Shown here in pieces: positions 1 through 64,000 of a stretch of DNA of 64,000 nucleotides. The stretch lies in sequence record MT446423.1; one strand, 5' to 3'. The stretch comes from Escherichia virus TH58. Positions within the stretch are counted from its first letter, which is position 1, and each line of letters starts with the position of its first letter. The notes under the pieces are model-generated. The model made no database searches. It saw only the letters and a list, made by a program, of their open reading frames with translations, and was not told the DNA's origin. Made by a program: the position numbers and the translations under genes.

Positions 1-145
1 AGGTGTGTTCGACGATGAGAAAATTACTGAGCTTCTGGTTAAGCTTGGTCGTGAATCACAAGTCGGATTGACTATGCCTCAAGTGTTTGCTCCTGATGGA
101 ACTTCGATCGGTGGCTTTGACCAACTACGAGAATATTTTAAATGA
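1..145 (+). CDS. nrdC: NrdC thioredoxin/glutaredoxin, C-terminal fragment (gene begins upstream of window)
   Basis: Frame open from window edge to TGA 143-145; translation ..GLTMPQVFAPDG..GGFDQLREYFK resembles T4 NrdC C-terminus; position upstream of gene 49 as in T4. Confidence 0.7.
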   Translation, partial: GVFDDEKITELLVKLGRESQVGLTMPQVFAPDGTSIGGFDQLREYFK

Positions 146-489
146 CATATTCATTAAATCTTAAAGATTTCCAAGATGTATACGAAGTTTGTGCCAATGA
201 ACTTGGTCCTGATGCTCCAACTATTATTGAAGTTTTAAATGTGCTCCCTTCATCATTAGCTTACGAAGCCAAATCATGGGGTTGGAACGACACTGTCGTT
301 CGTGATGACCTTTACGTCCTGATGAACGATATGATGGTTAAAAAGCCTGAAACAATGGTTACTATTACTGTTGAAGAATATAATCGCCTGCAAGCCATTG
401 AAGAGCTTCTGTGGAACATTGAATGTGACCTGCCGTCAGGGCTAGAATCCTGGATTGATTATGAAGAGCTCAATAAACTCCGGGGCTAA
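142..489 (+). CDS. hypothetical protein (115 aa)
   Basis: Track ORF; ATG overlaps nrdC stop (ATGA); no recognisable motif. Confidence 0.5.
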   Translation: MTYSLNLKDFQDVYEVCANELGPDAPTIIEVLNVLPSSLAYEAKSWGWNDTVVRDDLYVLMNDMMVKKPETMVTITVEEYNRLQAIEELLWNIECDLPSGLESWIDYEELNKLRG

Positions 490-590
490 ACCGTGGTATT
501 CGGCTCGATGGGAGACAGTCGAGCCAGACGTCGAAACAGTTTACAATGACGAAGAAACGTGTTATGATGAACCTTCAATAAATGAATTAA

Positions 591-788
591 TTGATATGGA
601 AATGGGAAGAGATTATTATGCAAGTTAAATTATTGTACCGTTTATTAAAAAATGGCAAGCATGATTGGTATTTGCTTATTAAAACCGATCCGAATTTTTT
701 CTCTGGACAACCATTTACAGTTCGTCCTACTAAACGTCAGCTTCGCAAAGCTAAACGTTCTCATCGTAACTTTTATAGAGAATATTGA
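591..788 (+). CDS. small basic hypothetical protein (true start may be ATG 618)
   Basis: Track ORF; C-terminal basic tail FTVRPTKRQLRKAKR, shared with ORF 30409-30621. Confidence 0.3.
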   Translation: MIWKWEEIIMQVKLLYRLLKNGKHDWYLLIKTDPNFFSGQPFTVRPTKRQLRKAKRSHRNFYREY

Positions 789-789
789 T

Positions 790-1215
790 ATGAATATTTC
801 TGAAACTCGCGGTAAATGGTTCAAGATTGTTAAAGAAGACGAAGAACTCCAATATAAGTTTCCTGAATTAAAGAAAGATACGATCATCAAGGTAATTGGT
901 ACTACTGCCGAAGATGGTTATGGCGACCATGGAATTATCGAAGTGATGTTGAACACAGGTGAGAAACTTTGCATCTATGACCGTGATACTTCTCTTTGGT
1001 GCTTCTGGGAATCCCATTCAATAGATGAACTCGAAGAAATTGATTCGGCTGATATTGCTGGTGTGCTAGGTAGTAAACTTGGCGAATTCGAAGGTGAACG
1101 TATTTCTTATGCATTAGCTAAATTAGCCGGACAAGAAAATAACGACGGCTATGAAGGTAATCTGATGCAAGCCGCAGCGGAATACATTGAATATTTAGAA
1201 AGACGTTTAAGTTAA
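790..1215 (+). CDS. hypothetical protein (141 aa)
   Basis: Start refined to internal ATG (MNISETRGKWF) of track ORF 652-1215; upstream part of track ORF looks non-coding. Confidence 0.5.
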   Translation: MNISETRGKWFKIVKEDEELQYKFPELKKDTIIKVIGTTAEDGYGDHGIIEVMLNTGEKLCIYDRDTSLWCFWESHSIDELEEIDSADIAGVLGSKLGEFEGERISYALAKLAGQENNDGYEGNLMQAAAEYIEYLERRLS

Positions 1216-1250
1216 TAAATACCCTTATCTATTTAAGGTAAGGGTTTATC

Positions 1251-1724
1251 ATGTTATTATCAGGCGCAAAATATAAAGAAGAAAAACAAAAATTTTATGA
1301 TGCACAGAATGGTAAGTGTCCTATTTGCCACCGTGAATTAGACCCTGATGTTCAAGGTAACCATCTTGACCACGACCACGAATTAAACGGGCCAAAAGCA
1401 GGTAGAGTTCGTGGGTTACTCTGTAATCTGTGCAACGCAGCAGAAGGTCAAATGAAGCATAAGTTCAACCGTTCCGGTCTTAAAGGACGTGATGTTGACT
1501 ACCTCGAATGGCTTGAAGCTCTTCTTGCTTATTTGAAACAAGATTATTCTGATAATAATATCCATCCTAATTTTGTTCCAGACAAAACTAAAGAGTTCTC
1601 AAGACTAGGTAAAGAGGAAATGATGGCTGAGATGCTTCAAAGAGGATTTGAATATAATGAATCTGATACCAAAACACAATTAATAGCTTCATTCAAAAAG
1701 CAGCTTAGAAAGAGTTTAAAATGA
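1251..1724 (+). CDS. 49: endonuclease VII (Holliday-junction resolvase), gene 49
   Basis: 157 aa; CPICHRE..HLDHDH..CNLCN zinc/His motifs; matches T4 endo VII as remembered; adjacent to nrdD as in T4. Confidence 0.88.
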   Translation: MLLSGAKYKEEKQKFYDAQNGKCPICHRELDPDVQGNHLDHDHELNGPKAGRVRGLLCNLCNAAEGQMKHKFNRSGLKGRDVDYLEWLEALLAYLKQDYSDNNIHPNFVPDKTKEFSRLGKEEMMAEMLQRGFEYNESDTKTQLIASFKKQLRKSLK

Positions 1725-2258
1725 AAATTGAAAAAGAAATTGAAGGATTAATTCATAAAACTAATAAAGATCTTTTGAACGAGAATGCTAATAAAGATTC
1801 TCGTGTTTTTCCAACTCAACGGGACCTTATGGCTGGTATTGTGTCTAAGCACATTGCTAGAAATATGGTCCCGTCTTTTATTATGAAAGCACATGAAAGC
1901 GGAATTATCCATTTCCATGATATTGATTATTCCCCTGCTCTTCCGTTTACTAATTGCTGTTTAGTAGATTTAAAAGGAATGCTTGAGAATGGATTTAAAT
2001 TAGGCAATGCTCAAATTGAAACGCCTAAATCTATTGGCGTTGCTACTGCAATTATGGCACAAATTACTGCACAAGTTGCTTCACATCAGTACGGCGGAAC
2101 GACTTTTGCTAATGTAGATAAAGTACTTTCTCCTTATGTTAAACGCACCTATGCAAAACATATTGAGGATGCAGAAAAATGGCAAATCGCTGATGCGTTG
2201 AATTATGCCCAATCTAAAACAGAAAAAGACGTATACGATGCATTCCAAGCTTATGAGT
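1721..2258 (+). CDS. nrdD: anaerobic ribonucleotide reductase NrdD, exon 1
   Basis: N-terminal NrdD sequence; reading frame hits TAA 2264-2266 just inside a group I intron; 5' splice site placed after U2258 by P1 pairing (exon AUGAGU with intron GCUCAU at about 2272-2277). Confidence 0.85.
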
Positions 2259-2469
2259 TAATTTAATTCAGGCTCATGTAAAACCGGTCTAAACGGGGAA
2301 CCTCTCTAGTAGACAATCCCGTGCTAAATGTTCTTTTGAACTAAATGCCTAACGACTAACCGTGATGAATGTAGCGGTGTAGAATAGAAGCTAATGCTAT
2401 TCGAAACGGCCGGCATCGAAAGATGAAGATATAGTCTAATCTGCATGGCGACATGCAGCAGTCATCTTG

Positions 2470-2477
2470 TATAAATA
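2470..2477 (+). promoter_or_regulatory. T4 late-promoter motif TATAAATA upstream of intron ORF
   Basis: Exact TATAAATA about 30 nt upstream of ATG 2507, followed by GAGGTG Shine-Dalgarno. Confidence 0.4.
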
Positions 2478-2506
2478 AGATTATCTTATGAATACGAGGT
2501 GAAACA

Positions 2507-3277
2507 ATGAAATGGATAAAAAGACGTTGTACTAAAATAAAAGATAAAGACGCATTTACATACTTAGTTAAGTTTTCTAATGGCGACATTTATATCGGTT
2601 ATAAAAAATTTAGAACAATTAAAAACAAGCCCACAAACTGGAAAACTTACACAACGTCATCTAAGTATATAAATGAACGCTTAAAAACTGATACACCTAC
2701 TAAATGGATAATTTTAAAAACATTTGATAGTTATAAAGACGCATTAAAACATGAAGAAGAGGTCATACGTAAATATTTTTATAACAAAAAATGTTTAAAT
2801 AAATCCATAGGCGGTAAAAAGTTTTATAAGCATCCGGATACTGAAGAACATATTCAAAAATTAAGAGATGCTCATAAGGGTAAAGTGTTATCCGAATCTC
2901 ATAAAAACAATATAAAATCTTCTGTAGCTGAATATTATGCTAAAAACGGAAGATCTAAGGAACATGTGCAAAATAATATCAATAGTCGAAAAAGTAAAAA
3001 ACAAGTATCGATAAAGCTTAAAAATAAAACTTTTAGAAGTTTTAAAAAAGCGGCGGAATATTTAAATTGCACTGAAAGTGAAGTCGAAACTCATCCTCTT
3101 GTTTTGAGTATTAAGACTACTATTCATAAAGTTCCTGAATATGTGGTTGTTGACGGTATTAAGTATACGTCTTATATAGAAGCAGCTAAAGCGCTAAATT
3201 TTCATCCTAGCACTATAAAAGAACGTTGCATATCTATGGACTATCCAAATTTTGTTGTTTCATATAAACGGGCATGA
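2507..3277 (+). CDS. intron-encoded GIY-YIG homing endonuclease (I-TevII-like)
   Basis: 256 aa within nrdD intron; N-terminal GIY-YIG-like segment (..DIYIGYKK..), repeated NUMOD3-like basic repeats, C-terminal helix-turn-helix (VVDGIKYTSYIEAAKALN). Confidence 0.8.
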   Translation: MKWIKRRCTKIKDKDAFTYLVKFSNGDIYIGYKKFRTIKNKPTNWKTYTTSSKYINERLKTDTPTKWIILKTFDSYKDALKHEEEVIRKYFYNKKCLNKSIGGKKFYKHPDTEEHIQKLRDAHKGKVLSESHKNNIKSSVAEYYAKNGRSKEHVQNNINSRKSKKQVSIKLKNKTFRSFKKAAEYLNCTESEVETHPLVLSIKTTIHKVPEYVVVDGIKYTSYIEAAKALNFHPSTIKERCISMDYPNFVVSYKRA

Positions 3278-3291
3278 ATTTGCGACTCATG

Positions 3292-4583
3292 CTGAATATA
3301 ATGATGAAGTAAATACACTTTTCAGCTCTAATGGACAAACGCCTTTTGTAACAATTACATTTGGAACAGGAACTGACTGGACTGAACGAATGATTCAAAA
3401 AGCAATTCTGAAAAATCGTATTAAAGGTCTTGGACGTGACGGGATAACTCCTATTTTCCCTAAACTTGTTATGTTCGTTGAAGAAGGTGTTAATCTTTAT
3501 AAAGACGACCCGAACTACGATATTAAGCAGCTTGCTCTAGAGTGTGCAAGCAAAAGAATGTATCCTGATATTATTTCGGTTAAGAATAATAAAACTATCA
3601 CCGGTTCTTCAGTTCCTGTTTCTCCAATGGGCTGCCGTAGTTTCTTGAGCGTATGGAAAGATTCGACTGGTAATGAAATTCTTGATGGACGTAATAATCT
3701 TGGCGTTGTAACACTGAATCTTCCTCGTATTGCATTAGATTCTTATATTGGAACACAATTCAATGAACAGAAATTTGTTGAGTTATTTAATGAACGAATG
3801 GATCTGTGTTTTGAAGCCTTGATGTGTAGAATTAGTTCCTTAAAAGGAGTTAAAGCGACTGTTGCTCCTATTCTTTATCAAGAAGGTGCATTTGGGGTTC
3901 GTCTTAAACCTGATGATGACATAATTGAGTTATTTAAAAACGGTAGAAGTTCGGTGTCTTTAGGATACATTGGTATTCATGAATTGAATATTCTTGTCGG
4001 ACGTGATATTGGGCAAGAAATTTTAACTAAAATGAATGCTCGTCTTAAGCAGTGGACTGAAAGAACTGGTTTTGCTTTTAGCTTGTATTCTACTCCCGCT
4101 GAAAACCTTTGTTATCGCTTCTGTAAACTTGATACCGAGAAATATGGAAGTGTAAAAGATGTTACTGATAAAGGCTGGTACACTAATAGTTTCCATGTTT
4201 CAGTAGAAGAAAATATCACTCCGTTTGAAAAGATTTCTCGCGAAGCACCATATCATTTCATTGCGACCGGCGGACACATTTCTTATGTTGAACTTCCTGA
4301 TATGAAAAATAACTTAAAAGGACTTGAGGCTGTATGGGATTATGCCGCACAACATTTAGATTATTTTGGTGTTAATATGCCAGTAGATAAATGTTTTACA
4401 TGTGGAAGTACCCATGAAATGACTCCTACCGAAAACGGATTTGTTTGTTCTATTTGTGGAGAAACTGATCCTAAAAAGATGAACACAATAAGAAGAACAT
4501 GCGGTTATCTCGGAACTCCTAGCGTTGTTCCGTGGAATTTAGGTAAAATGAAAGAAATGGTAAAACGAGTAAAACATGCATAG
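3292..4583 (+). CDS. nrdD: anaerobic ribonucleotide reductase NrdD, exon 2
   Basis: Continues NrdD; zinc site CFTCGS..CSICG and C-terminal glycyl-radical motif RRTCGYLG; spliced protein about 609 aa. Confidence 0.85.
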
Positions 4584-5406
4584 GTATTATATAATTTATA
4601 AAATAACAAATATAATTAATTCAAAGGAATATATCGGTGCGCATAGCACCGATAACATAAATGACGGTTATATGGGGTCAGGAACATTGATTCGTGCCGC
4701 TTTATTAAAATATGGTAGAAAAAATTTTAATAAAGAAATTTTACATGTTTTTGATAATGAAAAACAAATGTATGATAAAGAAGCTGAACTTGTAACCGAA
4801 GAGTATTGTCTAAAAGAAAATACATATAATATTAAACCTGGTGGAAAAGGTGGAACTGCCTATGAACAGACACTTGAACATCGCCGCAAAAATAGTTTAG
4901 CAAATAAAGGTAAAAAGAGAACAGAAGAAACTAAAATAGCTATTTCACGTGCTTTAAAGAAATATAAACGTACGCCAGAGCATCAAGCAAATTTAAATAA
5001 AGCCGTAAGCATAGCTATGAAGCGAAAAGATGTTAGAAGTAAATTAGCTGGAGAGCGGTCTGAGAAAGATAAATTATCTATATCAAACGGTGTTAAAAAA
5101 TATTACAATTCTTTGAGTGAAGAAGAACGCGAACTTCATCGCAAGCGAATTATTGAAGGTAAAAAGAATTCTCCCATGTCATTGGAATCTAGACAAAAGC
5201 TTTCAAAAGCTTTAAAAGGACTTCAAGTTGGTTCAAAAAATCCAATGTATGGAAAAATTTCTCCGACTAGCAAAACCGTTTCAGTTGACGGTATTAAATA
5301 TGATTCAATTAAAAAGTGCTCAAATGCCATAAAAGTTTCTAGACATCTTATACTAAAACGCTGTAATTCTACTGATGAAGCTTGGAAAAATTGGGTATTA
5401 TTATGA
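4576..5406 (+). CDS. free-standing GIY-YIG homing endonuclease (Seg-like)
   Basis: 276 aa; classic YYIIYKITNIINSKEYIGAHST..GYMGSG GIY-YIG motif, NUMOD3 repeats, C-terminal HTH; inserted between nrdD and nrdG with overlapping start/stop. Confidence 0.8.
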   Translation: MHRYYIIYKITNIINSKEYIGAHSTDNINDGYMGSGTLIRAALLKYGRKNFNKEILHVFDNEKQMYDKEAELVTEEYCLKENTYNIKPGGKGGTAYEQTLEHRRKNSLANKGKKRTEETKIAISRALKKYKRTPEHQANLNKAVSIAMKRKDVRSKLAGERSEKDKLSISNGVKKYYNSLSEEERELHRKRIIEGKKNSPMSLESRQKLSKALKGLQVGSKNPMYGKISPTSKTVSVDGIKYDSIKKCSNAIKVSRHLILKRCNSTDEAWKNWVLL

Positions 5407-5873
5407 ATTATGATAGATTTTATCCTTGCGATTTTGTGAATGGTCCTGGTTGCAGGGTTGTTCTTTTCGTTACAGGGTGTTTGCATAAATGCGAAGGGTG
5501 TTATAATAAATCAACATGGAATGCTAGAAATGGTATTCCATTCACTGGTGAAACACTAGAGCAATTAATTGAATGTTTGAATAATGATTATATAGAAGGA
5601 TTAACTATAACTGGAGGAGACCCTCTCTATCCTGATAACCGAGATGTTGTTCATTGCATCGTTCAAACAGTAAAAAATCTTTGTCCCAATAAAAGCATTT
5701 GGTTATGGACAGGATATAAGTTTGAAGATATTAAACAACTAGAAATGCTTAAATATGTTGATGTTATTATTGATGGGAAGTATGAGAAAAATCTTCCGAC
5801 CAAAAAACTGTGGCGAGGATCAGATAATCAGCGACTTTGGTCAAATACCGATGGGGTGTGGAAACATGATTAA
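5403..5873 (+). CDS. nrdG: anaerobic RNR activating enzyme NrdG (radical SAM)
   Basis: Start refined to MNYDRFYPCDF; CLHKCEGC radical-SAM cluster motif; matches T4 NrdG. Confidence 0.9.
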   Translation: MNYDRFYPCDFVNGPGCRVVLFVTGCLHKCEGCYNKSTWNARNGIPFTGETLEQLIECLNNDYIEGLTITGGDPLYPDNRDVVHCIVQTVKNLCPNKSIWLWTGYKFEDIKQLEMLKYVDVIIDGKYEKNLPTKKLWRGSDNQRLWSNTDGVWKHD

Positions 5874-5987
5874 ATTGAATTATATTATGGATACTATAAA
5901 TGATATGATTTTTCATTTTGGTCCAGAATTTTATTCGCAGTATAGTTTGGTGTTTATCAATGTTTGGTTAATCAATTAAGGGTAAAT

Positions 5988-6203
5988 ATGTATAAATTTC
6001 GTAAAGGTTTAGCTGATTTTCTTACAACTGTAACGTTCTTTTTGTTTATGGCAGTTGGAGCTATTTTTCTTATTCCTTTTACTGTTGTATTTTTCGTGAT
6101 TAGTTTAATTTCTCCTGAAAAGGGTTTATCCTCCAGCGAATTCAATGAACGTTTGGACAAAATTACTAATAAACTGAATTCTGTTCTTGATAAAAAGGCT
6201 TAA
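5988..6203 (+). CDS. small membrane protein (71 aa)
   Basis: Internal ATG of track ORF 5964-6203 with AAGGG SD; one long hydrophobic segment. Confidence 0.4.
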   Translation: MYKFRKGLADFLTTVTFFLFMAVGAIFLIPFTVVFFVISLISPEKGLSSSEFNERLDKITNKLNSVLDKKA

Positions 6204-6205
6204 TT

Positions 6206-6517
6206 ATGATTAGATTTGAAGAATATGTTGTAACAAAATGGAATGAATGGGACAAGTTCGGTGATGAATGGTATTTCCATGATTGTGACCTGAACCCAGA
6301 GTTCTTTGTCGGTAAAGAAGACGACCTTAAAGACATCTATGCGTTGTCTGAGATTCATGGTATTAAGCCTACGGTTTATTTCAGCTTCGACGATACCGGA
6401 TTCCTTATCCAGGTTTATGTTCCTTATGAAACCGTTGATGAAGAAGCTGTTTGCGAAGAAGTTCTAAAAACCTGGAACTATCAAGGGGTAATTTCCTGTG
6501 GGTCAAAACTTAATTGA
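6206..6517 (+). CDS. hypothetical protein (103 aa)
   Basis: Track ORF, acidic protein. Confidence 0.5.
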   Translation: MIRFEEYVVTKWNEWDKFGDEWYFHDCDLNPEFFVGKEDDLKDIYALSEIHGIKPTVYFSFDDTGFLIQVYVPYETVDEEAVCEEVLKTWNYQGVISCGSKLN

Positions 6518-6806
6518 AATTTATGGCATCCCTGAAGAAGTAGGACGTTGTCCAGGATGTTATACTGTTACAAAACTTTTAAAGGAGCTCAATGCTCCTT
6601 ATACATTTTATAAAGTCCTCACTAATAATGGTAAGATTGAATATGACCGTCCTTTAATCGTATCTCTTGCTAAACGTGCAGGATTCACTTCACTTAATAT
6701 TCGTTATCCTGTCATATTTTTAAATGGTAAGAAACAAAAGAATATTGCAGAGTTTAAAAAGTCCTTGATTTCATTAGGATACGACTCTGATATCATAGAA
6801 GATTGA
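6498..6806 (+). CDS. nrdH: glutaredoxin-like protein (NrdH-like), apparent GTG start
   Basis: CPGC redox motif near N-terminus; no in-frame ATG before the motif so GTG 6498 is the likely initiator; position near nrd genes. Confidence 0.55.
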   Translation: MGQNLIEIYGIPEEVGRCPGCYTVTKLLKELNAPYTFYKVLTNNGKIEYDRPLIVSLAKRAGFTSLNIRYPVIFLNGKKQKNIAEFKKSLISLGYDSDIIED

Positions 6807-6830
6807 CCAGGTGCCGCCTGGTCTTCTTTA
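6807..6830 (+). terminator. putative rho-independent terminator
   Basis: Hairpin CCAGG-tgccg-CCTGG followed by TCTTCTTTA. Confidence 0.45.
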
Positions 6831-6971
6831 TCCCATTTCTAATATAATCCATTGGAATCTTCATTTCACTATCTCCTTGTGCCCCTCTCAAATCAAAAAT
6901 ATTTTCATAAAACAGTTTACATCCTCAATAGATGTGTTAAGATTAAACCATCTACTATAGAGGAAAACAAA

Positions 6972-7154
6972 ATGACAATTGAAGATAAAGAAATTAAGGT
7001 CGACCAGTACTATTCTGTCAACGGTAATGCAGTACAGATAACCAGAGTTTCAAGCCTGGATGTTTGGTACCGTTCGATCAAACATCCAGAAATTGGTGAA
7101 ATGCTTTGTGACCGTAGTATCTTCTGTTCAATTGCGAAGGAAATTAAGCCATGA
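6972..7154 (+). CDS. hypothetical protein (60 aa)
   Basis: Internal ATG (MTIEDKEIKV) of track ORF 6852-7154 preceded by AGGAAA. Confidence 0.35.
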   Translation: MTIEDKEIKVDQYYSVNGNAVQITRVSSLDVWYRSIKHPEIGEMLCDRSIFCSIAKEIKP

Positions 7155-7399
7155 CTAGTTTAGATTCAAAGAAAGTTGTTCTAACTCTTAATGTAAACAA
7201 CGAACGTCTGATATTCATTACCATTTCCGATTTGAACGTTGAAATTGCTAATGGCGTCCGTACTTATCAAACGTCTAAAACACAATGGGACTATATCCCA
7301 ATGTTGACGCTTACTCAGCGTTTAGAATCAATCGGTCTTAAAGACCTTTCAGTAAGTGAAGTGAATTTTATCAAACGCATTGTATCAATCAACCTCTGA
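7151..7399 (+). CDS. hypothetical protein (82 aa)
   Basis: Track ORF, start overlaps upstream stop. Confidence 0.45.
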   Translation: MTSLDSKKVVLTLNVNNERLIFITISDLNVEIANGVRTYQTSKTQWDYIPMLTLTQRLESIGLKDLSVSEVNFIKRIVSINL

Positions 7400-7406
7400 G
7401 GTACTT

Positions 7407-7700
7407 ATGGGTAAAACGTATCGTCGTAAAGATTTGAAAGTTCGTGATTACGACTATTTTGGTAAACGTAAAGCTCCTGACGGTGTTAGCCACAAAGACA
7501 TGGTTGAAAATATTTTCCGCTCAGATAAATGGAAACGTATGAAAGGTGTTGATTCTGAAGTCAAGAACGAAATGAATCGACAACTTCGCAAAGAAGTTCG
7601 TAAGTTGAAAAAAGATGTTTACAGTAAAGAAGAGTATGATTATAATACTTCTCATACTGAAGCCAAACGTAAAGCTAACGAATGTTATCGTTACAGTTGA
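7407..7700 (+). CDS. hypothetical basic protein (97 aa)
   Basis: Internal ATG (MGKTYRRKD) of track ORF 7380-7700 preceded by GAGG. Confidence 0.45.
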   Translation: MGKTYRRKDLKVRDYDYFGKRKAPDGVSHKDMVENIFRSDKWKRMKGVDSEVKNEMNRQLRKEVRKLKKDVYSKEEYDYNTSHTEAKRKANECYRYS

Positions 7701-7707
7701 GGAAATT

Positions 7708-7842
7708 ATGAATATCAAACGAATGCTTTTTAAGCAGGGATTATATACTTTAAATGTTAATCCAAAGGGTGATACAACTAAATGGTCTGTAAATGACTGG
7801 ATTAAGTTCATCGATGAAAATGGGGCGTGGAACACAAAATGA
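7708..7842 (+). CDS. small hypothetical protein (44 aa)
   Basis: Internal ATG of track ORF 7615-7842 preceded by GAGGAAA. Confidence 0.3.
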   Translation: MNIKRMLFKQGLYTLNVNPKGDTTKWSVNDWIKFIDENGAWNTK

Positions 7843-8039
7843 ATCCTGAAAATATTGTGTCATGGCAACTTCGTGAAGAACGTGCCGAATTCTTTGCCAA
7901 TATGAAACTCAACGGCGTTGAGGACGAAGACTTCTTACGCTGGTTCTGGATTTACAAATACAAAGAATGCCAGCACGCTGTACTACTGACTTGTGCAGTT
8001 ATGTATGAAGGCTGGAAAGGCGCTAAAAAGTTCGGTTAA
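7839..8039 (+). CDS. hypothetical protein (66 aa)
   Basis: ATG overlapping upstream stop (ATGA); Trp-rich small protein. Confidence 0.4.
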   Translation: MNPENIVSWQLREERAEFFANMKLNGVEDEDFLRWFWIYKYKECQHAVLLTCAVMYEGWKGAKKFG

Positions 8040-8050
8040 TAATGTACAAC

Positions 8051-8080
8051 GATAGGAAGATAATAACATGTCTTCCTATC
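8051..8080 (+). other. perfect 10-bp inverted repeat (stem-loop) between genes
   Basis: GATAGGAAGA ..10 nt.. TCTTCCTATC immediately upstream of the RBS of gene 8103; weak T tract. Confidence 0.4.
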
Positions 8081-8102
8081 GTCTTAAAATGAGGAAAATA
8101 TC

Positions 8103-8342
8103 ATGACCCAAGAATTAGATTTTATCAAATTCAAAAAACACCTCGACGTTAAAATTGGGGATTCAAATGTTAGGATTGAGTATGACATTTTAACAGATGC
8201 TATTACTGTTAGTTGTGATGGAAATAGTTTCAGCTTCGATACAACCGAAAACAAATACCCAATCTATAAAGGCATCTTTGATATGGGTGTTGATATTACT
8301 CCACGTGATACAAATTACTTACTTTTCATGCTTAAAAAATAG
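8103..8342 (+). CDS. hypothetical protein (79 aa)
   Basis: Track ORF with AGGAAAATATC ATG. Confidence 0.45.
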   Translation: MTQELDFIKFKKHLDVKIGDSNVRIEYDILTDAITVSCDGNSFSFDTTENKYPIYKGIFDMGVDITPRDTNYLLFMLKK

Positions 8343-8372
8343 TATAACAAACTCTTGAGAGCAGAGTATAAT
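8343..8372 (+). promoter_or_regulatory. early-type promoter (weak -35, -10 TATAAT)
   Basis: aaactcttgagagcagag TATAAT; near-identical copy at 52575-52604. Confidence 0.4.
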
Positions 8373-8411
8373 TCTCTCTCATTGGATAATAAAATAACCG
8401 AGGAAAATAAT

Positions 8412-8744
8412 ATGTCTACTAAAATCAAAAACGTAGTTAATTCTTTCGCTTTCGATAAAGTTGTTGCTCTTCTGGAATCCGGCAATATTGTTACTCCTCA
8501 AGTTCTTGACGCGTGGGAATTCCGTCTTTATGAAAACATGCAAAAACACGATCAGAAAATTGGACGTAATTCTATTCGTGAAATTCTAGTACAATATATT
8601 CTTTCTGAATTTGACGTTGCTGCATTTGGTGTTGAATCTAAAGCTTATCAGAAACATGAAATCTCTGAAAAGACTATCCGTCGTATGAAAAATCAACGTA
8701 AGAAAAAATTCGTTGACCTGAAAATTGTTAAGGCGGTAAAATGA
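8412..8744 (+). CDS. hypothetical protein (110 aa)
   Basis: Internal ATG (MSTKIKNV) of track ORF 8355-8744 preceded by AGGAAAA. Confidence 0.5.
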   Translation: MSTKIKNVVNSFAFDKVVALLESGNIVTPQVLDAWEFRLYENMQKHDQKIGRNSIREILVQYILSEFDVAAFGVESKAYQKHEISEKTIRRMKNQRKKKFVDLKIVKAVK

Positions 8745-8968
8745 GCGTATTAACAGAAGCTTTGATTAATGACCTGCGTCTAGCTGGTTACGAAGTTGGT
8801 ACAAATAGCCTAGGTCTTCCTCAGATTGAAGGTCCTGGATTTATCCTAGAATATGAATTCAAACAATGGTGGTTATATGCTACGGTTGACGATGCGTTGA
8901 ATATTGATTTCGTTGACCAATTTGATTCGCTGGATGCTGCTCTTGAAGCAGCAAAGGAACTAGAATGA
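8741..8968 (+). CDS. hypothetical acidic protein (75 aa)
   Basis: Track ORF, ATGA overlap with upstream gene. Confidence 0.5.
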   Translation: MSVLTEALINDLRLAGYEVGTNSLGLPQIEGPGFILEYEFKQWWLYATVDDALNIDFVDQFDSLDAALEAAKELE

Positions 8969-9124
8969 AACCATCTCGAATCACTATAACCGAATAAAAG
9001 TTTAGGTGAATTTTAAGTCGTCAACTTTATGAAAGTTACGTATCTTTGATAGTATCTCGTGCTTTAAGATAGGTCTCTAAATATTATGATATAATAGACC
9101 TATGAATTGAGCTAAGAGGTACTT

Positions 9125-9682
9125 ATGACTGAACAAAAACCTAAAAATAATTATGTGAATAATAAAGAGCTTCTCGCCGCTATAATCGAGTGGAAAAAGG
9201 AGCTCTTAAATAATAAAGACCCAAACAAAATTATTCGTCAGAATGATACCATCGGTTTAGCAATTATGCTTATCGCCGAAGGCCTGTCCAAACGTTTCAA
9301 CTTTTCAGGATATACCCAGTCTTGGAAGCAGGAGATGATTGCAGATGGGATTGAAGCCTCTATTAAGGGACTTCATAATTTCGACGAAACTAAGTACAAT
9401 AACCCACATGCATACATAACTCGAGCTTGTTTTAATGCTTTTGTCCAACGTATCAAAAAAGAACGTAAGGAAGTTGCAAAGAAATATAGTTACTTCGTTC
9501 ATAATGTCTACGACAGTCATGACGATGATATGGTAGCGTTGGTAGATGAAACGTTTATTCAAGACATCTACGATAAAATGACGCATTATGAAGAATCCGC
9601 TTATAAAGCTCCTGGGGCTGAAAAGAAGGAAGTTGTTAGCGATTCGCCTAGTTTGGATTTTTTATATGAGGATGACAATTGA
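9125..9682 (+). CDS. 55: late-transcription sigma factor gp55
   Basis: 185 aa; sequence (..[50 protein letters not shown]..) matches T4 gp55 as remembered. Confidence 0.92.
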
Positions 9683-9881
9683 CATCTCTAACTACTTAGA
9701 AGAACCTTTTGACGAAGCAATCCCTTATTTGGTAAAACTGTTGGGTCGTGAATTTAAAATTAATTTTGACATCGACCCTTTGAACCCACATGACGTGTCA
9801 TTTTCGATAAATGGGACTCCAGTTGAGTATGAGTTCCGTATTGAAGAGGATGGACGTTTTTATTTTAATTTAATGAGATAA
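9672..9881 (+). CDS. hypothetical protein (69 aa)
   Basis: ATG overlapping end of gene 55; occupies the region where T4 carries alpha-gt. Confidence 0.4.
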
Positions 9882-9882
9882 T

Positions 9883-10206
9883 ATGACTACCGAGATTATT
9901 GAAAATAAAGAAGCAGAAGATGCAGTAGCTAAAATGCTACAAGAAATCCAAAAGAAAAATGAAGCTGAAGCACGTAAAAAATCTGAAAAGATTCTTAAAA
10001 AGAATCGTTTTGAACTAAACCGTCTTTATGCTCATGCTCAAGAAGCAGCAATTCAAAACAACTTCGAAGCTTACGAATATGCTATTAAGAAATCTCGGGA
10101 TATTCTACGACAACCATATAATGACAAGTTAATTAAAATCCAGTGGATTACTACTCGTCAGGCTATTGAGGACATCATTAATGGCGCTAGTTCAAACAAA
10201 GTTTAA
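9883..10206 (+). CDS. hypothetical protein (107 aa)
   Basis: Track ORF, charged helical-looking protein. Confidence 0.5.
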   Translation: MTTEIIENKEAEDAVAKMLQEIQKKNEAEARKKSEKILKKNRFELNRLYAHAQEAAIQNNFEAYEYAIKKSRDILRQPYNDKLIKIQWITTRQAIEDIINGASSNKV

Positions 10207-10387
10207 ACGTCTTAATCTGAACGCAGGATTCTCCCTTAAATTGGGAGGTCCTCTTTGTGTTAAAATCTCTGAAAAGGAATATCACGACGGTTCTATTACA
10301 GAAATTTGTCCGCCTATTGTAAAGGCAGACCCAAAACAACTCGTGTGGGTTGATTCATTTCAAGTTAAGAAATGGTGGAAACGATGA
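10181..10387 (+). CDS. hypothetical protein (68 aa)
   Basis: Internal ATG of track ORF 10166-10387. Confidence 0.35.
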   Translation: MALVQTKFKRLNLNAGFSLKLGGPLCVKISEKEYHDGSITEICPPIVKADPKQLVWVDSFQVKKWWKR

Positions 10388-10426
10388 GAGAAATCGATTT
10401 AGGTATTTTCTGAGAGGTGATTATGC

Positions 10427-10600
10427 ATGACGAACGACCTGACCTCTGAAAATTTCGATAAAATCCGTAAAGGCAAAGCAGAAAGAATGAGACGTTTTAA
10501 AGAGTCTTATGATAAAGCTAAAGCCGAAGGAACTATTACATACAAGCCTATTCGATTTAAAAGTTCAAATGAGCCTCTGTATGGTGTACTATGTGGATAG
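10427..10600 (+). CDS. small hypothetical protein (57 aa)
   Basis: ORF below track cutoff, read by eye; GAGGTGA SD 6 nt upstream; ends at terminator. Confidence 0.3.
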   Translation: MTNDLTSENFDKIRKGKAERMRRFKESYDKAKAEGTITYKPIRFKSSNEPLYGVLCG

Positions 10601-10626
10601 GAACTCTTCGGAGTTCCTTTTTTTTT
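10600..10626 (+). terminator. rho-independent terminator
   Basis: GGAACTC-ttcg-GAGTTCC hairpin followed by nine T. Confidence 0.8.
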
Positions 10627-10650
10627 GCTTTATATTTGGGATGATAAAAT
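10626..10650 (+). promoter_or_regulatory. putative middle (MotA-dependent) promoter upstream of gene 47
   Basis: MotA-box TGCTTTA, 12-nt spacer, -10 TAAAAT. Confidence 0.45.
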
Positions 10651-10673
10651 GAACCAACTAATGAGGAAAACAT

Positions 10674-10817
10674 ATGATTATATTTTTAGGTGTGACTATA
10701 TTGATATTAGCCTTCTATCTATTCACTAGGGCGTGTTGGATAGGTTTCTTTAGTACCCCAGATGGATTAATTTCTATGGTTTTATTTTGCATTGCGATAA
10801 TGGCGTTAGACTTATGA
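10674..10817 (+). CDS. small hydrophobic protein (47 aa)
   Basis: ORF read by eye; GAGGAAAA SD; stop overlaps ATG of gene 47. Confidence 0.35.
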   Translation: MIIFLGVTILILAFYLFTRACWIGFFSTPDGLISMVLFCIAIMALDL

Positions 10818-11833
10818 AAATTTTGCACTTAGGCGACTTCCATATCGGAGTCAAACAAGACGACCCATGGGTTCAAGATATTCAACGTGATGGTATTCGT
10901 CAAGCAATTGAATACTCTAAGAAACATGGGATTAAAACTTGGATTCAGTACGGTGATTGGTTTGACGTCCGTAAAGCAATAACACATCGTACAATGGAAT
11001 TCAATCGTGAAATCGTTGATATGATTTCTAAAGCAGGCATTCACGTTCATGTCACGATAGGAAACCATGACATGGCGTTTAAGAATACAATAACACCTAA
11101 CACTGTTTCTGAATTGTTAACTCAATTTGAAAACTTTACTATTTACGAGCATCCAACTACTGTAGATTTTGACGGATGTCTGATTGATATCGTTCCATGG
11201 ATGTGTGAAGAAAATACAGGTGAAATCTTAGAGCACATCAAGACTTCTTCCGCAGCGTATTGTGTTGGGCACTGGGAACTGAATGGCTTTTATTTCTATA
11301 AAGGAATGAAGTCTCATGGGCTTGAACCTGATTTCTTAAAGACCTATAAACAAGTCTGGTCCGGCCACTTCCACACAATCTCTGAAGCTGCTAACGTCAA
11401 ATATATTGGGACACCATGGACCCTTACTGCAGGCGATGAGAACGACCCTCGAGGATTCTGGGTATTTGACACTGATGTTGAACGTATGGAATTTATTCCT
11501 AATGAAACAACATGGCATCGACGAATCACTTATCCGTTTAAAGGCAAAATCAATTATTCTGATTATACTAATCTAGCCATACGTGTTATAGTATCAGAAA
11601 TTGATTCAGAGTTGACTAAGTTTGAATCTGAACTTGAAAAAGTAGTTCACTCTCTTCGTATGGTTTCTAAAGTTGATAACAGTGTTGAATCTGATGATGA
11701 CCAGGAAATCGAGATTAAATCACTTCAAGATATCATTAAAGAATATATTGACGCGATTCCAGATATCTCAGATGAAGATAGAGAAGCGCTGGTCAAATAT
11801 TCCAACGAACTTTATATTGAGGCAACACAATGA
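10814..11833 (+). CDS. 47: recombination nuclease subunit gp47 (Mre11-like)
   Basis: Start refined to MKILHLGDFHIG; calcineurin-like phosphoesterase motifs (GDFH, GNHD); 339 aa as in T4. Confidence 0.9.
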   Translation: MKILHLGDFHIGVKQDDPWVQDIQRDGIRQAIEYSKKHGIKTWIQYGDWFDVRKAITHRTMEFNREIVDMISKAGIHVHVTIGNHDMAFKNTITPNTVSELLTQFENFTIYEHPTTVDFDGCLIDIVPWMCEENTGEILEHIKTSSAAYCVGHWELNGFYFYKGMKSHGLEPDFLKTYKQVWSGHFHTISEAANVKYIGTPWTLTAGDENDPRGFWVFDTDVERMEFIPNETTWHRRITYPFKGKINYSDYTNLAIRVIVSEIDSELTKFESELEKVVHSLRMVSKVDNSVESDDDQEIEIKSLQDIIKEYIDAIPDISDEDREALVKYSNELYIEATQ

Positions 11834-12087
11834 CTTTAGATGAATTTAACAATGCTGGTCTCAGGCTTGAAGTCGAAATGGACGTTAAAGATGATGATGG
11901 ATTCGAGAACACTATCAAGTATTGGATTGAGCCGTTACGCGTTGAAGGCAATGAAGTTAAAGCAGTTCATGTCTGCACCGACTGGGCTATTGAATTTAGC
12001 TTTAATATAATGGACAACGATACTCCTGGCTCTATTCTTAAAATGGCTGAAGCATGTATTGAGGACGCGTATAATGACGAAGACTGA
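11830..12087 (+). CDS. hypothetical protein (85 aa)
   Basis: Track ORF between genes 47 and 46. Confidence 0.45.
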   Translation: MTLDEFNNAGLRLEVEMDVKDDDGFENTIKYWIEPLRVEGNEVKAVHVCTDWAIEFSFNIMDNDTPGSILKMAEACIEDAYNDED

Positions 12088-12313
12088 TTATGAAATCCAT
12101 CGTCATGAATTTAGTATTGGTGACGGTTATATTGGTGTCGTTGAATGGACTGAGAATTACGAGGAATCAACTCCTCGTTTCTTTGGAACAATGTATGTTA
12201 CCTGTGAGTACGCACCGGGTGTTGTTATGTATGCAGAACTAGATGAATATTTTGCTGATAGAGATGTCATGTTAAAATATGTAGAGGACTTCATTCGAAG
12301 AGAATACATATGA
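12074..12313 (+). CDS. hypothetical protein (79 aa)
   Basis: Internal ATG of track ORF 12059-12313. Confidence 0.4.
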   Translation: MTKTDYEIHRHEFSIGDGYIGVVEWTENYEESTPRFFGTMYVTCEYAPGVVMYAELDEYFADRDVMLKYVEDFIRREYI

Positions 12314-13998
12314 AATCATTTAAATTAAATCGTGTTCGTTATCAAAACATCATGTCGGTAGGTGGGAATCCTATTGATATCCAATTAGATAAAGTCCAAA
12401 AGACATTAATCACTGGTAAAAATGGCGGTGGTAAATCTACGATGTTAGAAGCCATTACTTTCGGACTTTTCGGTAAACCATTTCGTGATGTTAAGAAAGG
12501 GCAAATCATTAATAGCACGAACAAGAAAGAGCTCTTAGTTGAGCTTTGGATGGAATTCGATGGTAAAAAATACTTCATTAAACGTGGCCAAAAGCCCAAT
12601 ATTTTCGAAATCTCCGTTGACGGTGTTCGTCTTGATGAATCTGCCAGCAGTCGTGACTTCCAAGAAGAATTTGAACGTAGCATCGGAATGTCATACGCGT
12701 CTTTTAAACAAATCGTTGTGCTTGGGACGGCAGGGTATACCCCTTTCATGGCTCTTAGCACCCCTGCTCGCAGAAAACTGGTCGAAGACCTTTTAGAAGT
12801 CGGCACACTCGCTGAAATGGATAAAATCAATAAGTCTCTAGTTCGAGAACTTAATTCCCAGGGACAAGTTCTCGATGCCAAGAAAGATGGTGTTATCCAA
12901 CAAATTAAGATTTATAACGAGAATATCGAACGTCAAAAGAAATTATCTGGTGATAATGTAGCGCGTCTACAGAATATGTATGACGACCTAGCCAAAGAAG
13001 CTCGTTCATTAAAAGCAGAAATCGAAGAAGCTAATGAGCGACTACTTAATATCGTTCTTGATGAAGACCCTACTGAGGCATTCAACAAGATCGGACAAGA
13101 AGCATTCTTGATTAAATCTAAAATCGACTCATATAACAAAGTTATTAAGATGTATCATGATGGTGGCACATGTCCTACTTGTGCATCACAGTTGCACCAG
13201 GGTGATCCTATTGTCTCTAAGATTACCGATAAGCTTCACGAATGTAATCACTCATTCGAGCAACTTACATGTCACAGAGATAATCTGAGTGTCCTAGTGG
13301 ACGAATATAGAGCTAATGTTAAGACTAAACATGACCTTGCATCCGATATTCGTACCAAGAAACAAGCAATGATTGCCACTATTGATAAAGCTAAGAAAGT
13401 TAAAGCTGCAATAGAACAAGCCTCAGCTGAATTTATCGACCATGCCGATGAGATAGCTTTGCTTCAAAAAGAACTTGATAAAATCATTAAAACAAAATCT
13501 GATATCGTTCTTGAAAAATACCATCGTGGTATTATCACAGATATGTTAAAAGATTCTGGTATTAAAGGTGCTATCATTAAAAAATATGTGCCTCTGTTCA
13601 ACAAGCAGATTAACCATTATCTTAAAATCATGGAAGCTGATTATGTGTTTTCTATTGACGAAGAATTCAATGAATCTATAAAATCACGTGGTCGTGAAGA
13701 TTTTAGTTATGCTTCATTTAGTCAAGGTGAAAAGGCACGTATCGATATCGCATTGTTGTTTACATGGCGAGATATTGCTGAAAAGGTCTCTGGTGTTAGA
13801 ATCAATACATTAATTATGGACGAAGTCATGGATTCCGCTACTGATTCTGAAGGTATTAAAGCTATTTCAACAATTCTTAACTCTCTAACCGATGCAAACG
13901 TGTTTATAATTAGTCATAGAGACCATGACCCACAAGCTTATGGACAACATCTTCAAATGAGCAAAGTTGGACGATTTACAGTAATGACTGTTTCATAA
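12310..13998 (+). CDS. 46: recombination nuclease subunit gp46 (Rad50/SbcC-like ATPase)
   Basis: 562 aa; Walker A GKNGGGKST, central coiled coil with CPTCASQL zinc hook, C-terminal signature/Walker B region. Confidence 0.92.
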   Translation: MKSFKLNRVRYQNIMSVGGNPIDIQLDKVQKTLITGKNGGGKSTMLEAITFGLFGKPFRDVKKGQIINSTNKKELLVELWMEFDGKKYFIKRGQKPNIFEISVDGVRLDESASSRDFQEEFERSIGMSYASFKQIVVLGTAGYTPFMALSTPARRKLVEDLLEVGTLAEMDKINKSLVRELNSQGQVLDAKKDGVIQQIKIYNENIERQKKLSGDNVARLQNMYDDLAKEARSLKAEIEEANERLLNIVLDEDPTEAFNKIGQEAFLIKSKIDSYNKVIKMYHDGGTCPTCASQLHQGDPIVSKITDKLHECNHSFEQLTCHRDNLSVLVDEYRANVKTKHDLASDIRTKKQAMIATIDKAKKVKAAIEQASAEFIDHADEIALLQKELDKIIKTKSDIVLEKYHRGIITDMLKDSGIKGAIIKKYVPLFNKQINHYLKIMEADYVFSIDEEFNESIKSRGREDFSYASFSQGEKARIDIALLFTWRDIAEKVSGVRINTLIMDEVMDSATDSEGIKAISTILNSLTDANVFIISHRDHDPQAYGQHLQMSKVGRFTVMTVS

Positions 13999-14052
13999 AC
14001 GCTTTAACACGATGTGGTTATAATGACCACATCAAATTAAATGGAGAACAAC

Positions 14053-14241
14053 ATGGAGTATTCAACCGGCCAACATCTTCTCGTTGTCCCTGAAATTAAA
14101 AAATATGTTTTGACCAATACTTTTTCAGGTGAAGAACATATTGTTACTGAACAAATGCTCAAATCTGCTTTTAAAGATGAGTATAATAAAATAATGTCTA
14201 ATCGCAATTCCGCATGGACAGTTACCGACTTCTACGAATAA
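14053..14241 (+). CDS. hypothetical protein (62 aa), at the T4 45.2 position
   Basis: Internal ATG of track ORF 14041-14241; size and position only. Confidence 0.35.
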   Translation: MEYSTGQHLLVVPEIKKYVLTNTFSGEEHIVTEQMLKSAFKDEYNKIMSNRNSAWTVTDFYE

Positions 14242-14253
14242 GAGAGAAATAAT

Positions 14254-14670
14254 ATGTTTACTACTGCTAAAGGTTTCACTGCTGCTGATCTGAAAGTTAC
14301 TTCTATCCGTACTGACGCTAACCCACATAACCATAATCGTGTTCGTAAAGCATGGGTCCTGCATTGTGATGACGCAAGTGCTAAAAAACTCCAATCTTTG
14401 CCACAAGAAACTCGTTTTATGATTTATGGTTTTATTGATAACGATGTATCTGATATGTGGATTCATCTGATGCGTAAGCACTATAAAGATTCTATTGAAG
14501 CCGGCGGAAAAATCGTTCTTGATAAAGATGGTTCTGAGCGTCTGGAAGATTTCTACTGTGTTGATGCAGACGAACAACTAATTGCAGCCGGCGAAATTGT
14601 TGCTTCTAAAATTCCAGAATATATTGAATCACTGCCTGAAGCTATTAAAAAGCAGATGGTTTCTGCTTAA
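14254..14670 (+). CDS. hypothetical protein at the T4 rpbA position (138 aa)
   Basis: Track ORF immediately upstream of gene 45; assignment by synteny only. Confidence 0.4.
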   Translation: MFTTAKGFTAADLKVTSIRTDANPHNHNRVRKAWVLHCDDASAKKLQSLPQETRFMIYGFIDNDVSDMWIHLMRKHYKDSIEAGGKIVLDKDGSERLEDFYCVDADEQLIAAGEIVASKIPEYIESLPEAIKKQMVSA

Positions 14671-14712
14671 TAAATTTGTTATAAACTTTGAATTGTCTTG
14701 AAAGGAAATAAA

Positions 14713-15399
14713 ATGAAACTGTCTAAAGATACTATCGCTATTCTGAAAAACTTTGCCTCTATTAACTCCGGCATTCTGCTGAGTCAAGGTAAATTTATTA
14801 TGACTCGTGCAGTTAATGGCACCACTTATGCGGAAGCAAATATCTCTGATGAAATTGATTTTGACGTAGCACTTTATGATTTGAATAGCTTCTTAAGCAT
14901 TTTGAGTCTAGTGTCTGATGATGCTGAAATTTCAATGCACACCGATGGCAATATTAAAATTGCAGATACACGTTCCACGGTTTATTGGCCTGCCGCTGAC
15001 AAGAGCACCATTGTTTTTCCTAATAAGCCAATTCAATTCCCAGTGGCTTCTGTGATTACTGAAATTAAAGCTGAAGACCTTCAACAATTGCTTCGAGTTT
15101 CACGTGGACTTCAGATTGATACAATTGCTATTACAAATAAAGATGGCAAAATTGTTATCAATGGTTATAATAAAGTTGAAGATTCTGGACTAACTCGTCC
15201 TAAGTATTCTTTGACTCTTACCGATTATGATGGTTCTAACAATTTTAACTTCGTAATCAATATGGCTAATATGAAAATCCAGCCAGGTAACTATAAAGTA
15301 ATGTTGTGGGGAGCTGGTGATAAAGTTGCAGCCAAGTTTGAAAGCTCTCAAGTAAGTTATGTTATTGCGATGGAAGCTGATTCTACTCACGACTTCTAA
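14713..15399 (+). CDS. 45: sliding clamp gp45
   Basis: Start refined to MKLSKDTIAILKNF; 228 aa; matches T4 gp45 throughout. Confidence 0.92.
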   Translation: MKLSKDTIAILKNFASINSGILLSQGKFIMTRAVNGTTYAEANISDEIDFDVALYDLNSFLSILSLVSDDAEISMHTDGNIKIADTRSTVYWPAADKSTIVFPNKPIQFPVASVITEIKAEDLQQLLRVSRGLQIDTIAITNKDGKIVINGYNKVEDSGLTRPKYSLTLTDYDGSNNFNFVINMANMKIQPGNYKVMLWGAGDKVAAKFESSQVSYVIAMEADSTHDF

Positions 15400-15474
15400 G
15401 TCAAAGCTTTACGTTTAATGTAGTACTATTATGGAGGAGAAATCCTCCAGTTTAATGATAATGAGGAAAATTAC

Positions 15475-16437
15475 ATGATTACTATCAATTCCAAAGAACA
15501 CATTCTAGAACAGAAATATCGTCCTTCTTCCATTGACGAATGTATTCTGCCTGCGTATGACCATGAAACATTCAAGTCTTTAGTATCTAAAGGAAAACTT
15601 CCTCATATTATTTTACACTCTCCATCTCCTGGTACAGGTAAAACAACCGTAGCAAAAGCATTATGTAACGATATCAACGCCGAAATGATGTTCGTCAACG
15701 GTTCTGATTGTAAAATTGATTTTGTACGCGGCCCGTTAACCGCATTCGCTCGTTCAGTCTCAATGGAAGGCAAGCCGAAAGTTATCGTTATCGATGAATT
15801 TGACCGTAGTGGCCTTGCTGAATCACAACGGCACCTTCGTACATTCATGGAAGAATTCTCTAGTAACTGTTCTATTATTATTACTGCTAACAACATCGAT
15901 GGAATTATTGAACCATTACGTAGTCGTTGTCGAGTTATCGAATTCGGACGTCCAACCGAAGAAGATAAAATCTCGATGATGAAGAAGATGATTCATCGTA
16001 TGGTTGAAATCTGTAAGAACGAAAATATCGAAATCGCTGATATGAAAGTTGTTGCAGCTCTGGTTAAAAAGAACTTCCCGGACTTTCGTCGTACAATTGG
16101 TCAATTAGACCGGTACTCGTCTAAAGGTGTTCTTGATGCAGGTATTTTGTCGATTGTAACCAATGATCGTGGCACGGTAGATGATGTCATAGAAGCAATG
16201 AAAAATAAAGATATCAAACAGCTTCGTGCATTAGCTCCAAAATACGCCGCAGATTATTCATGGTTCATCGATAAATTAGTTTCAGAATGTTATGACAAAG
16301 TTGCACCTGGTAAAAGTATTATTTCACTTTACGAAATTGCAGGCGAAAACAATAAGTTTCATGGATTAGCAAGTAATATTGAATTACATGTTATGTATAT
16401 GCTTCTTCAACTAACCTGCGAACTGACTTGGAAATAA
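15475..16437 (+). CDS. 44: clamp loader large subunit gp44 (AAA+)
   Basis: Walker [11 protein letters not shown], Walker [12 protein letters not shown] motif; 320 aa. Confidence 0.92.
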
Positions 16438-16438
16438 T

Positions 16439-17002
16439 ATGAACTTATTCGATGATGACGTCCGGCTTAACGAGCACCAAATTGCATGGAAGTCTAATGA
16501 CGCTGATGCGATTCAAAAATGTGCTGATATGTTTAAAGAAAAACCTGAGAATGAATTCTTTAAAATCATTAATGCTATTAATGAAAAGAAATCTATGTCA
16601 ATTGCTCAGGTCGACTACTCAAAATTTATGGTTGAGAACTCATTATCCCAGTTCCCAGAATGTATGCCAGCTGTTTACATGATGAACTTAGTCGGTTCTG
16701 AATTAAGTGATGAAGCGCACTTCAACTATATGATGGCGGCAATTCCGCGTGGTCGTCGATTCTCTAAATGGGCTAAACTAGTCGAAGACACTTCAGAGTT
16801 ACTAGTTATCAAACTGTTGATGAAACATTACACAATCAACATGAATGATGCTACCGAGTATAAGCGGCTCCTTGAAAAAAATAACAAGTTGCCAATAGTC
16901 CTTAAAGAACTGAAGGCCATGGTCACTGATGAGTTTCTCAAAGAAGTTACAAAAAATGTGAAAGAACAAAAACAATTTAAAAAAATAGCATTGGAATGGT
17001 AA
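16439..17002 (+). CDS. 62: clamp loader small subunit gp62
   Basis: 187 aa immediately after gene 44, T4 synteny and size. Confidence 0.88.
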
Positions 17003-17004
17003 AA

Positions 17005-17373
17005 ATGATTGAAATTAAATTGAAGAACCCTGAAGATTTTCTGAAAGTCAAAGAGACTTTGACCCGTATGGGCATCGCTAATAACAAGGATAAAGTCCTT
17101 TACCAGTCTTGTCATATCCTCCAAAAGCAAGGTAAGTACTATATCGTCCACTTTAAAGAAATGTTGCGTATGGATGGACGTCAGGTTGATATTGACGGTG
17201 AAGATTATCAGAGACGTGATTCGATTGCCCAGTTGCTTGAAGACTGGGGATTGATTGTTATTGAAGACTCTGCTCGTGAAGATCTATTTAGCCTGACTAA
17301 TAACTTCCGAGTTATCTCTTTTAAACAGAAAGATGTCTGGACTTTGAAAGCAAAATATACAATTGGTAATTAA
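17005..17373 (+). CDS. regA: translational repressor RegA
   Basis: Start refined to MIEIKLKNPEDFLKVKETLTRMGIANNKDKVLYQSCHILQK; 122 aa as in T4. Confidence 0.92.
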   Translation: MIEIKLKNPEDFLKVKETLTRMGIANNKDKVLYQSCHILQKQGKYYIVHFKEMLRMDGRQVDIDGEDYQRRDSIAQLLEDWGLIVIEDSAREDLFSLTNNFRVISFKQKDVWTLKAKYTIGN

Positions 17374-17377
17374 AGCA

Positions 17378-17395
17378 ATGGGACTTCGGTCCCAT
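17378..17395 (+). promoter_or_regulatory. UUCG-loop hairpin between regA and gene 43 (terminator and/or gp43 translational operator candidate)
   Basis: ATGGGAC-ttcg-GTCCCAT then TTTGGAGTATAAT; lies about 60 nt upstream of gene 43 ATG. Confidence 0.4.
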
Positions 17396-17455
17396 TTGGA
17401 GTATAATAAGTTCCATCAACAAACAAAAGACAATAACTCGTCTAAAGGAAATTAA

Positions 17456-20167
17456 ATGAAAGAATTTTACCTAACGGTTGAACAGATTGGTGATTCAATT
17501 TTTGAACGTTACATCGATTCTAATGGCTGTGAACGTACTCGTGAAGTAGAGTATAAGCCATCATTGTTTGCACATTGTCCTGAAAGTCAGGCCACGAAAT
17601 ATTTTGATATCTACGGTAAACCTTGTACTCGTAAACTGTTCGCTAACATGCGTGATGCCTCCCAATGGATTAAACGCATGGAAGATATCGGACTTGAAGC
17701 ACTTGGTATGGACGATTTCAAATTGGCGTATTTGTCTGACACTTATAACTATGAAATCAAATACGACCATACAAAAATTCGTGTGGCTAACTTCGACATC
17801 GAAGTAACATCTCCGGATGGGTTCCCTGAGCCGTCGCAAGCAAAACATCCGATTGATGCTATCACCCATTATGACTCAATTGACGACAGGTTCTACGTAT
17901 TTGATCTATTGAATTCTCCATATGGTAATGTGGAAGAATGGTCTATCGAAATTGCAGCTAAGCTTCAAGAACAAGGTGGTGATGAAGTTCCATCCGAAAT
18001 TATCGACAAAATCGTTTATATGCCGTTCGATAACGAAAAAGAATTGTTGATGGAATATCTCAACTTCTGGCAACAGAAAACTCCTGTCATTTTGACTGGA
18101 TGGAACGTTGAGTCATTTGATATTCCATATGTGTATAACCGAATCAAGAATATTTTTGGCGAATCTACTGCGAAACGTTTATCACCACATCGTAAAACTC
18201 GTGTTAAAGTTATCGAAAACATGTATGGTTCTCGTGAAATCATTACATTGTTCGGTATCTCTGTTCTTGATTACATTGACCTTTACAAAAAATTCTCTTT
18301 TACCAATCAACCGTCGTATTCTCTGGATTACATTTCAGAATTTGAATTGAACGTTGGTAAACTGAAATATGACGGCCCTATTTCTAAGCTTCGTGAAAGC
18401 AATCACCAACGATATATTTCTTATAACATTATCGACGTGTATCGTGTATTGCAAATTGATGCTAAGCGTCAGTTCATCAACTTGAGTTTGGACATGGGTT
18501 ATTATGCTAAGATACAGATTCAATCTGTGTTTAGTCCAATTAAAACATGGGATGCTATTATTTTTAATAGCCTTAAAGAGCAGAACAAGGTGATTCCACA
18601 AGGTCGTTCTCATCCGGTTCAACCTTATCCTGGCGCTTTTGTTAAGGAACCTATTCCAAATCGATACAAATATGTAATGAGTTTCGACCTTACATCTCTG
18701 TATCCAAGTATTATTCGCCAAGTGAATATTAGCCCAGAAACAATAGCAGGAACGTTTAAAGTAGCTCCATTGCATGATTATATTAACGCTGTTGCTGAAC
18801 GTCCTTCTGATGTGTACAGTTGTTCTCCTAACGGCATGATGTATTATAAAGACCGTGATGGTGTAGTTCCAACTGAAATCACTAAAGTCTTTAATCAACG
18901 TAAAGAACATAAAGGTTACATGCTTGCAGCTCAACGTAATGGTGAAATAATTAAAGAGGCATTGCATAATCCTAATCTTTCTGTCGACGAACCATTAGAT
19001 GTTGATTATCGTTTCGACTTCAGTGATGAGATTAAAGAAAAGATTAAAAAGTTGTCTGCTAAATCTCTTAATGAAATGTTGTTTAGAGCTCAACGTACTG
19101 AAGTTGCAGGTATGACTGCCCAAATTAACCGTAAATTGCTTATCAACTCACTTTATGGTGCACTTGGCAACGTTTGGTTCCGTTATTATGATTTGCGTAA
19201 TGCTACCGCAATCACAACATTTGGTCAAATGGCTTTACAGTGGATTGAACGTAAAGTTAATGAATATCTGAATGAAGTTTGTGGTACAGAAGGTGAAGCT
19301 TTCGTTCTATATGGTGATACAGACTCTATTTACGTATCTGCTGATAAAATTATCGATAAGGTTGGTGAATCTAAATTCCGTGATACCAACCATTGGGTAG
19401 ACTTCTTAGATAAGTTTGCACGTGAACGTATGGAACCAGCTATTGATAGAGGTTTCCGTGAAATGTGTGAATACATGAACAATAAACAACACTTAATGTT
19501 CATGGACCGAGAAGCTATCGCTGGTCCTCCGCTCGGTTCTAAAGGTATTGGTGGATTCTGGACTGGTAAGAAACGTTATGCATTAAACGTGTGGGACATG
19601 GAAGGTACTCGTTACGCTGAGCCTAAACTCAAAATAATGGGTCTAGAGACTCAGAAATCTTCGACTCCTAAAGCAGTACAGAAAGCTCTTAAAGAATGTA
19701 TTCGTCGTATGCTTCAAGAAGGTGAAGAATCATTACAAGAATATTTTAAAGAGTTTGAAAAAGAATTCCGTCAATTGAATTATATTAGCATCGCGTCGGT
19801 ATCTTCTGCGAATAACATTGCTAAATATGAAGTAGGTGGATTCCCGGGTCCTAAATGCCCGTTCCATATTCGTGGAATTCTGACGTATAACCGGGCTATC
19901 AAAGGTAATATCGATGCACCGCAAGTTGTAGAAGGTGAAAAAGTATATGTTCTGCCTTTACGTGAAGGAAACCCATTCGGTGATAAATGTATCGCATGGC
20001 CTTCTGGTACTGAAATCACAGATTTAATTAAAGACGACGTACTTCATTGGATGGACTACACTGTTCTCCTTGAGAAGACATTTATTAAACCACTTGAAGG
20101 ATTCACATCAGCAGCGAAACTCGATTACGAGAAGAAAGCATCTCTGTTCGATATGTTCGATTTTTGA
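17456..20167 (+). CDS. 43: DNA polymerase gp43 (family B)
   Basis: 903 aa; exonuclease motif FDIEV, polymerase motifs DLTSLYPSII and YGDTDSIYV; sequence matches RB69 gp43 as remembered. Confidence 0.97.
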   Translation: MKEFYLTVEQIGDSIFERYIDSNGCERTREVEYKPSLFAHCPESQATKYFDIYGKPCTRKLFANMRDASQWIKRMEDIGLEALGMDDFKLAYLSDTYNYEIKYDHTKIRVANFDIEVTSPDGFPEPSQAKHPIDAITHYDSIDDRFYVFDLLNSPYGNVEEWSIEIAAKLQEQGGDEVPSEIIDKIVYMPFDNEKELLMEYLNFWQQKTPVILTGWNVESFDIPYVYNRIKNIFGESTAKRLSPHRKTRVKVIENMYGSREIITLFGISVLDYIDLYKKFSFTNQPSYSLDYISEFELNVGKLKYDGPISKLRESNHQRYISYNIIDVYRVLQIDAKRQFINLSLDMGYYAKIQIQSVFSPIKTWDAIIFNSLKEQNKVIPQGRSHPVQPYPGAFVKEPIPNRYKYVMSFDLTSLYPSIIRQVNISPETIAGTFKVAPLHDYINAVAERPSDVYSCSPNGMMYYKDRDGVVPTEITKVFNQRKEHKGYMLAAQRNGEIIKEALHNPNLSVDEPLDVDYRFDFSDEIKEKIKKLSAKSLNEMLFRAQRTEVAGMTAQINRKLLINSLYGALGNVWFRYYDLRNATAITTFGQMALQWIERKVNEYLNEVCGTEGEAFVLYGDTDSIYVSADKIIDKVGESKFRDTNHWVDFLDKFARERMEPAIDRGFREMCEYMNNKQHLMFMDREAIAGPPLGSKGIGGFWTGKKRYALNVWDMEGTRYAEPKLKIMGLETQKSSTPKAVQKALKECIRRMLQEGEESLQEYFKEFEKEFRQLNYISIASVSSANNIAKYEVGGFPGPKCPFHIRGILTYNRAIKGNIDAPQVVEGEKVYVLPLREGNPFGDKCIAWPSGTEITDLIKDDVLHWMDYTVLLEKTFIKPLEGFTSAAKLDYEKKASLFDMFDF

Positions 20168-20207
20168 TATAATGACATGGACGGTAAACTAATTAAATGA
20201 GAGAAAT

Positions 20208-20843
20208 ATGAAAACTACTCCTATTACTATCGCTATTGACGCAATCATAAAACAAGCTTCTTCTTTGGCCGCTATGGCCAAAGTAATTAGTCAAAACCCT
20301 GCTCGTTATAATGCTATTCTAGAAACTCTTCGACGCCCAGGACTTAGTAATTATGAAAGTCGTGTAATTATTACAGGTGTTGGTAAGAACGCTAATATCG
20401 CAACTAAAGCTTCTGAGACTTTTGCTTCATTAGGTATTCCTAGCATGTATTTGAACACCGGGCATTATTCTCACGGCGATGCAGGATTCATTGCGCCTAA
20501 TGATGTGTTGATTCATATTAGTCGTTCTGGTAAAACTGAAGAAATGATAGGCGTGGCTAAGCATCTTAAAATGATTCGTCCGAACGTCAAACAGATTCTG
20601 TTGCATTGTAACCCAGACATTCCACAAGAAAATGAAGCCCTTTTTGATTACTCTTTCTGTACAGGCATCGCAGTAGAGGTTGATGAGAATTCTCTGGCTC
20701 CGACTATGTCCACTACATTGTTGTTAGCGCTTATCGATACGTTTGCTATCAACCTTTCGTCTGAACGTGGATTTACCTCTAATGACTTCCTTAAGTTCCA
20801 CCCTGGTGGTGCACTAGGTGCCATGTTACGAGGCGAACAATGA
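20208..20843 (+). CDS. SIS-domain sugar-phosphate isomerase, arabinose-5-phosphate isomerase-like (no CBS domains)
   Basis: GVGKNANIATKASETFASLGIPSMYL..HGDAGFIAPNDVLIHISRSGKTEE matches the KdsD/KpsF/GutQ SIS signature; not found at this locus in T4. Confidence 0.8.
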   Translation: MKTTPITIAIDAIIKQASSLAAMAKVISQNPARYNAILETLRRPGLSNYESRVIITGVGKNANIATKASETFASLGIPSMYLNTGHYSHGDAGFIAPNDVLIHISRSGKTEEMIGVAKHLKMIRPNVKQILLHCNPDIPQENEALFDYSFCTGIAVEVDENSLAPTMSTTLLLALIDTFAINLSSERGFTSNDFLKFHPGGALGAMLRGEQ

Positions 20844-20983
20844 AAGCAATAACAATAGGACTTTTACTATTGATGCTTGTCATGACTATCTACTGGAGCT
20901 TAACGGCTCCAGTAATGATTCCAACACTTGTAATCGGATGGATTATGATTGGACTACAAGCAAAGTATGAATGCTTTAACTAG
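20840..20983 (+). CDS. small hydrophobic protein (47 aa)
   Basis: ORF read by eye; ATG overlaps stop of the SIS gene; two predicted TM segments. Confidence 0.3.
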   Translation: MKAITIGLLLLMLVMTIYWSLTAPVMIPTLVIGWIMIGLQAKYECFN

Positions 20984-20996
20984 AATAGTGTACAAT
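20970..20996 (+). promoter_or_regulatory. putative middle promoter upstream of nucleotidyltransferase-kinase gene
   Basis: MotA-box aaTGCTTTA, 12-nt spacer, -10 TACAAT. Confidence 0.45.
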
Positions 20997-21024
20997 ACTC
21001 CTACTTACCAATGAGGACCACAAC

Positions 21025-22710
21025 ATGAAAAAAGCTGTTATTCTTGGTGCTGGACTGGCAACTCGTTTGTATCCAATAACGCATCATATTCCTAAGGTGC
21101 TTGTTAACTATAAACAAGACACTATTCTGAGCAATTTGTATACAATTTATTCTGACCTTGGCGCAGATGAAATTATTGTAGTAGTTCATTCAAAATTTGC
21201 TGAAACCGTTCGAGCTTATTGTGAGCAAGAAGGGTTCAATGTGACTATTCGTACAGTTGATGAAGCATATGGTTCTGCTTATGCTCTTGCTAAATTGCAC
21301 AAAGATTTAGACGGTCATAATGTAATTGTTAACTGGTGTGATATTATTCCCGATTTTGGTTCATGGTCTTGGAATGTTAACGCAATCTATGTTAAGGGTG
21401 ACGAATGTCGATATAATTTCGACGGTGAAAATATCACTAACGTAGGTTCAACAGGTGGTAATGTTGTAGGAATTTATCAGTTCAAAGACTGGGAATTCTA
21501 TATGGGTTCTACTGATGAGGAAATTCATGAATACTGCAAAGGACGTGATTTCGTAGAATTCCTTTACGGCAGCGCATTCAATAAATCAGAGCTTATGAAT
21601 CTAATTGATTTAGGTGATATGCCTAAACTTGAAAAGGCTCATGAAGTTCGTGAACTTAATCGTAGTTTTAATGCGGTTGAAATTGGTGAAGAAACTGTAA
21701 CTAAATTCGCATTAACCGAACAGGGCCGATCTCTTCAGAAAGATGAGATTTCATGGTATCTTAAAGTGAAATCAGATTCAGTTCCTCAGTTAGTTTCTGT
21801 TAATGAAAATAACTTTGAAATGGAACGCATTAAAGGTAAGCCGGCATTTGAATATATTAAATCCAAATCGAGTCTTGCTCGTCCACAAATTGTTGATGCA
21901 ATTTTAGATGCACTGAAATTCAGCACAGACACTTATTTTGTAAGTCCTGAAACTGTTCGTCGTGATTTCACTAAAGAATTCTATACTAAAGTCATCGATC
22001 GTTGTGAAAGTATTCAACCATTGATTGATTCATTTGGTAAAATCACACATGTGAACTACACTAAGATTGGACGTCTGAAGCCAATGTTGAAACAAGCTTT
22101 AGAACACCTTATTCGTTATCATAACCGTTCTCAGGGACAGTACTCTGTTATTCATGGTGACCCGAACTTCAGTAATACTATGATTACTGATAATGGTGAA
22201 GTAAAGTTTATCGACCCTCGTGGATATTTTGGTGAAACCAAGATTTACGGGCCAAAATTGTATGACGAAGCTAAAGTGCTTTACGCTGTTTCAGGTTATG
22301 ATGAATTCAACGCCAATCCGACCTGGGGACAGTTTACTATTGATGAAATAACCTGTAATGTGACTATTAACATCAATCCATTAGTTTACAAATATGGAAA
22401 GATGAGTTCGTTTAACGTGTATCATCATTTGGCAGTGGCAATTATCTGGATTGCATTAGGTGGTTATTTCAAGAATAATCCACTTAAAGCGGTAGCCGCA
22501 TATTATAAAGGTATGGAACTTCTGACTAAGCAATTACGTAACATGGGCCGTGTACTTCAGGACGGCACTATTAGTTATGATGTAGCAGAACCTGTAACGG
22601 CTACTCTGATTACAAAAAATCCTGGTAAATGGGTACTAACTGATAAAGAAACTGGTGTTTCTTATCGTCCAATCGGTGGCGATAACACTCATCAATGGGA
22701 ACGAATCTAA
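21025..22710 (+). CDS. bifunctional sugar-1-phosphate nucleotidyltransferase / sugar kinase (561 aa)
   Basis: N-terminal GAGLATRL nucleotidyltransferase signature; C-terminal choline-kinase/APH-like kinase fold with HGDPNFSN catalytic loop and FIDPRGYF. Confidence 0.75.
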   Translation: MKKAVILGAGLATRLYPITHHIPKVLVNYKQDTILSNLYTIYSDLGADEIIVVVHSKFAETVRAYCEQEGFNVTIRTVDEAYGSAYALAKLHKDLDGHNVIVNWCDIIPDFGSWSWNVNAIYVKGDECRYNFDGENITNVGSTGGNVVGIYQFKDWEFYMGSTDEEIHEYCKGRDFVEFLYGSAFNKSELMNLIDLGDMPKLEKAHEVRELNRSFNAVEIGEETVTKFALTEQGRSLQKDEISWYLKVKSDSVPQLVSVNENNFEMERIKGKPAFEYIKSKSSLARPQIVDAILDALKFSTDTYFVSPETVRRDFTKEFYTKVIDRCESIQPLIDSFGKITHVNYTKIGRLKPMLKQALEHLIRYHNRSQGQYSVIHGDPNFSNTMITDNGEVKFIDPRGYFGETKIYGPKLYDEAKVLYAVSGYDEFNANPTWGQFTIDEITCNVTININPLVYKYGKMSSFNVYHHLAVAIIWIALGGYFKNNPLKAVAAYYKGMELLTKQLRNMGRVLQDGTISYDVAEPVTATLITKNPGKWVLTDKETGVSYRPIGGDNTHQWERI

Positions 22711-23096
22711 TGCACCGTGTAAAAAACATGCTTAATCTTTGTTTTGACGTCGATGATTGTATAACAGAGTGGAATAACAATCGTGATTACGTGAACTTCA
22801 AACCGGACGTCGAAATGGTGTCTGCCATTAATGCCCTGTATGATGCAGGGCATACCATAACGCTTTACACTGCTCGCGGTATGAAGTCAGTCGGTCCTGG
22901 TCGTATAGCAATTGACATTCTCCCAAGTCTGATTCAGAACTTGGCAAACATTGGATTGAAGTACCATAATTTGCTAACACATAAACCAGTATATGATTGG
23001 ATTATCGACGACAAAGCTATGCGTCCTGACGAATTCAAAGCTCTTATGAATAAAGGCGAATTCGAAACATTTAAATCATATAAACCGAATCTATAA
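22710..23096 (+). CDS. HAD-superfamily phosphatase (128 aa)
   Basis: HAD motif I FDVDDCIT, motif II LYTARG, motif IV IIDDKA; start may instead be ATG 22695. Confidence 0.65.
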   Translation: MHRVKNMLNLCFDVDDCITEWNNNRDYVNFKPDVEMVSAINALYDAGHTITLYTARGMKSVGPGRIAIDILPSLIQNLANIGLKYHNLLTHKPVYDWIIDDKAMRPDEFKALMNKGEFETFKSYKPNL

Positions 23097-23150
23097 TAAT
23101 TTAAGTAAGACCTGCAAAAACCATCGCAACAATTAACGCGAGATGCAAAA

Positions 23151-24311
23151 ATGAATACCTTTAAAATCGGAACGAATTTTGATTTAGCTCTTCTTGATAA
23201 AATCGTAGAGCTCAATAAAACTTATCCTAATAGCTTGATAAACGAAGTATACGGCTCTACAAGAGAAATGGCTTTTGTAGCAGCCAGACCTGATTTTAGG
23301 CTTCCTGACGTTGACAAAAAGATGTTAGAAGATTACGTTAAACGTTGTAACGAATTAGGTATTTGCTTTAACTATACACTCAACACGATAAATCCTGGTT
23401 CAAAAAGAGAACTAGTTGAGTGGAAGAAGAAAGCTATTCAGGATTATGTTCAGTATCTTTGGTCAATAGGTGTATGGCGTATTACTATCGCTAACCCTGT
23501 TGTTATGGAAATTGTTCGTGAAGTCAATAAAGACATTGAGATTGAAGTTTCAACAATTCTACATGTCGATGCTGTAACTCAAATCAAATACTTGCATGAC
23601 CAATATAATATCAAAAAGGTCTGCTGTGGAATTCACAAGAACCGTTCAGTTTCTTTCCTGAAGCGTGCAGCAGAGTTTTGCAATAAGAACAATATAATAT
23701 TTGAAGTTCTTGTAAATGAGTTCTGTTCTAATGCTGGTAAAGGGTATACAACACATTGTAGTTATCGTGACTCTTGCTATATTTTCCATAGCACCGATGT
23801 TACAGTAGATGATGCCAAATCCTTAAATGGATATCCAATGCAACACTGTATTAAAGCTCGTGATACAGATCCATTTAACTGGTTGAGAACTCGTTTTGTT
23901 CGTCCTCAAGATTTGAAACTTTATAATGATATTGGTATCACTCAATTCAAAGTTTCAGGACGTACAGGTAGCACAGACTACATTTTGAAAGTTCTTGAAG
24001 CATACGCTTCTGAAAAGTTTGAAGGTAATTTGTTAGAACTGTGGAAGCCTTTAGAGACTATTTTCACTCTTGAAAACGAAACTGAGTTTTCACATACAGT
24101 AAATATTGAAACCTCTTTGTTAGATGGCTTTTTAGAAAAAAGGTGGTTCAAACATCCAGATTTCGATTGTGCTAATGAAATCTGCGGGACGACGTGTACA
24201 TATTGTGAAAGATATTATAAACGTCAGTTATCTAAAAATGGGTTATCAGAAAACTCTATATCTATTATTGATATAACTAACTCTGACGACGCTTTGAGGT
24301 ACCCAGAATGA
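23151..24311 (+). CDS. Cys-rich enzyme of unknown function, possibly TIM-barrel / peptidase-U32-like (386 aa)
   Basis: Alternating beta-strand/helix pattern and EVLVNEFCSNAGKGYTTHC segment loosely resemble U32-family proteins; C-terminal CANEICGTTCTYC cysteine cluster; assignment uncertain. Confidence 0.55.
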   Translation: MNTFKIGTNFDLALLDKIVELNKTYPNSLINEVYGSTREMAFVAARPDFRLPDVDKKMLEDYVKRCNELGICFNYTLNTINPGSKRELVEWKKKAIQDYVQYLWSIGVWRITIANPVVMEIVREVNKDIEIEVSTILHVDAVTQIKYLHDQYNIKKVCCGIHKNRSVSFLKRAAEFCNKNNIIFEVLVNEFCSNAGKGYTTHCSYRDSCYIFHSTDVTVDDAKSLNGYPMQHCIKARDTDPFNWLRTRFVRPQDLKLYNDIGITQFKVSGRTGSTDYILKVLEAYASEKFEGNLLELWKPLETIFTLENETEFSHTVNIETSLLDGFLEKRWFKHPDFDCANEICGTTCTYCERYYKRQLSKNGLSENSISIIDITNSDDALRYPE

Positions 24312-24589
24312 TTTCTAGAAAAACTTTTAACCACCAACTTAATGAAGAGATTTTGACTACGAAAATTAACAGCAACGAACAAATTCTTAAAAAGGCCCTT
24401 ATTGGCCTGTTTGAAACTAAAGCGGCTAAAGTGATTAAAGAACCTGTTCAATTGTAATACTACGCTGATGCATTTCTTCATAGTGTTCTTGGAAATATCG
24501 ATGCTGAAGCTTTACGTTATATCAACACCGCTAAGAAATTCAAATAAGCTTTATGAATTGAGTATATAATAAATTGTATTGAGGTAAAC

Positions 24590-25306
24590 ATGGGAAAACA
24601 TAACACAATGAAATATATTAAAGCCGCAGATTTTCAATCCGCATTTAAAGCTGTCAATCGTGAAATTTTAGAAAACCCGGAATTCGTTACTGATTCTCGT
24701 ATTGGACGTTGTAATGAAATTGGGTCTATGACAGTAGTTGTTGACACTCCATCATCATTCAAAATGACCGACCCACGTATTAACCGCATCTCTTATGAAT
24801 ATGCTGAAGATTTCTGGAAGTTTATGATTTCTGGCGGTACCGACGCAGAAGAAGCATTTAAGGCATATCCTAATGTCGCTAAATTTATTTCTAAACCAAA
24901 ATCAGATGCTTTGCCTGCGAACTTCAACACTTTCTATGGTCCACGAATTGCGGCCCAGTTACCAGCTCTTCTCAAAGAACTTAAAGAGAAACCTAATTCA
25001 CGAAGAGTTGTGTTCCAAATTCTAGAAAGTTCAGATCAGGCTTTGCTTGATTCGGACGAAACACTTGAATATCCATGTACTGACTCAGTGACTTATTATA
25101 TTCGTGATGGTAAGCTTTATACCCACTGTCATATGCGTTCTCAGAACTGTGCTGTTGTTATGCAGTTGGATTTTTATCTCCAAGGAAAATTACTTCATTA
25201 TATCGCTAACGAATGTGGTGTAGAAGTTGGTGATTATACTCATACCATGGTAAGTGCCCATGTGTTTGAACGTGATTTTGATTATGTTAAAGGATTCCTT
25301 GACTAA
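24590..25306 (+). CDS. 42: dCMP hydroxymethylase gp42 (thymidylate-synthase fold)
   Basis: 238 aa; TS-family active-site region PCTDSVTYYIRDGKLYTHCHMRSQNCAVVMQLDF; position between gene 43 and uvsX. Confidence 0.82.
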   Translation: MGKHNTMKYIKAADFQSAFKAVNREILENPEFVTDSRIGRCNEIGSMTVVVDTPSSFKMTDPRINRISYEYAEDFWKFMISGGTDAEEAFKAYPNVAKFISKPKSDALPANFNTFYGPRIAAQLPALLKELKEKPNSRRVVFQILESSDQALLDSDETLEYPCTDSVTYYIRDGKLYTHCHMRSQNCAVVMQLDFYLQGKLLHYIANECGVEVGDYTHTMVSAHVFERDFDYVKGFLD

Positions 25307-26205
25307 TGGCTATTTTCCGCGTACCTATCTTGAGTATGCGGTCTTATGAAACTGGTCAGTATGCTATCCTTAAGGATGGTAACTTCCAACTTCATTTGCA
25401 CCGTGCTAATCCAGGTGATGTGATTACATATCCACGTAATGCATCTGATATTAAAGAATGTGAACGTCTTTTCCCAGAATTTAAGTTTGTTCCATTATGG
25501 TATAAAGATAACGCGTATAACACTCGTAAATATTTCTGGTCTGAAAATGAATTTGTGGTTGATTCATTAATTGCTTATTATGATTGTGATTTTCTAATCA
25601 CAGATATCACTGGATATGACGGCGCTTTTGATGTGGAATTCAATTTCAATATCACTGCAGACCCTAATAAACCGCGTTTTTATATTGACGAATTCTTAAA
25701 AACCGACATGTTGTCGGTTAATCGTTCACTTCAAACTACTGTGTTGAATGAACGTCAAAAGGAAGTGCTGGTTAACGCTGGTGCGGATGGTAATAAGATT
25801 ATCGTAACGCAGAAAGTTATACGTCCTTCCATCATGCAGCGTCTTGTAGGTGATTTGGCTCCTATTCATCTAGATGGTATTTTTCATCCATTTCGAATTA
25901 GTGACCCGTGCTATCGTTTTGAACAAGTGGTTGAATGTGCAATTCAATTAGGTCAACCGCTTTATATAACCGATCCAAATAATAGCTTCGACAGAAATAA
26001 GTATCCTGAAGAAGCGCTGATTCGAATTTTTAAACCAACTAAAACTGAGTACTATCAAATTCTTAAAGGTCGGCCGAAGATTCAATATTTCGAAAATCCT
26101 GAAGAAGTATTCCATCCAGGTCTTGGCGAGTTCATCTACTTTAACGCTTTAATTTCTTCGCCGTATAATATACCTAAATATGAAGATGTCGTAATCGAGG
26201 AATAA
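25306..26205 (+). CDS. putative glycosyltransferase at the beta-gt locus (candidate hmC-DNA arabinosyltransferase), 299 aa
   Basis: Occupies the T4 beta-gt position but is unrelated to beta-gt; C-terminal FEQVVECAIQLGQPLYITD resembles a GT-B donor-binding segment; function inferred. Confidence 0.5.
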   Translation: MAIFRVPILSMRSYETGQYAILKDGNFQLHLHRANPGDVITYPRNASDIKECERLFPEFKFVPLWYKDNAYNTRKYFWSENEFVVDSLIAYYDCDFLITDITGYDGAFDVEFNFNITADPNKPRFYIDEFLKTDMLSVNRSLQTTVLNERQKEVLVNAGADGNKIIVTQKVIRPSIMQRLVGDLAPIHLDGIFHPFRISDPCYRFEQVVECAIQLGQPLYITDPNNSFDRNKYPEEALIRIFKPTKTEYYQILKGRPKIQYFENPEEVFHPGLGEFIYFNALISSPYNIPKYEDVVIEE

Positions 26206-26206
26206 A

Positions 26207-26755
26207 ATGGCTAAAATTATTTTAGTAGATGGCCCGGATAATGCTGGTAAAACAACTTTCATTAATGACATAATGGAAATTAGTGAAAGATATGTAAAGA
26301 TTGATTTCCCTAAACGAACAGTTGACGGACGTTTCGATGTTAAGTCTCGAAATGAAGTTGGTTGTTTCGAAACGATGTTGAATTATTTAGATCCTACTAA
26401 GATTTATCTGTTAGACCGTGGATATATTAGTAACTGGGTTTATGGACGTATTCGTCAAGATGCTGACTCGGTTCTTGACGTTTATGAACAGGATTATGTT
26501 CGTCTTTGCCAAAACCACGATGTGTTCACAATTATTTTAACACGTAACGAAATGACTGAAAGTTTTGAAGACGACCTTATTACTTTGTCTTCATTCGGTT
26601 TTAATACAGTAATTTCATATTTTGAAGAGTTTGCAATCCATAACGAAATCCAAACGTATCAATTACTTAATCATGATGGTGCTAACAAAGTTATAGGATT
26701 TAATGCAAGCGAACGTAATAATTTGATTACAGAAATTATCAAATGGGCTCGTTAA
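26207..26755 (+). CDS. P-loop kinase, nucleotide-kinase-like (182 aa)
   Basis: Walker A ILVDGPDNAGKTT at N-terminus, LDRGYISN downstream; thymidylate/deoxynucleotide-kinase-like architecture. Confidence 0.6.
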   Translation: MAKIILVDGPDNAGKTTFINDIMEISERYVKIDFPKRTVDGRFDVKSRNEVGCFETMLNYLDPTKIYLLDRGYISNWVYGRIRQDADSVLDVYEQDYVRLCQNHDVFTIILTRNEMTESFEDDLITLSSFGFNTVISYFEEFAIHNEIQTYQLLNHDGANKVIGFNASERNNLITEIIKWAR

Positions 26756-26854
26756 GAGCCTGTTTAAAGTTTTAAATGCTGTATAACCCTTAGTATATAA
26801 TCGTCTTATCTTTTAAACATGAGTAAAATATAATGATGCCTATGGAAAAATACA

Positions 26855-28027
26855 ATGTCTGATTTAAAATCTCGTCTGATTAAAGCTTCTACTTCTAAAA
26901 TGACTGCAGACTTGACTAAGTCTAAGTTGTTTAATAATCGTGATGAAGTCCCTACTCGTATTCCGATGTTGAATATTGCATTAGGTGGTGCACTGAATGC
27001 TGGGTTGCAATCAGGCTTAACTATTTTTGCTGCTCCTTCTAAACACTTTAAAACGTTGTTTGGACTGACCATGGTTGCAGCATATATGAAGAAATATAAA
27101 GATGCAATTTGTTTGTTCTATGATTCAGAATTTGGTGCTTCAGAATCTTATTTTCGTTCAATGGGTGTTGATTTAGACCGTGTAGTTCATACTCCTATTC
27201 AATCTGTCGAACAACTTAAAGTTGATATGACTAATCAGCTTGACGCGATTGAACGCGGTGATAAAGTTATTATCTTTATCGATTCAATCGGTAATACTGC
27301 ATCTAAGAAAGAAACTGAAGATGCATTGAACGAGAAAGTCGTAGGTGATATGTCTCGTGCTAAGGCACTTAAATCTCTTTTCCGCATTGTGACTCCTTAT
27401 CTGACTATTAAAGATATTCCGTGTGTTGCAATTAACCATACCGCAATGGAAATCGGTGGATTGTATCCTAAAGAGATTATGGGTGGTGGTACAGGTATTC
27501 TTTACTCTGCTAACACTGTATTCTTTATCTCTAAACGTCAGGTTAAAGAAGGTACAGAATTGACGGGTTATGACTTCACGTTGAAAGCAGAAAAATCTCG
27601 CACCGTTAAAGAAAAATCTACTTTCCCAATCACGGTTAATTTTGATGGCGGTATTGACCCATTCAGTGGCTTGTTAGAAATGGCAACTGAAATTGGTTTT
27701 GTAGTTAAGCCTAAAGCTGGTTGGTATGCTCGTGAATTCCTTGACGAAGAAACAGGCGAAATGATTCGTGAAGAGAAATCGTGGCGTGCTAAAGCTACTG
27801 ATTGTGTAGAATTCTGGGGACCATTGTTTAAACACAAACCTTTCCGAGATGCAATTGAAACTAAATATAAACTAGGTGCTATCTCTTCTATTAAAGAAGT
27901 TGATGATGCTGTTAACGACCTTATTAATTGCAAAGCAACAACTAAAGTTCCGGTTAAAACTTCTGATGCTCCGTCTGCAGCAGATATTGAAAACGACCTT
28001 GACGAAATGGAAGATTTCGATGAATAA
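26855..28027 (+). CDS. uvsX: recombinase UvsX (RecA-like)
   Basis: 390 aa; Walker A APSKHFKT; acidic C-terminal tail; T4 synteny. Confidence 0.95.
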   Translation: MSDLKSRLIKASTSKMTADLTKSKLFNNRDEVPTRIPMLNIALGGALNAGLQSGLTIFAAPSKHFKTLFGLTMVAAYMKKYKDAICLFYDSEFGASESYFRSMGVDLDRVVHTPIQSVEQLKVDMTNQLDAIERGDKVIIFIDSIGNTASKKETEDALNEKVVGDMSRAKALKSLFRIVTPYLTIKDIPCVAINHTAMEIGGLYPKEIMGGGTGILYSANTVFFISKRQVKEGTELTGYDFTLKAEKSRTVKEKSTFPITVNFDGGIDPFSGLLEMATEIGFVVKPKAGWYAREFLDEETGEMIREEKSWRAKATDCVEFWGPLFKHKPFRDAIETKYKLGAISSIKEVDDAVNDLINCKATTKVPVKTSDAPSAADIENDLDEMEDFDE

Positions 28028-28361
28028 TCTCGATGATTTGAATCTAGAAATCGTTGATGAATCCCCTTCTTCGGAAGGGGAAGACATTCGCAAAGAACGA
28101 GTGTTTAATGAATCTCTTAAAATTATCCGTTCAGCAATGGAAAATGTCATTCAAGAGATTCTGATTACACTTGAAGACGGTTCCCATCATATAGTCTATA
28201 TTACAAAACTAGACTGGGTTGATGGTAAAATCGTAATGGACTTTGCAGTTCTTGACCAGGACAGAAAAGCAGAACTTGCACCACATGTTGAAAAATGTGT
28301 TACAATGCAAGTACAACAAGCTTTTAATGAACGGACCAAGAAAAAATTTAAATTCTTTTAA
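28020..28361 (+). CDS. 40: head vertex assembly chaperone gp40
   Basis: ATG overlapping uvsX stop; 113 aa; position between uvsX and 41. Confidence 0.7.
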   Translation: MNNLDDLNLEIVDESPSSEGEDIRKERVFNESLKIIRSAMENVIQEILITLEDGSHHIVYITKLDWVDGKIVMDFAVLDQDRKAELAPHVEKCVTMQVQQAFNERTKKKFKFF

Positions 28362-28370
28362 GGAGTTATC

Positions 28371-29813
28371 GTGGTAGAAATTATTTTGTCTCATCTAGTA
28401 TATGACCAGGCTTATTTTTCTAAGGTCTGGCCTTATATGGATTCTGAGTATTTTGAGCGTGGACCGGCAAAAAATGTCTTTAAAATTATAAAGAGCCACG
28501 TTAACGAATATAATGCAATGCCATCTATTAATGCGTTAAAGGTGGCTTTAGATAACAGTTCTTTAACTGAAGCCGAATACAAAGGAACTTCAGACCTAAT
28601 TGAAAAATTGGCTGATACTCCTGAAGACCACGAATGGTTGGTTAAAGAAACTGAGAAATATGTCCAGCAAAAAGCGATGTATAATGCTACATCCAAAATC
28701 ATTGAGATTCAGTCTAATGCTGAACTACCTCCAGAACAACGTAACAAGAAAATGCCTGACGTAGGAGCTATTCCTGATATTATGCGTCAAGCACTTTCAA
28801 TTTCGTTTGATAGTTATGTTGGGCATGACTGGATGGAAGACTACGAAGCACGCTGGCTTTCTTATCTAAATAAAGCACGTAAGGTCCCGTTCAAATTAAA
28901 CATTCTGAATAAAATCACTAAAGGTGGTGCTGAAACCGGTACGCTGAATGTTTTAATGGCCGGTGTTAACGTTGGTAAATCTTTAGGCCTTTGTTCACTT
29001 GCTGCAGATTATCTTCAAACAGGTCATAATGTTCTTTATATTTCCATGGAAATGGCCGAAGAAGTTTGTGCTAAGCGTATAGATGCAAACATGCTTGACG
29101 TATCACTCGATGATATCGATGATGGTAACGTATCTTATGCTGAATATAAAGCTAAGATGGAAAAATGGCGTTCAAAATCCACATTAGGACGTTTAGTAGT
29201 TAAACAGTATCCTACTGGCGGAGCTAATGCTAATACATTCCGTGCGTTGCTTAATGAATTGAAACTCAAGAAGAACTTTGTGCCATCTGTAATCATGGTT
29301 GATTACTTAGGTATTTGTGGGTCTTGTCGTATCAGAGTTTACACTGAAAATAGCTACACATTAGTTAAAGCTATCGCAGAAGAACTTCGTGCATTAGCAG
29401 TAGAATCTGAAACAGTTCTATGGACTGCAGCTCAAGTAGGACGTGCAGCATGGGATGCTTCAGACATGAACATGAGCGATATTGCAGAATCAGCAGGTTT
29501 ACCAGCAACTGCAGATTTCATGTTGGCCGTAATTGAAACCGAAGAACTTGCACAAGCTGAACAACAACTTATCAAACAAATCAAATCACGATACGGTGAT
29601 AAGAATAAGTGGAATAAATTCCTGATGGGTGTACGCAAAGGCAACCAGAAATGGGTTGAGATTGAGCAAGAAGGCATGAACACACCTAACACAGTAAATG
29701 AAAACGCAGGTGCTCAGATGCGTCAGGCAGAGGTGAATCGTACGGAACGCGTAGGTAAAGCCAAAGCAACACGTGCTGACCTAGATAGCTTAGCCAATGA
29801 GTTAAAATTTTAA
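28371..29813 (+). CDS. 41: replicative DNA helicase gp41 (DnaB-like), GTG start
   Basis: 480 aa starting VEIILSHL; Walker A AGVNVGKSLGL; matches T4 gp41 as remembered, which also begins MVEIIL. Confidence 0.95.
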   Translation: MVEIILSHLVYDQAYFSKVWPYMDSEYFERGPAKNVFKIIKSHVNEYNAMPSINALKVALDNSSLTEAEYKGTSDLIEKLADTPEDHEWLVKETEKYVQQKAMYNATSKIIEIQSNAELPPEQRNKKMPDVGAIPDIMRQALSISFDSYVGHDWMEDYEARWLSYLNKARKVPFKLNILNKITKGGAETGTLNVLMAGVNVGKSLGLCSLAADYLQTGHNVLYISMEMAEEVCAKRIDANMLDVSLDDIDDGNVSYAEYKAKMEKWRSKSTLGRLVVKQYPTGGANANTFRALLNELKLKKNFVPSVIMVDYLGICGSCRIRVYTENSYTLVKAIAEELRALAVESETVLWTAAQVGRAAWDASDMNMSDIAESAGLPATADFMLAVIETEELAQAEQQLIKQIKSRYGDKNKWNKFLMGVRKGNQKWVEIEQEGMNTPNTVNENAGAQMRQAEVNRTERVGKAKATRADLDSLANELKF

Positions 29814-29819
29814 TAAAAA

Positions 29820-29838
29820 GGAGACTTCGGTCTCCTTT
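29820..29838 (+). terminator. putative terminator hairpin after gene 41
   Basis: GGAGAC-ttcg-GTCTCC followed by TTTCGGGGTTT. Confidence 0.4.
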
Positions 29839-29842
29839 CGGG

Positions 29843-29872
29843 GTTTACATCTTCCTCTAGGCATGGTATGAT
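29843..29872 (+). promoter_or_regulatory. early promoter (-35 GTTTAC, -10 TATGAT)
   Basis: GTTTAC, about 18-nt spacer, TATGAT. Confidence 0.5.
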
Positions 29873-29901
29873 AGACTTACACCAACCAAGAGGAGAACAA
29901 A

Positions 29902-30219
29902 ATGAAAACCATCGATTGTAAAGCAGAATTTAAGATTTTTTATCACGGTTCAAGTAGTTCAGCTAACATCGAAAACATGCTTTGCCCTCCTGAAGAAACA
30001 GGAGTTCTGTCTGAAACTGGACGTAAGAAAAACTTGGATCGTGTATTCTTTACTGAAGATATCGGTTTAGCAAAGATTTATGCAGGACGAGCAGCACGCT
30101 CTTATGGAGGTGAACCACGTCTCTATCGAGTAATTTCTCCGGTGGACGTAGTTCAAATGAATAATACTAAAGGTGCTACAGTTTATCACGCTGAATGGGC
30201 ATTTTGCGAGGAAATATGA
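29902..30219 (+). CDS. hypothetical protein (105 aa)
   Basis: Track ORF with AGAGGAGAA SD. Confidence 0.5.
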   Translation: MKTIDCKAEFKIFYHGSSSSANIENMLCPPEETGVLSETGRKKNLDRVFFTEDIGLAKIYAGRAARSYGGEPRLYRVISPVDVVQMNNTKGATVYHAEWAFCEEI

Positions 30220-30407
30220 GCAAATTAACTAAAGTTACTTTTATCGGTTGGTTTAAAAGCGGCGAGATGTTCACTAAAGATATCATGTTATCAGGTGATC
30301 GCGAAGAAATCGAGTGGGTTGCGGTACAACTTGCTGAAGTGAACAACGCATTAGTTAAAGCATTTGTTAATGACGAGAAAGTTTTTGAAGCTGATTTCAG
30401 AGGATAA
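30216..30407 (+). CDS. dmd: Dmd-like antitoxin (discriminator of mRNA degradation)
   Basis: Internal ATG (MSKLTKVTFIGWFKSGEMFTKDI..) of track ORF 30195-30407; about 63 aa; resembles T4 Dmd as remembered; position between 41 and sp. Confidence 0.6.
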   Translation: MSKLTKVTFIGWFKSGEMFTKDIMLSGDREEIEWVAVQLAEVNNALVKAFVNDEKVFEADFRG

Positions 30408-30408
30408 T

Positions 30409-30621
30409 ATGTATTCAACTGTGTTTAAACCATCAACATACGAATTTGCATCAACTACACAATGGAAAGCTCTTATTCTGGAAGGATGGGAACTAATGAT
30501 GGACTGTGAAGCATCTGAAAAGTTTCCACACGGCAAAGTGGACTTCGTTAAATTTGCTGTACGTCCGACTAAACGACAGATTCGTCAAGAAAAACGCAAA
30601 TTTCGCAAAAGTTTAAAATAA
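30409..30621 (+). CDS. small basic hypothetical protein (70 aa)
   Basis: Internal ATG of track ORF 30364-30621; basic tail FAVRPTKRQIRQEKRKFRK, shared with ORF 591-788. Confidence 0.45.
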   Translation: MYSTVFKPSTYEFASTTQWKALILEGWELMMDCEASEKFPHGKVDFVKFAVRPTKRQIRQEKRKFRKSLK

Positions 30622-30623
30622 CT

Positions 30624-30653
30624 GTTTACAAGCATCGCATACTGTGTTACTAT
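30624..30653 (+). promoter_or_regulatory. early promoter (-35 GTTTAC, -10 TACTAT)
   Basis: GTTTAC, about 18-nt spacer, TACTAT; upstream of lipoprotein gene. Confidence 0.5.
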
Positions 30654-30681
30654 CTTTCTATCAACTACAGAGGAAATTGAA

Positions 30682-31050
30682 ATGAAAAAATTAATCGCTT
30701 TAGCAATGGTATTTGGATTAACCGGATGTGGTGCCCATGGCTTTATCCCTAATAACGTTGGCCAACTGATTTACAATCCGAATGTTAAACAGTATGACCA
30801 ACCTAAAGTTGAAGTGGAAGACCCGGTTACTGTAGGTAATCGAATGATTCAAGCTGATGCTCATGCTCAACGTTATCGTGACTCTGATACTGTAGCATTG
30901 TCAAAAGAACAACGCGTTAAAGAACATTGTCTACAGGCTACTGAAATCGCATTCATTCGCTATGTTGAAACAACTGGTAAAGAGCCTACCCAGAAACAAA
31001 TCGCGAATAACTACGTCCAGTGTATTGAACGTTTAAACAAATTTAATTAA
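30682..31050 (+). CDS. lipoprotein (122 aa)
   Basis: Signal peptide with lipobox LTGC (MKKLIALAMVFGLTGCG). Confidence 0.6.
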   Translation: MKKLIALAMVFGLTGCGAHGFIPNNVGQLIYNPNVKQYDQPKVEVEDPVTVGNRMIQADAHAQRYRDSDTVALSKEQRVKEHCLQATEIAFIRYVETTGKEPTQKQIANNYVQCIERLNKFN

Positions 31051-31053
31051 TTG

Positions 31054-31083
31054 GTTTACACCAAAGTTAAAATAAGATATTAT
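31054..31083 (+). promoter_or_regulatory. early promoter (-35 GTTTAC, -10 TATTAT)
   Basis: GTTTAC, about 18-nt spacer, TATTAT. Confidence 0.5.
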
Positions 31084-31111
31084 AAACATAACAAATCAAG
31101 AGGAAATTAAC

Positions 31112-31360
31112 ATGGAATTATTCGTAGCTAGTTCAGTAGCAGTTTTAATCGCAGGTATTGGTTCAATCATCATTTACATGTTGCCTTGGGTAATCGCACT
31201 TATTCGTGGCACAAAAAGCACAACAGCAATCTTCTTTGTATCTTTACTCTTTAACTGGACGATGATTGGTTGGATTGGAACTTTAATTTGGTCTATCGTT
31301 GCCGAAAAGAAATCTGCTCAGCAGCCTCAACAAGTAATTATTATTCGCGAAAAAGAATAA
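31112..31360 (+). CDS. imm: superinfection-immunity (Imm-family) membrane protein (82 aa)
   Basis: Two TM segments with IALIRGTKSTTAIFFVSLLFNWTMIGWIGTLIW, resembling the Imm superinfection-immunity family; not at the T4 imm locus. Confidence 0.55.
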   Translation: MELFVASSVAVLIAGIGSIIIYMLPWVIALIRGTKSTTAIFFVSLLFNWTMIGWIGTLIWSIVAEKKSAQQPQQVIIIREKE

Positions 31361-31363
31361 ACT

Positions 31364-31393
31364 TGTTTACATTATAGATGGACTATGGTATAG
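31364..31393 (+). promoter_or_regulatory. early promoter (-35 GTTTAC, -10 TATAGT)
   Basis: GTTTAC, about 18-nt spacer, TATAGT then AGTCCTATC. Confidence 0.5.
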
Positions 31394-31423
31394 TAGTCCT
31401 ATCAAATCAACTAAGGAGTTAAA

Positions 31424-31717
31424 ATGAAAAAGTTATCATTGGCAGCAATCTTACTTGCAGTATCATGTGCACCAGCTCCAGTTACGGCAGGTTATGATAA
31501 AGACCTCTGTGAGTGGTCAATGACTGCAAATCAAGAAGATGTTGAACAACAAATCTTCTCTGATATCATGAACATCACTAAACGAGACCGTCCTAATATG
31601 GTTAATAAAGTTGTTGGACAACTTAAGTCTGGCGGTATCATGCAGTACAACTATGTTTTGTATTGTGACCCTAATTTCGATAACAAAGATATCGTAACCG
31701 AAATCACAGGTGAATAA
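31424..31717 (+). CDS. sp: spackle periplasmic protein Sp (superinfection exclusion / lysis inhibition)
   Basis: 97 aa with signal peptide; GYDKDLCEWSMTA..SGGIMQYNYVLYCDPNF matches T4 Sp as remembered. Confidence 0.85.
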   Translation: MKKLSLAAILLAVSCAPAPVTAGYDKDLCEWSMTANQEDVEQQIFSDIMNITKRDRPNMVNKVVGQLKSGGIMQYNYVLYCDPNFDNKDIVTEITGE

Positions 31718-31718
31718 T

Positions 31719-32369
31719 ATGATTTATTATATGCACAAAAATGCACCGTTTAAATATGGTAAATTTCCTAATGCACAATGTTATAATATAACGCCGAATG
31801 AAAATAATAACGGATATCATATTGGTGTAATTTTTGTAATTGTTAAAGATAACGAAATCGTTGCCTGGGCAGATTTTAAAGGTACAACATATGATGTTAA
31901 TCCTGTGCCTTTCACATATTACAATATAATGGATTTGGCATATGATTATAATTGGTTTACTCATGACACGTTGGATCATATTGAAGGTGTAGGATTTGAC
32001 ATCTCTTATTCTAGCTATTCATTATGTCCTATGAGCCGAGCTCACGGTAAAGATGTATCATATCTTTCAATTCGGAAACGTGTAAACTTCAAACGTAGTA
32101 CAGAGTATGTTGGTGGTCTCTTTGTTAAAGATAATAAAATAACCCGTATTAGTTATCCTTTAAGTGTAGGTCAAAAAGATGTTGATGTTGATTTAGACTT
32201 AACTGAAAGTAACATTAATCGTATTGCTTCTGTATATTTTGATATCGATGAAAAAATTGTAGTGTGTGGATACGAATTACCACCTGAAGAAAAGGCTGAA
32301 ACAATTGAAGTCGAATTAGAAATTTCTGTTGATGACCAAATATTTAATGCATTTATGAATCGAGGTTAA
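31719..32369 (+). CDS. hypothetical protein (216 aa)
   Basis: Track ORF 31710-32369, start refined to first ATG. Confidence 0.5.
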   Translation: MIYYMHKNAPFKYGKFPNAQCYNITPNENNNGYHIGVIFVIVKDNEIVAWADFKGTTYDVNPVPFTYYNIMDLAYDYNWFTHDTLDHIEGVGFDISYSSYSLCPMSRAHGKDVSYLSIRKRVNFKRSTEYVGGLFVKDNKITRISYPLSVGQKDVDVDLDLTESNINRIASVYFDIDEKIVVCGYELPPEEKAETIEVELEISVDDQIFNAFMNRG

Positions 32370-32370
32370 A

Positions 32371-32568
32371 ATGACTACTGCAATTTGCACTGGTTCTAAA
32401 ATTAGTGTTTTTACAAGTTTTGAAGATTATGAAGTTGTTTCAAAACACCAATGCCATATTAGCGTAAAAGCTAATGATGGTGTAATTTGGAATATTCCAC
32501 ACTATGAAGACACTACATATGAAGTCACAGATGCGAACGGTGATAAAGCGATCTTTGTGATTGATTAA
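32371..32568 (+). CDS. hypothetical protein (65 aa)
   Basis: Track ORF. Confidence 0.4.
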   Translation: MTTAICTGSKISVFTSFEDYEVVSKHQCHISVKANDGVIWNIPHYEDTTYEVTDANGDKAIFVID

Positions 32569-32587
32569 ATATACTCAGGAGGTACCT

Positions 32588-33055
32588 ATGGGTATTATTA
32601 ACACTGCAATAGATTCTGTTTATGCATATAAGTTTATTCGACTAATGCAAAAACCTTTTACCGAATGGAAAGCATACGAAGCCAAAATCATCGATGAACG
32701 TGGAAGTGTTCTTAAACGCCCTTCCACTCCCGAAGAGAAAGCTGCGTATACACCTTTTCATGCTTCAGTTCGTTCAATGAAGCGAATGATGAGCACTATT
32801 CCAGGTCTTAATGGAATGGCCTCAATGATGTCTGCCTGGAGTGCTGTAGCTTCACGCTATAACATTACGGAAGAACAACAGAAAGAAATATTTAAAGAAC
32901 TCCCTTTATTTGAGGATATGGTTGCTGGTGATTCAGGTGGCAGCCCTCAAGCTATTGCATCAGGAACAACTACAGGTGCAGTCGTAAATAAAGGTCCAGA
33001 AAAAATTCCTTCCAAGAAAAGAAAGCGAATTAAAGTAAATATTAATAAGTTGTGA
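32588..33055 (+). CDS. hypothetical protein (155 aa)
   Basis: Internal ATG of track ORF 32561-33055 preceded by CAGGAGGT. Confidence 0.5.
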   Translation: MGIINTAIDSVYAYKFIRLMQKPFTEWKAYEAKIIDERGSVLKRPSTPEEKAAYTPFHASVRSMKRMMSTIPGLNGMASMMSAWSAVASRYNITEEQQKEIFKELPLFEDMVAGDSGGSPQAIASGTTTGAVVNKGPEKIPSKKRKRIKVNINKL

Positions 33056-33094
33056 TATGATGGCCTTATTAATTTAAGGCCTCTGGAGAATACT

Positions 33095-34117
33095 ATGGCT
33101 GAATGGATAGATAATGAATTTGCTTATCGTGCGTTTTCTCACCTACCTCGTTTTAGACAAATCAATAATTCAAGCACATTTAAATTAACATTTCGATGCC
33201 CAGTTTGTGGCGACTCCCAGACAGATGCAATGAAAGCTCGCGGATGGTATTATGGCGGTACTCCAGGTAATGTGCATTGCTATAACTGTCAATATCATAA
33301 TACGATTTCCGGATACTTAAAAGAGTATGACGAAGAGCTTTATCGTGAATATCTAATGGAAGTTCGTAAAGAAAAAGCTAGAATGGAACCAAAGATTGAA
33401 AAGGTTCCTGAACATAAACCAGAACCGGAGAAAAAGACTATAAATTCTTTGCCGTCTTGTTCTCGTCTGGACAAGTTGCCTGAAGAGCATCCTATTGTGA
33501 AATATGTTAAGTCTCGGTGTATTCCTAAAGAATCATGGAACAGATTATGGTTCACATTAGAATGGCCTAAATTGGTCAACAAGATTCAACCAGGCACGTA
33601 TAAGAAAGAGATTCCAGAACCGCGTTTAGTGATTCCTATTTTTAATAAAGACGGGAAGGCTGAGTCATTTCAAGGACGTGCACTTCGCAAAGATGCTCCT
33701 CAGAAATATATCACTATTAAAGCGTTTGAGTCTGCAACAAAAATTTATGGTGTTGAACGTGTTAAGGAAGGAGACGTCTGGGTAATGGAAGGCCCTATTG
33801 ATAGTTTATTCATACCCAATGCAATCGCTATTACAGGCGGCTCAATAGATTTAGATGTGGTACCATTTAAAGAACGTCGGGTATGGGTGATGGATAATGA
33901 ACCTAGGCATCCGGATACTATAGCTCGTATGAAGCGATTAGTAGATGCAGGCGAACGTGTTATGTTCTGGGATAGAGCTCCATGGAGTTCAAAGGATGTG
34001 AATGATATGGTAATGAAAGAAAATGCAACACCACAAGAAATTTTAGAATATATGAAACAGAATATTTCAAGTGGGTTGCATGCTAAAATGAGATTATCTC
34101 GTTATTCGAAGATTTAA
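33095..34117 (+). CDS. 61: DNA primase gp61
   Basis: 340 aa; N-terminal zinc ribbon CPVCGDS..CYNC; WIDNEFAYRAF..NNSSTFKL start matches T4 primase as remembered. Confidence 0.92.
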   Translation: MAEWIDNEFAYRAFSHLPRFRQINNSSTFKLTFRCPVCGDSQTDAMKARGWYYGGTPGNVHCYNCQYHNTISGYLKEYDEELYREYLMEVRKEKARMEPKIEKVPEHKPEPEKKTINSLPSCSRLDKLPEEHPIVKYVKSRCIPKESWNRLWFTLEWPKLVNKIQPGTYKKEIPEPRLVIPIFNKDGKAESFQGRALRKDAPQKYITIKAFESATKIYGVERVKEGDVWVMEGPIDSLFIPNAIAITGGSIDLDVVPFKERRVWVMDNEPRHPDTIARMKRLVDAGERVMFWDRAPWSSKDVNDMVMKENATPQEILEYMKQNISSGLHAKMRLSRYSKI

Positions 34118-34311
34118 ACAAGCCCTATAATAGCAAAGGCCAAATCAACTACAGTATCCAAAGGAACAGAAGGAACCATAACACCATGGGCAACTAACAA
34201 TGGTGCAATCCCGAAGTTCCATGAAATAATGCCACCTACAACTATTGCAGCGATAGCAGTTTTCTTTTTATTGCCTTTAATAGCGTTGATTAACGATGGA
34301 AGTTTAAACAT
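34114..34311 (-). CDS. small membrane protein on the opposite strand (65 aa)
   Basis: Track ORF; AAGGAG SD 5 nt upstream of ATG on - strand; hydrophobic TM-rich sequence; convergent with gene 61. Confidence 0.5.
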   Translation of the reverse strand: MFKLPSLINAIKGNKKKTAIAAIVVGGIISWNFGIAPLLVAHGVMVPSVPLDTVVDLAFAIIGLV

Positions 34312-34401
34312 AATATCTCCTTAGTTACCTTATTATTTATTACGCTTTATAAAATTAATGTTAGAATTAACTTCTCTTATACTGAATTGAAAGGAAAAAT
34401 A

Positions 34402-34923
34402 ATGGCGCACTTTAATGAATGTTCACAACTTATTTCTGGTGTTGATAAAGCAGAAGAAGCTTATTTTAATGCTCTGATTCACGAAGATAAAGACCCACTT
34501 CAGGTAATGCTTGATATGCAGAAATCTTTACAGGTTCGTCTGGCAAATGACAAGCCTGATCATAACAAACATCCTGATGAATTGGCCACTGCCGGCGATG
34601 TTGTTGATTGGTTGCGTAATCAGAAAGATTATATTGATGATGAATTCCGTGAACTGCTGACTTCACTTGGTGGTATGTCCAACGGTGAAAAAGCCGCTAG
34701 CTCTGTATGGAAGCCATGGAAAGCACAACATGCTGAATATCGAAATCGTCGTATCGATGAACTGTCTCCTGAAGACCAGCTTGAAATTAAATTCGAGATG
34801 ATTGATATCCTCCACTTTGTTCTGAATATGTTCCAAGGTCTGGGACTTTCCGCTGAAGAAATCTTTAAACTGTATTACTTGAAGAATGCTGAAAACTTCG
34901 CTCGCCAAAACCGAGGTTACTAA
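34402..34923 (+). CDS. 56: dCTP pyrophosphatase gp56 (MazG-like)
   Basis: Start refined to MAHFNEC; 173 aa; matches T4 gp56 as remembered. Confidence 0.9.
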   Translation: MAHFNECSQLISGVDKAEEAYFNALIHEDKDPLQVMLDMQKSLQVRLANDKPDHNKHPDELATAGDVVDWLRNQKDYIDDEFRELLTSLGGMSNGEKAASSVWKPWKAQHAEYRNRRIDELSPEDQLEIKFEMIDILHFVLNMFQGLGLSAEEIFKLYYLKNAENFARQNRGY

Positions 34924-35096
34924 TGGCTCGTTTAAATAAACGACAGCTTAAGAAAGCCCACAAGAAACGTATTGACCAGCTATTTAAAAATGATAACAGT
35001 GAGCTTATTTGTAAGCTCCTGTCTAATCAGCTTCAGCATGTTAGTCAATTATCAGACCATCTACATATGGTTGATTGGGTTGCAAATGAAACTTGA
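34923..35096 (+). CDS. small basic hypothetical protein (57 aa)
   Basis: ORF below track cutoff; ATG overlaps gene 56 stop (TAATG). Confidence 0.25.
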   Translation: MARLNKRQLKKAHKKRIDQLFKNDNSELICKLLSNQLQHVSQLSDHLHMVDWVANET

Positions 35097-35310
35097 TTTT
35101 TATGCATGGCAAAAAGCCGGGAGACCGGCTAATAAAGCATTCGGCTCTGATGGATATAGTACTAGACTCCACTGGAAATTTAATACTCCGGATGATTATT
35201 CTCCGGTAATAATTAACGGTGATGTTGTTATATTAGCTAAATTCGGATATTTTATTGTCCCGAAGAAATTTATTATAAATACACCTGTAATTAAACAACA
35301 AAGGAGTTAA
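35086..35310 (+). CDS. hypothetical protein (74 aa)
   Basis: Internal ATG (MKLDFYAWQKAG) of track ORF 34972-35310; contains the soc late promoter near its 3' end. Confidence 0.35.
   Translation: MKLDFYAWQKAGRPANKAFGSDGYSTRLHWKFNTPDDYSPVIINGDVVILAKFGYFIVPKKFIINTPVIKQQRS
35274..35281 (+). promoter_or_regulatory. late promoter TATAAATA for soc
   Basis: Exact TATAAATA about 32 nt upstream of soc ATG, followed by AAGGAG SD. Confidence 0.55.
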
Positions 35311-35312
35311 TT

Positions 35313-35549
35313 ATGGGTGGTTATGTAAACATCAAAACCTTTACGCATCCTGCTGGTGAAGGTAAAGAAGTTAAAGGCATGGAAGTTTCTGTACCGTTTG
35401 AGATTTATTCAAACGAACACCGGATTGCAGATTCTCATTACCAAATCTTTCCATCAGAAAAGGCAGCATATTCTACTGTAGTTTCTGATGCAGCTGATTG
35501 GAAAACTAAGAATGCTGCAATGTTTACGCCTACACCAGTAAGTGGTTAA
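35313..35549 (+). CDS. soc: small outer capsid protein Soc
   Basis: 78 aa; YVNIKTF..HYQIFPSEKAAYSTV matches T4 Soc as remembered. Confidence 0.88.
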   Translation: MGGYVNIKTFTHPAGEGKEVKGMEVSVPFEIYSNEHRIADSHYQIFPSEKAAYSTVVSDAADWKTKNAAMFTPTPVSG

Positions 35550-35557
35550 ATAATTTA

Positions 35558-35583
35558 AGGAATCCTTCGGGATTCCTTTTTTT
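35558..35583 (+). terminator. rho-independent terminator
   Basis: AGGAATCC-ttcg-GGATTCCT followed by TTTTTT. Confidence 0.85.
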
Positions 35584-35592
35584 GTTTCTACG

Positions 35593-35622
35593 GTTTACAA
35601 CCACTAAAAACTGTGTTAAGAT
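35593..35622 (+). promoter_or_regulatory. early promoter (-35 GTTTAC, -10 TAAGAT)
   Basis: GTTTAC, 18-nt spacer, TAAGAT. Confidence 0.45.
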
Positions 35623-35650
35623 ATTCTTACTTACTCAAGAGGAGAACAAT

Positions 35651-35878
35651 ATGTTAAATCGTTGGATTAAACCTAATAACACATTAGGTGCTTTGATTGC
35701 TCAAGAAGTTTCGTTGAAATACGGCCTTGGATATTATGATGATGTAGTCGTACACTCATTCATGATGGATGGTGAAGACGTCAAATTTAATGCCGAAATT
35801 CGTTGGGATGATGGTGGTGTTCGTTTTGTTCGAGGAACAATTAATGCTTACGATGCTGAAGAAGTTGTTTGCTGTTAA
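35651..35878 (+). CDS. hypothetical protein (75 aa)
   Basis: Internal ATG of track ORF 35582-35878 with AGAGGAGAA SD. Confidence 0.45.
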   Translation: MLNRWIKPNNTLGALIAQEVSLKYGLGYYDDVVVHSFMMDGEDVKFNAEIRWDDGGVRFVRGTINAYDAEEVVCC

Positions 35879-35891
35879 ACCAGGCGAAGGT

Positions 35892-36092
35892 ATGATGCCT
35901 ATTCCTGATACACACGAAAAAAGTTGGGAATATATCGGTGACGGAATGATGGAAGAAGTTGTTCGTCCAAAAGCAAAACATGTTAATGCTTCAAGCTCTT
36001 CCGATTATAATCATTCATACGTATCGTCTTGGCCTGGTGATTCTGGGCCAAGTTATTCTGATTGTGGTTCAAGCTCAGGGAGCTGCGAATGA
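35892..36092 (+). CDS. hypothetical Ser-rich protein (66 aa)
   Basis: Internal ATG of track ORF 35769-36092 preceded by GAAGG. Confidence 0.4.
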   Translation: MMPIPDTHEKSWEYIGDGMMEEVVRPKAKHVNASSSSDYNHSYVSSWPGDSGPSYSDCGSSSGSCE

Positions 36093-36268
36093 ACAAGATA
36101 GTTAAATGGTTTAAAAGCTGGAATGATGGAGTCGGTCCGGAAGATTGGCTGGATGTTCTTGAAGAGAATATGGCTAAAGAATTCCAGAAACACGAAGAGA
36201 AGCTCGTCGAAGATGAAGGCGAACGTATTGTAAAACTTTATATGGGTGAACCATCGAGGAAATTATAA
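36089..36268 (+). CDS. hypothetical protein (59 aa)
   Basis: Internal ATG of track ORF 36062-36268. Confidence 0.4.
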   Translation: MNKIVKWFKSWNDGVGPEDWLDVLEENMAKEFQKHEEKLVEDEGERIVKLYMGEPSRKL

Positions 36269-36732
36269 TGGATGCTATGTTATTTAAAATGTATTTGCTT
36301 GAAGCCAAGTCGTTTAAACATATACCAGTAGAAGATAAGACTCCACTGGAAATAGCTATTCTCATTAACAAAAGTCTAAATAACCCGCAATATATCGTAG
36401 AAGAATTCTGCAAATTGCAGATTCCTAAAGGTTACAAAATTCGTGTAGAGCGAGTTGGAGCTATTACTCGTTCTAAAAATTCTCCGTTTAGTCTTGAAGA
36501 AGGCATAAAGGACTTAGGTTATGAATCTACGGAAAATGCCGTTTATGTGAATCCTGAAAAGCGTTTAGACTTGTTTGAAAAGCGAGACCATAAGTATTTT
36601 GCCAAAAAATACTTTATTACATCATTAGCAGATTTAACCCATTTGCAACGAGCTATTTGGAAATTTTTTAAGACAAAAGGTGTAGCACTAGAAACATTCT
36701 CTGAACCTGCTAGTTTTTATCTCGGTGAATAA
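36268..36732 (+). CDS. hypothetical protein (154 aa)
   Basis: Track ORF, TAATG overlap with upstream ORF. Confidence 0.55.
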   Translation: MDAMLFKMYLLEAKSFKHIPVEDKTPLEIAILINKSLNNPQYIVEEFCKLQIPKGYKIRVERVGAITRSKNSPFSLEEGIKDLGYESTENAVYVNPEKRLDLFEKRDHKYFAKKYFITSLADLTHLQRAIWKFFKTKGVALETFSEPASFYLGE

Positions 36733-36733
36733 T

Positions 36734-36913
36734 ATGGACTTGATGAGTATGTTTGATGAGCCCGAAGTTGAGGCTCCTAAAGTGCATCGTAGTGAACTTG
36801 TTGATGAACTAGATAGTATTATAAAACGACACGGCTTTAGTTTACCTGTCGAAGCCCTGAAAGATCTTGCCTCTTATTATGACGACCCTCCACCATGGAG
36901 TCCTTGGAAATGA
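36734..36913 (+). CDS. hypothetical acidic protein (59 aa)
   Basis: First ATG of track ORF 36725-36913. Confidence 0.4.
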   Translation: MDLMSMFDEPEVEAPKVHRSELVDELDSIIKRHGFSLPVEALKDLASYYDDPPPWSPWK

Positions 36914-37074
36914 AAGAGAAATTTAAAGAGAAATTCTTACTAGAAATCAAGGAAAAAGACTTTGAGACATGGTATCGAATGGTGAAAGGGTTGACATTGC
37001 TTTTTAAAGCATCATTATTCATGCTAGAACAACCTGGACCTGACGGACCTTTAGTAGGAAAGCTTAAAAAGTAG
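36910..37074 (+). CDS. small hypothetical protein (54 aa)
   Basis: ORF below track cutoff; ATGA overlap with upstream stop. Confidence 0.3.
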   Translation: MKEKFKEKFLLEIKEKDFETWYRMVKGLTLLFKASLFMLEQPGPDGPLVGKLKK

Positions 37075-37102
37075 TTTACATTCCCTCCTCTCGTGTTATG
37101 AT
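37074..37102 (+). promoter_or_regulatory. early promoter (-35 GTTTAC, -10 TATGAT)
   Basis: GTTTAC, 17-nt spacer, TATGAT. Confidence 0.5.
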
Positions 37103-37129
37103 AGGCTTATCTTTAAATGGAGGTCTATC

Positions 37130-37711
37130 ATGACATGTCAATCTGAACTTCAAGAACGTGAATACCTAACAAATCTGATTGATAGCAAATTCACCCGCCA
37201 AGAACAAAACATTCTCTGGGCTTGCACTGATTCTAAGGAAGACCCGGATTTCCACTATGAATTAGACCATCTTGTTCGTAAGCATATGACTTCTACAGTA
37301 CCAGTAGAACTCTACCGTGGTGTAACTCCAGAAGAAGTAGAACGTCTTTCCCTTCTTTCTGTTGGATGTCATTGGTCTCCTGGACGAGTAACATCGTTCA
37401 CAACTGATTTCAGTACAGCTCGTCAATTCTCCGGGAGTTGGGAGTATCAGACGTACACTATTCTTAGTCTCAGGAATGCTCCATTCATTTTTGATTACTA
37501 CCAAAACATGATTAACATTGTACTTGCCGGAAAGAACCCTAAGCATGTTATGGAAGAAAAACGTGTTGACGTCCTAGATATGATTGAATCTGAACAAGAG
37601 TACATGGTCTCAGGTATCTCTAGATTTGAGATTGTGGAAATTGAAGACTTAGAATATGACCCTTTATCTCGATTATACAAAATCATTCATTTAAAAATGT
37701 TGAATTTTTAG
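37130..37711 (+). CDS. modB: ADP-ribosyltransferase, ModA/ModB family (193 aa)
   Basis: Arg (ELYRGV), Ser-rich segment (TSFTT) and EQE (ExE) catalytic motif; paralog of next gene; symbol assigned only from T4 gene order. Confidence 0.55.
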   Translation: MTCQSELQEREYLTNLIDSKFTRQEQNILWACTDSKEDPDFHYELDHLVRKHMTSTVPVELYRGVTPEEVERLSLLSVGCHWSPGRVTSFTTDFSTARQFSGSWEYQTYTILSLRNAPFIFDYYQNMINIVLAGKNPKHVMEEKRVDVLDMIESEQEYMVSGISRFEIVEIEDLEYDPLSRLYKIIHLKMLNF

Positions 37712-37740
37712 TGTACAAACTCTTCCGACGATGATACTAT
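37711..37740 (+). promoter_or_regulatory. early promoter (-35 GTGTAC, -10 TACTAT)
   Basis: GTGTAC, 18-nt spacer, TACTAT. Confidence 0.4.
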
Positions 37741-37768
37741 ACTTTTATCAACCACAGGAGAAACCTAA

Positions 37769-38377
37769 ATGTTTATGCCGTATAACGAGTGTGAAATTGA
37801 AGAAATGGTTCGTCGTGCTCAATGCCCGGATTATCAAGATATGCTTCAGTACAAAATCGATGAGCAATTCAGCGACATTGAACAAAGTGTACTATGGCAG
37901 TGTATGGAAAACAAGCCAGACAGCATCCAACAAGATTTAAGTGCAATTGTTCGTAGAAATTGGTCTTCTTCAGTTCCTGAGACAATGTATCGTGGAATCT
38001 CTAAGAAAACTATGGCCACACTTGATGATAAAGGCATAGGTAGTATTATTAAATTTGACAGAGTAATGAGCTTTAGTCCGGTGTTCGGTGTAGCACGTAA
38101 CTTCGCTTCATATAATTTTTACGGAACATTTAATATGTTCTGCATCAAAGATGCACCATTTGCTTTCAACTTCCGTGAACATATGCTTAACATGATTCTG
38201 GCTGCGCCATCTTGTGAGTTCAATGGAGCTTTCCCTGAAGCGACAAGACGGTCTAATGCTAGACTTATATCTGACGAATGTGAATTTATGCTCCCTATAG
38301 GGACTACACTGCGTGTAGATTCTATTATTCAAGATGGACGTTATACAATCTGGAATCTGTCTATTATCGGTTACTGA
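37769..38377 (+). CDS. modA: ADP-ribosyltransferase, ModA/ModB family (202 aa)
   Basis: Arg (TMYRGIS), ECE (ExE) motif aligned with upstream paralog; symbol assigned only from T4 gene order. Confidence 0.55.
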   Translation: MFMPYNECEIEEMVRRAQCPDYQDMLQYKIDEQFSDIEQSVLWQCMENKPDSIQQDLSAIVRRNWSSSVPETMYRGISKKTMATLDDKGIGSIIKFDRVMSFSPVFGVARNFASYNFYGTFNMFCIKDAPFAFNFREHMLNMILAAPSCEFNGAFPEATRRSNARLISDECEFMLPIGTTLRVDSIIQDGRYTIWNLSIIGY

Positions 38378-38451
38378 CTGGATTGGAATAACCGGATGGA
38401 ACTCAGAACCATTATAACACATAAAAAATTAAAGCATTTTACGAAAAAAGT

Positions 38452-38480
38452 GTGTACACTACCTGAGGGCGTGATATTAT
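38452..38480 (+). promoter_or_regulatory. early promoter (-35 GTGTAC, -10 TATTAT)
   Basis: GTGTAC, 17-nt spacer, TATTAT then AGACCTATCA. Confidence 0.4.
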
Positions 38481-38530
38481 AGACCTATCAGCTAAATGAC
38501 CTTAACGTCCGTAAGACAGAGGAAAATATT

Positions 38531-39277
38531 ATGTTATCAAATAATAAAATTAACAAAATCAATCGTCGTCTTGACCACACCAGAGCTTCTGCGAAGAGAC
38601 GCTCTAAGGATTTTAACTTAGACTTTAATTACCTTAAAAACATTCTTGATCAAAAGGTCTGCGCTTACTCAGGTGAATCTTTCAATAACTCTGTTGAAGG
38701 TGAGAAATTATCCTTAGAACGTTTTAATAACGATATCGGCTACATTAAAGGTAATGTTATCCCAGTTAAGAAAAAATATAACACGGCTCGTTCTGATTTA
38801 ACATTAGAAGAACTTATTGAGAAACGTGATGCCATTGCAAGACGTATCGCTAATCCTTCTGCCCGTAAAGTAGAGAAACTTAATCTCGACGAGAAGAAAT
38901 GGGCCCAAATTAAAAAGGTTTATGATACTATTTTAAAAATCCGAGCAAAACGTGAAAATCGTGTTAAGCATATGGCGAACATGATGAAAAATCAACCTTT
39001 ATCTAACGAATCTAAACTTAAAATTGTTGCTTTGAAAGCACGCATTAATGGCTCACATCAAGCAGAAGGCCATGAACTTACTAAACTCAACGTTCTTCTT
39101 AAAGGCTCTGACTGGAAAACTAAAACTAAATTAACTGACGCTGAATCGCTTTTCGATACATATGATAAAGTTATCAAAGGTCTGCAACGTTTTGAAAAGA
39201 TCGGTTTCATTGGTAAATTAAAATTGAAACGTGGCTTACCACTTAGCGCATCATTATTCCAACTGATTAAAGGTTAA
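38531..39277 (+). CDS. hypothetical basic protein at the T4 srd position (248 aa)
   Basis: Track ORF between mod genes and dda; Srd assignment is by synteny and size only. Confidence 0.45.
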   Translation: MLSNNKINKINRRLDHTRASAKRRSKDFNLDFNYLKNILDQKVCAYSGESFNNSVEGEKLSLERFNNDIGYIKGNVIPVKKKYNTARSDLTLEELIEKRDAIARRIANPSARKVEKLNLDEKKWAQIKKVYDTILKIRAKRENRVKHMANMMKNQPLSNESKLKIVALKARINGSHQAEGHELTKLNVLLKGSDWKTKTKLTDAESLFDTYDKVIKGLQRFEKIGFIGKLKLKRGLPLSASLFQLIKG

Positions 39278-39279
39278 TT

Positions 39280-39591
39280 ATGGTTTATGTATATGCAATA
39301 GTTTATCGAGATATGGAAGGATTTACTGTCCCGGTTCCACTCGATGAGCATCGTCCTGCAGTATTTTTTAGAAAGGATATTGCAGATAAAGTTTTCGATA
39401 CTTTGAAAACCCAGTATAAAACAGATTTAAAAATGGGAGCTCTAAGAATGGTCGAAACTCCGCGTAAGTTCTGGTTTAATAAGCTTGAAATGAAACACAT
39501 TAAACTAGATGCGGAGACGCAAAAATTGTATCAACGAATCCTGGATACAGGCCGTATTGTTAGTATTCCAATTGCAGGGACTTTACGATGA
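39280..39591 (+). CDS. hypothetical protein (103 aa)
   Basis: Track ORF immediately upstream of dda. Confidence 0.5.
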   Translation: MVYVYAIVYRDMEGFTVPVPLDEHRPAVFFRKDIADKVFDTLKTQYKTDLKMGALRMVETPRKFWFNKLEMKHIKLDAETQKLYQRILDTGRIVSIPIAGTLR

Positions 39592-40901
39592 CATTTGATG
39601 ATTTGACTGAAGGCCAGAAAAACGCCTTCAACGTTGTTATGAACGCTATTAAAGAAAAGAAACATCATGTAACTATTAATGGGCCTGCTGGTACAGGTAA
39701 AACAACCCTTACTAGATTCATCGTTGAAGCCCTTATTTCTTCTGGAGAATCAGGTATTATTTTAGCAGCCCCTACACATGCTGCTAAAAAGGTTCTAAGC
39801 AAACTTGCGGGTCAAGAAGCATCGACTATTCATAGCATTCTTAAAATCAACCCAACTACATACGAAGAAAACGTATTGTTTGAACAGAAAAAGGTTCCCG
39901 ACTTAGCCTTGTGTCGTGTACTGTTATTTGATGAAGCGTCAATGTGCGACCGTTCTCTGTTTAAAATAATGTTAGCTAGTATCCCTAAATGGTGTACAGT
40001 AATTGGAATCGGCGACAGATGCCAGATTCGTCCGGTAGACCCAGGCGAATCAACTGCGTATCTAAGTCCTTTCTTCACTCACAAAGACTTCGTGCAATGC
40101 AACCTTACAGAAGTTAAACGTAGCAATGCACCAATTATTGATGTTGCTACTGATATTCGTAATGGCAAATGGATCTACGATAAAGTAGTTGATGGGCACG
40201 GTGTTCATGGATATACAGACCTTAAATCGTATATGATGAACTATTTTAACGTCGTTAAAACTCCTGAAGACCTTTTCGAAAATCGAATGATGGCATTCAC
40301 AAATAAGTCGGTGGACAAGTTAAATTCAATTATTCGCCGAAAACTTCTTGAAACAGAAAAACCATTTATTAAAGACGAAGTCATTGTTCTACAGGAGCCA
40401 TTTACTAAGACATATAAGCTAGATGGTAAAAATATGACCGAAATGCTTTTCAATAACGGCCAATTCGTTCGTATTCGAGATGCTGTAGAAACGTCTACAT
40501 TCGTTAAAGCACGTGGTGTTTCAGGCGAATATATGATACGATACTGGAATCTTACAGTAGAAACATATGGGGATGATGAAGAATATATCCGTGAAGATAT
40601 AAAGGTTATTTCTTCTGAAGAAGAGCTTTATAAATTTAATTTGTTTTTAGCTAAGACCGCAGAAACATACAAATTTTGGAATAAAGGTGGTAAAGCTCCA
40701 TGGAGCGAATTCTGGGATGCTAAACGTATGTTCACTAAGGTGAAGGCACTACCAGTATCAACTTTCCATAAGGCCCAGGGTATGTCTGTTGACACGGCCT
40801 TTGTTTATACACCGTGTATCCATTATGCTGATTCAGAATTAGCTAAACAGTTATTGTATGTCGGCACAACTCGTGGTCGTTTTGACGTCCATTTTATTTG
40901 A
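39588..40901 (+). CDS. dda: DNA helicase Dda (SF1B)
   Basis: 437 aa; MTFDDLTEGQKNAFN start; Walker A GPAGTGKTT; matches T4 Dda as remembered. Confidence 0.95.
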   Translation: MTFDDLTEGQKNAFNVVMNAIKEKKHHVTINGPAGTGKTTLTRFIVEALISSGESGIILAAPTHAAKKVLSKLAGQEASTIHSILKINPTTYEENVLFEQKKVPDLALCRVLLFDEASMCDRSLFKIMLASIPKWCTVIGIGDRCQIRPVDPGESTAYLSPFFTHKDFVQCNLTEVKRSNAPIIDVATDIRNGKWIYDKVVDGHGVHGYTDLKSYMMNYFNVVKTPEDLFENRMMAFTNKSVDKLNSIIRRKLLETEKPFIKDEVIVLQEPFTKTYKLDGKNMTEMLFNNGQFVRIRDAVETSTFVKARGVSGEYMIRYWNLTVETYGDDEEYIREDIKVISSEEELYKFNLFLAKTAETYKFWNKGGKAPWSEFWDAKRMFTKVKALPVSTFHKAQGMSVDTAFVYTPCIHYADSELAKQLLYVGTTRGRFDVHFI

Positions 40902-40910
40902 GAGAAAATT

Positions 40911-41588
40911 ATGAGCACTGATGTTATTATAGATTTTGAAACATTCGGCAATACATCAAAAGCGGCTGTTATTGACCTTGCGGTTATTGCATATAATTCC
41001 GACCCTGAAGTTGTTGAATCATTTGAAGAACTTGTTCAACGAGGTAAGCGAATTAAATTTAATCTAGCTTCTCAGAAAGGGAAGCGAGTTTTCGCTAAAT
41101 CCACTATGAAATGGTGGAAAGAGCAATCGGCTGAAGCACGTAAAAACTTGGCTCCATCTGAAGACGATGTCACTACGCTTGAAGGCATTAAAATCTTTTT
41201 AGACTATTGCCGAGCTAATAAAGTTGACCAATGGAAATCACAGATGTGGTGCCGTGGTATGAGCTTTGACTTCCCGATCTTGGTCGATTTGATTCGTGAC
41301 CTCTATCGTGATGAAGGTGTTCTTGAACCGGATATTGATACTGATAAATTAGAACCGGTTAAATTCTGGGCTCAACGTGATATTCGTACGGCAATCGAAG
41401 CTTACTCGTTGACACGAGGATTAAGTATGTGTCCATTACCGATGGGTACACTAAAAGGATTCGTTGCCCATGATAGTATTCATGATTGTGCTAAAGATAT
41501 TTTGATGTTAAAATATGCTCAGCGTTATGCGCTTGGTCTTGAAGATGTCCCTGAGAATCCTGACCCGTTAAGTGTAAAACAGCGATAA
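40911..41588 (+). CDS. dexA: exonuclease A DexA (DEDD 3'-5' exonuclease)
   Basis: 225 aa; N-terminal IIDFETFG exonuclease motif; follows dda as in T4. Confidence 0.88.
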   Translation: MSTDVIIDFETFGNTSKAAVIDLAVIAYNSDPEVVESFEELVQRGKRIKFNLASQKGKRVFAKSTMKWWKEQSAEARKNLAPSEDDVTTLEGIKIFLDYCRANKVDQWKSQMWCRGMSFDFPILVDLIRDLYRDEGVLEPDIDTDKLEPVKFWAQRDIRTAIEAYSLTRGLSMCPLPMGTLKGFVAHDSIHDCAKDILMLKYAQRYALGLEDVPENPDPLSVKQR

Positions 41589-41593
41589 AACCA

Positions 41594-41623
41594 GTTTACA
41601 ACCAAGGATGGTTGGAGTATAAT
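41594..41623 (+). promoter_or_regulatory. early promoter (-35 GTTTAC, -10 TATAAT)
   Basis: GTTTAC-aaccaaggatggttggag-TATAAT; near-duplicate of promoter at 42151. Confidence 0.55.
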
Positions 41624-41653
41624 CTTTCTATCTTAACCAAACAGGAAAACATT

Positions 41654-42148
41654 ATGAACATCAATACTACGGCTACTTACATCCTGAAAGACGAAAAACA
41701 AATCAACTGGTACGGTGCTTCAGTGCGAGCTTATGAAAAGTTTTGTGAAATTTTAGGTGCCACTCAAGGTAATAGTTTCACTATTGTTAACTTCATCAAA
41801 CAAGCTGAAGGTCCTTGGTTATTCTTAGAAATTAAAAATTCATATGGTACAATTTCTACTACCGCCCTTCCAAGCACCGACTTTGAACTGTTGATTGAAG
41901 AAGCACCTGTTAAAGATGGTCTCCACTTTGATATGGATATCGCTTGTATGTACGGTACTCTGATTAAGCCTATTGAGCCTACTGATTTGTTGTGTAAAGC
42001 TGTTTCGATTCGTCGTCCGTTTGCAGGTCCAGTGAGTGGATGGGTAACTGATCAGTGGATTGAAGACGGCGTTGAACTTCTGAACGTTGTTCATGCAGGT
42101 GATTTTAGTGTAGTTCCACGTAGTGCTGTGGTTAATATCCTTAATTAA
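41654..42148 (+). CDS. hypothetical protein, tandem paralog 1 of 3 (164 aa)
   Basis: Internal ATG of track ORF 41612-42148; C-terminal domain ..GWVTDQWIEDGVELLNVVHAGDFSVVP shared with next two genes. Confidence 0.5.
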   Translation: MNINTTATYILKDEKQINWYGASVRAYEKFCEILGATQGNSFTIVNFIKQAEGPWLFLEIKNSYGTISTTALPSTDFELLIEEAPVKDGLHFDMDIACMYGTLIKPIEPTDLLCKAVSIRRPFAGPVSGWVTDQWIEDGVELLNVVHAGDFSVVPRSAVVNILN

Positions 42149-42150
42149 TG

Positions 42151-42180
42151 TTGTACATCCAAGGATGGATGGAGTATAGT
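42151..42180 (+). promoter_or_regulatory. early promoter (-35 TTGTAC, -10 TATAGT)
   Basis: TTGTAC-atccaaggatggatggag-TATAGT. Confidence 0.5.
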
Positions 42181-42210
42181 GAATTCAATTTAAACAAAGA
42201 GAGAGAAATT

Positions 42211-42708
42211 ATGATTACTATTGGTGAAATCCTTCGTGTATCTCCTGCTTCTCGTTCTAAAGCTGCAGGTCGTCTGGTTGAAGTAGCAGGGCTTCGTACT
42301 AACGGCATGGGACGTGTTAAAGAAGTTAAAGTTCGAATCATGCCCAGTTTTGGCGGACAAGAGGCCCAGTATGCTTACGTAAGTCCTAAATTCCTGGAAA
42401 AACATATACGAGTCCAATTTGCTTCAAGCGAAGAAGTTGCACCTGCACACTTTGCTTCAAACGATATCGTTGAGCCTACTACACAGTTCAAATGGGCCCT
42501 TTGCAAAGGCGTTGAATTTATAACCGATAAAGAATTTGATTACATCGACGAATACGGTTATCCAAGCAAAACTGATATTATGTGCGGCTTCATTAGTGAC
42601 CAATGGGTTGAAGATGGTAAAAAGTTATACAATATTGTATTTTTAGGTGACTTCCGAGTTGTTGAAGAATCTGAAATCACTCGCTATGTTTCTCCTCGTA
42701 AAGCTTAA
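42211..42708 (+). CDS. hypothetical protein, tandem paralog 2 of 3 (165 aa)
   Basis: Internal ATG of track ORF 42148-42708; N-terminal SPASRSKAAGRLVEV and C-terminal GFISDQWVEDGKKLYNIVFLGDFRVV shared with paralog 3. Confidence 0.5.
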   Translation: MITIGEILRVSPASRSKAAGRLVEVAGLRTNGMGRVKEVKVRIMPSFGGQEAQYAYVSPKFLEKHIRVQFASSEEVAPAHFASNDIVEPTTQFKWALCKGVEFITDKEFDYIDEYGYPSKTDIMCGFISDQWVEDGKKLYNIVFLGDFRVVEESEITRYVSPRKA

Positions 42709-42717
42709 GGAATTATT

Positions 42718-43137
42718 ATGAATATTGCAAATCTCTCTATTGGTGATTATGTACACGTATCAGATGCTTCTCGCTCTAAAGTTGTCGGGAAGTTGGTCGA
42801 AGTTCTTTCTGTGAGTGATCCGGTTTTTGGACGTAACGAAGTTAAAGTTCGTGACGCTGATGGTAACATTGGTTACGTTAAAAGCCAATTCATTGAACCA
42901 GAAGAAAAAGCGTTCAAATGGAAACTGTGCAGATCGGTTTTAGTTGTAAAAGACCATGAATTTACTATTGCTGCTGCAACTGACGGGTCTCCATGGAAAA
43001 CTAAGCAAATAGCCGGATTTATTAGCGACCGTTGGGTAGAAGATGGTGTTAAGCTTTATAACATCGTTTTCGCTGGGCAGTTCATGGTAGTTCCTGAGTT
43101 CCAAATCAAAAAATATTGTCCAGCATCTTTTGCATAA
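42718..43137 (+). CDS. hypothetical protein, tandem paralog 3 of 3 (139 aa)
   Basis: Track ORF; N-terminal SDASRSKVVGKLVEV and C-terminal GFISDRWVEDGVKLYNIVFAGQFMVV. Confidence 0.5.
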   Translation: MNIANLSIGDYVHVSDASRSKVVGKLVEVLSVSDPVFGRNEVKVRDADGNIGYVKSQFIEPEEKAFKWKLCRSVLVVKDHEFTIAAATDGSPWKTKQIAGFISDRWVEDGVKLYNIVFAGQFMVVPEFQIKKYCPASFA

Positions 43138-43141
43138 AGTT

Positions 43142-43170
43142 GTTTACTTCTCCTCTAGATGTGTTACTAT
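43142..43170 (+). promoter_or_regulatory. early promoter (-35 GTTTAC, -10 TACTAT)
   Basis: GTTTAC, 17-nt spacer, TACTAT then AGACCTATCA. Confidence 0.5.
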
Positions 43171-43198
43171 AGACCTATCAAAACAAGAGGAGAATATT

Positions 43199-43426
43199 AT
43201 GAAACGTCAAATCATTAAAAATGTAACTACTGATTCAAACATCGATGAGTTTGAAGATGTTCTGTTTAATCCTGATTTAGTTGTTGTACAGAAAAACTGG
43301 ACCGAATTTTTATGCTACACCGAAGTGGTTTACGTTTACGAAAAACTCGGTGATGAAATGCCTATCTACGGTATCTTCCGTGAAATCACTGAAAACGGTA
43401 CAACTTATTGGAAGGAAACTTACTAA
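43199..43426 (+). CDS. hypothetical protein (75 aa)
   Basis: Internal ATG of track ORF 43130-43426 with AGAGGAGAA SD. Confidence 0.45.
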
Positions 43427-43836
43427 TGGCTAATAAATTCCGCGTTAACTCATGGTACCAATTTATAGATAAACGTGCCCAAGAAGAGTTTATTAAAGAC
43501 CACACTGATAATGGGATTTATGCACGACGTCTTGGCATGGAACCATTTAAAGTATTAGATGTTGACCATCTTGGTCGTCCTACTAAAATTGTGACATCTA
43601 CTGGCATGGTTGGATATGCAACAGGCGGTGATATCCTTGATGAAAACTTTATCTGGCTCTCCACGAATGAAGCAGAGTTCTTTGAAGAAGTTGGAAATCC
43701 ATATCAAGCGTCTGAAGAGCAAGATTCTGGTGAACTTGACGAATTGTCTGAATTTCCTGTGATGACGATTACTATCGAAAATAATGACCAGGCATGGTCT
43801 TTGTATCAAATGTTGAAAGCACATTTTAAGGAATAA
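43426..43836 (+). CDS. hypothetical protein (136 aa)
   Basis: Internal ATG of track ORF 43408-43836. Confidence 0.5.
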
Positions 43837-43838
43837 TA

Positions 43839-44018
43839 ATGCCGTTATACGACTATAAATGCCAATCTGAAGATTGTGGTCATGAATATGAAAAAATTAA
43901 AAGGATTTCTGAACGAGAAAACGATGTTTGCCCTGAATGTCATCGTCTGTCTACTCGTCGGGTTTCTGCTCCTAAACATGTGAACGGTGGTTTTTACGAC
44001 TTACTTAAGAAGGGTTAA
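43839..44018 (+). CDS. small zinc-ribbon protein (59 aa)
   Basis: ORF below track cutoff; YDYKCQSEDCGHEYE .. CPECH two CxxC pairs; ATG just after upstream stop. Confidence 0.4.
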   Translation: MPLYDYKCQSEDCGHEYEKIKRISERENDVCPECHRLSTRRVSAPKHVNGGFYDLLKKG

Positions 44019-44020
44019 TT

Positions 44021-44446
44021 ATGGCTTTTAAAGGTTTTGAAGTTGGTAAGAAATATCGTATTATCAAAGGACAGGAAGATAATTTCTTGAGACTTCTTAA
44101 TACGACTGGTAAACGTCTTAATACTAATCTGCATACTACTTTATTGTCCAAAGATTTTATTGTGGAAAAGATGATTGGTTACGGTGTTTCTGTGATTGCT
44201 GTAGAAGCCGTAGGCGATTATGGCCGAACTATTCATAGTATGCAAGGTGATATTCTGCTTTATGGTGCAGAATTTAAATTCTTTGAAGAAGTTCCGGAAC
44301 CAGATACAGCTGTCGATTTCAAAAAAGGCTCTGTAGAATTTGTTGATGGTTCGGTGATCGTATCAGGTGATGTGGTCATTACAGTTAAAAGTGAACAAGG
44401 GCGTTTGGCTGCAATTGATGCACTTCAGAAAATTAAATTTAAATAA
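44021..44446 (+). CDS. hypothetical protein (141 aa)
   Basis: Track ORF. Confidence 0.5.
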   Translation: MAFKGFEVGKKYRIIKGQEDNFLRLLNTTGKRLNTNLHTTLLSKDFIVEKMIGYGVSVIAVEAVGDYGRTIHSMQGDILLYGAEFKFFEEVPEPDTAVDFKKGSVEFVDGSVIVSGDVVITVKSEQGRLAAIDALQKIKFK

Positions 44447-44468
44447 GGGCTTCGGCCCTTTTTGCTTT
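44445..44468 (+). terminator. rho-independent terminator
   Basis: GGGC-ttcg-GCCC followed by TTTTTGCTTT. Confidence 0.7.
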
Positions 44469-44487
44469 AGATTTCGGATGATAGAAT
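44463..44487 (+). promoter_or_regulatory. putative middle promoter for gene 39
   Basis: MotA-box TGCTTTA overlapping terminator T tract, 12-nt spacer, -10 TAGAAT. Confidence 0.4.
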
Positions 44488-44509
44488 ACCTTCATAACGA
44501 GGAGACAAC

Positions 44510-46330
44510 ATGATTAAAAATGAAATTAAGGTATTGTCAGACGTAGAACATATTAAGAAACGTAGTGGCATGTATATTGGTTCTTCGGCCAAAGAAGCCC
44601 ACGAGCGTTTTTTGTTTGGTAAATATCAACAAGTTGAATATGTTCCTGGTCTGGTTAAATTAATCGATGAGATTATTGACAACTCGGTTGATGAAGCTAT
44701 TCGTACATCATTTAAGTTTGCAAATAAAATTGATGTGCAAATTAAAAATAATCAAGTTTCTGTTGAAGATAACGGACGTGGTATTCCTCAAGGTTTAGTT
44801 ACCGACCAAACAGGTGAACAAATTCCTGGGCCTGTAGCAGCCTGGACTATTCCAAAGGCTGGCGGTAACTTTGGTGATGACTCTGAACGTAAGACTGGTG
44901 GTATGAATGGCGTCGGTAGTAGTTTAACTAATATCTTCTCTACGTTGTTTACAGGCATCACGTCAGATGGTGAAAATGAAATCACTGTTAACTGTTCAAA
45001 TGGAATGGAAAACAAATCATGGACTTCTAAGAAATCTAAAGGTAAAGGCACTAAAGTAATCTTCACTCCTGATTTCTCTTCATTCGAAGAGCATAATTTA
45101 TCTCAAATTTATTTAGATATTACTTTAGACCGACTTCAAACATTGGCAGTCGTTTATCCTGATATCAAGTTCACATTTAATGGTAAAAAGGTTGATGGTA
45201 ATTTTAAACGATTTGCTAAACAATTTGGCGAAGATAACATCATTCAAGAAAATGATAAAGTCTCTATAGCATTCACAACATCACCAGACGGCTTCCGTCA
45301 TTTAACTTATGTGAATAACATCCATACCAAAAATGGCGGTCATCATGTTGAATGTGTAATGGATGATATCTGCGAACATCTTTTGCCGGGTATTAAAAAG
45401 AAATATAAGGGTATTGAAGTCACTAAAGCTCGTGTTAAAGAATGTCTCACAATGTTGATGTTTATTAGAGACATGAGCAACATGCGTTTTGATTCTCAGA
45501 CTAAAGAACGTTTAACGTCAACGTATGGTGATATTCGTAATCATATCCAATTGGATGCTAAGAAAATTGCTCAGGCACTTCTTAAAAACGAAGCCTTGAT
45601 TATGCCTATTGTTGAAGCAGCATTAGCTCGTAAATTGGCAGCAGAAAAGGCTGCAGAAACTAAAGCAGCTAAAAAGGCAACTAAAGCTAAGGTTCATAAG
45701 CATATTAAAGCTAACCAATGTGGTAAAGATGCAGATACGACATTGTTTTTAACAGAAGGTGATTCGGCAATTGGTTATCTCATTGATGTTCGTGACCGTG
45801 AACTACACGGCGGATTCCCATTACGTGGTAAGGTGATGAATAGCTGGGGTATGTCATATGCTGATATGATGAAGAACAAAGAGCTCTTTGATATCTGTGC
45901 TATCACAGGTCTTATTCTTGGTGAAAAGGCAGAGAATACAAACTATCGTAATATTGCAATTATGACCGATGCCGATCATGACGGTCTTGGAAGTATTTAC
46001 CCGGCTTTGCTTGCTTTCTTTAGTAATTGGCCTGAATTGTTTGAACAAGGACGTATTCGCTTTGTTAAAACACCTGTAATTATTGCACAAATTGGCAAAA
46101 CTCAAAAATGGTTTTATACTGTAGCTGAGTATGAAGAAGCCAAAGATACACTGCCTAAGCATAGTATTCGATACATCAAGGGATTGGGCTCACTTCAGCG
46201 GGATGAATATAAAGAAATGATTCAAAACCCTGTGTACGATGTAGTTAAACTTCCTGAAAATTGGAAAGAACTATTTGAAATGCTCATGGGTAACGACCCT
46301 GAACTCCGTAAAGACTGGATGCTTGGTTAA
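44510..46330 (+). CDS. 39: DNA topoisomerase II large subunit (gp39 and gp60 as one continuous ORF)
   Basis: 606 aa; GHKL ATPase (IDNSVDEA), Toprim (LFLTEGDSA, IMTDADHDG); covers both the T4 gp39 and gp60 regions in a single frame. Confidence 0.9.
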   Translation: MIKNEIKVLSDVEHIKKRSGMYIGSSAKEAHERFLFGKYQQVEYVPGLVKLIDEIIDNSVDEAIRTSFKFANKIDVQIKNNQVSVEDNGRGIPQGLVTDQTGEQIPGPVAAWTIPKAGGNFGDDSERKTGGMNGVGSSLTNIFSTLFTGITSDGENEITVNCSNGMENKSWTSKKSKGKGTKVIFTPDFSSFEEHNLSQIYLDITLDRLQTLAVVYPDIKFTFNGKKVDGNFKRFAKQFGEDNIIQENDKVSIAFTTSPDGFRHLTYVNNIHTKNGGHHVECVMDDICEHLLPGIKKKYKGIEVTKARVKECLTMLMFIRDMSNMRFDSQTKERLTSTYGDIRNHIQLDAKKIAQALLKNEALIMPIVEAALARKLAAEKAAETKAAKKATKAKVHKHIKANQCGKDADTTLFLTEGDSAIGYLIDVRDRELHGGFPLRGKVMNSWGMSYADMMKNKELFDICAITGLILGEKAENTNYRNIAIMTDADHDGLGSIYPALLAFFSNWPELFEQGRIRFVKTPVIIAQIGKTQKWFYTVAEYEEAKDTLPKHSIRYIKGLGSLQRDEYKEMIQNPVYDVVKLPENWKELFEMLMGNDPELRKDWMLG

Positions 46331-46344
46331 TTGATAGATGTCCT

Positions 46345-46376
46345 AAGCTCCTGAAGGAGCTTCATTTTAATTTTTA
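46345..46376 (+). terminator. putative terminator
   Basis: AAGCTCC-tgaa-GGAGCTT followed by CATTTTAATTTTT. Confidence 0.5.
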
Positions 46377-46389
46377 ATAAGGCTTAATT

Positions 46390-47490
46390 ATGAAAGTTAT
46401 GTTTATCCCATCTCGTGCGGTCCCATTTAATCCTGACCGTGTACAAGGTGGCCTTGAAGCAGTACATTTAAATGTGTTGAAATATTTAGTTTCTATTGGT
46501 GCTGATATTGATTATATCGGTTTTGATAATGACACGTTTGGTGACTGGAAAGTTACACACCATCCTGTTGGTCATCTGACTAAATTCAGTCTAGGTATGA
46601 GTTATACTATGGCTCGTAAGATTGTTGAACTAGCCGGCATCCATGAATACGATTTTGTTGTTACTATGGAACCGACTAAACTAACCGTTCAGGCAATTAA
46701 AGACGCAGGTCTCTCTAAAGTTCATAAGAATTTTATGGCAACACCATTTGAACCGGTATCTCGTGGCATTGTTCAAATTTGGGACCAGACTATTCAAATT
46801 CATAAGAATGGTGGTAAGAGTTATGCTCCTACTAAAGCCTTCCGTGAATTTGAACGTAAATATTGTTATATGACTTCAGGTCTGACTGACAAAATTGATT
46901 ATGATTATTGGCGAGCAAATCCGTTGTTTGAAGCCGAAGATTATCCGGTTATTTGTTTGAATGAGAAACCTGAAGTTCTTCCGGCGACTGATTTGATTAT
47001 TAGTGCACAACGTTATGACACTAAAATGCGTCGTACTGATGTTGCTCTTGAAGCGATTAAAGCACTAGGCGAAAATGGTGTAGGATATTGTCCAAGCAAA
47101 TGGGCACCACCAGCTAAATATCCTGTTATTATTGATGCTCAACATAGTGAAATCATGGAACGTCTTAAAACAGCTAAAGCACTTATTAATACGTGTCCTG
47201 ACACAGGTACGGTAGAGAATAGTTCTATTGAAGCCATCTCTAAAGGTGTCCCTGTAATCCAGTTAGTTTTTAAGGATTATCCTCATGCGACATTCGAATA
47301 CGACCCAGATACTGTGCGTGTAGAAATTGATTCCTCTACTCCTAAGAAAGAAGTAGTTGCGCTTTACACAAAAGCTGTATTAGAATTCACTGACACATAC
47401 GAAGCTCGAGTTAAACGTGCTGAAGCAGTATGGAAGAAGTATAATCGAGATGCAGTTGTTGCGATGTGGGATAAAATCTTCACAGCGTAA
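46390..47490 (+). CDS. GT-B-fold glycosyltransferase (GT1/GT4-like), 366 aa; second candidate DNA-modifying glycosyltransferase
   Basis: N-terminal MKVMFIPSRAV..GGLEAVHLNV and C-terminal GTVENSSIEAISKGVPVI resemble GT-B donor-binding motifs; absent from T4 at this locus. Confidence 0.6.
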   Translation: MKVMFIPSRAVPFNPDRVQGGLEAVHLNVLKYLVSIGADIDYIGFDNDTFGDWKVTHHPVGHLTKFSLGMSYTMARKIVELAGIHEYDFVVTMEPTKLTVQAIKDAGLSKVHKNFMATPFEPVSRGIVQIWDQTIQIHKNGGKSYAPTKAFREFERKYCYMTSGLTDKIDYDYWRANPLFEAEDYPVICLNEKPEVLPATDLIISAQRYDTKMRRTDVALEAIKALGENGVGYCPSKWAPPAKYPVIIDAQHSEIMERLKTAKALINTCPDTGTVENSSIEAISKGVPVIQLVFKDYPHATFEYDPDTVRVEIDSSTPKKEVVALYTKAVLEFTDTYEARVKRAEAVWKKYNRDAVVAMWDKIFTA

Positions 47491-47506
47491 ATCCTGAATA
47501 GCCTGA

Positions 47507-47557
47507 GGCACTATTACACATAAGATGATAAATTATATGGTCTTTAGTAATAGTGCC
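47507..47557 (+). repeat. perfect 11-bp inverted repeat with 29-nt loop
   Basis: GGCACTATTAC ..29 nt.. GTAATAGTGCC between glycosyltransferase gene and ORF 47583. Confidence 0.5.
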
Positions 47558-47582
47558 CTAGCAATCTACTGAAGAGAATATT

Positions 47583-47783
47583 ATGAGAACGTATAACGTA
47601 GACTTGGAACTTTTTGATAAAGCAGTGCTCCGGGAATTCCGGCTTATCCAAAGATTTTTTGATATCGAATCAGCTGAAGCCTTTAAAGAACGCTTTAAGG
47701 AAATTCGATATAAAATACAAAACGATACAGCTACTAAAGAAGAACTTCTTGAAGTAGCAGAAATTTTTAAACGTAACTTGTGA
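47583..47783 (+). CDS. hypothetical protein (66 aa) upstream of rIIA
   Basis: Track ORF with GAAGAGAA SD. Confidence 0.5.
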   Translation: MRTYNVDLELFDKAVLREFRLIQRFFDIESAEAFKERFKEIRYKIQNDTATKEELLEVAEIFKRNL

Positions 47784-47795
47784 TGAGAGAAAAAT

Positions 47796-50009
47796 ATGAT
47801 TATTGAAACGGCTAAAGAAACGATTATTGGTTCAGGCGGTAAGAGCACAGCATTTACTATTCAAGGCAATAGCAAAGTTTATAAGATTTTGTCTAATGAC
47901 CTTTATACAAACAAAGAATTGGCTTGTGTACGTGAATTAATCACAAACTGTATCGATGGACAAATTCTTAACGGTTGCACTGATAAGTTTATTGTTCAGG
48001 CTCCAGGTCGTTTAGACCCGCGTTTTGTAGTTCGAGACTTTGGTCCTGGTATGAGTGATTTCACCATTCGAGGTAATGACGAAGAGCCAGGAATCTATAA
48101 CTCATATTTTGCTTCAACTAAAACATCGAGTAACGATTTCATTGGTGGATTCGGACTCGGCTCTAAAGCTCCACTAGCATATACCGATACGTTTAACCTT
48201 ACGTCTTATCACAACGGTGAAGTTCGTGGTTATGTAATTTATCAAGATGACAGTGGTCCACAAATTAAGCCAACCTTTGTAGATAAGATGGGCCCTGATG
48301 ACCGGACTGGCGTTGAAGTAGTTGTGCCTGTTAACCCAGAAGATTTTGAAAAGTTCGCATCTGAAATTGCATATGTTATGCGTCCTCTAGGTGATATTGC
48401 AGAAGTTCGTGGTGTTAAAGATATCAAATACTTCCCTGAATTTGACGATGTATATTTGGCCAAGGAAGCTCCATGGGGTGAACGCGGTAATATCATGGCT
48501 GTTTATGGCGGTATTGTATATCCAATCGGAAGTGTTATTAAAGAACAAACGTGGATGATGACGCGATGCACTACAGCTTATATTAAATTCCCTATGGGTG
48601 AACTAGATGTAGCTCCGTCTCGTGAAGCATTGTCATTTGATAAACGTACAGTAGCAAATATCCATAAACGTGTTGCAGAAATCGATGCTAAATTGTTCGC
48701 TGAAGATTCTAAGAAATGGATTGATTGTAAATACCCACGTCATGTGTTCCGTGAAATTGATTCTCTTGGCTATACCGCTCGTAAATACATGGAAAAGGCC
48801 GGGTCTAATATTGAATCACTGAAATACTCTAAAGAACAACTAACTTATTCTGAGTTGTACAAACGTTTTAAAATGGGGCCTGAGTGGTGTAATCTTGGTG
48901 TCGTATACGATATCGTTGAATCCCCTCGTCTTCGTCGTATTCGTGAAAGCGGTAGCTCAACGGCAACCATTTCAATTAACAGTCTGATTGGCATTAACAT
49001 TAAAAATGTTGAAATTGTTATTGACGACGTTAAGGGACGCGTTCCATTAATGCGAGCTCTTAATTCAATTGAAATGTCTAAAGACGAGGTTAAATTAACC
49101 GGTAAAGTTCCACGCGGTTTTGGTAAAAGCGTACTATTCGTTGACCCTACAGACGAAGATGCAATGAAACTTCTGGAACGCCTTAAAGTTATCTTTGATG
49201 GCGACAACATTAACATGTACAAGACTTCAGAGCTTTTACAAATCGTTAAGCCATGGATTGAAGTCAGGAAACGGACTAATGAGCCTCGTCCTAAATCGCC
49301 AAGTGCTCATCGATTCTTTAAGAATGAAAACGATGTTTGGGTATCAGAAGACCTCTTTATTCCGGCAAGTGAAGCAGATGAAATCCAAGGTTATGCTATA
49401 GTTCGTAATCGTTCTAATGCTGAATGTCTTGACGCAGATAAAGGTTGGTTGAACTATGACTCCAATTTCTTAACCCGTATTGCTGATTTGTCAGGTATTA
49501 AAGAGTTCACTGTAGTTCGTCCACAGATTGCTAAGAAAGTTCGTAAACTTGGTGAAGTAGAATGCTTGTTCGAAAAATCAATTAATGACTATATTACGCT
49601 AATCGATAAAGTGGATTATGATGAGTATGTATCACCAAGTCGTAGAGCACAGCCTTATTTGAATCATATTACTCGTAATGAAGAGCTTAACTTCCTTAGT
49701 AAGTATTTTAGCTCTAAGAACAAAGAAATCAGTAAAGACTTTGCAAAGCTCTCAACAGTAAATAATCGTTGGGGATGGAATCGATTCGCAGGTGCTACTA
49801 ATACAGACCTGAATAAGAAGTTAGAATTGTGTGCTAAAATTTTCGATAAGCTTAAAGATAATGCTTACGATAATGATGATAAAATGGTTATTGAATTTGA
49901 AACCAATTATCATATTGTGTCAGAATACATGGGACGACGTGGTACTCTTTCTAAAGAACAGGTCGCTCAAATCGTTAAATTCATGAAGGCCGTGGAAGCG
50001 GCCAAATAA
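47796..50009 (+). CDS. rIIA: rIIA protein
   Basis: 737 aa; N-terminal GHKL-like ATPase region; followed by rIIB as in T4. Confidence 0.9.
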   Translation: MIIETAKETIIGSGGKSTAFTIQGNSKVYKILSNDLYTNKELACVRELITNCIDGQILNGCTDKFIVQAPGRLDPRFVVRDFGPGMSDFTIRGNDEEPGIYNSYFASTKTSSNDFIGGFGLGSKAPLAYTDTFNLTSYHNGEVRGYVIYQDDSGPQIKPTFVDKMGPDDRTGVEVVVPVNPEDFEKFASEIAYVMRPLGDIAEVRGVKDIKYFPEFDDVYLAKEAPWGERGNIMAVYGGIVYPIGSVIKEQTWMMTRCTTAYIKFPMGELDVAPSREALSFDKRTVANIHKRVAEIDAKLFAEDSKKWIDCKYPRHVFREIDSLGYTARKYMEKAGSNIESLKYSKEQLTYSELYKRFKMGPEWCNLGVVYDIVESPRLRRIRESGSSTATISINSLIGINIKNVEIVIDDVKGRVPLMRALNSIEMSKDEVKLTGKVPRGFGKSVLFVDPTDEDAMKLLERLKVIFDGDNINMYKTSELLQIVKPWIEVRKRTNEPRPKSPSAHRFFKNENDVWVSEDLFIPASEADEIQGYAIVRNRSNAECLDADKGWLNYDSNFLTRIADLSGIKEFTVVRPQIAKKVRKLGEVECLFEKSINDYITLIDKVDYDEYVSPSRRAQPYLNHITRNEELNFLSKYFSSKNKEISKDFAKLSTVNNRWGWNRFAGATNTDLNKKLELCAKIFDKLKDNAYDNDDKMVIEFETNYHIVSEYMGRRGTLSKEQVAQIVKFMKAVEAAK

Positions 50010-50018
50010 GGAAACATT

Positions 50019-50966
50019 ATGTACAATATCAAATGCTTGTCCCAAGAAGAACAGTTAGAAGCTTACGGCCTGGTTGAATCAGGCAAATGGACTCGTAAAG
50101 AAATTGCTGATTACTTCGACATTTCAACAGATACTCTTCGTAAGATTGTTAAGAATTTTAAAGCTGAAGGCGTTGTCCCTGAAGCAAACGATGCCTCTTA
50201 TGTAATCGAAGAAGTTCCAGAAAATAATGAACCTATTATTACAGGTCACCGTCCAGAAATAGTATGGAACGCGTCATCTAAATTTATTTCAATCATTGAA
50301 GGACGCGTAGCATACAATGCGACCCCATCAAGTCATGCAAATTTTGAAGAAATTAAAGCTAATTTGGTCGCAGGAAACCTTAGTAAAGCTGTCGAACTTA
50401 TTAACATCAAGAAAGCTATTAGTAAGTTTGTTGACGGTAATGTTGTTATTGAAGGTGGTAGTTTATTTTATCAAGGTATAGAGATTCGTTCTGGTCTGGT
50501 TAATCGTATTATTGATTCTATGGAAAAAGGCGAAGACTTTAAATTCTATCTACCGTTCCTTGAAAACCTGTTAGAAAACCCAAGCGAAAAAGCTGTACAA
50601 CGTTTATTCGACTTCTTGGTTGCAAATGATATTGAAATCACTGAAGATGGGCATTTCTACGCGTGGAAAGTAGTTCGTAAAGATTATTTAGATTGCTATA
50701 GCGGTACATTTGATAACTCACCAGGTAAAGTTGTTTCAATGCCTCGTACTCGTGTTAACGATGATGATACACAAACCTGCTCCCGTGGTCTACATGTTTG
50801 CGCTAAATCGTATATTCGTTACTTTGGTTCTAGCTCAGATAAAGTTGTTAAGGTTAAAGTTCATCCACGTGATGTTGTGTCCATCCCAGTTGACTATGGC
50901 GATGCTAAGATGCGTACTTGTCGTTATGAAGTAATTTCAGACGTTACTGAATTATTTGCAGAATAA
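50019..50966 (+). CDS. rIIB: rIIB protein
   Basis: 315 aa directly downstream of rIIA; T4 size and synteny. Confidence 0.88.
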   Translation: MYNIKCLSQEEQLEAYGLVESGKWTRKEIADYFDISTDTLRKIVKNFKAEGVVPEANDASYVIEEVPENNEPIITGHRPEIVWNASSKFISIIEGRVAYNATPSSHANFEEIKANLVAGNLSKAVELINIKKAISKFVDGNVVIEGGSLFYQGIEIRSGLVNRIIDSMEKGEDFKFYLPFLENLLENPSEKAVQRLFDFLVANDIEITEDGHFYAWKVVRKDYLDCYSGTFDNSPGKVVSMPRTRVNDDDTQTCSRGLHVCAKSYIRYFGSSSDKVVKVKVHPRDVVSIPVDYGDAKMRTCRYEVISDVTELFAE

Positions 50967-50971
50967 TAATT

Positions 50972-50994
50972 GGGGACTTCGGTCCCCTTTTTTT
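50972..50994 (+). terminator. rho-independent terminator
   Basis: GGGGAC-ttcg-GTCCCC followed by seven T. Confidence 0.85.
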
Positions 50995-51008
50995 CTTTAG
51001 GGGTAATT

Positions 51009-51296
51009 ATGATTCATCCATTTGACGTATCAGAATCCAAAATTGCTAATCTTCGTGGTCATCATAAGTGTAAATCAGTTTATTGTGCTAAATTGGTAAA
51101 ACATCCTGGCGATGCACACTACGGTTGGTTAGAATGCGACGAAGTTGTTATTGAAATCCCACCGGTAGATGCAGAATATCTTGAAGAAGGTGACCGCATT
51201 TATTTTGGCGAACTACACATCAGAGGTATCTATGGTAAAGACGAACTTGGGACTGTTGAGACTGAAGAATCTTCCGACATTTATCCTGTCGAATGA
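51009..51296 (+). CDS. hypothetical protein (95 aa)
   Basis: Internal ATG (MIHPFDV) of track ORF 50970-51296; the track start lies inside the terminator. Confidence 0.45.
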   Translation: MIHPFDVSESKIANLRGHHKCKSVYCAKLVKHPGDAHYGWLECDEVVIEIPPVDAEYLEEGDRIYFGELHIRGIYGKDELGTVETEESSDIYPVE

Positions 51297-51312
51297 GTTT
51301 TTGACTAGTGAA

Positions 51313-51789
51313 ATGAAGGTGAAGATTGCTGACACTGCTCGGTATTCCCTGAGCCAAAATCCTGACCAAAACAAAGAAGATGTAGTTCGACGTTGTAAGG
51401 TTGCGGTCTTTGCAGAGTATGTAGTAGCAAATTGGCTAGACGGATATGTTAATAAAGGTATTGAAGATGTAGAAGACCCGTACACGTATGCATGGGACGT
51501 GTTAGCCCATCCCAAATATTGTGGAATTCGTGTAGAAGTCAAGACACACCAGATAGATTCTAAATGGATTTCTGTTACCACAGGATACAGTGGTGATTAT
51601 CCGGGTGGCAACGGAATCAATATAGGGCCCTTCTTGAACCATCGAGTCGCAGATTGCATTATTATATTAGATGTCAAAGAAACCTCACCTGACGTCTTCT
51701 CTTATTCTATAAAGTTCGTGGGAGACCATGAAGACCTAAAGAAAATCGTCCGCAAGAGCAACTACAATGGGTGGTATCTTCAACTTTAA
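51313..51789 (+). CDS. hypothetical protein (158 aa), at the T4 denB position
   Basis: First non-overlapping ATG of track ORF 51169-51789; start uncertain; no endonuclease motif recognised. Confidence 0.4.
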   Translation: MKVKIADTARYSLSQNPDQNKEDVVRRCKVAVFAEYVVANWLDGYVNKGIEDVEDPYTYAWDVLAHPKYCGIRVEVKTHQIDSKWISVTTGYSGDYPGGNGINIGPFLNHRVADCIIILDVKETSPDVFSYSIKFVGDHEDLKKIVRKSNYNGWYLQL

Positions 51790-51801
51790 TTTCATAAAAG
51801 T

Positions 51802-51831
51802 GTTTACAACTAAGTAGGACTATGATATAGT
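51802..51831 (+). promoter_or_regulatory. early promoter (-35 GTTTAC, -10 TATAGT)
   Basis: GTTTAC, 18-nt spacer, TATAGT then AGTCCTATC. Confidence 0.55.
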
Positions 51832-51857
51832 AGTCCTATCTAAAAGAGGATAACATC

Positions 51858-52121
51858 ATGAAATTTAAATTTTTCTACGCAAAACATAAAGTAACAGGCG
51901 AATTTGTTTCAATGTACAACACTGCAGATGACGAAGGGATGATTTATACCCATTTGGGACTATCTCATTGGGACTCAGACGTGCCTTATATGTCATCTGA
52001 AGCCGAAATAACTCGTCTGGTTAATGGACATATGAACGACCATTTTAGTGTTATTCTTTCTAAAGACCTTAAAGAGGTTATCAACAAAGGATATATGGAA
52101 CTCGCGGAAGTTGAGATATGA
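51858..52121 (+). CDS. hypothetical protein (87 aa)
   Basis: Track ORF with AGAGGA SD. Confidence 0.5.
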   Translation: MKFKFFYAKHKVTGEFVSMYNTADDEGMIYTHLGLSHWDSDVPYMSSEAEITRLVNGHMNDHFSVILSKDLKEVINKGYMELAEVEI

Positions 52122-52204
52122 GCTCTAAAATGTGGATCGGAATATGGTTGCTTAGTATCCCTATGATTTGTATAATATTTTCAATTGCATTGAGGTACTT
52201 ATGA
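52118..52204 (+). CDS. small hydrophobic peptide (28 aa)
   Basis: ORF read by eye; ATGA overlap with upstream stop; single TM-like segment. Confidence 0.25.
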   Translation: MSSKMWIGIWLLSIPMICIIFSIALRYL

Positions 52205-52311
52205 AAAATGCACTTCTTATTGTACTAAGAACAATTTGCGATACAGGTTTTTACATCGCATGTTCGTTCACCGGAACATGGTTGGCTTTAACATATTTTA
52301 ATGTAATTTAA
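52201..52311 (+). CDS. small hydrophobic peptide (36 aa)
   Basis: ORF read by eye; GAGG SD 6 nt upstream of ATG. Confidence 0.3.
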   Translation: MKNALLIVLRTICDTGFYIACSFTGTWLALTYFNVI

Positions 52312-52313
52312 TT

Positions 52314-52343
52314 GTTTACATCAAGGTAGGATTATGGTATAGT
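52314..52343 (+). promoter_or_regulatory. early promoter (-35 GTTTAC, -10 TATAGT)
   Basis: GTTTAC, 18-nt spacer, TATAGT then AGTCCTAC. Confidence 0.55.
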
Positions 52344-52371
52344 AGTCCTACTGAAACATGAGGAACACAAA

Positions 52372-52572
52372 ATGGCTAAGCTTTTTAAAGATGTTGAAAT
52401 TGGTGAAAAATTTGTTCTGAATAATGGTCAGCAGCTTATTCGTGTAGCTTCTATCGCCGGACAAACTCATAACTGTATCGCCCCAACGTGTTGGACTCGA
52501 TTCTTTATTGAAGATGATACTGAATGTTTAACTGTTGAAGAGCTTTTTGAACGTTCTGATATGGCCGAATAA
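52372..52572 (+). CDS. hypothetical protein (66 aa)
   Basis: Track ORF with GAGGAA SD. Confidence 0.45.
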   Translation: MAKLFKDVEIGEKFVLNNGQQLIRVASIAGQTHNCIAPTCWTRFFIEDDTECLTVEELFERSDMAE

Positions 52573-52574
52573 AA

Positions 52575-52604
52575 TTGTACAAACTCTTGAGAGCAGAGTA
52601 TAAT
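52575..52604 (+). promoter_or_regulatory. early promoter (-35 TTGTAC, -10 TATAAT) with -10 inside a short hairpin
   Basis: TTGTAC-aaactcttgagagcagag-TATAAT; TGAGAGCA..TGCTCTCA inverted repeat spans the -10; near-identical copy at 8343. Confidence 0.5.
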
Positions 52605-52648
52605 GCTCTCATGGATTACAAAAACATTAATCAATTGAGGAAATTAGC

Positions 52649-53095
52649 ATGTCCAAATATTTAACTCGTAAAGACCTTCTGGCAGTTGGCGGTGAAGTTG
52701 TTGCAGTAGTTCGTAATGGCGAATACGGTTCTGAAGTTTCTAAAGAGTTTCGTTCTCGTGAAGGTTTTTACTTCTTTGTTAAAGGTTCATCTGATTGGCG
52801 TCAAGTAGCAGCACGATTCTTTGTAGGACGTCAACGTTCTAAACAAGGGTTGGATGCAATTCTTTCTCACATTCGTCAAGGCCGTTCGCAACTAGCCCGT
52901 ACCATGGGCACTAACAATATTGAATATGATGTAATCTTTGTTGCAGCTAAGAACATGAAACCACTGACTACTGGTTATGGTAAAGGACAATTGGCTCTAG
53001 CATTCACTCGCAATCATACATCAGAATATCAAACACTCACTGAAATGAACCGTCTTCTGGCAGATAATTTCAAATTCATTCTGCAGAGTTACTAA
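52649..53095 (+). CDS. ndd: nucleoid disruption protein Ndd
   Basis: 148 aa; ..[61 protein letters not shown] matches T4 Ndd as remembered. Confidence 0.85.
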
Positions 53096-53102
53096 TTTAT
53101 AC

Positions 53103-53136
53103 GGGCCTATTAAGTTGGCCCTTTAATTTATTTTTT
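53103..53136 (+). terminator. rho-independent terminator
   Basis: GGGCC-9 nt loop-GGCCC followed by TTTAATTTATTTTTT. Confidence 0.6.
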
Positions 53137-53148
53137 GAGGTAATTAAA

Positions 53149-53295
53149 ATGGTAACATGGATTATTGCATTGCTGTGTTGGACGTTTTTATTCGTTAACA
53201 CTTTAGTTACAGGCGAAACAACAGTATTTCAACAGGCGGTGTCACAAGGTACTTTAGCGGTCTTAGCTCTTTTTAACGTATTAAAAGGCGAGTAA
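53149..53295 (+). CDS. small membrane protein (48 aa), possible ac-like
   Basis: ORF read by eye between ndd and gene 52; hydrophobic; T4 carries ac and stp here. Confidence 0.35.
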   Translation: MVTWIIALLCWTFLFVNTLVTGETTVFQQAVSQGTLAVLALFNVLKGE

Positions 53296-53435
53296 TGATT
53301 AAGAAAATCTTAGCAGGAGCCTTCGGGCTCTTGTTGTTGCTTATGGTTCTGTACTATGGTGTGATGTTTGGACTAATCCAAGTAGTGCTTTTCATTTCAG
53401 ATGTTATAATGACTATTCGTTCATTAATATGGTGA
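53295..53435 (+). CDS. small membrane protein (46 aa)
   Basis: ORF read by eye; TAATG overlap with previous small ORF; hydrophobic. Confidence 0.35.
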   Translation: MIKKILAGAFGLLLLLMVLYYGVMFGLIQVVLFISDVIMTIRSLIW

Positions 53436-53439
53436 AAAT

Positions 53440-54765
53440 ATGCAATTGAATTCTCGTAATCTAAAAAGTATTATTGATAACGAAGCCTTAGCATATGCTA
53501 TGTACACCGTTGAAAACCGTGCAATCCCAAACATGATTGATGGATTTAAGCCGGTTCAACGTTTTGTAGTTCATCGTGCATTAGATTTGGCTCGTGGTAA
53601 TAAAGAAAAATTTCATAAACTTGCGTCAATTGCAGGTGGTGTAGCAGACCTTGGATATCATCATGGTGAAATCTCTGCGCAAGACGCAGGTGCTTTGATG
53701 GCTAATACTTGGAATAATAACTTTCCTCTGTTAGATGGTCAAGGAAACTTTGGTTCTAGAACAGTCCAAAAAGCTGCAGCATCTCGTTATATTTTTGCTC
53801 GTGTAAGTAAAAATTTCTATAACGTATATAAAGATACTGAATATGCTCCAGCTCATGAAGATAAAGAACACGTTCCACCAAAATTCTATCTTCCTATTAT
53901 TCCGACAGTTCTTTTGAATGGTGTCTCCGGTATTGCAACCGGTTATGCAACAAATATTCTGCCTCATAGTTTTAAATCGGTCAAAAAGGCGGTATTACAA
54001 GCTCTTCAAGGTAAAAATGTCACTAAGCCAAAAGTTGAATTCCCAGAATTCCGTGGTGAAGTGCATGAAGTTGATGGGCGTTATGAGATTCACGGAACAT
54101 ACAAGTTCACATCTCGTACTCAAATGCAGATAACTGAAATCCCATATAAATTCGACCGTGAAACGTATGTGAGTAAGGTTCTTGACCCGTTGGAAGACAA
54201 AGGTCTAATCTCATGGGAAGATGATTGTGGTGAACACGGCTTTGGGTTTAAGGTGAAGTTCCGTAAAGAGTACTCGCTTCCTGATGATGAAGAGCTACGT
54301 CATGAAAAAATCATGAAAGATTTTAGTCTCATCGAACGTCGCTCACAAAACATCACAGTGATTAATGAAAAGGGTAAATTAGCGGTCTACGATAACGTAG
54401 TGGACTTAATCAAAGATTTTGTTGAAGTCCGTAAGACTTACGTTCAGAAACGTATTGACAACAAAATCCTTGAATCTGAAAAAGCATTTAAACTGGCTTT
54501 TGCTAAGGCACACTTCATCAAAAAAGTTATCAGTGGCGAAATTGTGATTCAAGGCAAGACCCGTAAAGCTTTGACTGAAGAGCTAGCACAAATCGAAATG
54601 TACAAAGAACATGTCGATAAACTGGTGGGTCTTAACATCTTCCATATCACTTCTGACGAAGCACGTAAACTGGCAGAAGAAGCTAAAGCTAAGAAAGAAG
54701 AAAATGAGTATTGGAAGTCTACTGATGTTGTGACAGAGTACACTAAAGACTTGGAGGCGCTTTGA
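53440..54765 (+). CDS. 52: DNA topoisomerase II medium subunit gp52 (GyrA-like)
   Basis: 441 aa; N-terminal ..TVENRAIPNMIDGFKPVQRFV.. topo IIA DNA-cleavage domain. Confidence 0.9.
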   Translation: MQLNSRNLKSIIDNEALAYAMYTVENRAIPNMIDGFKPVQRFVVHRALDLARGNKEKFHKLASIAGGVADLGYHHGEISAQDAGALMANTWNNNFPLLDGQGNFGSRTVQKAAASRYIFARVSKNFYNVYKDTEYAPAHEDKEHVPPKFYLPIIPTVLLNGVSGIATGYATNILPHSFKSVKKAVLQALQGKNVTKPKVEFPEFRGEVHEVDGRYEIHGTYKFTSRTQMQITEIPYKFDRETYVSKVLDPLEDKGLISWEDDCGEHGFGFKVKFRKEYSLPDDEELRHEKIMKDFSLIERRSQNITVINEKGKLAVYDNVVDLIKDFVEVRKTYVQKRIDNKILESEKAFKLAFAKAHFIKKVISGEIVIQGKTRKALTEELAQIEMYKEHVDKLVGLNIFHITSDEARKLAEEAKAKKEENEYWKSTDVVTEYTKDLEAL

Positions 54766-54841
54766 GTGCCCTAGCCTTAGGATTTCTCGGTGCAATAGCT
54801 GCACTAGTGATTTGGCTGTATTGGTTAGACAAACATGATTA

Positions 54842-54861
54842 GGGAGCTTCGGCTCCCTTTT
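54842..54861 (+). terminator. rho-independent terminator
   Basis: GGGAGC-ttcg-GCTCCC followed by TTTTGTGCATTTTTTT. Confidence 0.8.
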
Positions 54862-54884
54862 GTGCATTTTTTTCTCACAAAACA

Positions 54885-54913
54885 GTTTACATGTGCTTCA
54901 AACATGATATTAT
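54885..54913 (+). promoter_or_regulatory. early promoter for motA (-35 GTTTAC, -10 TATTAT)
   Basis: GTTTAC, 17-nt spacer, TATTAT then AGACCTATCA. Confidence 0.55.
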
Positions 54914-54952
54914 AGACCTATCAAAACAAAACAACCAAATTGGAGAAATAAA

Positions 54953-55585
54953 ATGTCTAAAGTTACTTACATCATCAAAGCTTCTGAAAACGCTCTGAAT
55001 GAAAAAACTGCTGCAATAATGGTTTATATCATTAAGAACAACTTCACCACTGCTGCCAATGTCCGTGAAGCTCTGGAAGCAGAATACAATGCATCAGTTG
55101 TTAACTCTAACATTGGTGTATTGATTAAGAAAGGTTTAGTCGAAAAATCAGGTGATGGACTTGTAGCAACAGGCGAAGCAATGGATATTATCCAAAAAGC
55201 CGCAGACCTCTTTGCCCAAGAAAATGCTCCAGAACTTCTTCAGAAACGTAACACCAGAAAAGCACGTGGAGTTACTCCTGAAATGCATGAATTAGCAAAC
55301 TTTGTTTTTGAAAATATTAAAGATAAAGTTGAAGTTAAAGAAATTGGCGAAAACCGTAGTAACTTAGAAGTTCGATTTGCAAAACGAGTTCTAGGTATTC
55401 GCCAGATCGAAATTCGTCGAGATGGTTCTCTTAGAATCTTTGCGTACAACATGTCAGAAACTGAATCAAAGCTGTTTACTTCTCTTGAAAATGATGTTAA
55501 GATTAAAATCGGTGGTAAATATACTTACATTGACTTCCCTAATGTGTCCAAAGAAATCATTACCCTTGTAACTAACGTACTGTGA
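54953..55585 (+). CDS. motA: middle-transcription activator MotA
   Basis: 210 aa; MSKVTYIIKAS..NSNIGVLIKKGLVEKSGDGL..QENAPELL matches T4 MotA as remembered. Confidence 0.9.
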   Translation: MSKVTYIIKASENALNEKTAAIMVYIIKNNFTTAANVREALEAEYNASVVNSNIGVLIKKGLVEKSGDGLVATGEAMDIIQKAADLFAQENAPELLQKRNTRKARGVTPEMHELANFVFENIKDKVEVKEIGENRSNLEVRFAKRVLGIRQIEIRRDGSLRIFAYNMSETESKLFTSLENDVKIKIGGKYTYIDFPNVSKEIITLVTNVL

Positions 55586-55595
55586 GGAATACATA

Positions 55596-55925
55596 ATGAA
55601 TAAGCTGAATATTATTAACGAACTTCGTAAATGCGCAGAACCTACTCAGGAAGGATGGGATATTTGGTACCACGGAGCTTATCTTGGAACTATTGTAAAG
55701 ATTAAGACTGGTAAATACATGATTATTCGTGAATGTAAAGATGCTCCAGTAGGTATTCGCAATAATTTCATGGCAGCGATAAGTTCCTTTACAGATTCAG
55801 CTTACGAAATTTACCTTGCTGATTATAAAGAATTCCAGGAATCTCAACCAGTTATTCGCTCAATTGGTGTTAACAAAGCTCAACAGAAAACTTTGTGGCA
55901 ACGTATTAAAGGATGGTTTAAATGA
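55596..55925 (+). CDS. hypothetical protein (109 aa)
   Basis: Track ORF with GAGGAA SD. Confidence 0.5.
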   Translation: MNKLNIINELRKCAEPTQEGWDIWYHGAYLGTIVKIKTGKYMIIRECKDAPVGIRNNFMAAISSFTDSAYEIYLADYKEFQESQPVIRSIGVNKAQQKTLWQRIKGWFK

Positions 55926-56215
55926 ATATAAAGACAATCGAAGAGCAGTATAAAGATTACTCTAAGTTGGTTCATTCAGTAAAAACAATCAGCATTATTA
56001 ATCTTCAGGTTAATAATTTAACTCTTAATTTTGGTAATGAACTGGCTAAATATTGTTGTATTATTAATACAAATCTAACACCAGTTGATATGTATGGTTC
56101 ACGCCAAACTGCTGATATCAAGATTTCAGGTGAATCACTGAATGATGTATTAGATACCGCCGCCAAGATTCGAGCTTTCTGTGCAGTTAACAATTATGAG
56201 GCCTTAATCAAATGA
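55922..56215 (+). CDS. hypothetical protein (97 aa)
   Basis: Track ORF, ATGA overlap. Confidence 0.5.
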
Positions 56216-56673
56216 AAACTTTTAAAGAGCGCCTTGAACTTTTAGACCAGGCTTTATCGCGTGAGACTCCTGAAAGCCTAGCAGCTAAATTACAGTCCTA
56301 TGGTTATAATTATTCTGCTGATGATGTAATGAATGAAGTTCCTGAAATCTGTTGGCAAACGTGCTATTGGAATAATGACCAAAAAGTTCAACGTGTTATA
56401 GTATGTGCAGCTAATAGGTTTAAATTGAAGAGTGGTGGAACTCTGGTTATTCCTGGAGTTCGTCATTACTCTAAAGATATGGCTGAAGTACTTGATATAG
56501 TTGGTCCTCAATTAGTCTCGCAACAAGTTTGTGGTGACGACCAAGGCTTTATCGATCAATACTCTAATTACTGGACTCGTGAAGAAGCAATGATTATTGC
56601 AACGTATGCTGGACAGGTACGTATTGAACGTGGCGGAAGTGAGAAAGAACTTTATTCAGAGGACCTTTATTAA
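56212..56673 (+). CDS. hypothetical protein (153 aa)
   Basis: Track ORF, ATGA overlap; no motif recognised. Confidence 0.5.
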
Positions 56674-56954
56674 TGAATATTAAACAACTGCAGAAAGATG
56701 CTATTGAATCACGTATCCAAGATATCAAACGTCTTAATCATATGATGGAAGAAAACTATGGTATGTATGCTAATCAGCCTGGTTGGGATGCTTTAGACCA
56801 TCCTTATTTGGTTAATTTATGTAAAGGTGATACGTTAGCAATTATTCGTGATGGGTTAAAACCTTTCTTGCGTGACATGTATATTAAAATGAACGAAGAA
56901 ATTATTAGCTCGTTGCAATATCAATTAAGGAAATTAGATGATGAGAATAATTGA
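56673..56954 (+). CDS. hypothetical protein (93 aa)
   Basis: Track ORF, TAATG overlap. Confidence 0.5.
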   Translation: MNIKQLQKDAIESRIQDIKRLNHMMEENYGMYANQPGWDALDHPYLVNLCKGDTLAIIRDGLKPFLRDMYIKMNEEIISSLQYQLRKLDDENN

Positions 56955-57156
56955 TTCTAAAGCAGATTATTTTAATTCTGTTAATGATAAGAATAAAGCT
57001 TTAATTCGTCACTTTATTACTGAGATGGGATATACCGACTCTAAAGATTTGAAAGAGCACATTGTCGAATGTTCTGTGGCTAAAAAGTTTTCTTTCACAG
57101 ACAAATGTTTAAACGAGGTTATAAATCATTATGAACAATCTTGTAGCAAAACATGA
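56938..57156 (+). CDS. hypothetical protein (72 aa)
   Basis: Track ORF overlapping upstream gene end. Confidence 0.4.
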   Translation: MMRIIDSKADYFNSVNDKNKALIRHFITEMGYTDSKDLKEHIVECSVAKKFSFTDKCLNEVINHYEQSCSKT

Positions 57157-57239
57157 TTTCAATAAGGCTTCCGTCCATAAGGACAAGAAGAAATCAGAAC
57201 TTCAATCTAAACGTAAACAAAAACATAAGGGTAAAGACT

Positions 57240-57539
57240 ATGCTTACTAAAATCAAAGAAAATCCTGCCACTGAACTTGTTATTCGATGTGAAGAACTTG
57301 CAGAGCTTTATCAGGTTAACCGAGAAGTGTATCGTAGTGTTGTTGCAGATATGGCAGACGAAGTATGTTCTCGTATTCCTTTTAGTGTCGATTTCAATCA
57401 CATGAAGCCTGGTGAAATCACTATCGTCTTTGGTTCTGACTATACTGAAGAACGGGCTCTTAATGCCCTAGAATATGAAATGTCATTCTTTGACATACAG
57501 GACTATATTGATAGTTATAAGGAACGATATGAGTCATAA
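57240..57539 (+). CDS. hypothetical acidic protein (99 aa), at the T4 arn region
   Basis: Internal ATG of track ORF 57153-57539 preceded by AAGGG; acidic composition; Arn identity not verifiable by eye. Confidence 0.4.
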   Translation: MLTKIKENPATELVIRCEELAELYQVNREVYRSVVADMADEVCSRIPFSVDFNHMKPGEITIVFGSDYTEERALNALEYEMSFFDIQDYIDSYKERYES

Positions 57540-57693
57540 TCTTCAGAACGTAGTAGAGGCCGAACGTGAGCGTGAGGCTTTAGTCTATAATGAACTATTA
57601 GTTCCGTTCTTGGCCTTACACTCGTACGAACAAGAAGACTACATTGATTACGTTAAAAGCGTAGAAAAAGCCGTTTACAATCAACACCGATAA
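57529..57693 (+). CDS. small hypothetical protein (54 aa)
   Basis: Internal ATG of track ORF 57475-57693 overlapping upstream stop. Confidence 0.3.
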   Translation: MSHNLQNVVEAEREREALVYNELLVPFLALHSYEQEDYIDYVKSVEKAVYNQHR

Positions 57694-57736
57694 TGGTACT
57701 ATATCCATATCAACTAAGTGGAATGAATAAAACGTT

Positions 57737-58009
57737 ATGAATAAAGATATTGAAATCGTGCGTGAAATTATTACTATTGCTTCTATTTTGATTAAATTCT
57801 CTAGGGAAGATATTGTTGAAGACCGAGCAAGTTTCATCGGATTCTTGAATGAGATTGGAATTAAAAAAGATGGTCGGCAGCTAAATCAGAATTCGTTCAG
57901 AAAACTAATTACAAATTTAACTGCCGAAGAAAAGAAAACACTGATTAGTGAATTCAATGAAGGTTTTGAAAATATTTATCGTCATTTAGCGATGTATTCT
58001 AACAACTAA
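57737..58009 (+). CDS. asiA: anti-sigma70 factor AsiA
   Basis: 90 aa; ..VREIITIASILIKFSREDIVE.RA.FI.FLNEIG..NQNSFRK..EFNEGFE.IYR matches T4 AsiA as remembered. Confidence 0.92.
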   Translation: MNKDIEIVREIITIASILIKFSREDIVEDRASFIGFLNEIGIKKDGRQLNQNSFRKLITNLTAEEKKTLISEFNEGFENIYRHLAMYSNN

Positions 58010-58669
58010 TTATTTAGCCCTTCCTAGTATTCGGACCGCTTGGTTGCATATAGCCGCTAAGCGATCCTCCTCAAGTATATTACTCCCCTTATACCAATAC
58101 ATCGTCACAGTTCCAGCATAGATGTTATCCAAATTAAAGTATGGGCAACTATACATATAAGAAAGTTCGGCAGTCTTAGATTTTGTAGGCAAAAATGCAA
58201 ATTCTGATTTAGATGAGAAATGACGGCCACTTAAATGAATTATATATTCATTAGCCGTTTTATCCACCGGGAATCCGCCAAGGGACTTTTCAGAAATTGT
58301 GCTAGGTAGTTTGCCTTCATAAGCTATAAGGTCGACGAAATAATTTAAGTTTTTAGGTCTGAAAGAATACACAGCACTAAAATCTGCACCAGATGAGATA
58401 TGAACTATTTGCAGTTGTTCTAGAGCCGCAGATTCAAAACGTAAAGCTCGTTCTTTTTGGATTACTTCAGTATAAGTATCATACTTAGCTCTTACATAAT
58501 AATCCAGCAAAATACTTCCTTTGTACCATATTAGTGCCATTAGGAACAAAAGAATAATTACCGCTACTCGGGATATTAAGACTTTCCCAGTAGCGTTATC
58601 TTTGAAAATACGATCTAGCAACCCAAATAGAATATCACTAGGCGAAAATGATACTTTTGGTGTTGCCAT
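58010..58669 (-). CDS. t: holin T (lysis inhibition holin)
   Basis: 219 aa; single N-terminal TM segment plus large periplasmic domain; matches T4 T as remembered; GAGGAGG SD. Confidence 0.92.
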   Translation of the reverse strand: MATPKVSFSPSDILFGLLDRIFKDNATGKVLISRVAVIILLFLMALIWYKGSILLDYYVRAKYDTYTEVIQKERALRFESAALEQLQIVHISSGADFSAVYSFRPKNLNYFVDLIAYEGKLPSTISEKSLGGFPVDKTANEYIIHLSGRHFSSKSEFAFLPTKSKTAELSYMYSCPYFNLDNIYAGTVTMYWYKGSNILEEDRLAAICNQAVRILGRAK

Positions 58670-58678
58670 AATACCTCC

Positions 58679-59230
58679 TCACTTAAAGATATTTATAATC
58701 GCTTTAATAATAGATTTGTTTTCAAGGTCAGGGAATTTAGGGAACTCGCCGCCAAGATGCTTGTGTTTTTCTAAAAGGGCAAAGAATTTTTTGAGCTCTT
58801 TAAATTTTTGTTTTTCTTCTCTATTAGCAACCTCAGCATCAATAAGAGAACTTAAAACACTGAATAATTTATAGAGTTCACGAATTTTCTTATCGCGTTG
58901 AACTGTGCGCTTATACACTTCATCTTCCTTCCATCCGTTGCCTGTCCAAAGGTCAAATTCACCCGGTTCTTCTGTGGTGACATTTTGAAGAGGGCCCAGA
59001 GTGTCAATAACAATTTTTTGCTTATCATAAGTCCATACTGTTTTTCCACGATGGTCTTCGATGTATTCCCAGTCCTTTTCACGTTCATTAAAAATAACAG
59101 CGTATCCATCTTTAGGTTCTAAAGGTGGTATTTCCGAGGAGTGTGCCGGTAATCCTAATCCCGGGATTACCGTATGGTCGGTTTCTTTATAAAATTCAAA
59201 TGTGTCATAATAATAGTGATAAATTTTCAT
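58679..59230 (-). CDS. 38: long tail fibre assembly/adhesin protein gp38
   Basis: 183 aa; MKIYHYYYDTFEFYKE..GLGLPAHS..EPGEFD.WT..GWKEDE..FFALLEKH.HLGGEFP matches T4 gp38 as remembered. Confidence 0.9.
   Translation of the reverse strand: MKIYHYYYDTFEFYKETDHTVIPGLGLPAHSSEIPPLEPKDGYAVIFNEREKDWEYIEDHRGKTVWTYDKQKIVIDTLGPLQNVTTEEPGEFDLWTGNGWKEDEVYKRTVQRDKKIRELYKLFSVLSSLIDAEVANREEKQKFKELKKFFALLEKHKHLGGEFPKFPDLENKSIIKAIINIFK
58690..58697 (-). promoter_or_regulatory. late promoter TATAAATA for holin t
   Basis: TATAAATA on - strand about 20 nt upstream of t ATG, inside the 3' end of gene 38. Confidence 0.5.
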
Positions 59231-59256
59231 AATTAAAGGGGCTAACGCCCCTCTCC
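59231..59256 (-). promoter_or_regulatory. hairpin-interrupted ribosome binding site of gene 38
   Basis: mRNA reads UAA-GGAGA-GGGGC-guua-GCCCC-UUUAAUU-AUG: SD about 22 nt from AUG with an intervening 5-bp stem-loop. Confidence 0.55.
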
Positions 59257-62200
59257 TTAGGCTAAGCGAACGATATAGTTAAAAGCAATGTTTTTAACAG
59301 TGTTTTCGGTGTTACCGGTGCTGTTAACAGTAATTGTATGGCCATGAGCAGCAATAGAAAACGTGTGAGTATGTGAACCTATAGCCACTGTATGGTTATG
59401 TGTACCGATATCAGTATAGTGACTATGTTCTGGAGCGACTGATGTAGTACCTGACCACGTGTGTGAGTGTAGACCATCCTCGTTAGTCCATGTCGTTGCT
59501 GTCTGACCGGAACTGGATGCTGCAAATCTACCGGACTGAACGTTAGCGTTGTTACCAAGTGAAGCAGTGTGTGCGTGCCTACCGTCAGTACTCGTTGTAC
59601 CGGATACTGTATGAGTATGTGCACCAGCGGTGTTAGTATGTTTACGGCCTAGATCTGTTGTACTAACAGTTTTAGTCCCTAAATCAGTAGCGCTTGTAGT
59701 ACCAGACAAAGCAGTAGTGGATGCAGAAGCAATATGGGTATGGGACTTAATACCATCAGCTTCAGCACTCAACACTGCGCGACCGCTCGGTTTACCCTTA
59801 ATAGTCTGCCCTCGCATATCAGGAATTACGCCACTAGGATACGCAACAGCTAGCTTTGGATATGCAGACTTATCAAAGGTCTGGCCTTCCATTAAAGCAA
59901 ATCCGGCTGGAACTGAATCACTCGGCCATGGAATCGGAGCACCGACCGGATAAGGTATCTGGGCATCAGAATACATCATATACACTTGTCCGAGTATATG
60001 GCCTGCAGGTAATTCTTCTACTGGTGTTTGGGCGCCGCTGTTAATCCCAACAACTGACACGGTGGAGTTGGCTGAGCACTCATATTCAACCACCAACGAG
60101 TTTGCATAGGCCCCAACATATACATAAACATCATACACATCACCGGAGGTATTCATGGTAGCAATATTAGTGAAACCCTTATCGGTACGAGACCATAAAG
60201 TAGCGTTAATGGCTTTAGGATTATTATTGCCTGTACGAAGAACAATTTCTGTAATAGTAGCTTGTTCCGGAGAATTGGCATTAAATCCACTACCACCCAT
60301 TACTTTAAAGCTTGCAGTCCCTACAGATTGTGGAATATTTACTGTAGCAAATTTATACCATCCAGCGCTTGCGCCTGCGGCACTCCAACCACCCGTATTA
60401 ACCTTACGGTCTAAAGTGGTGTTCAAGTTAGAAAAGTTACCAGTACCGCCAGTAATATTACCATCAGTTCCTAATTTAGTATTTCCTATTTTAAGAGGCT
60501 TAGTAATATCGACAGTATCAGAGTTTAATGCAATACCATGGGCGTAGGTGTAATTATGCATACGAACAATGTTTCCACCATCACCAATACCTACATACCA
60601 TTTTGTAACATCTGCTTTGCGTCCTTGGATGAAGTTAGAAGACTCTTGTGTTGGAGCATTTATTCTAATAGCATCGGCGGCAGTATTAACTGTTATACGC
60701 TGAGATGCTGTAGTACCTGATGTATCTACTTTAAACTTGCCCGCACCAATATCAACAACGTGATTCATAGAAACTGCGCCGGTGCCTAACTCAATACTAA
60801 ACGGGCGAAGGTTGTTTATTTCACCATTTTCCCCTTCATTTTCGTTAGTTGGGATAATATGTAATGATGTTTCTGAGCGTCGGAAAATGGCACCATAACG
60901 AGAGTTCCAAATTCTTAATGCATTGATGATGCCACCGATTTTAACTGGTCCATTTGCAGTTAAATTGTTGGTAAGTAAATTACCAAATGTCACAGTTTGA
61001 CCTTCACCGACGCCAAGGTTATTACGGGCAGCAGCTACAGAAGTCGCTCCAGTACCACCTAAATTAATCGGTTGAACACCAGATACAACTTCCTGCCATG
61101 CAGTCCACGATCCGCCTTGTCCGTAGCGAACATATACGCCTAAAGCATTACCGCTCTTTGTAGTAAAGGTCTGCTTACATGACCAGTCGCTATCGGAAAC
61201 TTTACGCAAAGACAGAACTTCGAGAACAAAGTTTCCATCAGAGGTAGGTTTGTTCAATATATTAGAACCACCACCAGAAGATGTACATTTATACAGCTTA
61301 CGAGTACCTAAATCTGAACGTCTAATAATCAGGCTATTAAGGTCAATAGTCTGGTCAGTAATATCAACTGCTTCTTCAACACCACGGTAAGTTTGCTTAA
61401 AAACTAAATCACCTTCTACTTCAAGACCGTTAGGTTTAATTAGAATATACTTACTAGGAGATGGAGTAACAACTGTAGGTTGATAACCAAATTGCACGTG
61501 TCCTTCAGGAGTAATTTTAAGCATTGCTACACCAGCGCCATCTCCAATTTTACGAGCAAGAGTTAATCTGCTATACTTATCAGATTCCTCTGAACCTAAA
61601 TCAACAAACGTTCCGTTGGTGTTTTCGACTTTTAAGTTAGCGTTAATAGTCAAGTTACCGGTCATGGTATCGCCGGTTTTACTTACTTTCTTATTATCAC
61701 CAGCAACAATGTCATTTTTAATAGAAGTCAAATAGTTGTTAAGGTTACCACCAAACAATGAACCTGACGTAATGTTACCGTCTTTGGTTAGCATCGCAGC
61801 CCCGCCGATTTTAACTGCTACAGGAACCTCAAATTGGCCATCAGAGCGGAAACTGTACTCGCCGGCAGAAACACCACCTGTGGTTTTTGCCCGAATACGT
61901 ACAGTGCCTAGGTCTGAGGTGTTTGGAGTAGCCCAAATCACACCACGTTCTATACCATTGTTATTTTCAAACCAAACATGTGTATTCGCATCGACATCTG
62001 GAGCACGAGCATAATAAGAACCAGACCGAGCATAATAAGTTGTTGCAATTATAGCGGCTCCAGAATTAATACCGCCCGTGGTATTAATACCAGCTAGAGT
62101 CTGAACATACGCACCATTTAATGTTAATTTACCGTTGATAGTCACATCACCATCGACTTGCCCACCTTTAGCGAAGCCAAGGTCGATAATTTGACCTGCA

Positions 62201-62328
62201 TCATCTTTAGTAAAAATTGTTCTATCTTTTAAGTTTATAGCCAATTCACCTTCGGCTAATACTGAAGCAGCAGGACGTGCACCTGCGGTTTTGCTTCTTT
62301 TAAATTGTATTTGTTTTAAAGTAGCCAT
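59257..62328 (-). CDS. 37: long tail fibre distal subunit gp37 (receptor-binding)
   Basis: 1023 aa; C-terminal HxH repeat region (HTHTVSG, HAHTAS, HSHTWSG, HNHTV, HTHTFS, HGHTI) and terminal NYIVRLA. Confidence 0.92.
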
Positions 62329-62336
62329 AAGTCCTC

Positions 62337-63002
62337 TTAATAATAGCCGAAATCTTGAACAGAATCCTTAATTACGATTTGGTCAAATCGTGGAACATGC
62401 GAAGGTTGAGATGCAGGATTCTGTGAGAAAAAGTTTGGCGCTGTTAAGTTACCTGTCATGGTATCACCTGACCGTAGCACCCTGGAATTTGCGTTATCTG
62501 TAACAATATTTATTCGTCCATCAACGTAATCTTTTCTTGTGAGATCATTCGCTGCTATAGGAGCAGTCGCATCACTTCTTACTTGACCAGCTGCCGACAC
62601 AACACCTTTTGTATTAATATCACCATTACGTGCATTAATTACAACAGTTCGGGCTGCTGAACCCTGTGATGATTTAAAACCAATGCCATTCCACGAAACA
62701 ATATCGATATTTGCTACAGCAAAAGTAGCATTATCACCGTTACCTGGATAAATACCACATGGGTTTGTATTGTTTACAGCATATGGTACTTGAACACCAG
62801 CATTAAATGTTACCTTTGATGCATAAGTACCGCCATTAGCTTTAGAAACGAAATCGTTATCAGCAGCTTGTGGTTTATTATATTCTGAATAAAGTTTAAA
62901 CGTTTTATACAGGACGTCATCACCTGCCGGCATTAAAGGGAAATTACCTTGATGCCATATAACGGCACCACCAGCTGTACTACCAGCTTTTAAATCGGCC
63001 AT
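62337..63002 (-). CDS. 36: long tail fibre distal connector gp36
   Basis: 221 aa directly upstream of gene 37; AAGGAGA SD. Confidence 0.88.
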
Positions 63003-63026
63003 AGTTGTCTCCTTATATGTATACCA

Positions 63027-63034
63027 TATTTATA
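63027..63034 (-). promoter_or_regulatory. late promoter TATAAATA for genes 36-37-38
   Basis: TATAAATA on - strand about 25 nt upstream of gene 36 ATG, immediately after the gene 35 terminator. Confidence 0.55.
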
Positions 63035-63035
63035 C

Positions 63036-63059
63036 AAAAATGGGAGACCGAAGTCTCCC
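63036..63059 (-). terminator. rho-independent terminator after gene 35
   Basis: On - strand GGGAGAC-uucg-GUCUCCC followed by AUUUUUG. Confidence 0.7.
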
Positions 63060-63064
63060 TAAAT

Positions 63065-64000
63065 TTATTCTGATGCTTCTTTAAATTCTTGTCCAAATAC
63101 CTTACCAGTATCAGTTGAAGATTGAGTAGGTAATGTCATTATGTCTGGGGCACTTAAAGATTCTGAAACATAATTTACACGAATACCATTTATACCAAAC
63201 TCAGCAGGTTTTGAAACGCTTCCATTACCTGATACTTCAGTGAATATAATGTTTCTTAATCCGCCTTGTCCTATTGGAGCTGTACGATAACAATAAATCG
63301 TGAACCCGTCAGCACCAGCAGGAATTTCTATGTAGTCTTCATATATCTTCCATTCACCTGCGGCCCCATCAAAGTTTATATCCTTAAATGAAATAGGTGA
63401 AGTAGAAGGAGATTTAAAGAAACGAATAGAAAGACGTGTCGTTCCTTGTGCTAACAAATCAGCATCTGCCGTTAGTTGGAATTTCGTATAAAGGAAATTT
63501 CCGGGCTTCAATTTGTACCCAGCGAGAGGTGTAATAAGGGATGTTGTAGGCATCCTTTTAATTTCGTTATTAGTACCTCCAACAGCAGATAAAAATGTGT
63601 CTATCGATTCATACATACGTCTAGGGAAGCCAGTAGCACCAATATCATCAATCGTGTCATACACAACGTCAAGTGGTGTACTATAGTCAGTTGAAGTTTT
63701 CTTATTACTGTACTTAATATGTTCTAATGCTATAGCATTCTTACCGGAAATATAAAATGCTGAATAAGAAATGTCCACTATATTTAAAACTTGTTGTGCT
63801 AATGGAATAACAGAACTCCCGACTTTAGTAAACCATGCAAGAACTTCAGGAGGAAAGTTTGTTTTAGCATTAGTAACAAGGGCAAATATAAAATTAGAAG
63901 CATATGTGTCCATGTAAGTAACGAATGCACTCGACGTGGCGTCATTTACAGTAGAGAAATTATATGACTTAGATTCAACTACCGCACCTGTTGTAGGATT
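63065..64000 (-). CDS. 35: long tail fibre hinge protein gp35, 3' portion (gene continues beyond window end)
   Basis: Frame open on - strand from stop at 63065 to the window edge; the track ATG at 63913 is internal; position upstream of gene 36. Confidence 0.75.
   Translation of the reverse strand, partial: NPTTGAVVESKSYNFSTVNDATSSAFVTYMDTYASNFIFALVTNAKTNFPPEVLAWFTKVGSSVIPLAQQVLNIVDISYSAFYISGKNAIALEHIKYSNKKTSTDYSTPLDVVYDTIDDIGATGFPRRMYESIDTFLSAVGGTNNEIKRMPTTSLITPLAGYKLKPGNFLYTKFQLTADADLLAQGTTRLSIRFFKSPSTSPISFKDINFDGAAGEWKIYEDYIEIPAGADGFTIYCYRTAPIGQGGLRNIIFTEVSGNGSVSKPAEFGINGIRVNYVSESLSAPDIMTLPTQSSTDTGKVFGQEFKEASE

What the first reader, a model, noticed from the sequence alone, without database searches (positions are those of the whole stretch)
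591..788. Shared basic C-terminal tail VRPTKRQ[LI]R in two distant small ORFs
ORF 591-788 ends ..FTVRPTKRQLRKAKRSHR and ORF 30409-30621 ends ..FAVRPTKRQIRQEKRKFRK. The motif is too specific to be chance and suggests a small paralogous family, possibly nucleic-acid-binding, dispersed across the early region.
Basis: seen in the sequence. Interest (0 to 1): 0.35.

Follow-up and report, generated by a model that had tools for sequence, protein, structure and literature searches.

The report
Two TifA-family RNA-binding phage genes
The shared "VRPTKRQ-R" motif is real: it is the known RNA-binding helix of TifA, a T4-like phage protein that disarms the bacterial ToxN toxin. One ORF is TifA itself and the other is a shorter, untested paralog.

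Summary
The window is an RB69-like T-even phage (Mosigvirus).

- **ORF2 (30409-30621)** is identical to RB69 gp61.4, also called TifA. TifA is a published RNA-binding inhibitor of the type III toxin ToxN.
- **The shared motif** is the Pro-Thr cap plus the first basic residues of TifA's C-terminal helix. Published P53A/T54A and K55A/R56A/R59A mutants lose both RNA binding and ToxN neutralisation.
- **ORF1** most likely starts at ATG 618 (56 aa, 618-788) and sits just upstream of pin. It keeps all five of those residues and six basic positions on one helix face. It scores 54.5 bits on Pfam DUF7279, the TifA family (cut-off 24.5). Its predicted fold is the same three strands plus a helix, but both inter-strand loops are much shorter, including the loop that carries TifA's ToxN-contact residue 41.
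- **Beyond the tail** the similarity is weak but in register (profile-profile P 1.6e-4 with the tail removed).
- **Copy number:** the window has two copies. RB69 has three, all in this early region. T4 has no copy near pin.

The family and its nucleic-acid binding are already known. The short pin-adjacent paralog has not been characterised. It most likely binds RNA and may be a counter-defence factor with a different target.

The parts
618..788 (+). ORF1: 56-aa short TifA-family (DUF7279) paralog, orthologous to RB69ORF089c, directly upstream of pin.
   Evidence: Translation. The same 171-nt CDS is annotated in Mosigvirus relatives. Pfam DUF7279 E 1.1e-14. dN/dS 0.09-0.18 between clearly diverged Mosigvirus copies. 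AF2 model: three strands plus a helix, pLDDT 78.7.
720..746 (+). ORF1 motif VRPTKRQLR: Pro37-Thr38 helix cap plus K39, R40 and R43.
   Evidence: These residues align with P53, T54, K55, R56 and R59 of TifA, which are needed for RNA binding and ToxN inhibition (PMC10853763).
732..782 (+). [quoted passage not shown] Basic residues K39, R40, R43, K46, R47 and R50 lie on one face.
   Evidence: AF2 secondary structure. Residue-by-residue comparison with the TifA helix.
30409..30621 (+). ORF2: tifA (gene 61.4), 70 aa, identical to RB69 TifA.
   Evidence: Pfam DUF7279 E 3.5e-20. Function from PMC9391042 and PMC10853763.
30559..30585 (+). TifA motif VRPTKRQIR: the P53-T54 cap plus K55, R56 and R59.
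   Evidence: Mutagenesis reported in PMC10853763 section 25.
30195..30407 (+). dmd, the antitoxin against RnlA/LsoA. It is co-operonic with tifA in T4 and its stop abuts the tifA start. Context only.
   Evidence: PMC9391042.
790..1215 (+). pin, the inhibitor of host Lon protease. It starts 2 nt after the ORF1 stop (TGATATG). Context only.
540..568 (+). Early-promoter-like site TTTACA-17-TATGAT with an extended TG, about 50 nt upstream of the ORF1 start. It is only a consensus match.
   Evidence: The same hexamers occur at 29844-29872, upstream of the ORF105-dmd-tifA cluster.

Best explanation
The two ORFs are paralogs in the TifA family (Pfam DUF7279) of small early proteins from T4-like phages.

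Shown:
- ORF2 is TifA itself, 100% identical to RB69 TifA.
- Published work shows that TifA binds RNA through a C-terminal basic alpha-helix capped by Pro-Thr. [quoted passage not shown] The proposed mechanism is that it traps ToxN on abundant RNA such as 16S rRNA, so phage transcripts escape cleavage.

Inferred for ORF1 (618-788, 56 aa):
- It is a stripped-down member with the same predicted strand-strand-strand-helix fold, the same Pro-Thr cap and the same six basic positions on one helix face.
- The strand1-strand2 connection is 5 residues instead of 20. The strand2-strand3 loop, which in TifA carries the ToxN-contact residue 41, is 2 residues instead of 9.
- I therefore infer that ORF1 binds RNA in the same way.
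- More tentatively, I infer that it uses its different sheet and loop surface against a partner other than ToxN, most plausibly another RNA-targeting host defence nuclease.
For: Homology:
- Pfam DUF7279 hits both ORFs full-length, well above the cut-off. T4 TifA and the pin-49 small ORFs hit the same model.
- hhalign of the short subfamily against the TifA subfamily: 98.3% probability, E 2.3e-14. With the tail deleted it still aligns in the same register, P 1.6e-4. The tail-less ORF1 scores 13.7 bits, E 0.059, on Pfam positions 1-23.
- An N-terminal-only HMM scores above shuffled sequences at p about 0.03.

Structure:
- AF2 for ORF1: E2-9, E15-24, E27-33, H39-55, pLDDT 78.7.
- AF2 for TifA: E2-6, E27-33, E43-49, H55-69, pLDDT 80.9. 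[quoted passage not shown]
- In both models the helix begins right after Pro-Thr.

Function of the motif:
- P53A/T54A and K55A/R56A/R59A abolish RNA co-purification and ToxN neutralisation in RB69 TifA. The same substitutions in T4 TifA abolish co-immunoprecipitation with ToxN (PMC10853763).
- ORF1 has the equivalent residues P37, T38, K39, R40 and R43, plus K46, R47 and R50.

ORF1 is a real gene:
- dN/dS is 0.09-0.18 between clearly diverged Mosigvirus copies, and the motif is invariant in them.
- It is tightly packed between the 49.1 homolog and pin.
- It is annotated as a CDS in relatives.

Different specificity is plausible:
- Six other TifA homologs neutralised none of the toxins tested. 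The variable loop carrying residue 41 tunes ToxN inhibition.
Against: - No experiment exists for ORF1 or for any pin-adjacent short member. None of the ten TifA proteins listed in the paper's Table S2 is of this type. The one I checked by genome position, vB_EcoM_005, sits at the 61.4 locus.
- Most of ORF1's profile score comes from the helix. N-terminal similarity is marginal on its own.
- A Foldseek search with the TifA model did not return the ORF1-type protein among its top 50 hits. The two models share only a few weak common hits, such as the Citrobacter phage Merlin 54-aa protein.
- The ORF1 ortholog is frameshifted in the RB69 reference genome, so it is dispensable at least there.
- An anti-defence role is argued only from homology and from the variable-gene neighbourhood.
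Confidence: 0.85

Rival explanations
1. ORF1 is a second, redundant ToxN inhibitor. It acts on the same toxin as TifA by the same RNA-trapping mechanism.
For: ORF1 is in the same family and has an identical RNA-binding face. RB69-type phages are less sensitive to toxIN than T4 (PMC9391042). RB69 carries extra family members, while T4 has none in the pin region.
Against: The loop carrying residue 41, which modulates ToxN inhibition, is reduced from 9 to 2 residues in ORF1, and the strand1-strand2 region from 20 to 5. Six more conventional TifA homologs already fail to neutralise ToxN. Expressing RB69 TifA alone explained the RB69 phenotype in the published work.
Confidence: 0.15
2. ORF1 is a general small RNA-binding protein, for example an mRNA or rRNA binder that affects stability or translation early in infection. 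On this reading it is not a counter-defence factor.
For: Only the RNA-binding helix is strongly conserved. The rest is minimal. RB69 TifA binds RNA, ssDNA and dsDNA with little sequence preference in vitro.
Against: The gene is patchy. It is absent from T4, frameshifted in RB69, and recombined away together with pin in FL18-type phages. That pattern fits an accessory, host-range type gene better than a core regulatory one. The family as a whole is small and phage-restricted: 43 clusters among 1.84 billion representatives.
Confidence: 0.25
3. The resemblance is chance, or convergence between two lysine/arginine-rich C-termini, with no common ancestry.
For: Pairwise BLASTP aligns only 19 residues. 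An equal bit score appears somewhere in 14 of 40 shuffled versions of the window's proteome.
Against: Both ORFs match an independent curated profile over its full length. A profile-profile signal persists with the tail removed. A Trp in strand 2 is conserved and the predicted topology is the same. Intermediate family members link the two types.
Confidence: 0.02
4. ORF1 is not a functional gene. It would be a decaying remnant or a spurious ORF overlapping the region upstream of pin.
For: The RB69 reference copy carries a 1-nt insertion (A7 instead of A6) that truncates it to 38 aa. A longer ORF in another frame (652-1215) overlaps it.
Against: dN/dS is 0.09-0.18 with dS up to 0.74. Intact 56-aa copies at 80% identity or more occur in about 145 phage records. 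The start overlaps the upstream gene's stop by 11 nt and the stop abuts the pin start, as is typical of T-even early operons.
Confidence: 0.04

Closest known systems
TifA (T4 gene 61.4; RB69 gp61.4), the ToxN inhibitory factor A. Srikant et al. 2022 eLife (PMC9391042); Guegler et al. 2023/24 NAR (PMC10853763).
   Same: ORF2 is this protein, identical to RB69 TifA and located next to dmd. ORF1 shares the Pfam family, the Pro-Thr-capped basic helix with all mutagenised residues, the conserved Trp, and the predicted three-strand-plus-helix fold.
   Different: ORF1 is 56 aa rather than 70-85. It lacks most of both inter-strand loops, including the residue-41 loop implicated in ToxN contact. It ends in HRNFYREY, a signature of the short subfamily. 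It lies next to pin, 29.8 kb from dmd. It has never been tested.
Pfam DUF7279 (PF23945); PHROG families phrog_2375 (TifA type) and phrog_3272 (short type).
   Same: Both ORFs score far above the Pfam gathering threshold. Each is the best hit of one PHROG and cross-hits the other.
   Different: Pfam lists the family as 'unknown function' and PHROGs lists both as 'unknown function'. Neither library carries over the published TifA function. No paper in the searchable library mentions DUF7279.
RB69ORF087c / KIT03_80 / VR7ORF082c: 58-59 aa ORFs between pin and gene 49 in Mosig-, Tequatro- and Gaprivervirus.
   Same: These are the closest relatives of ORF1, at 38-40% identity. They have the same length class, the same HR-FY C-terminus and the same PHROG, and they hit DUF7279 at E about 1e-16.
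   Different: They sit on the other side of pin and carry RPTKKMIRQYKR instead of RPTKRQLRKAKR. This copy is absent from the window, where pin stops at 1215 and gene 49 starts at 1251.
Double-stranded RNA-binding domain (dsRBD; TRBP, Dicer, ADAR).
   Same: Three antiparallel strands are followed by a helix whose N-terminus presents lysines or arginines. dsRBD chains appear among the top PDB fold hits.
   Different: The matches are not significant (E about 1, probability 0.3-0.4, TM 0.45-0.49). The N-terminal helix of a dsRBD is missing. This is a lead only, not a membership claim.

Membership tests
TifA family / Pfam DUF7279 | Scores above the curated Pfam gathering threshold (24.5 bits) across the model | tested here: met
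   ORF1 scores 54.5 bits with residues 7-53 on profile 1-53. ORF2 scores 72.1 bits with residues 18-68 on profile 2-52.
TifA family / Pfam DUF7279 | Conserved Pro-Thr immediately followed by a cluster of basic residues (the 'PT motif' of PMC10853763 Fig. 5C) | tested here: met
   ORF1 has P37 T38 K39 R40 ... R43 ... K46 R47 ... R50. ORF2 has P53 T54 K55 R56 ... R59 ... K62 R63 ... R66. These positions are nearly invariant across the family.
TifA family / Pfam DUF7279 | [quoted passage not shown] | tested here: met
   AF2 models: ORF1 pLDDT 78.7, ORF2 pLDDT 80.9. These are predictions only; no solved structure exists.
TifA proper (ToxN inhibitor, gene 61.4) | Located directly downstream of dmd in the dmd-tifA operon | tested here: met
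   This row is for ORF2. dmd occupies 30195-30407 and tifA starts at 30409. ORF1 fails this feature: it lies between the 49.1 homolog and pin.
TifA proper (ToxN inhibitor, gene 61.4) | Extended strand2-strand3 loop carrying residue 41 at the predicted ToxN interface | tested here: not met
   This row is for ORF1. The strand2-strand3 connection is 2 residues (positions 25-26), against 9 residues (34-42, with H41) in ORF2. ORF2 meets the feature.
TifA proper (ToxN inhibitor, gene 61.4) | Binds RNA, and neutralises ToxN in an RNA-dependent manner | not testable with these tools
   ORF2 is sequence-identical to the RB69 TifA protein for which this was shown. There are no data for ORF1.
dsRBD fold | Significant structural match to solved dsRBDs | tested here: inconclusive
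   Best dsRBD hits are 7zpj_D and 4wyq_B at E 1.1-1.3 and TM 0.45-0.48.

The most novel reading that the evidence does not exclude
The short pin-adjacent TifA-like proteins (ORF1 type and RB69ORF087c type) may be a distinct class of minimal 'RNA-glue' counter-defence proteins. They would keep TifA's RNA-binding helix but use a different sheet and loop surface to trap a different RNA-targeting host defence nuclease. Candidates include another type III toxin or an anticodon nuclease. On this reading, DUF7279 is a modular platform whose variable loops set the target. The extra copies in RB69-like phages would then contribute to their broader resistance to toxin-antitoxin defences.
Probability: 0.3. 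Interest if true: 0.5.

Novelty: new member of a known kind. Interest (0 to 1): 0.3.

Why it matters
TifA is one of the few phage counter-defence proteins known to work by tethering a toxin to RNA. This window shows that RB69-like phages carry a second, much shorter family member, and RB69 itself carries a third. All keep the RNA-binding helix intact but lack the loops tied to ToxN recognition.

That gives a concrete, cheap candidate for a new anti-toxin specificity. It also offers a natural 'minimal TifA' for separating RNA binding from target recognition.

There is a caveat for published RB69 and T4 comparisons of toxIN sensitivity: RB69 has extra family members that T4 does not have in the pin region. 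The public protein-family resources (Pfam DUF7279 and the two PHROGs) still list this family as 'unknown function', even though one member has a published function.

Tried and rejected
- **Single-sequence searches of the 5.8-billion-protein set** returned only 2 hits each because of the word-index limit. An alignment query returned 25. The exhaustive profile search found 43 clusters.
- **Pairwise statistics.** A whole-proteome shuffle test showed the pairwise tail match alone is not decisive. I relied on profiles instead.
- **Recent DNA duplication or gene conversion as the source of the tail.** Rejected: blastn finds only a 37-nt, 81% match, and the differences in the core are synonymous.
- **Was the inactive 'TifA homolog' of phage vB_EcoM_005 in the NAR paper a pin-adjacent paralog?** No. 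It maps to the 61.4 locus.
- **NCBIfam:** no model.
- **PDB by sequence:** only spurious streptavidin hits at E about 0.5.
- **PDB by fold:** nothing significant.
- **BFVD fold search:** only uncharacterised phage proteins. The TifA model did not retrieve the ORF1-type entry directly.
- **Literature:** a search for DUF7279 found no papers. Text searches of the two TifA papers found no mention of paralogs.
- **Rfam** found nothing at either locus.

Full report
**What the window is.** Megablast of both loci against GenBank phages gives 97-99% matches to RB69-like T-even phages of the genus Mosigvirus. The + strand runs in the direction of early transcription. In order it carries:
- the end of nrdC;
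- small 49.x ORFs;
- pin, from about 790 to 1215;
- endonuclease VII, 1251-1724;
- nrdD;
- further on, gp41 at 28371-29813 and dmd at 30195-30407.

**Checking the observation.** Both peptides are present as described.
- ORF1 most plausibly starts at ATG 618, not at the upstream TTG 591. That gives 56 aa: MQVKLLYRLLKNGKHDWYLLIKTDPNFFSGQPFTVRPTKRQLRKAKRSHRNFYREY.
- Relatives annotate exactly this 171-nt CDS.
- Its start overlaps the stop of the 49.1 homolog by 11 nt, and its stop abuts the pin start (TGATATG).
- A six-frame regex search and two family HMMs find only these two copies in the 64 kb.

**Is it chance?** Pairwise BLASTP aligns just 19 residues (12 identical, 27.7 bits).
- In an all-against-all of 103 gene-like ORFs from the window this is the sixth best pair. 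An equal score arises somewhere in 14 of 40 shuffled proteomes.
- Profiles decide the question. Both ORFs match Pfam DUF7279 (PF23945) over essentially the whole 53-position model, at 54.5 and 72.1 bits against a cut-off of 24.5. T4 TifA and the small pin-49 ORFs of other T-even phages match it too.
- hhalign of the short subfamily against the TifA subfamily gives 98.3% probability and E 2.3e-14 over 56 columns.
- With everything from the RPT motif onward deleted, the two profiles still align in the same register (strand 1 plus the Trp-containing strand 2) at P 1.6e-4.
- The tail-less ORF1 still scores 13.7 bits on Pfam positions 1-23. An N-terminal-only HMM beats shuffles at p about 0.03.
- The similarity therefore extends beyond the nine residues, but weakly.
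- At DNA level the 27-nt core is 22/27 identical, with four of five differences synonymous. Selection is acting on the peptide.

**What ORF2 is.**
- ORF2 is 100% identical to RB69 gp61.4. Srikant et al. renamed gene 61.4 tifA after T4 escaped the type III toxin-antitoxin system toxIN by amplifying the dmd-tifA locus (PMC9391042).
- Guegler et al. showed that TifA binds RNA. For synthetic RB69 TifA the KD was 0.36-2.3 uM. TifA forms a high-molecular-weight RNA-protein complex with the endoribonuclease ToxN and is proposed to trap ToxN on abundant RNA such as 16S rRNA (PMC10853763).
- They describe a three-stranded sheet packed on a C-terminal basic helix that is capped by a conserved Pro-Thr.
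- RB69 TifA with P53A/T54A or with K55A/R56A/R59A loses RNA co-purification and ToxN neutralisation. The same substitutions in T4 TifA abolish co-immunoprecipitation with ToxN.
- Numbering ORF2 shows that VRPTKRQIR is V51-R59.

**What ORF1 is.** ORF1 corresponds to RB69ORF089c, immediately upstream of pin.
- It keeps P37, T38, K39, R40 and R43, the equivalents of all five mutated TifA residues. It also keeps K46, R47 and R50. The i, i+1, i+4, i+7, i+8, i+11 basic stripe of TifA is fully preserved.
- AlphaFold2 with a 20-sequence family alignment predicts E2-9, E15-24, E27-33 and H39-55 for ORF1 (pLDDT 78.7).
- For TifA it predicts E2-6, E27-33, E43-49 and H55-69 (pLDDT 80.9). In both, the helix starts right after Pro-Thr.
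- The difference lies in the connections. Strand1-strand2 is 5 residues in ORF1 against 20 in TifA. Strand2-strand3 is 2 residues against 9. The latter loop carries residue 41 (His in RB69 TifA), whose identity tunes ToxN inhibition.
- ORF1 is under purifying selection. dN/dS is 0.09-0.18 between clearly diverged Mosigvirus copies, with dS up to 0.74 overall, and the motif is invariant.

**Family size and copy number.**
- An exhaustive HMMER search of 1.84 billion representative proteins finds only 43 clusters at E of 1e-3 or better. Almost all are 55-130 aa proteins with the signature [KR]-P-T-x-[KR]-Q-[ILV]-R-x-x-[KR]-[KR].
- A six-frame HMM scan of the whole RB69 genome finds exactly three members: tifA; RB69ORF087c, which lies between pin and gene 49; and RB69ORF089c. 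All three fall within the region this window covers.
- The window lacks the ORF087c-type copy, because pin stops at 1215 and gene 49 starts at 1251.
- In the RB69 reference, ORF089c is truncated by an extra A in a poly-A run.
- Tequatrovirus KIT03 and Gaprivervirus VR7 carry the pin-49 type.
- The T4 nrdC-nrdD region has none.
- tblastn finds ORF1-type copies (80% identity or more) in about 145 phage records, more distant short-type copies in about 275 records, and matches to the TifA query in about 718 records at E up to 1.

**Has the short paralog been studied?**
- None of the ten TifA proteins in the NAR paper's Table S2 is of the short type.
- The divergent vB_EcoM_005 protein, which failed to neutralise any toxin, maps to the 61.4 locus rather than to pin.
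- Text searches of both papers find no mention of paralogs. No paper in the library mentions DUF7279.
- NCBIfam has no model. No structure has been solved.

**Mechanism, with shown and inferred steps marked.**
- Shown in the literature for a protein identical to ORF2: RNA binding through the Pro-Thr-capped basic helix, RNA-dependent association with ToxN, and neutralisation of ToxN.
- Shown here: ORF1 is a homolog that keeps every residue of that helix face and has the same predicted fold.
- Inferred: ORF1 binds RNA in the same way (about 0.7).
- Inferred more weakly: it is an accessory counter-defence protein whose reduced sheet and loop surface recognises something other than ToxN (about 0.3-0.4). 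The supports are the missing residue-41 loop, the demonstrated narrow specificity of other TifA homologs, and its patchy, recombination-prone distribution next to another host-interference gene, pin.
- Rivals are a redundant ToxN inhibitor, a general RNA-binding protein, a non-functional ORF, and chance. The last two are effectively excluded.

**Comparison with known systems, and verdict.**
- ORF2 is an already known gene. ORF1 is an uncharacterised short member of the same known family, so I file the finding as a new member of a known kind.
- The fold search gives only insignificant dsRBD-like hits. I treat those as a lead, not a classification.
- The residual interest is the untested mini-TifA. 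Interest 0.3.

Noticed in passing
L008 (Escherichia phage FL18) 401-620; compare window 690-800 and L002 2240-2383: In FL18-type phages the ORF1-type gene is a chimera. Its 5' part is ORF1 type. After a shared ACTTTTATA it continues as the 3' end of the RB69ORF087c-type paralog (…NFYNVY*) and runs straight into gene 49. pin and most of ORF087c are deleted. P0001 of phiE142 has the same NFYNVY end. AV109, OLB35 and JM17 show the same match truncated at position 218. The two paralogs flanking pin appear to act as a recombination substrate.
   Followed up: partly
L002 1580-1600 (RB69 NC_004928.1 about 48,500) versus window 650-660: The RB69 reference has A7 where the window and most relatives have A6. 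This frameshifts the ORF1 ortholog, so only a 38-aa RB69ORF089c is annotated. It could be a real pseudogene in the lab strain or a homopolymer sequencing error.
   Followed up: partly
L002 2155-2334 (RB69ORF087c); window 1215-1251: RB69 has a third DUF7279 member between pin and gene 49 (Pfam E 8.5e-16). The window has only a 35-nt gap there. Some relatives (SSE1, pEK20) show a 181-bp insertion at this spot.
   Followed up: yes
window 2223-2458 (+), with ORF 2507-3277: A group I intron (RF00028, 72 bits, E 6e-18) interrupts nrdD and is followed by a GIY-YIG/NUMOD1 homing-endonuclease ORF. The whole-window Rfam scan at gathering threshold reported nothing. The intron appeared only when 2150-3600 was scanned alone, so a negative whole-window Rfam result should be treated with caution.
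   Followed up: partly
window 4576-5406 (+): A second GIY-YIG / NUMOD3 / I-TevI-type DNA-binding endonuclease ORF lies downstream of nrdD. It shows weak paralogy (44 bits) to the ORF at 2507-3277.
   Followed up: no
window 41654-43134 (+): Three tandem motB-family (PF17613) paralogs. This is the strongest intra-window paralogy (93 bits between the second and third).
   Followed up: no
window 37130-37708 and 37769-38374 (+): A tandem paralog pair (85 bits, 31% identity) with no Pfam hit. By position relative to the RB69 annotation they are probably the modA/modB ADP-ribosyltransferases.
   Followed up: no
window 540-568 and 29844-29872 (+): Identical early-promoter-like elements (TTTACA, 17 nt, TATGAT with an extended TG) lie upstream of both DUF7279 loci. 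A third (TTTACA-17-TACTAT) follows the tifA stop at 30625-30653. These are consensus matches only.
   Followed up: no
phage records MH920362.1 (Citrobacter phage Maleficent, 2983-3063) and PQ785583.1 (Salmonella phage As2, 1253-1321): tblastn with TifA gives helix-only matches (about 60% identity over 23-27 aa, E 0.3-0.5) in phages that are not T4-like. The same basic-helix module may occur in other small phage proteins.
   Followed up: no
window 29902-30219 (+): A 105-aa ORF upstream of dmd (RB69ORF040c) has no Pfam hit. It lies in the region the eLife authors call an anti-TA island.
   Followed up: no

Follow-up and report, generated by a model that had tools for sequence, protein, structure and literature searches.

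The window analyzed here, 64,000 nt of the T4-like phage Escherichia virus TH58 (MT446423.1), carries the anaerobic ribonucleotide reductase gene nrdD, interrupted by a group I intron of 1045 nt at positions 2259..3303; this and all features described below lie on the + strand. The intron was recognized by the Rfam family RF00028, and its limits were drawn from the alignment with the T4 join (NC_000866 43535-46385), intronless alleles and a protein alignment with PDB 1H78 and 9D3X. Exon 1 (1721..2258), which is approximately 95% identical to T4 nrdD exon 1 in the alignment, is open from the ATG at 1721 and comprises codons 1-179 and the first base of codon 180. An earlier note on this DNA had described the nrdD frame as interrupted after U2258, and this holds: the unspliced exon-1 frame meets a TAA at 2264-2266, just within the intron. 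Exon 2 (3304..4583) begins AUGAAGUA and ends with the TAG at 4581-4583. Removal of the intron restores the reading frame and would give a NrdD of 605 aa, equal in length to T4 NrdD and colinear with it in the protein alignment, with the sequence ..AFQAYEYEVNTLFSS.. (..QAYEYEVNTLF..) at the join. The corrected exon junction is GAGU-AUGAAG, predicted in the mRNA as ..GCUUAUGAGU joined to AUGAAGUAAAUAC...

The ribozyme core and its pairing with exon 1

RF00028 matched positions 2223-2458 with a score of 72 bits, above the gathering score of 50 (local E 4.8e-18; window-wide E 2.7e-16), and it is the sole Rfam match within the 64-kb window. This score was obtained with laxer filters; a whole-window Rfam run at the gathering threshold returned no match, an empty result that is probably a filter artefact. 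The conserved group I core that had been proposed from the letters, with a covariance model as its check, is accordingly found above the gathering score of the family. P1 (2253..2277) is formed by exon AUGAGU 2253-2258 and the guide GCUCAU 2272-2277, with the wobble U2258.G2272 at the splice site; it was read from the sequence, as before, and recovered by RNAalifold from the alignment of the window with T4. Position -3 is G in intron-bearing alleles (GAG-U) and A in intronless ones (GAA-U), an exchange that would break the G2256-C2274 pair of P1. For the window construct without the ORF, the minimum free energy (MFE) structure has exon AUGAGU paired with ACUCAU 3285-3290 in the tail and not with the guide, and this pairing is a possible competitor of P1 in the folding model.

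The core helices (2284..2458) are supported by the Rfam alignment, MFE folds and RNAalifold. The Rfam alignment places P3 at 2284-2289/2408-2413, P4 at 2293-2298/2317-2322, P5 at 2303-2305/2311-2313, P6 at 2323-2324/2347-2348 and P6a at 2330-2333/2338-2341; P7 (2354-2358/2432-2436), P8 (2414-2417/2422-2425) and P9 (2441-2447/2452-2458), placed in the same way, have their complementarity present in both the window and T4. Subgroup IA, the T4 td/nrdD type, is marked by two additional helices located between P3 and P7, namely P7.1 and P7.2, and both are predicted in the window and T4 lineages: P7.1 (2359-2363/2374-2378, ACCG/CGGU) with two compensated pairs relative to T4, and P7.2 (2382-2387/2397-2402, GAAUAG/CUAUUC) with three. 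With their ORFs deleted, the window and T4 introns have MFE structures of the same P1-P9 architecture, and RNAalifold of the two predicted 14 pairs in which both bases have changed, of which 12 lie in P3, P4, P6a, P7.1 and P7.2, a covariation that comes from two deep lineages only and counts differences, not independent events. As a side observation, GCAG after P9 (2455-2458) could pair with UUGC of the terminal loop described below; this pairing is compensated in T4 (GCUG/UAGC), possible in the introns of phages navn and phi92, and broken in that of JSE.

The intron-encoded endonuclease and its predicted expression and mobility

The ORF of the intron (2507..3277) encodes, without interruption, a GIY-YIG homing endonuclease of 256 aa orthologous to I-TevII of T4, to which it is 56% identical over 256/258 aa (145/257 aligned positions identical, E 2e-102); the full length and the I-TevII likeness claimed for it are thereby upheld. 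Its domains had been said to include GIY-YIG and NUMOD3. The former stands, with PF19835 matched above the cut-off at residues 9-107 (27.7 bits, cut-off 25), and the latter does not: no Pfam match to NUMOD3 was found at E up to 1, and a helix-turn-helix-like module, NUMOD1, was detected instead at residues 171-193 (25.1 bits, cut-off 22.8). The NUMOD3 match of T4 I-TevII is itself below threshold (18.8 bits vs 20.4). The FTY..YIG motif, the HEE motif and N98 are invariant between this protein and the T4-type enzyme, and 130 columns are invariant in addition to FTY..YIG. It belongs to PHROG 314 ('homing endonuclease') and is 99% identical to a protein cluster of 64 members (P0001), differing from the representative at 3 of 256 residues. 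Intermediates between the window and T4 endonuclease lineages were absent among 5.8 billion proteins, which yielded two clusters only; an IMG/VR search with the endonuclease returned one locus, of the T4 type, and a full-text literature search for I-TevII homologues found no description of them.

Upstream of this gene, the T4 late-promoter motif TATAAATA is located at 2470..2477, 30 nt from the ATG. The 64-kb window holds four copies of the motif vs 7.7 expected by chance, so that the count alone is no evidence; what bears out the earlier claim that the ORF has its own late-promoter motif is its position, which is homologous to that of TATAAATA before I-TevII in T4 and carries a late-promoter annotation in phage SA20RB. 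The motif overlaps the 5' arm of a hairpin (2463..2501; stem 2463-2472/2492-2501 enclosing an inner hairpin), the 3' arm of which covers GAGG 2496-2499 and would hide this Shine-Dalgarno sequence. The MFE of the hairpin is -17.8 kcal/mol (z -4.9), none of 200 shuffled sequences folded as well, and its T4 equivalent is CCUCGUAU/AUACGAGG. With this layout, late transcripts would start inside the hairpin that hides the Shine-Dalgarno sequence, and late transcription is predicted. A late promoter together with a hairpin hiding the ribosome-binding site has been described for I-TevI, II and III (PMC2988022). The sequence at 2482-2507, just upstream of the ORF, also resembles the homing site (17/26), a suggestive likeness that seven other places in the window equal in score.

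Over 40 sequenced Tequatrovirus records, with exons that differ by 4-6%, contain this intron at an identity of at least 99.5%. Compared with four other phages, 1040-1041 of its 1045 nt are identical, exon 1 is 93.7-96.1% identical and exon 2 is similar. A near-identical intron within diverged exons suggests a recent spread, and the intron is probably still mobile, since an identity of at least 99.5% among phages is found with flanking exons that are only 94-96% identical. It could be argued that the ribozyme splices but the element has ceased to move, its endonuclease being inactive or unexpressed and the intron being passed on by vertical inheritance only. We consider this improbable, yet deserving of attention: the endonuclease gene is frameshifted in phages F1, FN and 236Ecol005PP, and is hence dispensable and decaying in some genomes, and inspection by eye did not locate the Arg that typifies the GIY-YIG motif. 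Against it, (i) the ORF is full length, with 132 columns invariant relative to active I-TevII, (ii) the promoter and hairpin anatomy has been kept, and (iii) such identity of the intron between diverged exons is hard to obtain by vertical descent alone.

The 3' splice site

The 5' splice site, after U2258, is identical in position to the T4 nrdD (sunY) intron site in the alignment. The earlier note had placed the 3' splice site after G3291, with an intron of 1033 nt, the join ..QAYE-S-EYNDEVNTLF.. and a P10 of UUCAG with CUGAA. Four lines of evidence indicate, on sequence grounds, that the terminal (omega) G is G3303, 12 nt further downstream, so that the intron measures 1045 nt (1033 nt being the length of the T4 intron) and the join becomes ..QAYEYEVNTLF... 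First, the 3' end of the intron in the window, ..CUGAAUAUAAUG followed by AUGAAGUA with the cut after G3303, aligns to the T4 junction CAUUG-AUGAAG. Second, the join of 2258 to 3304 is contiguous, without any indel, in 617 intronless phage records, and it is present as contiguous DNA in 19 contigs of IMG/VR, where contigs with exon 1 joined after G3291 numbered zero. Third, taking the intron end as the G whose removal recovers the host protein, G3303 does so and G3291 fails, as it adds four residues (SEYND for Y) relative to T4 NrdD (PDB 1H78) and to a distant NrdD (PDB 9D3X).

The fourth line is provided by the structure of the 3' end, which was compared in five intron lineages (the window, T4, JSE, navn and phi92). 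Folding predicts a 3'-terminal hairpin (3271..3293) in which GGCAUGA 3271-3277, containing the stop codon of the ORF, pairs with UCAUGCU 3287-3293; its T4 counterpart is GGUAGAG/CUCUACU, with four of the seven pairs changed on both sides. Over the five lineages, 91% of the cells are paired and four pairs are changed on both sides, vs no more than 51% after sliding of the partners. The hairpin is followed by a single-stranded tail (3294..3303, GAAUAUAAUG) that ends at the terminal G3303; none of the five introns deviates in the UGAA that follows the hairpin or in the final UG. CUGAA 3292-3296, taken before as the exon-2 strand of P10, is therefore intron sequence, because UGAA stands directly 3' of the terminal hairpin in all five lineages; moreover, it is an element of the intron and not an exon partner, since it is kept in JSE, navn and phi92, the 5' region of which cannot pair with it. 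The likely P10, read from the sequence, is formed by UGAA 3305-3308 and UUCA 2267-2270 (4 bp), where T4 has 3 bp (UGA/UCA). Regarding P9.0, T4 has UGAA at the P7-P9 junction and UU in front of the terminal G, where the window has UAAU and AU, a pattern that fits one compensated pair; AU precedes both G3303 and G3291, hence P9.0 does not discriminate between them.

Use of G3291, always or as an alternative, would produce the 1033-nt intron and a NrdD of 609 aa with SEYND in place of Y180. Several features speak for it: besides the AU that it shares with G3303, the join is in frame, and the CUGAA that follows is perfectly complementary to UUCAG 2267-2271 beside the guide (5 bp vs 4 bp at G3303), a pairing that the construct without the ORF shows in its MFE structure. 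Nevertheless, we regard this reading as very unlikely. Neither T4 NrdD nor a 734-aa homologue has the four inserted residues, the extra 12 nt are missing from the 617 intronless alleles and joined to exon 1 in no IMG/VR contig, and the UGAA is retained even by introns unable to pair with it. In addition, G3291 is itself paired to C3273 within the hairpin, which shows compensatory changes across the five lineages, and the equivalent base in the other four is A, C, C and U, that is, never G. As a minor, cryptic 3' site, G3291 may give rise to a NrdD isoform with four extra residues.

GenBank annotation of the window-type intron follows neither join: three of the four inspected records list two nrdD CDS and a 'homing endonuclease', nrdD is uncalled in the fourth, and none of the four gives nrdD as a join. 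That nrdD is truly split into two polypeptides, without RNA splicing, as such records could be taken to mean, is nonetheless hardly credible, given that the two pieces flank a complete group I core that shows covariation, that the 'second CDS' of the records has its start codon, an arbitrary TTG or ATG, within the intron ORF, and that the T4 orthologue is annotated at the same site as a join of two pieces, with a gap of 1033 nt and a product of 605 aa that agree with PDB 1H78. The T4 td, nrdB and nrdD introns have been described as self-splicing (PMC2988022).

Relationship to known introns and proposed mechanism

By its insertion site and the location of its ORF after P9, the intron is, as far as the sequence tells, an orthologue of the T4 nrdD (sunY) intron; it is not the T4 intron itself. 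Both share (i) the host gene, the insertion after ..UAUGAGU and the P1 guide GCUCAU, (ii) the helix architecture, including P7.1 and P7.2, (iii) the TATAAATA motif with the hairpin hiding the ribosome-binding site, and (iv) the terminal hairpin followed by 11 nt to the terminal G, as well as the protein sequence at the join. They differ in length (1033 nt in T4 vs 1045 nt), in the endonuclease (56% identical) and in the lengths of P7.2, P8 and the promoter-region hairpin. The core had been called T4-type, which is right for the intron family but less so for the sequence, as the ribozyme is only 72.5-77% identical to that of T4 nrdD, with at least 14 compensated pairs.

The T4 td intron belongs to the same family and shares with the window a GIY-YIG endonuclease (I-TevI), a late promoter and a hidden ribosome-binding site (PMC2988022). 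In contrast, its host gene is another, its ORF lies in the P6 loop and not after P9, the two endonucleases are not close relatives, and overall core identity is about 78-80%. A 42-nt block of the window core (2288-2329; P3', P4 and P5) is 100% identical to td. The second-site nrdD introns of JSE (Krischvirus), navn (Vequintavirus) and phi92 have cores 77-84% identical to that of the window, as close to it as the T4 core or closer, and they share its 3'-terminal hairpin (loop ..GCGA..) and tail (UGAA..AAUG); unlike the window intron, they lie between ..SPMG and CRSF.., about 110 codons downstream of its site, and their ORF is unrelated, in a different loop, or absent (phi92). It is tempting, if tentative, to speculate that the window intron is a natural chimera which acquired its P3'-P4-P5 block from td by recombination between the introns of td and nrdD inside a phage genome; its endonuclease gene, regulatory hairpin and insertion site would share an ancestor with the T4 nrdD intron. 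Domain shuffling between introns has been seen in the laboratory in T4, and the chimera, if real, would be an example of it in the wild.

Taken together, these results point towards a group I intron at the T4 sunY site of nrdD that ends at G3303, carries the gene of an I-TevII orthologue under probable T4-like late regulation and would spread by homing, a reading to which we assign a probability of about 0.88. The main proposal of the earlier note, that nrdD contains a group I intron bearing an intact gene like that of I-TevII and a late-promoter motif, is retained in it, on the strength of RF00028, the identity to I-TevII and the near-identity of the intron between diverged exons. The sequence shows the core, both boundaries, the uninterrupted ORF, the layout of its regulatory elements and a population pattern that fits recent spread; that the intron splices, that its enzyme cuts, when the gene is expressed and whether the element moves at present are what we infer from it and by analogy. 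Following the mechanism of the family, guanosine would attack after U2258, held in P1 by the U.G wobble with the guide GCUCAU, and the freed exon 1 would then attack after G3303, presented by the terminal hairpin, the 11-nt stretch from U3293 (of the closing G.U pair) to G3303 and the short P10 (UUCA/UGAA); the outcome would be the 605-aa NrdD. On early nrdD transcripts the endonuclease gene would probably be silent, as in T4, its ribosome-binding site being hidden by the hairpin, and late expression would probably come from its own TATAAATA promoter, with transcripts starting inside that hairpin. Homing would then consist of cleavage of intronless nrdD by the enzyme close to the insertion site, with the 617 intronless alleles as candidate targets, and of a repair that inserts a copy of the intron.

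The finding itself is ordinary and leaves current knowledge of how such elements work unchanged. Notwithstanding, the corrected junction and length permit a single 605-aa nrdD annotation in the four inspected records and probably in some 40 others. A second, equally widespread sunY/I-TevII lineage furthermore provides comparative data beyond the single T4 sequence, with more than a dozen compensated core pairs and a covarying 3'-terminal hairpin that helps to define the 3' splice site, and an endonuclease of 56% identity that presumably has the same target would be useful for studying GIY-YIG specificity during divergence.

Group I intron within nrdD

The window belongs to a T4-like phage of the genus Tequatrovirus. 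Its gene 49, for endonuclease VII, ends at 1724; from 1721, a plus-strand ORF whose product matches the N-terminal part of T4 NrdD extends to a stop at 2264-2266. An intron ORF of 256 aa (2507-3277, +) comes next, and the remainder of NrdD continues in frame on the plus strand to a stop at 4583. Phage F2 is the closest full-length database match to 1721-4583 (96.7%); at least 80% of this stretch is covered in 63 phage records, with partial matches only in about 1100.

The earlier note had placed a group I intron with an intact ORF after U2258 and named an Rfam search as a check, and in these respects it correctly identified a well-known kind of element. With laxer filters, the group I intron family RF00028 matches 2223-2458 with 72 bits, where the gathering score is 50 (E = 4.8e-18 when only the local sequence is searched and 2.7e-16 window-wide), as the sole match of any Rfam family in the whole 64-kb window. 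Since this was obtained with the same library, the zero matches of the whole-window scan at the gathering threshold are a filter artefact; such an empty scan does not prove absence, the intron having been missed while well above the family's gathering score. Exon 1 of T4 ends as that of the window does (..UAUGAGU, U2258 here).

With their ORFs deleted, the introns of the window and of T4 have minimum free energy (MFE) folds that contain the same helices P3, P4, P5, P6/P6a, P7.1, P7.2, P8 and P9. RNAalifold on the two sequences gave 59 pairs, 14 of them changed on both sides yet still paired (two in P3, two in P4, three in P6a, two in P7.1, three in P7.2 and two in others). Complementary strands for P7 (GACUA 2354-2358 with UAGUC 2432-2436, +), P8 and P9 exist in both lineages. 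The P1 proposed previously, AUGAGU 2253-2258 with GCUCAU 2272-2277 (+), also holds, with U2258.G2272 at the splice site. In both lineages, exon 1 of every intron-bearing allele examined ends in GAG-U; the two intronless alleles inspected have the synonymous GAA-U instead. The latter would turn the G2256-C2274 pair of P1 into A.C; as G is needed for this pair, G2256 (position -3) probably travels with the intron.

The 3' splice site

The nrdD gene of T4 is annotated as a two-piece join spanning 2851 nt (NC_000866, 43535-46385), which implies a 1033-nt intron, and the span in the window exceeds it by 12 nt. When both loci are aligned, the exons are about 95% identical and the 5' part of the intron about 73-77%, and the intron ORF is far more diverged. 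The T4 intron ends in ..CUGAACACAUUG, followed by exon 2 AUGAAGUG, and the homologous point of the window, between ..CUGAAUAUAAUG and AUGAAGUA, places the 3' splice site after G3303. The intron therefore comprises 2259-3303 and measures 1045 nt, and not the 1033 nt that resulted from placing the 3' splice site 12 nt upstream, after G3291. Splicing at G3303 yields ..AFQAYEYEVNTLFSS.. and a 605-aa product, equal in length to T4 NrdD. A 300-nt query joining 2109-2258 to 3304-3453 was matched unbroken, 300 nt to 300 nt, by 617 phage records; these are intronless alleles, and lack the 12 nt formerly assigned to exon 2. In IMG/VR, the corrected join is contiguous in 19 contigs, and the earlier one was found as contiguous DNA in none. 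The earlier join would also create a 4-residue insertion at 'SEYN' in alignments with two solved structures, PDB 1H78 (T4 NrdD) and PDB 9D3X (an NrdD of 734 aa), both of which read EY-E(V/I)NTLF at this position.

Close to its 3' end the intron has a 7-bp hairpin (3271-3277 with 3287-3293, +), in whose fold G3291 is paired to C3273. T4 has a hairpin of different sequence in the equivalent place (GGUAGAG/CUCUACU; 4/7 pairs changed on both sides), and the hairpin is also present in the second-site nrdD introns of phages JSE, navn and phi92. Across these five lineages, 91% of the cells are paired and four pairs changed on both sides, against at most 51% of cells when the partners were slid by 1-3 columns; most of the unpaired cells come from T4, which the MAFFT alignment shifts out of register by one column. 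In none of the other four lineages is the counterpart of G3291 a G (it is A, C, C and U), and all five share the UGAA behind the hairpin and the UG that precedes the exon. This invariance makes CUGAA a conserved intron element, found even where the 5' region of the intron cannot pair with it, and it was consequently rejected as the exon 2 partner of UUCAG in the P10 drawn previously. With splicing after G3303, UUCA 2267-2270 and UGAA 3305-3308 would still form a likely P10 of 4 bp, at the place where T4 has one of 3 bp.

The intronless alleles, IMG/VR, the NrdD alignments and the pairing of G3291 all led us to reject the upstream site. G3291 may still act as a minor cryptic 3' splice site, as it is preceded by AU in the window lineage and has a 5-bp match to UUCAG downstream, although its pairing inside a conserved hairpin argues against such use. 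Separately, ACUCAU 3285-3290 in the 3' tail closely resembles the guide sequence GCUCAU and has no counterpart in the T4 intron; the MFE fold of the ORF-deleted construct pairs it with the end of exon 1 (2253-2258), displacing P1.

Endonuclease genes and predicted expression signals

The intron ORF is 56% identical to T4 I-TevII across its full length (E 2e-102) and is assigned by PHROGs to homing endonucleases. Pfam recovered the GIY-YIG domain (PF19835) and NUMOD1, each above its own cut-off; the NUMOD3 also named by the earlier note had no Pfam match. A search of 5.8 billion proteins returned two clusters only, the window type (99% identical, 64 member sequences) and the T4 type (56%, 38 members), with no intermediate endonucleases among them. 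By tblastn, 44 phage records carry the gene at 95% identity or more, and about 25 carry the T4 type at 56%, including phage U5, whose match spans only 84% of the query. A few window-type copies are frameshifted (236Ecol005PP and, according to tblastn, F1 and FN).

The late-promoter motif reported before this ORF, TATAAATA (2470-2477, +), is present at the same position as that before I-TevII in T4; it has only four copies in the 64-kb window, a count that by itself is not above chance. A strong predicted hairpin (2463-2472 with 2492-2501, +; dG -17.8 kcal/mol, z -4.9), with an equivalent in the T4 nrdD intron, covers the ribosome-binding site, its 5' arm overlapping TATAAATA and its 3' arm holding the Shine-Dalgarno GAGG. 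For the three T4 intron endonucleases, PMC2988022 describes a hairpin that keeps the ribosome-binding site hidden on long early transcripts and leaves it free on late ones, which start within the hairpin. Judged from sequence, the predicted layout in the window is this same arrangement. Just upstream of the ORF, 17/26 positions of 2482-2507 (UAUCUUAUGAAUACGAGGUGAAACAA) agree with the homing site at the exon junction; seven other places in the window equal this score, so that the likeness is only suggestive. A comparable similarity, operator-like or to the invasion site, has been reported for T4 I-TevII.

Between nrdD and nrdG lies a further GIY-YIG/NUMOD3 ORF of 276 aa (4576-5406, +), 99% identical to a phage F2 protein annotated 'SegH'; in T4 the HNH gene mobC takes this place. 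Over its last ~80 nt (4501-4583), nrdD differs strongly from T4 and from phages without this ORF (50-80/120 aligned positions, gapped), as would be anticipated next to a free-standing homing endonuclease gene.

Relation to other introns and signs of spread

The intron shares kind, site and anatomy with the T4 nrdD (sunY) intron encoding I-TevII but is a distinct, little-noticed sister lineage, of which a literature search that lacked the two most relevant papers found no published description. Its core is no nearer to that of T4 nrdD (77% identity) than to those of second-site nrdD introns from other phage genera (77-84%) or the td intron (78-80%). The T4-type td intron has a 42-nt block of the core in common with the window intron at 100% identity (2288-2329; P4, P5 and the 3' strand of P3), whereas about nine of these positions are different in the T4 nrdD intron; the block may be a trace of recombination between td and nrdD introns. 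The second-site family, seen in JSE (1989-2745 of its locus), navn and phi92, is inserted about 110 codons downstream, between ..SPMG and CRSF..; its members have a related core, share the 3'-terminal hairpin and tail, and carry another ORF or none.

None of the four public records inspected for the window lineage (SA20RB, F2, KAW3E185 and 236Ecol005PP) annotates nrdD as a join: it appears as two CDS, the second beginning inside the intron ORF, or is uncalled (KAW3E185). Hundreds of intronless alleles with nearly identical flanks constitute potential homing targets. The window intron differs from its copies in four other phages at 4-5 positions (1040-1041 of 1045 identical), and three of these differences are private to the window; exon 1 is 93.7-96.1% identical in the same comparisons and exon 2 is similar. 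Such uniformity, far above that of the essential gene in which the intron sits, is what recent horizontal spread by homing would give.

Follow-up and report, generated by a model that had tools for sequence, protein, structure and literature searches.

Identity and position of the gene

The open reading frame at 4576..5406 of the window (by which we mean the whole 64,000-nt stretch of Escherichia virus TH58, sequence record MT446423.1, that was analysed) is very probably segH, which in T-even-type phages encodes a GIY-YIG homing endonuclease from a free-standing gene. It has already been named and published (2005, from T6, RB3 and LZ2, at the same junction), and the finding is not new.

The encoded protein is identical to RB3 SegH (ABI48949.1) at 275 of 276 residues (99.6%), the conservative I274V being the sole difference, and to T6 SegH (ABI48947.1) at 269 of 276 (97%). 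The order nrdD-segH-nrdG is found in the GenBank records AY262138 (RB3), AY262137 (T6) and AY262139 (LZ2), which belong to Sandegren, Nord & Sjöberg (Nucleic Acids Res 2005;33:6203). This reference appears in the T4 mobile-DNA review PMC2988022 and, going by the title of the 2005 SegH paper as cited there, cleavage and homing by SegH were reported. The first-pass annotation had proposed a free-standing Seg-type GIY-YIG homing endonuclease between nrdD and nrdG; the identity to the RB3 and T6 proteins and the same arrangement in those phages support the proposal and provide the name segH. PHROG 314, labelled as homing endonuclease, also matches the protein (E 2.8e-60). A megablast search with the ORF matched 72 phage records at nucleotide identities of at least 90%, 47 of these at 99% or higher, and several of the matched records annotate the ORF as segH. 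The 2005 SegH study reportedly found segH in place of mobC in three of 18 screened phages and located the endonuclease activity close to segH itself; both segH+ and segH- DNA are said to have been cut by SegH, and homing of segH was reportedly seen in mixed infections. That the gene already has a name and a dedicated publication had been missed in the earlier annotation.

The first 20 kb of the window have 96-97% identity to Tequatrovirus genomes, as in a T4-like phage. The features around the gene are as follows.

1721..2258, + strand: nrdD exon 1 (Pfam NRDD, 1.6e-40; boundary set against the intron-less nrdD of RB3).
3304..4583, + strand: nrdD exon 2 (Pfam NRDD, 4.5e-123, and Gly_radical; boundary set against RB3 nrdD).
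4516..4583, + strand: variant nrdD 3' end (...TPSVVPWNLGKMKEMVKRVKHA, then stop), which accompanies segH and shares its final 8 nt with the beginning of segH.
4576..5406, + strand: segH coding sequence (ATG start, 276 aa and stop; from the ORF list).
5403..5873, + strand: nrdG, the anaerobic RNR activase (Pfam Fer4_12, 1.2e-48, and Radical_SAM).

The Pfam matches of the flanking ORFs identify the neighbours as nrdD (upstream) and nrdG (downstream). The two nrdD exons total 1818 nt, which is the length of the intron-less nrdD of T2, and the gene preceding nrdD is endonuclease VII according to Pfam. The stop-to-stop frame of the segH ORF opens at 4573 with an in-frame stop directly 5', and there is no longer form; because of this stop, 4576 is the sole start that retains the GIY motif. 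This start codon sits in ATGCATAG, where the TAG is the stop of nrdD, which ends at 4583. At the other end, the segH TGA (5404-5406) overlaps the nrdG ATG (5403-5405) in a shared ATGA. The coordinates and both overlaps of the 276-aa ORF had thus been given exactly in the first-pass annotation. The gene segH is in no intron or intein; its borders are the stop codon of nrdD and the start codon of nrdG. In RB3, T6 and LZ2, segH has the same length of 276 aa and the same position, overlaps both neighbours in the same way, and is accompanied by the same variant nrdD 3' tail.

Protein domains and catalytic residues

The protein can be divided into three parts.

4576..4860, + strand: GIY-YIG nuclease domain, aa 1-95, with Y8, Y19, G21, E69 and N85 (alignment, AF2 model and Foldseek).
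4861..5259, + strand: NUMOD3-containing helical linker, aa 96-228 (Pfam NUMOD3 and AF2 model).
5260..5403, + strand: tentative C-terminal I-TevI-like DNA-binding (helix-turn-helix) domain (sub-threshold sequence similarity).

The GIY-YIG motif reads Y-I-I-Y8 ... E-Y19-I-G21 ('IIY...YIG') with a 10-residue spacing. We aligned SegH with 62 homologues at 32-91% identity, giving 63 sequences. The motif that had been claimed earlier is present, with Y8 and Y19-I-G21 invariant in 63/63, and E69 and N85 are likewise invariant throughout; T25, D30, Y32 and G34-S35-G36 are further invariant residues. Y8, Y19, G21 and N85 align with I-TevI Y6, Y17, G19 and N90, while E69 aligns with I-TevI E75 only to within one or two residues. 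An arginine equivalent to R27 of I-TevI was not found among the invariant positions of the 63 sequences. R40 is the best candidate for a counterpart, being K or R in only 70% of the homologues; K17, K45, K53 and K68 are basic in at least 95%. Judged from the alignment, the missing R27 counterpart appears to be a trait of the whole subfamily and not a defect of the window copy. Loss-of-function substitutions in the catalytic Tyr, Arg or Glu residues had been named earlier as grounds for refuting the proposal. The alignment does not refute it: Tyr8, Tyr19 and Glu69 (and also Asn85) are intact and invariant, and the Arg cannot be placed anywhere in the subfamily.

The AF2 model has pLDDT values of 96-98 over residues 1-95, with Y8 and Y19-I-G21 located on strands 4-12 and 18-25, respectively, and a chain of six helices over residues 100-213. 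The top three Foldseek matches in the PDB were the I-TevI catalytic domain (1mk0, 1ln0) at probability 1.00 and target TM scores of 0.62-0.65. These matches have rmsd values of 3.2-3.6 Å over 93-98 columns and modest E-values (7e-3 to 2.4e-2), and the next match has an E-value of about 1. Since a phmmer search of SegH against PDB sequences returned chance matches only, the structure model was needed to link SegH with I-TevI. No Pfam GIY-YIG family scored above its cut-off on SegH: PF19835 (SegE_GIY-YIG, aa 32-83) reached 18.6 bits versus 25 and PF01541 was unreported. Many SegH homologues carry PF01541 or PF19835.

The NUMOD3 repeats and the C-terminal helix-turn-helix of the first-pass annotation could be upheld in part. 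Pfam recognises one clear NUMOD3 unit at aa 200-228 (E 3e-8); a borderline match in two stretches, at 20.4 bits and exactly at the Pfam cut-off, was obtained when the segment covering aa 96-131 was scanned separately. Only two to three units thus reach the sensitivity of Pfam, the remaining helical repeats of the linker being unrecognised by it. The helix-turn-helix is represented by sub-threshold sequence similarity only: Pfam I-TevI_DNA-bd matches aa 226-273 at 21.1 bits versus a cut-off of 27 (E 2.8e-4), and BLASTP aligns the last 53 residues with I-TevI residues 193-242 (E 7e-5). The model falls below a pLDDT of 50 at the C-terminus, where the last 35 residues are of low confidence, so that the fold gives no confirmation of a helix-turn-helix.

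SegH and I-TevI of the T4 td intron share the catalytic fold, the Tyr/Tyr/Gly/Glu/Asn residues, a NUMOD3-type linker element, and a similar C-terminal DNA-binding segment. However, I-TevI is intron-encoded whereas segH is free-standing, and identity in the catalytic domain is only 22-25%. Where I-TevI has the R27 helix, SegH has the invariant loop T25..D30-x-Y32-M-G-S-G36. The linker of SegH is also much longer and all-helical, and no zinc-finger Cys pattern is present in SegH. T4 SegD and other T-even Seg proteins are members of the Seg-type GIY-YIG subfamily to which SegH also belongs. By tblastn, SegD matches 91% of SegH at a low identity of 29.5%, and its locus is another one (the T4 gene 23/24 region, PMC2988022). 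Closer in sequence is gp243 of the Cronobacter phage GAP161, with 47% identity over 94% of SegH and a position directly downstream of nrdD; this phage belongs to a different genus (Pseudotevenvirus), and the downstream neighbour of the gene is other than nrdG.

Occupancy of the nrdD/nrdG junction

A 2-kb query spanning the junction matched 842 records, 69 of them with the insert (69-72 of about 842 carry segH). We scored junction states in 60 of the 842 records, sampled at even spacing. In most sampled records, as in T2, nrdD abuts nrdG directly and the matched span falls short of the query by about 825 bp. The junctions of T4 and BEU50 are occupied by mobC (a mobC-type HNH gene in BEU50), and the OMNI12 junction by a different HNH gene of 279 aa; by annotation, BF15 probably carries the same type of HNH gene as OMNI12. 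The earlier claim that another mobile gene occupies this site in T4 agrees with NC_000866, in which the HNH gene mobC is found between nrdD and nrdG. In IMG/VR, the junction is empty in 9/9 Tequatrovirus-like nrdG loci and likewise in most loci of more distant genera; a segH+ Tequatrovirus was not found among 29 nrdG loci.

MobC of T4 is similar to SegH in being the product of a free-standing homing-endonuclease-type gene which occupies the same junction and overlaps both neighbours. It differs in belonging to the HNH family with unrelated sequence (PHROG 655 versus 314 for SegH), and also in how the gene begins: mobC opens with a duplication of the first seven nrdG codons (MNYDRIY), while the start codon of segH falls within the tail of nrdD.

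Sequence flanking segH

In nine segH+ loci, one of which is from a phage classified as Mosigvirus, identity to the window is only 94-96% in the flanking nrdD (compared over 4100-4515) and in nrdG. By contrast, segH itself and the 60 nt of nrdD that precede it are nearly identical across the nine loci, with the exception of LH2. The variant nrdD tail (...TPSVVPWNLGKMKEMVKRVKHA, then stop) is present in 9/9 segH+ loci, beside the segH remnant of PD112, and in BEU50; the ordinary tail (...NPNERGFNLGKNKEIMHRVKHQ, then stop) is found in 10/10 empty junctions as well as in T4 and OMNI12. In megablast comparisons, the match between segH-less phages and the window breaks off at about 4519. The foreign-looking part of the window at this locus consists only of the 64-nt nrdD tail and segH.

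The nrdD intron

A second homing element, the intron of nrdD, lies about 1.3 kb upstream of segH.

2259..3303, + strand: group I intron in nrdD (Rfam RF00028, 72 bits, E 5.4e-18, match at 2223-2458).
2507..3277, + strand: I-TevII-like GIY-YIG ORF in the nrdD intron (56% identical to T4 I-TevII).

An Rfam scan of the whole window at gathering thresholds returned nothing, and the intron was detected only when 2150-3450 was searched alone; the RF00028 signal at 2223-2458 is the only group I intron signal. I-TevIII was considered for the intron ORF and ruled out, since the T4 annotation places I-TevII in the nrdD intron. A T4 late-promoter motif (TATAAATA) occurs at 2470, inside the intron. When nine T4-type endonuclease proteins were used as phmmer queries, the intron ORF was the only further homing endonuclease ORF detected in the 64-kb window. 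The intron is a difference from RB3, whose partial record is without one; segH and the nrdD intron occur together in at least 15 other records.

Expression and proposed homing

Motif scans found neither a T4 late promoter (TATAAATA) nor a sigma-70-like site upstream of segH. The start context consists of a weak GAG 6 nt 5' of the ATG, with no obvious Shine-Dalgarno sequence. PMC2988022 describes many T4 free-standing endonuclease genes as promoter-less cassettes. Most likely segH is a promoter-less cassette as well, which would be read from the nrdD transcript and translated by low-level re-initiation at the ATG overlapping the nrdD stop. In the resulting protein, the N-terminal nuclease domain would be tethered through the long NUMOD3-containing helical linker to a small, putative C-terminal I-TevI-like DNA-binding domain. 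From what is described for the family and in the literature, SegH would be expected to cut the nrdD-nrdG region of a co-infecting segH-less phage in a mixed infection. The break would then be repaired through the recombination-dependent replication of the phage with the segH+ genome as template, so that the recipient would acquire segH along with short lengths of neighbouring sequence. Such 'intronless homing' would result in local marker exclusion.

One could also suppose that segH persists chiefly through a benefit to the phage, either competitor exclusion or expression signals for nrdG, with mobility being secondary. The nrdG start overlaps the segH stop, so the translation signals of nrdG fall within segH. 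According to PMC2988022, an endonuclease gene is more likely to be retained when a promoter is embedded in it, and marker exclusion is one of the effects of homing endonucleases. However, nrdG is expressed without any insert in most sampled relatives, and the scans found no promoter-like site in the 3' part of segH. We therefore regard a primary benefit to the phage as very unlikely; as it also requires an active nuclease, it overlaps with the homing-endonuclease reading rather than replacing it.

Selection and a decayed copy

The ORF is full-length in 8/8 segH alleles examined, with dN/dS values of 0.08-0.44. The most diverged pair, the window and LH2, differs at 30 synonymous and 15 non-synonymous positions (dN/dS 0.11). 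By these values, the SegH protein is under purifying selection. In PD112, the segH copy has an in-frame internal deletion of 588 bp between short imperfect direct repeats, which takes out E69, N85 and the linker.

The decayed copy of PD112 raises the question of whether segH in the window is an intact-looking but spent selfish element that is fixed in its lineage, has lost homing and is heading to decay. The weak start context with no obvious Shine-Dalgarno sequence and the failure to find a conserved equivalent of Arg27 would be in line with such a fate. It is hard to reconcile with full-length ORFs at low dN/dS in all eight alleles and with the presence of all family-invariant residues, and near-identity across backgrounds that are 4-6% diverged and across two genera argues for recent spread rather than old vertical inheritance. 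We accordingly give a spent element very little chance. Taken together, the scattered occurrence of segH among relatives, its recent horizontal spread, the flanking alleles that travel with it and its decay in one phage are what is expected of a homing element.

The nrdG 5' allele

A cluster of eight substitutions lies in nt 12-30 of nrdG, including a triple change GAT->TGC (Asp10->Cys, D10C). The D10C allele is present in 7/9 segH+ loci and also in PD112, BEU50 and OMNI12, and is absent from 10/10 empty junctions. RB3, like most segH+ phages, has D10C; the window differs from them in having Asp10, and in moha and Pu-Krd-SF6, as in the window, segH stands beside the ordinary, 'empty-junction' type of nrdG allele. 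Asp10 is conserved in all 28 IMG/VR nrdG loci, which come from several genera. An exact-pattern scan of IMG/VR found no variant allele; as this collection yielded neither the variant allele nor a segH+ Tequatrovirus, the allele association is drawn from GenBank records only. In a ranked GenBank sample, annotated Escherichia-, Shigella- and Salmonella-phage records at least 92% identical to the variant allele all have an endonuclease gene beside nrdG, and records at 88% identity or less have empty junctions with one exception; since the ranked records are mutually related, these proportions do not come from independent samples.

The Asp10 allele of the window provides a point against the homing-endonuclease reading if the target lies there, as a SegH target inside the 'empty-type' nrdG 5' allele would mean that the window phage cuts itself; the 2005 study reportedly did find SegH to cut its own DNA too. 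It is conceivable, though in our view rather doubtful, that D10C is a cleavage-resistant 'immunity' allele of a target that several unrelated homing endonucleases have in common or compete for, in which case the window phage would hold a minimal, recently transferred cassette and be unprotected. The variant could also simply be donor sequence that was co-transferred.

Discussion

Beyond correct annotation, the gene is of little importance in itself, as it is a described gene whose product is one conservative residue off RB3 SegH. Correct annotation is nevertheless of use, since database labels for segH are inconsistent: 'segD' (a mislabel in several RB-series genome records), 'NUMOD3 motif protein', 'group I intron endonuclease', 'hypothetical protein' and a truncated start at Met33 are all in use. 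The nrdD/nrdG junction of T-even-type phages has at least four occupied states (segH, a mobC-type gene, a third HNH gene, and decayed segH) in addition to the common empty state. If D10C were an immunity allele, the window phage, like moha and Pu-Krd-SF6, would be open to attack by HNH elements or to self-cleavage, and the first ten codons of nrdG are a testable candidate for the target or immunity site.

Endonuclease genes in the nrdD/nrdG junction

We compared the boundary between nrdD and nrdG, which in the window holds segH, with the same boundary in other phages. The genes found in it, or related to segH, and the intron elements of nrdD are as follows.

Features of the junction, of related loci and of the nrdD intron
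L002 (T4): mobC (HNH), nrdD/nrdG junction
L006 (phage BEU50), 695-1327: mobC-type gene, nrdD/nrdG junction
L007 (phage OMNI12), 1672-2511: HNH gene, nrdD/nrdG junction
L005 (phage vB_vPM_PD112), 675-913: decayed segH, 80-codon remnant
L008 (Cronobacter phage GAP161, Pseudotevenvirus), 2459-3310: SegH relative, 47% identity, directly downstream of nrdD
L036, 1-771: similar SegH relative (47%), about 2.2 kb upstream of nrdG
Window 2259-3303: group I intron splitting nrdD (Rfam RF00028, 72 bits)
Window 2507-3277: GIY-YIG ORF of the nrdD intron

The first codons of the HNH genes in the junction are a duplication of nrdG codons (MNYDRFYPCDFVN for OMNI12, MNYDRIY for MobC). In BEU50, the mobC-type gene stands beside an nrdD tail of the segH type at one and the same junction, and this pairing suggests that one endonuclease gene replaced another. 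The PD112 copy of segH has a 588-bp in-frame deletion flanked by short imperfect direct repeats, TTAAAATATG and TTAAATATG (window positions near 4707 and 5294), and the remnant is without E69, N85 and the linker.

nrdG allele and nrdD intron

Codons 4-10 of nrdG (window 5414-5432) were compared across L001, L005, L006, L007, L009 and L039-L044. A variant cluster of 8 substitutions, including Asp10 to Cys (GAT to TGC), is almost confined to occupied junctions, whether these carry segH, a mobC-type gene or a third HNH gene. The ordinary Asp10 allele is retained in the window, and Asp10 is kept in all 28 of the 28 IMG/VR nrdG loci. The 5' part of nrdG also contains a hairpin that resembles a terminator, with a T-run behind it (window 5438-5463, +), at the same place as a terminator annotated in the fPS-2 record.

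The group I intron went undetected in an Rfam scan of the whole window at gathering thresholds. Its GIY-YIG ORF shares only 56% identity with I-TevII of T4, and a late-promoter motif, TATAAATA, lies at window 2470 within the intron region. At least 15 database phages carry both the intron and segH.

Annotation and other window features

Labels for segH are inconsistent across GenBank records (KM606994-KM606999, NC_025419, JN986846, LR215722, OQ378934, OR757453 and MK373782) and include 'segD', 'NUMOD3 motif protein', 'group I intron endonuclease' and 'hypothetical protein'. In some records the annotated CDS (735 nt) begins only at Met33 and so lacks the GIY-YIG tyrosines.

A SIS-domain ORF (211 aa, window 20208-20843) and a nucleotidyltransferase-domain ORF (561 aa, window 21025-22710) come directly after the DNA polymerase gene and look like a sugar-nucleotide synthesis pair. 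A pair of this type is present in T-even relatives with arabinosylated hydroxymethylcytosine DNA. The ORF at 31710-32369 matches Pfam AdfA (anti-DarT factor A; E 2e-117).

Possible origin of the segH start

When window 4575-4584 is compared with empty junctions (e.g. L004, about 655-664), the start of segH, CATGCATAGG, is seen to match the ancestral nrdD tail over 10 nt (...ATC ATG CAT AGG GTT...), in which ATG-CAT-AGG encodes Met-His-Arg of NrdD. Since, in addition, the start Met falls at the position of SegH Arg3 in 45 of 63 SegH homologues, we speculate that the first SegH codons may be borrowed from nrdD and that about 16 additional nt may have restored the nrdD end upstream. The GAP161 relative, like SegH, lies immediately 3' of nrdD, which hints that the SegH lineage has long been associated with the nrdD 3' end.

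Follow-up and report, generated by a model that had tools for sequence, protein, structure and literature searches.

The 64,000-nucleotide stretch of the Escherichia virus TH58 genome (MT446423.1) analysed here is referred to as the window. Its interval between genes 55 and 47 is occupied by four small open reading frames (ORFs), an intrinsic terminator, a putative middle promoter and a fifth small ORF encoding a hydrophobic protein, arranged as follows:

9125..9682, + strand: gene 55, late sigma factor, left border of the interval; 91% identity to T4 gp55, 99.5% to RB69 gp55; PHROG 234, E 4e-68
9672..9881, + strand: a-gt.5 orthologue, 69 aa; Pfam DUF5491, E 3.5e-13; 45% to T4 a-gt.5, 99% to RB69
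9883..10206, + strand: a-gt.4 orthologue, 107 aa; Pfam DUF2654, E 1.6e-27; 61% to T4 a-gt.4
10181..10387, + strand: a-gt.3 orthologue, 68 aa; PHROG 1648, E 8e-33; 68% to T4 a-gt.3, 97% to RB69; overlaps the end of a-gt.4, as in T4
10427..10600, + strand: a-gt.2 orthologue, 57 aa; Pfam DUF5486, E 4.5e-28; 75% to T4 a-gt.2, 98% to RB69
10599..10627, + strand: intrinsic terminator; hairpin with an 8-bp stem and UUCG loop, then T9; fold -12 kcal/mol, z -2.9
10626..10650, + strand: putative MotA-dependent middle promoter for 47.1/47; TGCTTTA-N12-TAAAAT (MotA box/-10)
10674..10817, + strand: 47.1 orthologue, 47 aa, hydrophobic, predicted membrane protein; 72-74% to T4 gp47.1; PHROG 6693, E 2.6e-26
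10814..11833, + strand: gene 47, SbcD/Mre11-like nuclease subunit, right border of the interval; 76% to T4 gp47, 99.7% to RB69; Metallophos

The initial annotation had described the interval as four ORFs of 57-107 aa, a terminator, a middle promoter and a 47-aa hydrophobic ORF, and every one of these elements was recovered, coordinates included. The gap from a-gt.2 to 47.1 is only 73 bp long and consists of the terminator, the promoter and a ribosome-binding site; the 47.1 orthologue and gene 47 overlap by ATGA. The assignment of the promoter is based on its motif, of which the 64 kb window contains 13 instances against 1.9 expected by chance, a count reached in none of the shuffled sequences. 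The same terminator and promoter module is also found 3' of a-gt.2 in T4, RB69, SP18 and Mineola. An Rfam scan of the whole window in gathering mode gave 0 matches, and a local scan gave one group I intron.

The small genes and their relatives in T4 and RB69

By sequence comparison the window is assigned to an RB69-type Mosigvirus, a relative of T4. Its nearest relatives are RB69-like Mosigviruses with 96-98% nucleotide identity, for example PhAPEC2, F2, HY126 and APCEc01. A search for a complete genome identical to the window had no match, the best reaching 96-97%. The window is colinear with RB69 through the nrd genes, 55, 47, 46, 43, uvsX, 41, 61, 56, 39, rIIA and the tail-fibre genes, and matches it gene for gene at 92-100% protein identity, except for gp40 (80%). 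The gene order from 55 to rIIA is shared with RB69 and other Mosigviruses (PhAPEC2, F2, HY126, Bas46/47, NP), which have the same a-gt.5/.4/.3/.2, terminator and promoter between genes 55 and 47. The RB69 annotation of this interval is that of the window minus 47.1; the window keeps the 47.1 gene (135 bp), whereas RB69 and most Mosigviruses lack it. The window further differs from RB69 and its relatives by additional insertions of homing endonucleases close to nrdD and by a tail-fibre region that diverges in its distal part. A partial CEV1 record contains an identical gp55.

Homology searches identified the small ORFs as orthologues of T4 a-gt.5, a-gt.4, a-gt.3, a-gt.2 and 47.1. The order annotated in T4 is 55, a-gt.5, a-gt.4, a-gt.3, a-gt.2, mobB, a-gt, 47.1, 47, and comparison of the interval among the three phages revealed a common backbone; of the three, only T4 has mobB and a-gt, and 47.1 is missing in RB69. 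As these four small genes and 47.1 also occur in T4, the real difference from T4 is the missing mobB and a-gt cassette of about 2.1 kb. The possibility that the small ORFs replace alpha-gt was considered and rejected, because T4 has all four of them, and 47.1, beside alpha-gt.

Of the small genes, a-gt.4 is conserved in all genera surveyed, Lazarusvirus included, a-gt.5 is present in 7 of the 8 other genera and a-gt.3 in most genera, and a-gt.2 and 47.1 are patchy. The genes a-gt.2 to a-gt.5 are kept in phages with glucosyl-hmC, arabinosyl-5-hydroxycytosine and other chemistries; their "a-gt" names are only positional, and their function is probably unrelated to glycosylation. A literature search on the function of a-gt.2 to a-gt.5 and of DUF2654 found no paper.

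Search for T4-type glucosyltransferases

Three queries were compared with the 64 kb window by tblastn, and none gave a significant match: T4 alpha-gt (400 aa; best E 2.9), T4 beta-gt (best E 1.4) and the T2-type beta-alpha-gt, represented by the RB14 sequence (best E 0.32). There is no alpha-gt gene between a-gt.2 and 47.1/47 in the window, nor was a remnant of one found in the 55-47 interval, the 73 bp there being regulatory sequence only. The position between gene 42 and uvsX, which lies inside the window, has neither beta-gt nor beta-alpha-gt and is occupied by a gene for a 299-aa GT-B protein and a kinase-like gene. The claim of the initial annotation that no alpha-gt is located between genes 55 and 47 is thus borne out by both tblastn and gene content, and its claim that beta-gt is also absent holds within the 64 kb window.

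The initial annotation had also pointed to a glucosyltransferase homologue outside the window as the observation that would overturn its view. Such a relocation of alpha-gt or another T4-type glucosyltransferase to the remaining 105 kb or so of the genome is conceivable given the mosaic nature of T4-like genomes and the 64 kb extent of the window, but several observations make it very improbable. The complete RB69 genome (167,560 bp), searched as a stand-in, has no match for T4 alpha-gt, T4 beta-gt or the T2-type beta-alpha-gt, the best hit having E 0.04 over 69 aa. A published analysis found that RB69 lacks homologues of all three of these enzymes and that its DNA contains arabinose; it called the base hmC, which has since been revised (PMC6024577); PMC13326640 likewise reports no T4-type glucosyltransferase in RB69. 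Among 50,697 phage records, 657 contain alpha-gt homologues, about 502 of them with at least 90% identity and about 143 with 60-80%. The gp55 records include about 505 of the Tequatrovirus type, a Klebsiella-phage group and about 146 from Mosigviruses. The alpha-gt counts match those of the Tequatrovirus-type and Klebsiella-phage gp55, with the class of at least 90% identity (502 records) corresponding to the Tequatrovirus type (505), and so leave no room for the roughly 146 Mosigvirus records. In addition, a genome with 5-hydroxycytosine would offer alpha-gt no hydroxymethyl acceptor. With 64 kb of the TH58 genome covered, it is by analogy with RB69 alone that the remainder is judged to be free of a T4-type transferase.

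Predicted arabinosylation genes and modified base

Every RB69 gene from the stretch between gene 43 and uvsX has a counterpart in the window, with 95-100% protein identity. The genes of the predicted modification system, together with the U32-like gene lying among them, are the following:

20208..20843, + strand: arabinose-5-phosphate isomerase (RB69 gp55-like); 100% to RB69 ORF055c; Pfam SIS; role according to PMC13326640
21025..22710, + strand: bifunctional sugar kinase/nucleotidyltransferase, 561 aa (RB69 gp53:52, HY126 AfhE-like); NTP_transferase and a kinase-like C-terminus
22710..23096, + strand: HAD-like sugar phosphatase (RB69 gp51, AfhF-like); 98% to RB69 ORF051c; no match in a Pfam search; role according to PMC13326640
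23151..24311, + strand: peptidase-U32-like protein (RB69 gp50); 99% to RB69 ORF050c; Pfam Peptidase_U32
24590..25306, + strand: ThyA-family predicted 5-hydroxy-dCMP synthase, at the gene 42 position; 99.6% to RB69 ORF048c (gp48)
25306..26205, + strand: 299-aa GT-B fold glycosyltransferase (RB69 gp47:46), predicted first DNA arabinosyltransferase, located where T4 has beta-gt
26207..26755, + strand: thymidylate-kinase-like nucleotide kinase (RB69 gp45); 99% to RB69 ORF045c; assignment according to PMC13326640
34402..34923, + strand: gene 56 dCTPase; 69% to T4 gp56, 98% to RB69
46390..47490, + strand: second GT-B glycosyltransferase (RB69 ORF003c/gp3), predicted to add the second arabinose; 98.9% to RB69 ORF003c

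The UDP-arabinose synthesis cluster spans positions 20208-24311 and includes the arabinose-5-phosphate isomerase, kinase/uridylyltransferase and phosphatase genes, whose products are 98-100% identical to RB69 ORF055c, 053c:052c and 051c. Two genes, 53/52 and 47/46, are each divided in the RB69 record but form uninterrupted single ORFs in the window, in line with reports that attribute the splits to sequencing errors (PMC6024577, PMC13326640). The ThyA-family protein shares only 25% identity with T4 gp42, whereas PDB entries 9iqc/9ir2/9iqu are near-identical to it (E 2e-162). Gene 1, for the dNMP kinase that would phosphorylate 5-hydroxy-dCMP, lies outside the 64 kb window; its position in RB69 is 77.9 kb.

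The 299-aa protein has no Pfam match and no PDB sequence match, and was therefore classified by structure prediction. An AlphaFold2 model built from an alignment of 61 homologous sequences (pLDDT 95.3, pTM 0.89) predicts a GT-B fold, in agreement with Foldseek, indicating that a cluster-encoded GT-B glycosyltransferase of the gp46:47 type is present in the window. The second glycosyltransferase, of the ORF003c type, is encoded between gene 39 and rIIA.1 and is near-identical to PDB entries 9iqz/9ir0, described as "phage HY126 glycosyltransferase" (E 5.5e-250). Given the fold predicted for the 299-aa protein, the window holds two distant structural relatives of alpha-gt and no orthologue of it.

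The absences, gene orthology, ORF intactness and GT-B fold come from the present analysis, and the enzyme activities and DNA chemistry from the literature on near-identical proteins. In RB69, gp48 converts dCMP to 5-hydroxy-dCMP with flavin and O2, and cytosine in virion DNA is replaced by mono- and di-arabinosylated 5-hydroxycytosine, with the sugar ether-linked directly to C5 (PMC13326640). The same paper assigns gp55, gp52:53 and gp51 to UDP-arabinofuranose synthesis and gives gp46:47 and gp3 as the proposed first and second DNA arabinosyltransferases, citing He et al., Nat Chem Biol 2026, for HY126 and Mahler et al., Cell Host Microbe 2025, for Bas46/47. According to PMC13326640, in vitro reconstitution of the first arabinosyl transfer to 5-hydroxycytosine is still awaited for both gp46:47 and its DLP3 counterpart, and this assignment is thus a prediction. 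Independently, 5-ara-dC and 5-ara-ara-dC were reported for Mosigvirus NP (PMC13390438).

On this basis a pathway can be proposed in which the ThyA-family enzyme at the gene 42 position would convert dCMP to 5-hydroxy-dCMP and gp56 would remove dCTP, after which only the modified dCTP would be incorporated; together with dNMP kinase, gp56 would bias the nucleotide pool towards 5-hydroxy-dC in place of dC. The arabinose-5-phosphate isomerase, kinase/uridylyltransferase and phosphatase would supply UDP-arabinofuranose, from which the GT-B enzymes encoded at 25306-26205 and 46390-47490 would transfer two arabinose residues in succession onto the 5-hydroxyl. In RB69-type Mosigviruses the slot from a-gt.2 to 47.1/47 never holds alpha-gt or mobB, and that from 42 to uvsX never holds beta-gt; the reason would be that these phages make no glucosyl-hmC DNA. 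The 55-47 interval is the conserved backbone of this region, with a-gt.5/.4/.3/.2, one terminator and MotA promoter module, 47.1 and 47.

Since a complete RB69-type alternative system is present in the window, we infer by analogy that TH58 DNA carries arabinosyl-5-hydroxycytosine and not hmC. The initial annotation had proposed that the phage cannot glucosylate hmC in the T4 manner, which it considered consistent with an alternative modification system; the genes in the window support this proposal, except that the base would be 5-hydroxycytosine rather than hmC. The explanation as a whole, namely an RB69-type Mosigvirus with an arabinosyl-5-hydroxycytosine system instead of the T4 glucosyltransferases, is assigned a probability of about 0.93. 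In both T4 and TH58 the logic would be the same, with a ThyA-family enzyme making a C5-oxygenated dCMP and GT-B enzymes subsequently glycosylating it. The T4 gene 42 product yields 5-hydroxymethyl-dCMP, whereas its 25% identical homologue in the window is predicted to yield 5-hydroxy-dCMP, and the sugar is predicted to be arabinose.

It is as improbable as a relocated alpha-gt that the two GT-B enzymes are non-orthologous glucosyltransferases and that TH58 DNA is glucosylated by enzymes different from those of T4. Sugar specificity is not readable from the GT-B fold, and the closest structural matches are enzymes that act with UDP-glucose or UDP-GlcNAc; however, the enzymes are embedded in an arabinose nucleotide-sugar cluster that includes arabinose-5-phosphate isomerase, and chemical analysis detected arabinose rather than glucose in the DNA of RB69, NP, HY126 and Bas46/47 (PMC6024577, PMC13326640, PMC13390438). 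Complete loss of sugar modification, with the cluster as a decaying remnant, hardly merits consideration, as all pathway ORFs are intact and 98-100% identical to functional relatives, including the single ORFs for the genes split in the RB69 record.

The a-gt.2/47 junction in other genera

The length and content of the 55-47 interval vary among T4-type genera; the additions beyond the small genes are given below:

T4 (Tequatrovirus): about 3.15 kb; mobB, a-gt and 47.1
Mineola (Jiaodavirus): about 2.4 kb; a-gt, without mobB or 47.1
EI (Marfavirus): 1.63 kb; SegE-like homing endonuclease
SP18 (Gaprivervirus): 1.24 kb; none annotated
TH58 window: 1.13 kb; 47.1
fGh-Ecl04 (Karamvirus): 1.07 kb; none annotated
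RB69 (Mosigvirus): 0.99 kb; none annotated
FL20 (Krischvirus) and AM101 (Lazarusvirus): about 0.6 kb; none annotated

Two genera have alpha-gt in this slot and the other 6 surveyed do not. The view of alpha-gt as a T4-only insertion was rejected, because Mineola, which shares the same backbone, has an alpha-gt (66% identity to T4) in the slot that is empty in the window; for the same reason, gain and loss cannot be polarised from these data. T4 and the window have in common 55, a-gt.5/.4/.3/.2, the terminator and MotA promoter, 47.1 and 47; only T4 has the approximately 2.1 kb of mobB and a-gt between two copies of the module, and the beta-gt beside gene 42. The module, a stem-loop with a UUCG loop followed by the TGCTTTA promoter, flanks the cassette at either edge in the phages with alpha-gt (T4, Mineola) and is present as a single copy in those without it (the window, RB69, SP18).

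This arrangement resembles PeSL cassettes, mobile promoter - stem-loop modules that take part in modular shuffling in T4-type phages (PMC2839356, PMC4122927). The likeness consists in a terminator followed by a promoter, repeated at the edges of variable genes in T4 and Mineola and present as one copy in the window; the difference is that the window promoter matches the MotA middle-promoter consensus and not an early promoter. PeSL-like recombination may have produced the difference at the a-gt.2/47 locus. A broader and rather speculative scenario, which we consider possible but doubtful, is that the a-gt.2/47 junction is a recombination slot where duplicated modules drive the gain and loss of a-gt, mobB, the SegE-like endonuclease and 47.1, that the loss or non-acquisition of a-gt tracks the switch of the lineage from hydroxymethyl- to hydroxy-cytosine, and that a-gt.2 to a-gt.5 serve a non-glycosylation function. 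The duplication of the stem-loop and promoter module around the cassette in alpha-gt-bearing genera is an observation additional to the published facts.

The absence of alpha-gt is correct but already known: RB69 was described in 2018 as lacking T4-type glucosyltransferases, and publications on the pathway followed in 2025-2026. The missing gene itself brings no new biology and mainly marks the window as that of an arabinosyl-5-hydroxycytosine Mosigvirus. DNA carrying this base is resistant to most type II restriction enzymes and CRISPR nucleases, but some defences of the type IV, GmrSD/BrxU and glycosylase kinds do recognise it (PMC13326640, PMC13390438).

Stem-loop and promoter modules at the a-gt cassette

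In T4 and in Klebsiella phage Mineola, each side of the a-gt cassette bears one copy of a module that consists of a stem-loop with a UUCG loop and, directly after it, a MotA-box promoter, a middle-promoter-like site recognised by its sequence. The positions in the respective sequences are as follows.

T4, 2076-2135 and 4170-4242: stem-loop and MotA-box promoter
Mineola, 4422-4460 and 5688-5780: stem-loop and MotA-box promoter

Phages without a-gt carry just one copy of this module. Since the module is double around a-gt and single in its absence, recombination between the modules is suggested as the route by which the cassette has been gained or lost.

Variation at the junction of a-gt.2 and gene 47

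The a-gt.2 gene and terminator of phage ESh27 (positions 1824-1997 of its sequence) are of the type found in the Gaprivervirus SP18, with an identical terminator hairpin sequence in these two phages. The ESh27 a-gt.2 is 54% identical to that of the window, and the genes flanking it are 99-100% identical to their window counterparts. The mosaic exchange is thus confined to a very short stretch, located at the same a-gt.2/47 junction. Some records label the a-gt.2 homologue as a 'prohead core protein protease', as in Klebsiella phage EI (4558-4743), and the window a-gt.2 is also matched by PHROG 17354, 'head maturation protease' (E 3e-14). For a protein of 57-62 aa this label is probably a propagated misannotation.

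A presence/absence polymorphism of 135 bp within Mosigvirus corresponds, with exact edges, to the 47.1 gene (window 10678-10812). The gene is carried by the window phage and by ESh27, CCU7, Mizar and TH12 (95-97% identity), and is missing in RB69, PhAPEC2 and almost every other close relative compared. In Mosigviruses without it, the ribosome-binding site and ATG of 47.1 are fused directly to gene 47, with a shared TATGA at the join. SP18 contains an unannotated copy of 47.1.

Other differences from T4 and RB69

An insertion of about 1 kb, absent from RB69, interrupts nrdD (window 2257-3303), and a free-standing endonuclease gene with no RB69 counterpart lies between nrdD and nrdG.

2223-2458: group I intron in the nrdD insertion (Rfam RF00028, 72 bits)
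2507-3277: GIY-YIG/NUMOD1 endonuclease ORF in the nrdD insertion, 256 aa
4576-5406: SegA-like free-standing homing endonuclease, 276 aa, with NUMOD3 and an I-TevI DNA-binding domain

The intron was overlooked by a gathering-mode Rfam scan of the whole window, despite scoring above the family threshold. The SegA-like endonuclease is 49% identical to T4 SegA over 115 aa.

No homologue of T4 Dam methyltransferase was found in the whole window (best E 1.1). In T4, dam sits between genes 56 and 61; the corresponding window interval is 34114-34402, and RB69 likewise has no dam annotated at this position.

Window ORFs 21025-22710 and 25306-26205 are each intact, whereas the RB69 reference record divides each in two (53c/52c and 47c/46c, respectively), which independently supports the published view that these splits are frameshift sequencing errors in that record. 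In the distal long-tail-fibre/adhesin region, about 3.5 kb (58700-62161) does not match RB69 at the nucleotide level, and identity in the neighbouring segment (62162-63981) is just 75%; the divergent stretch is probably a different host-range module.
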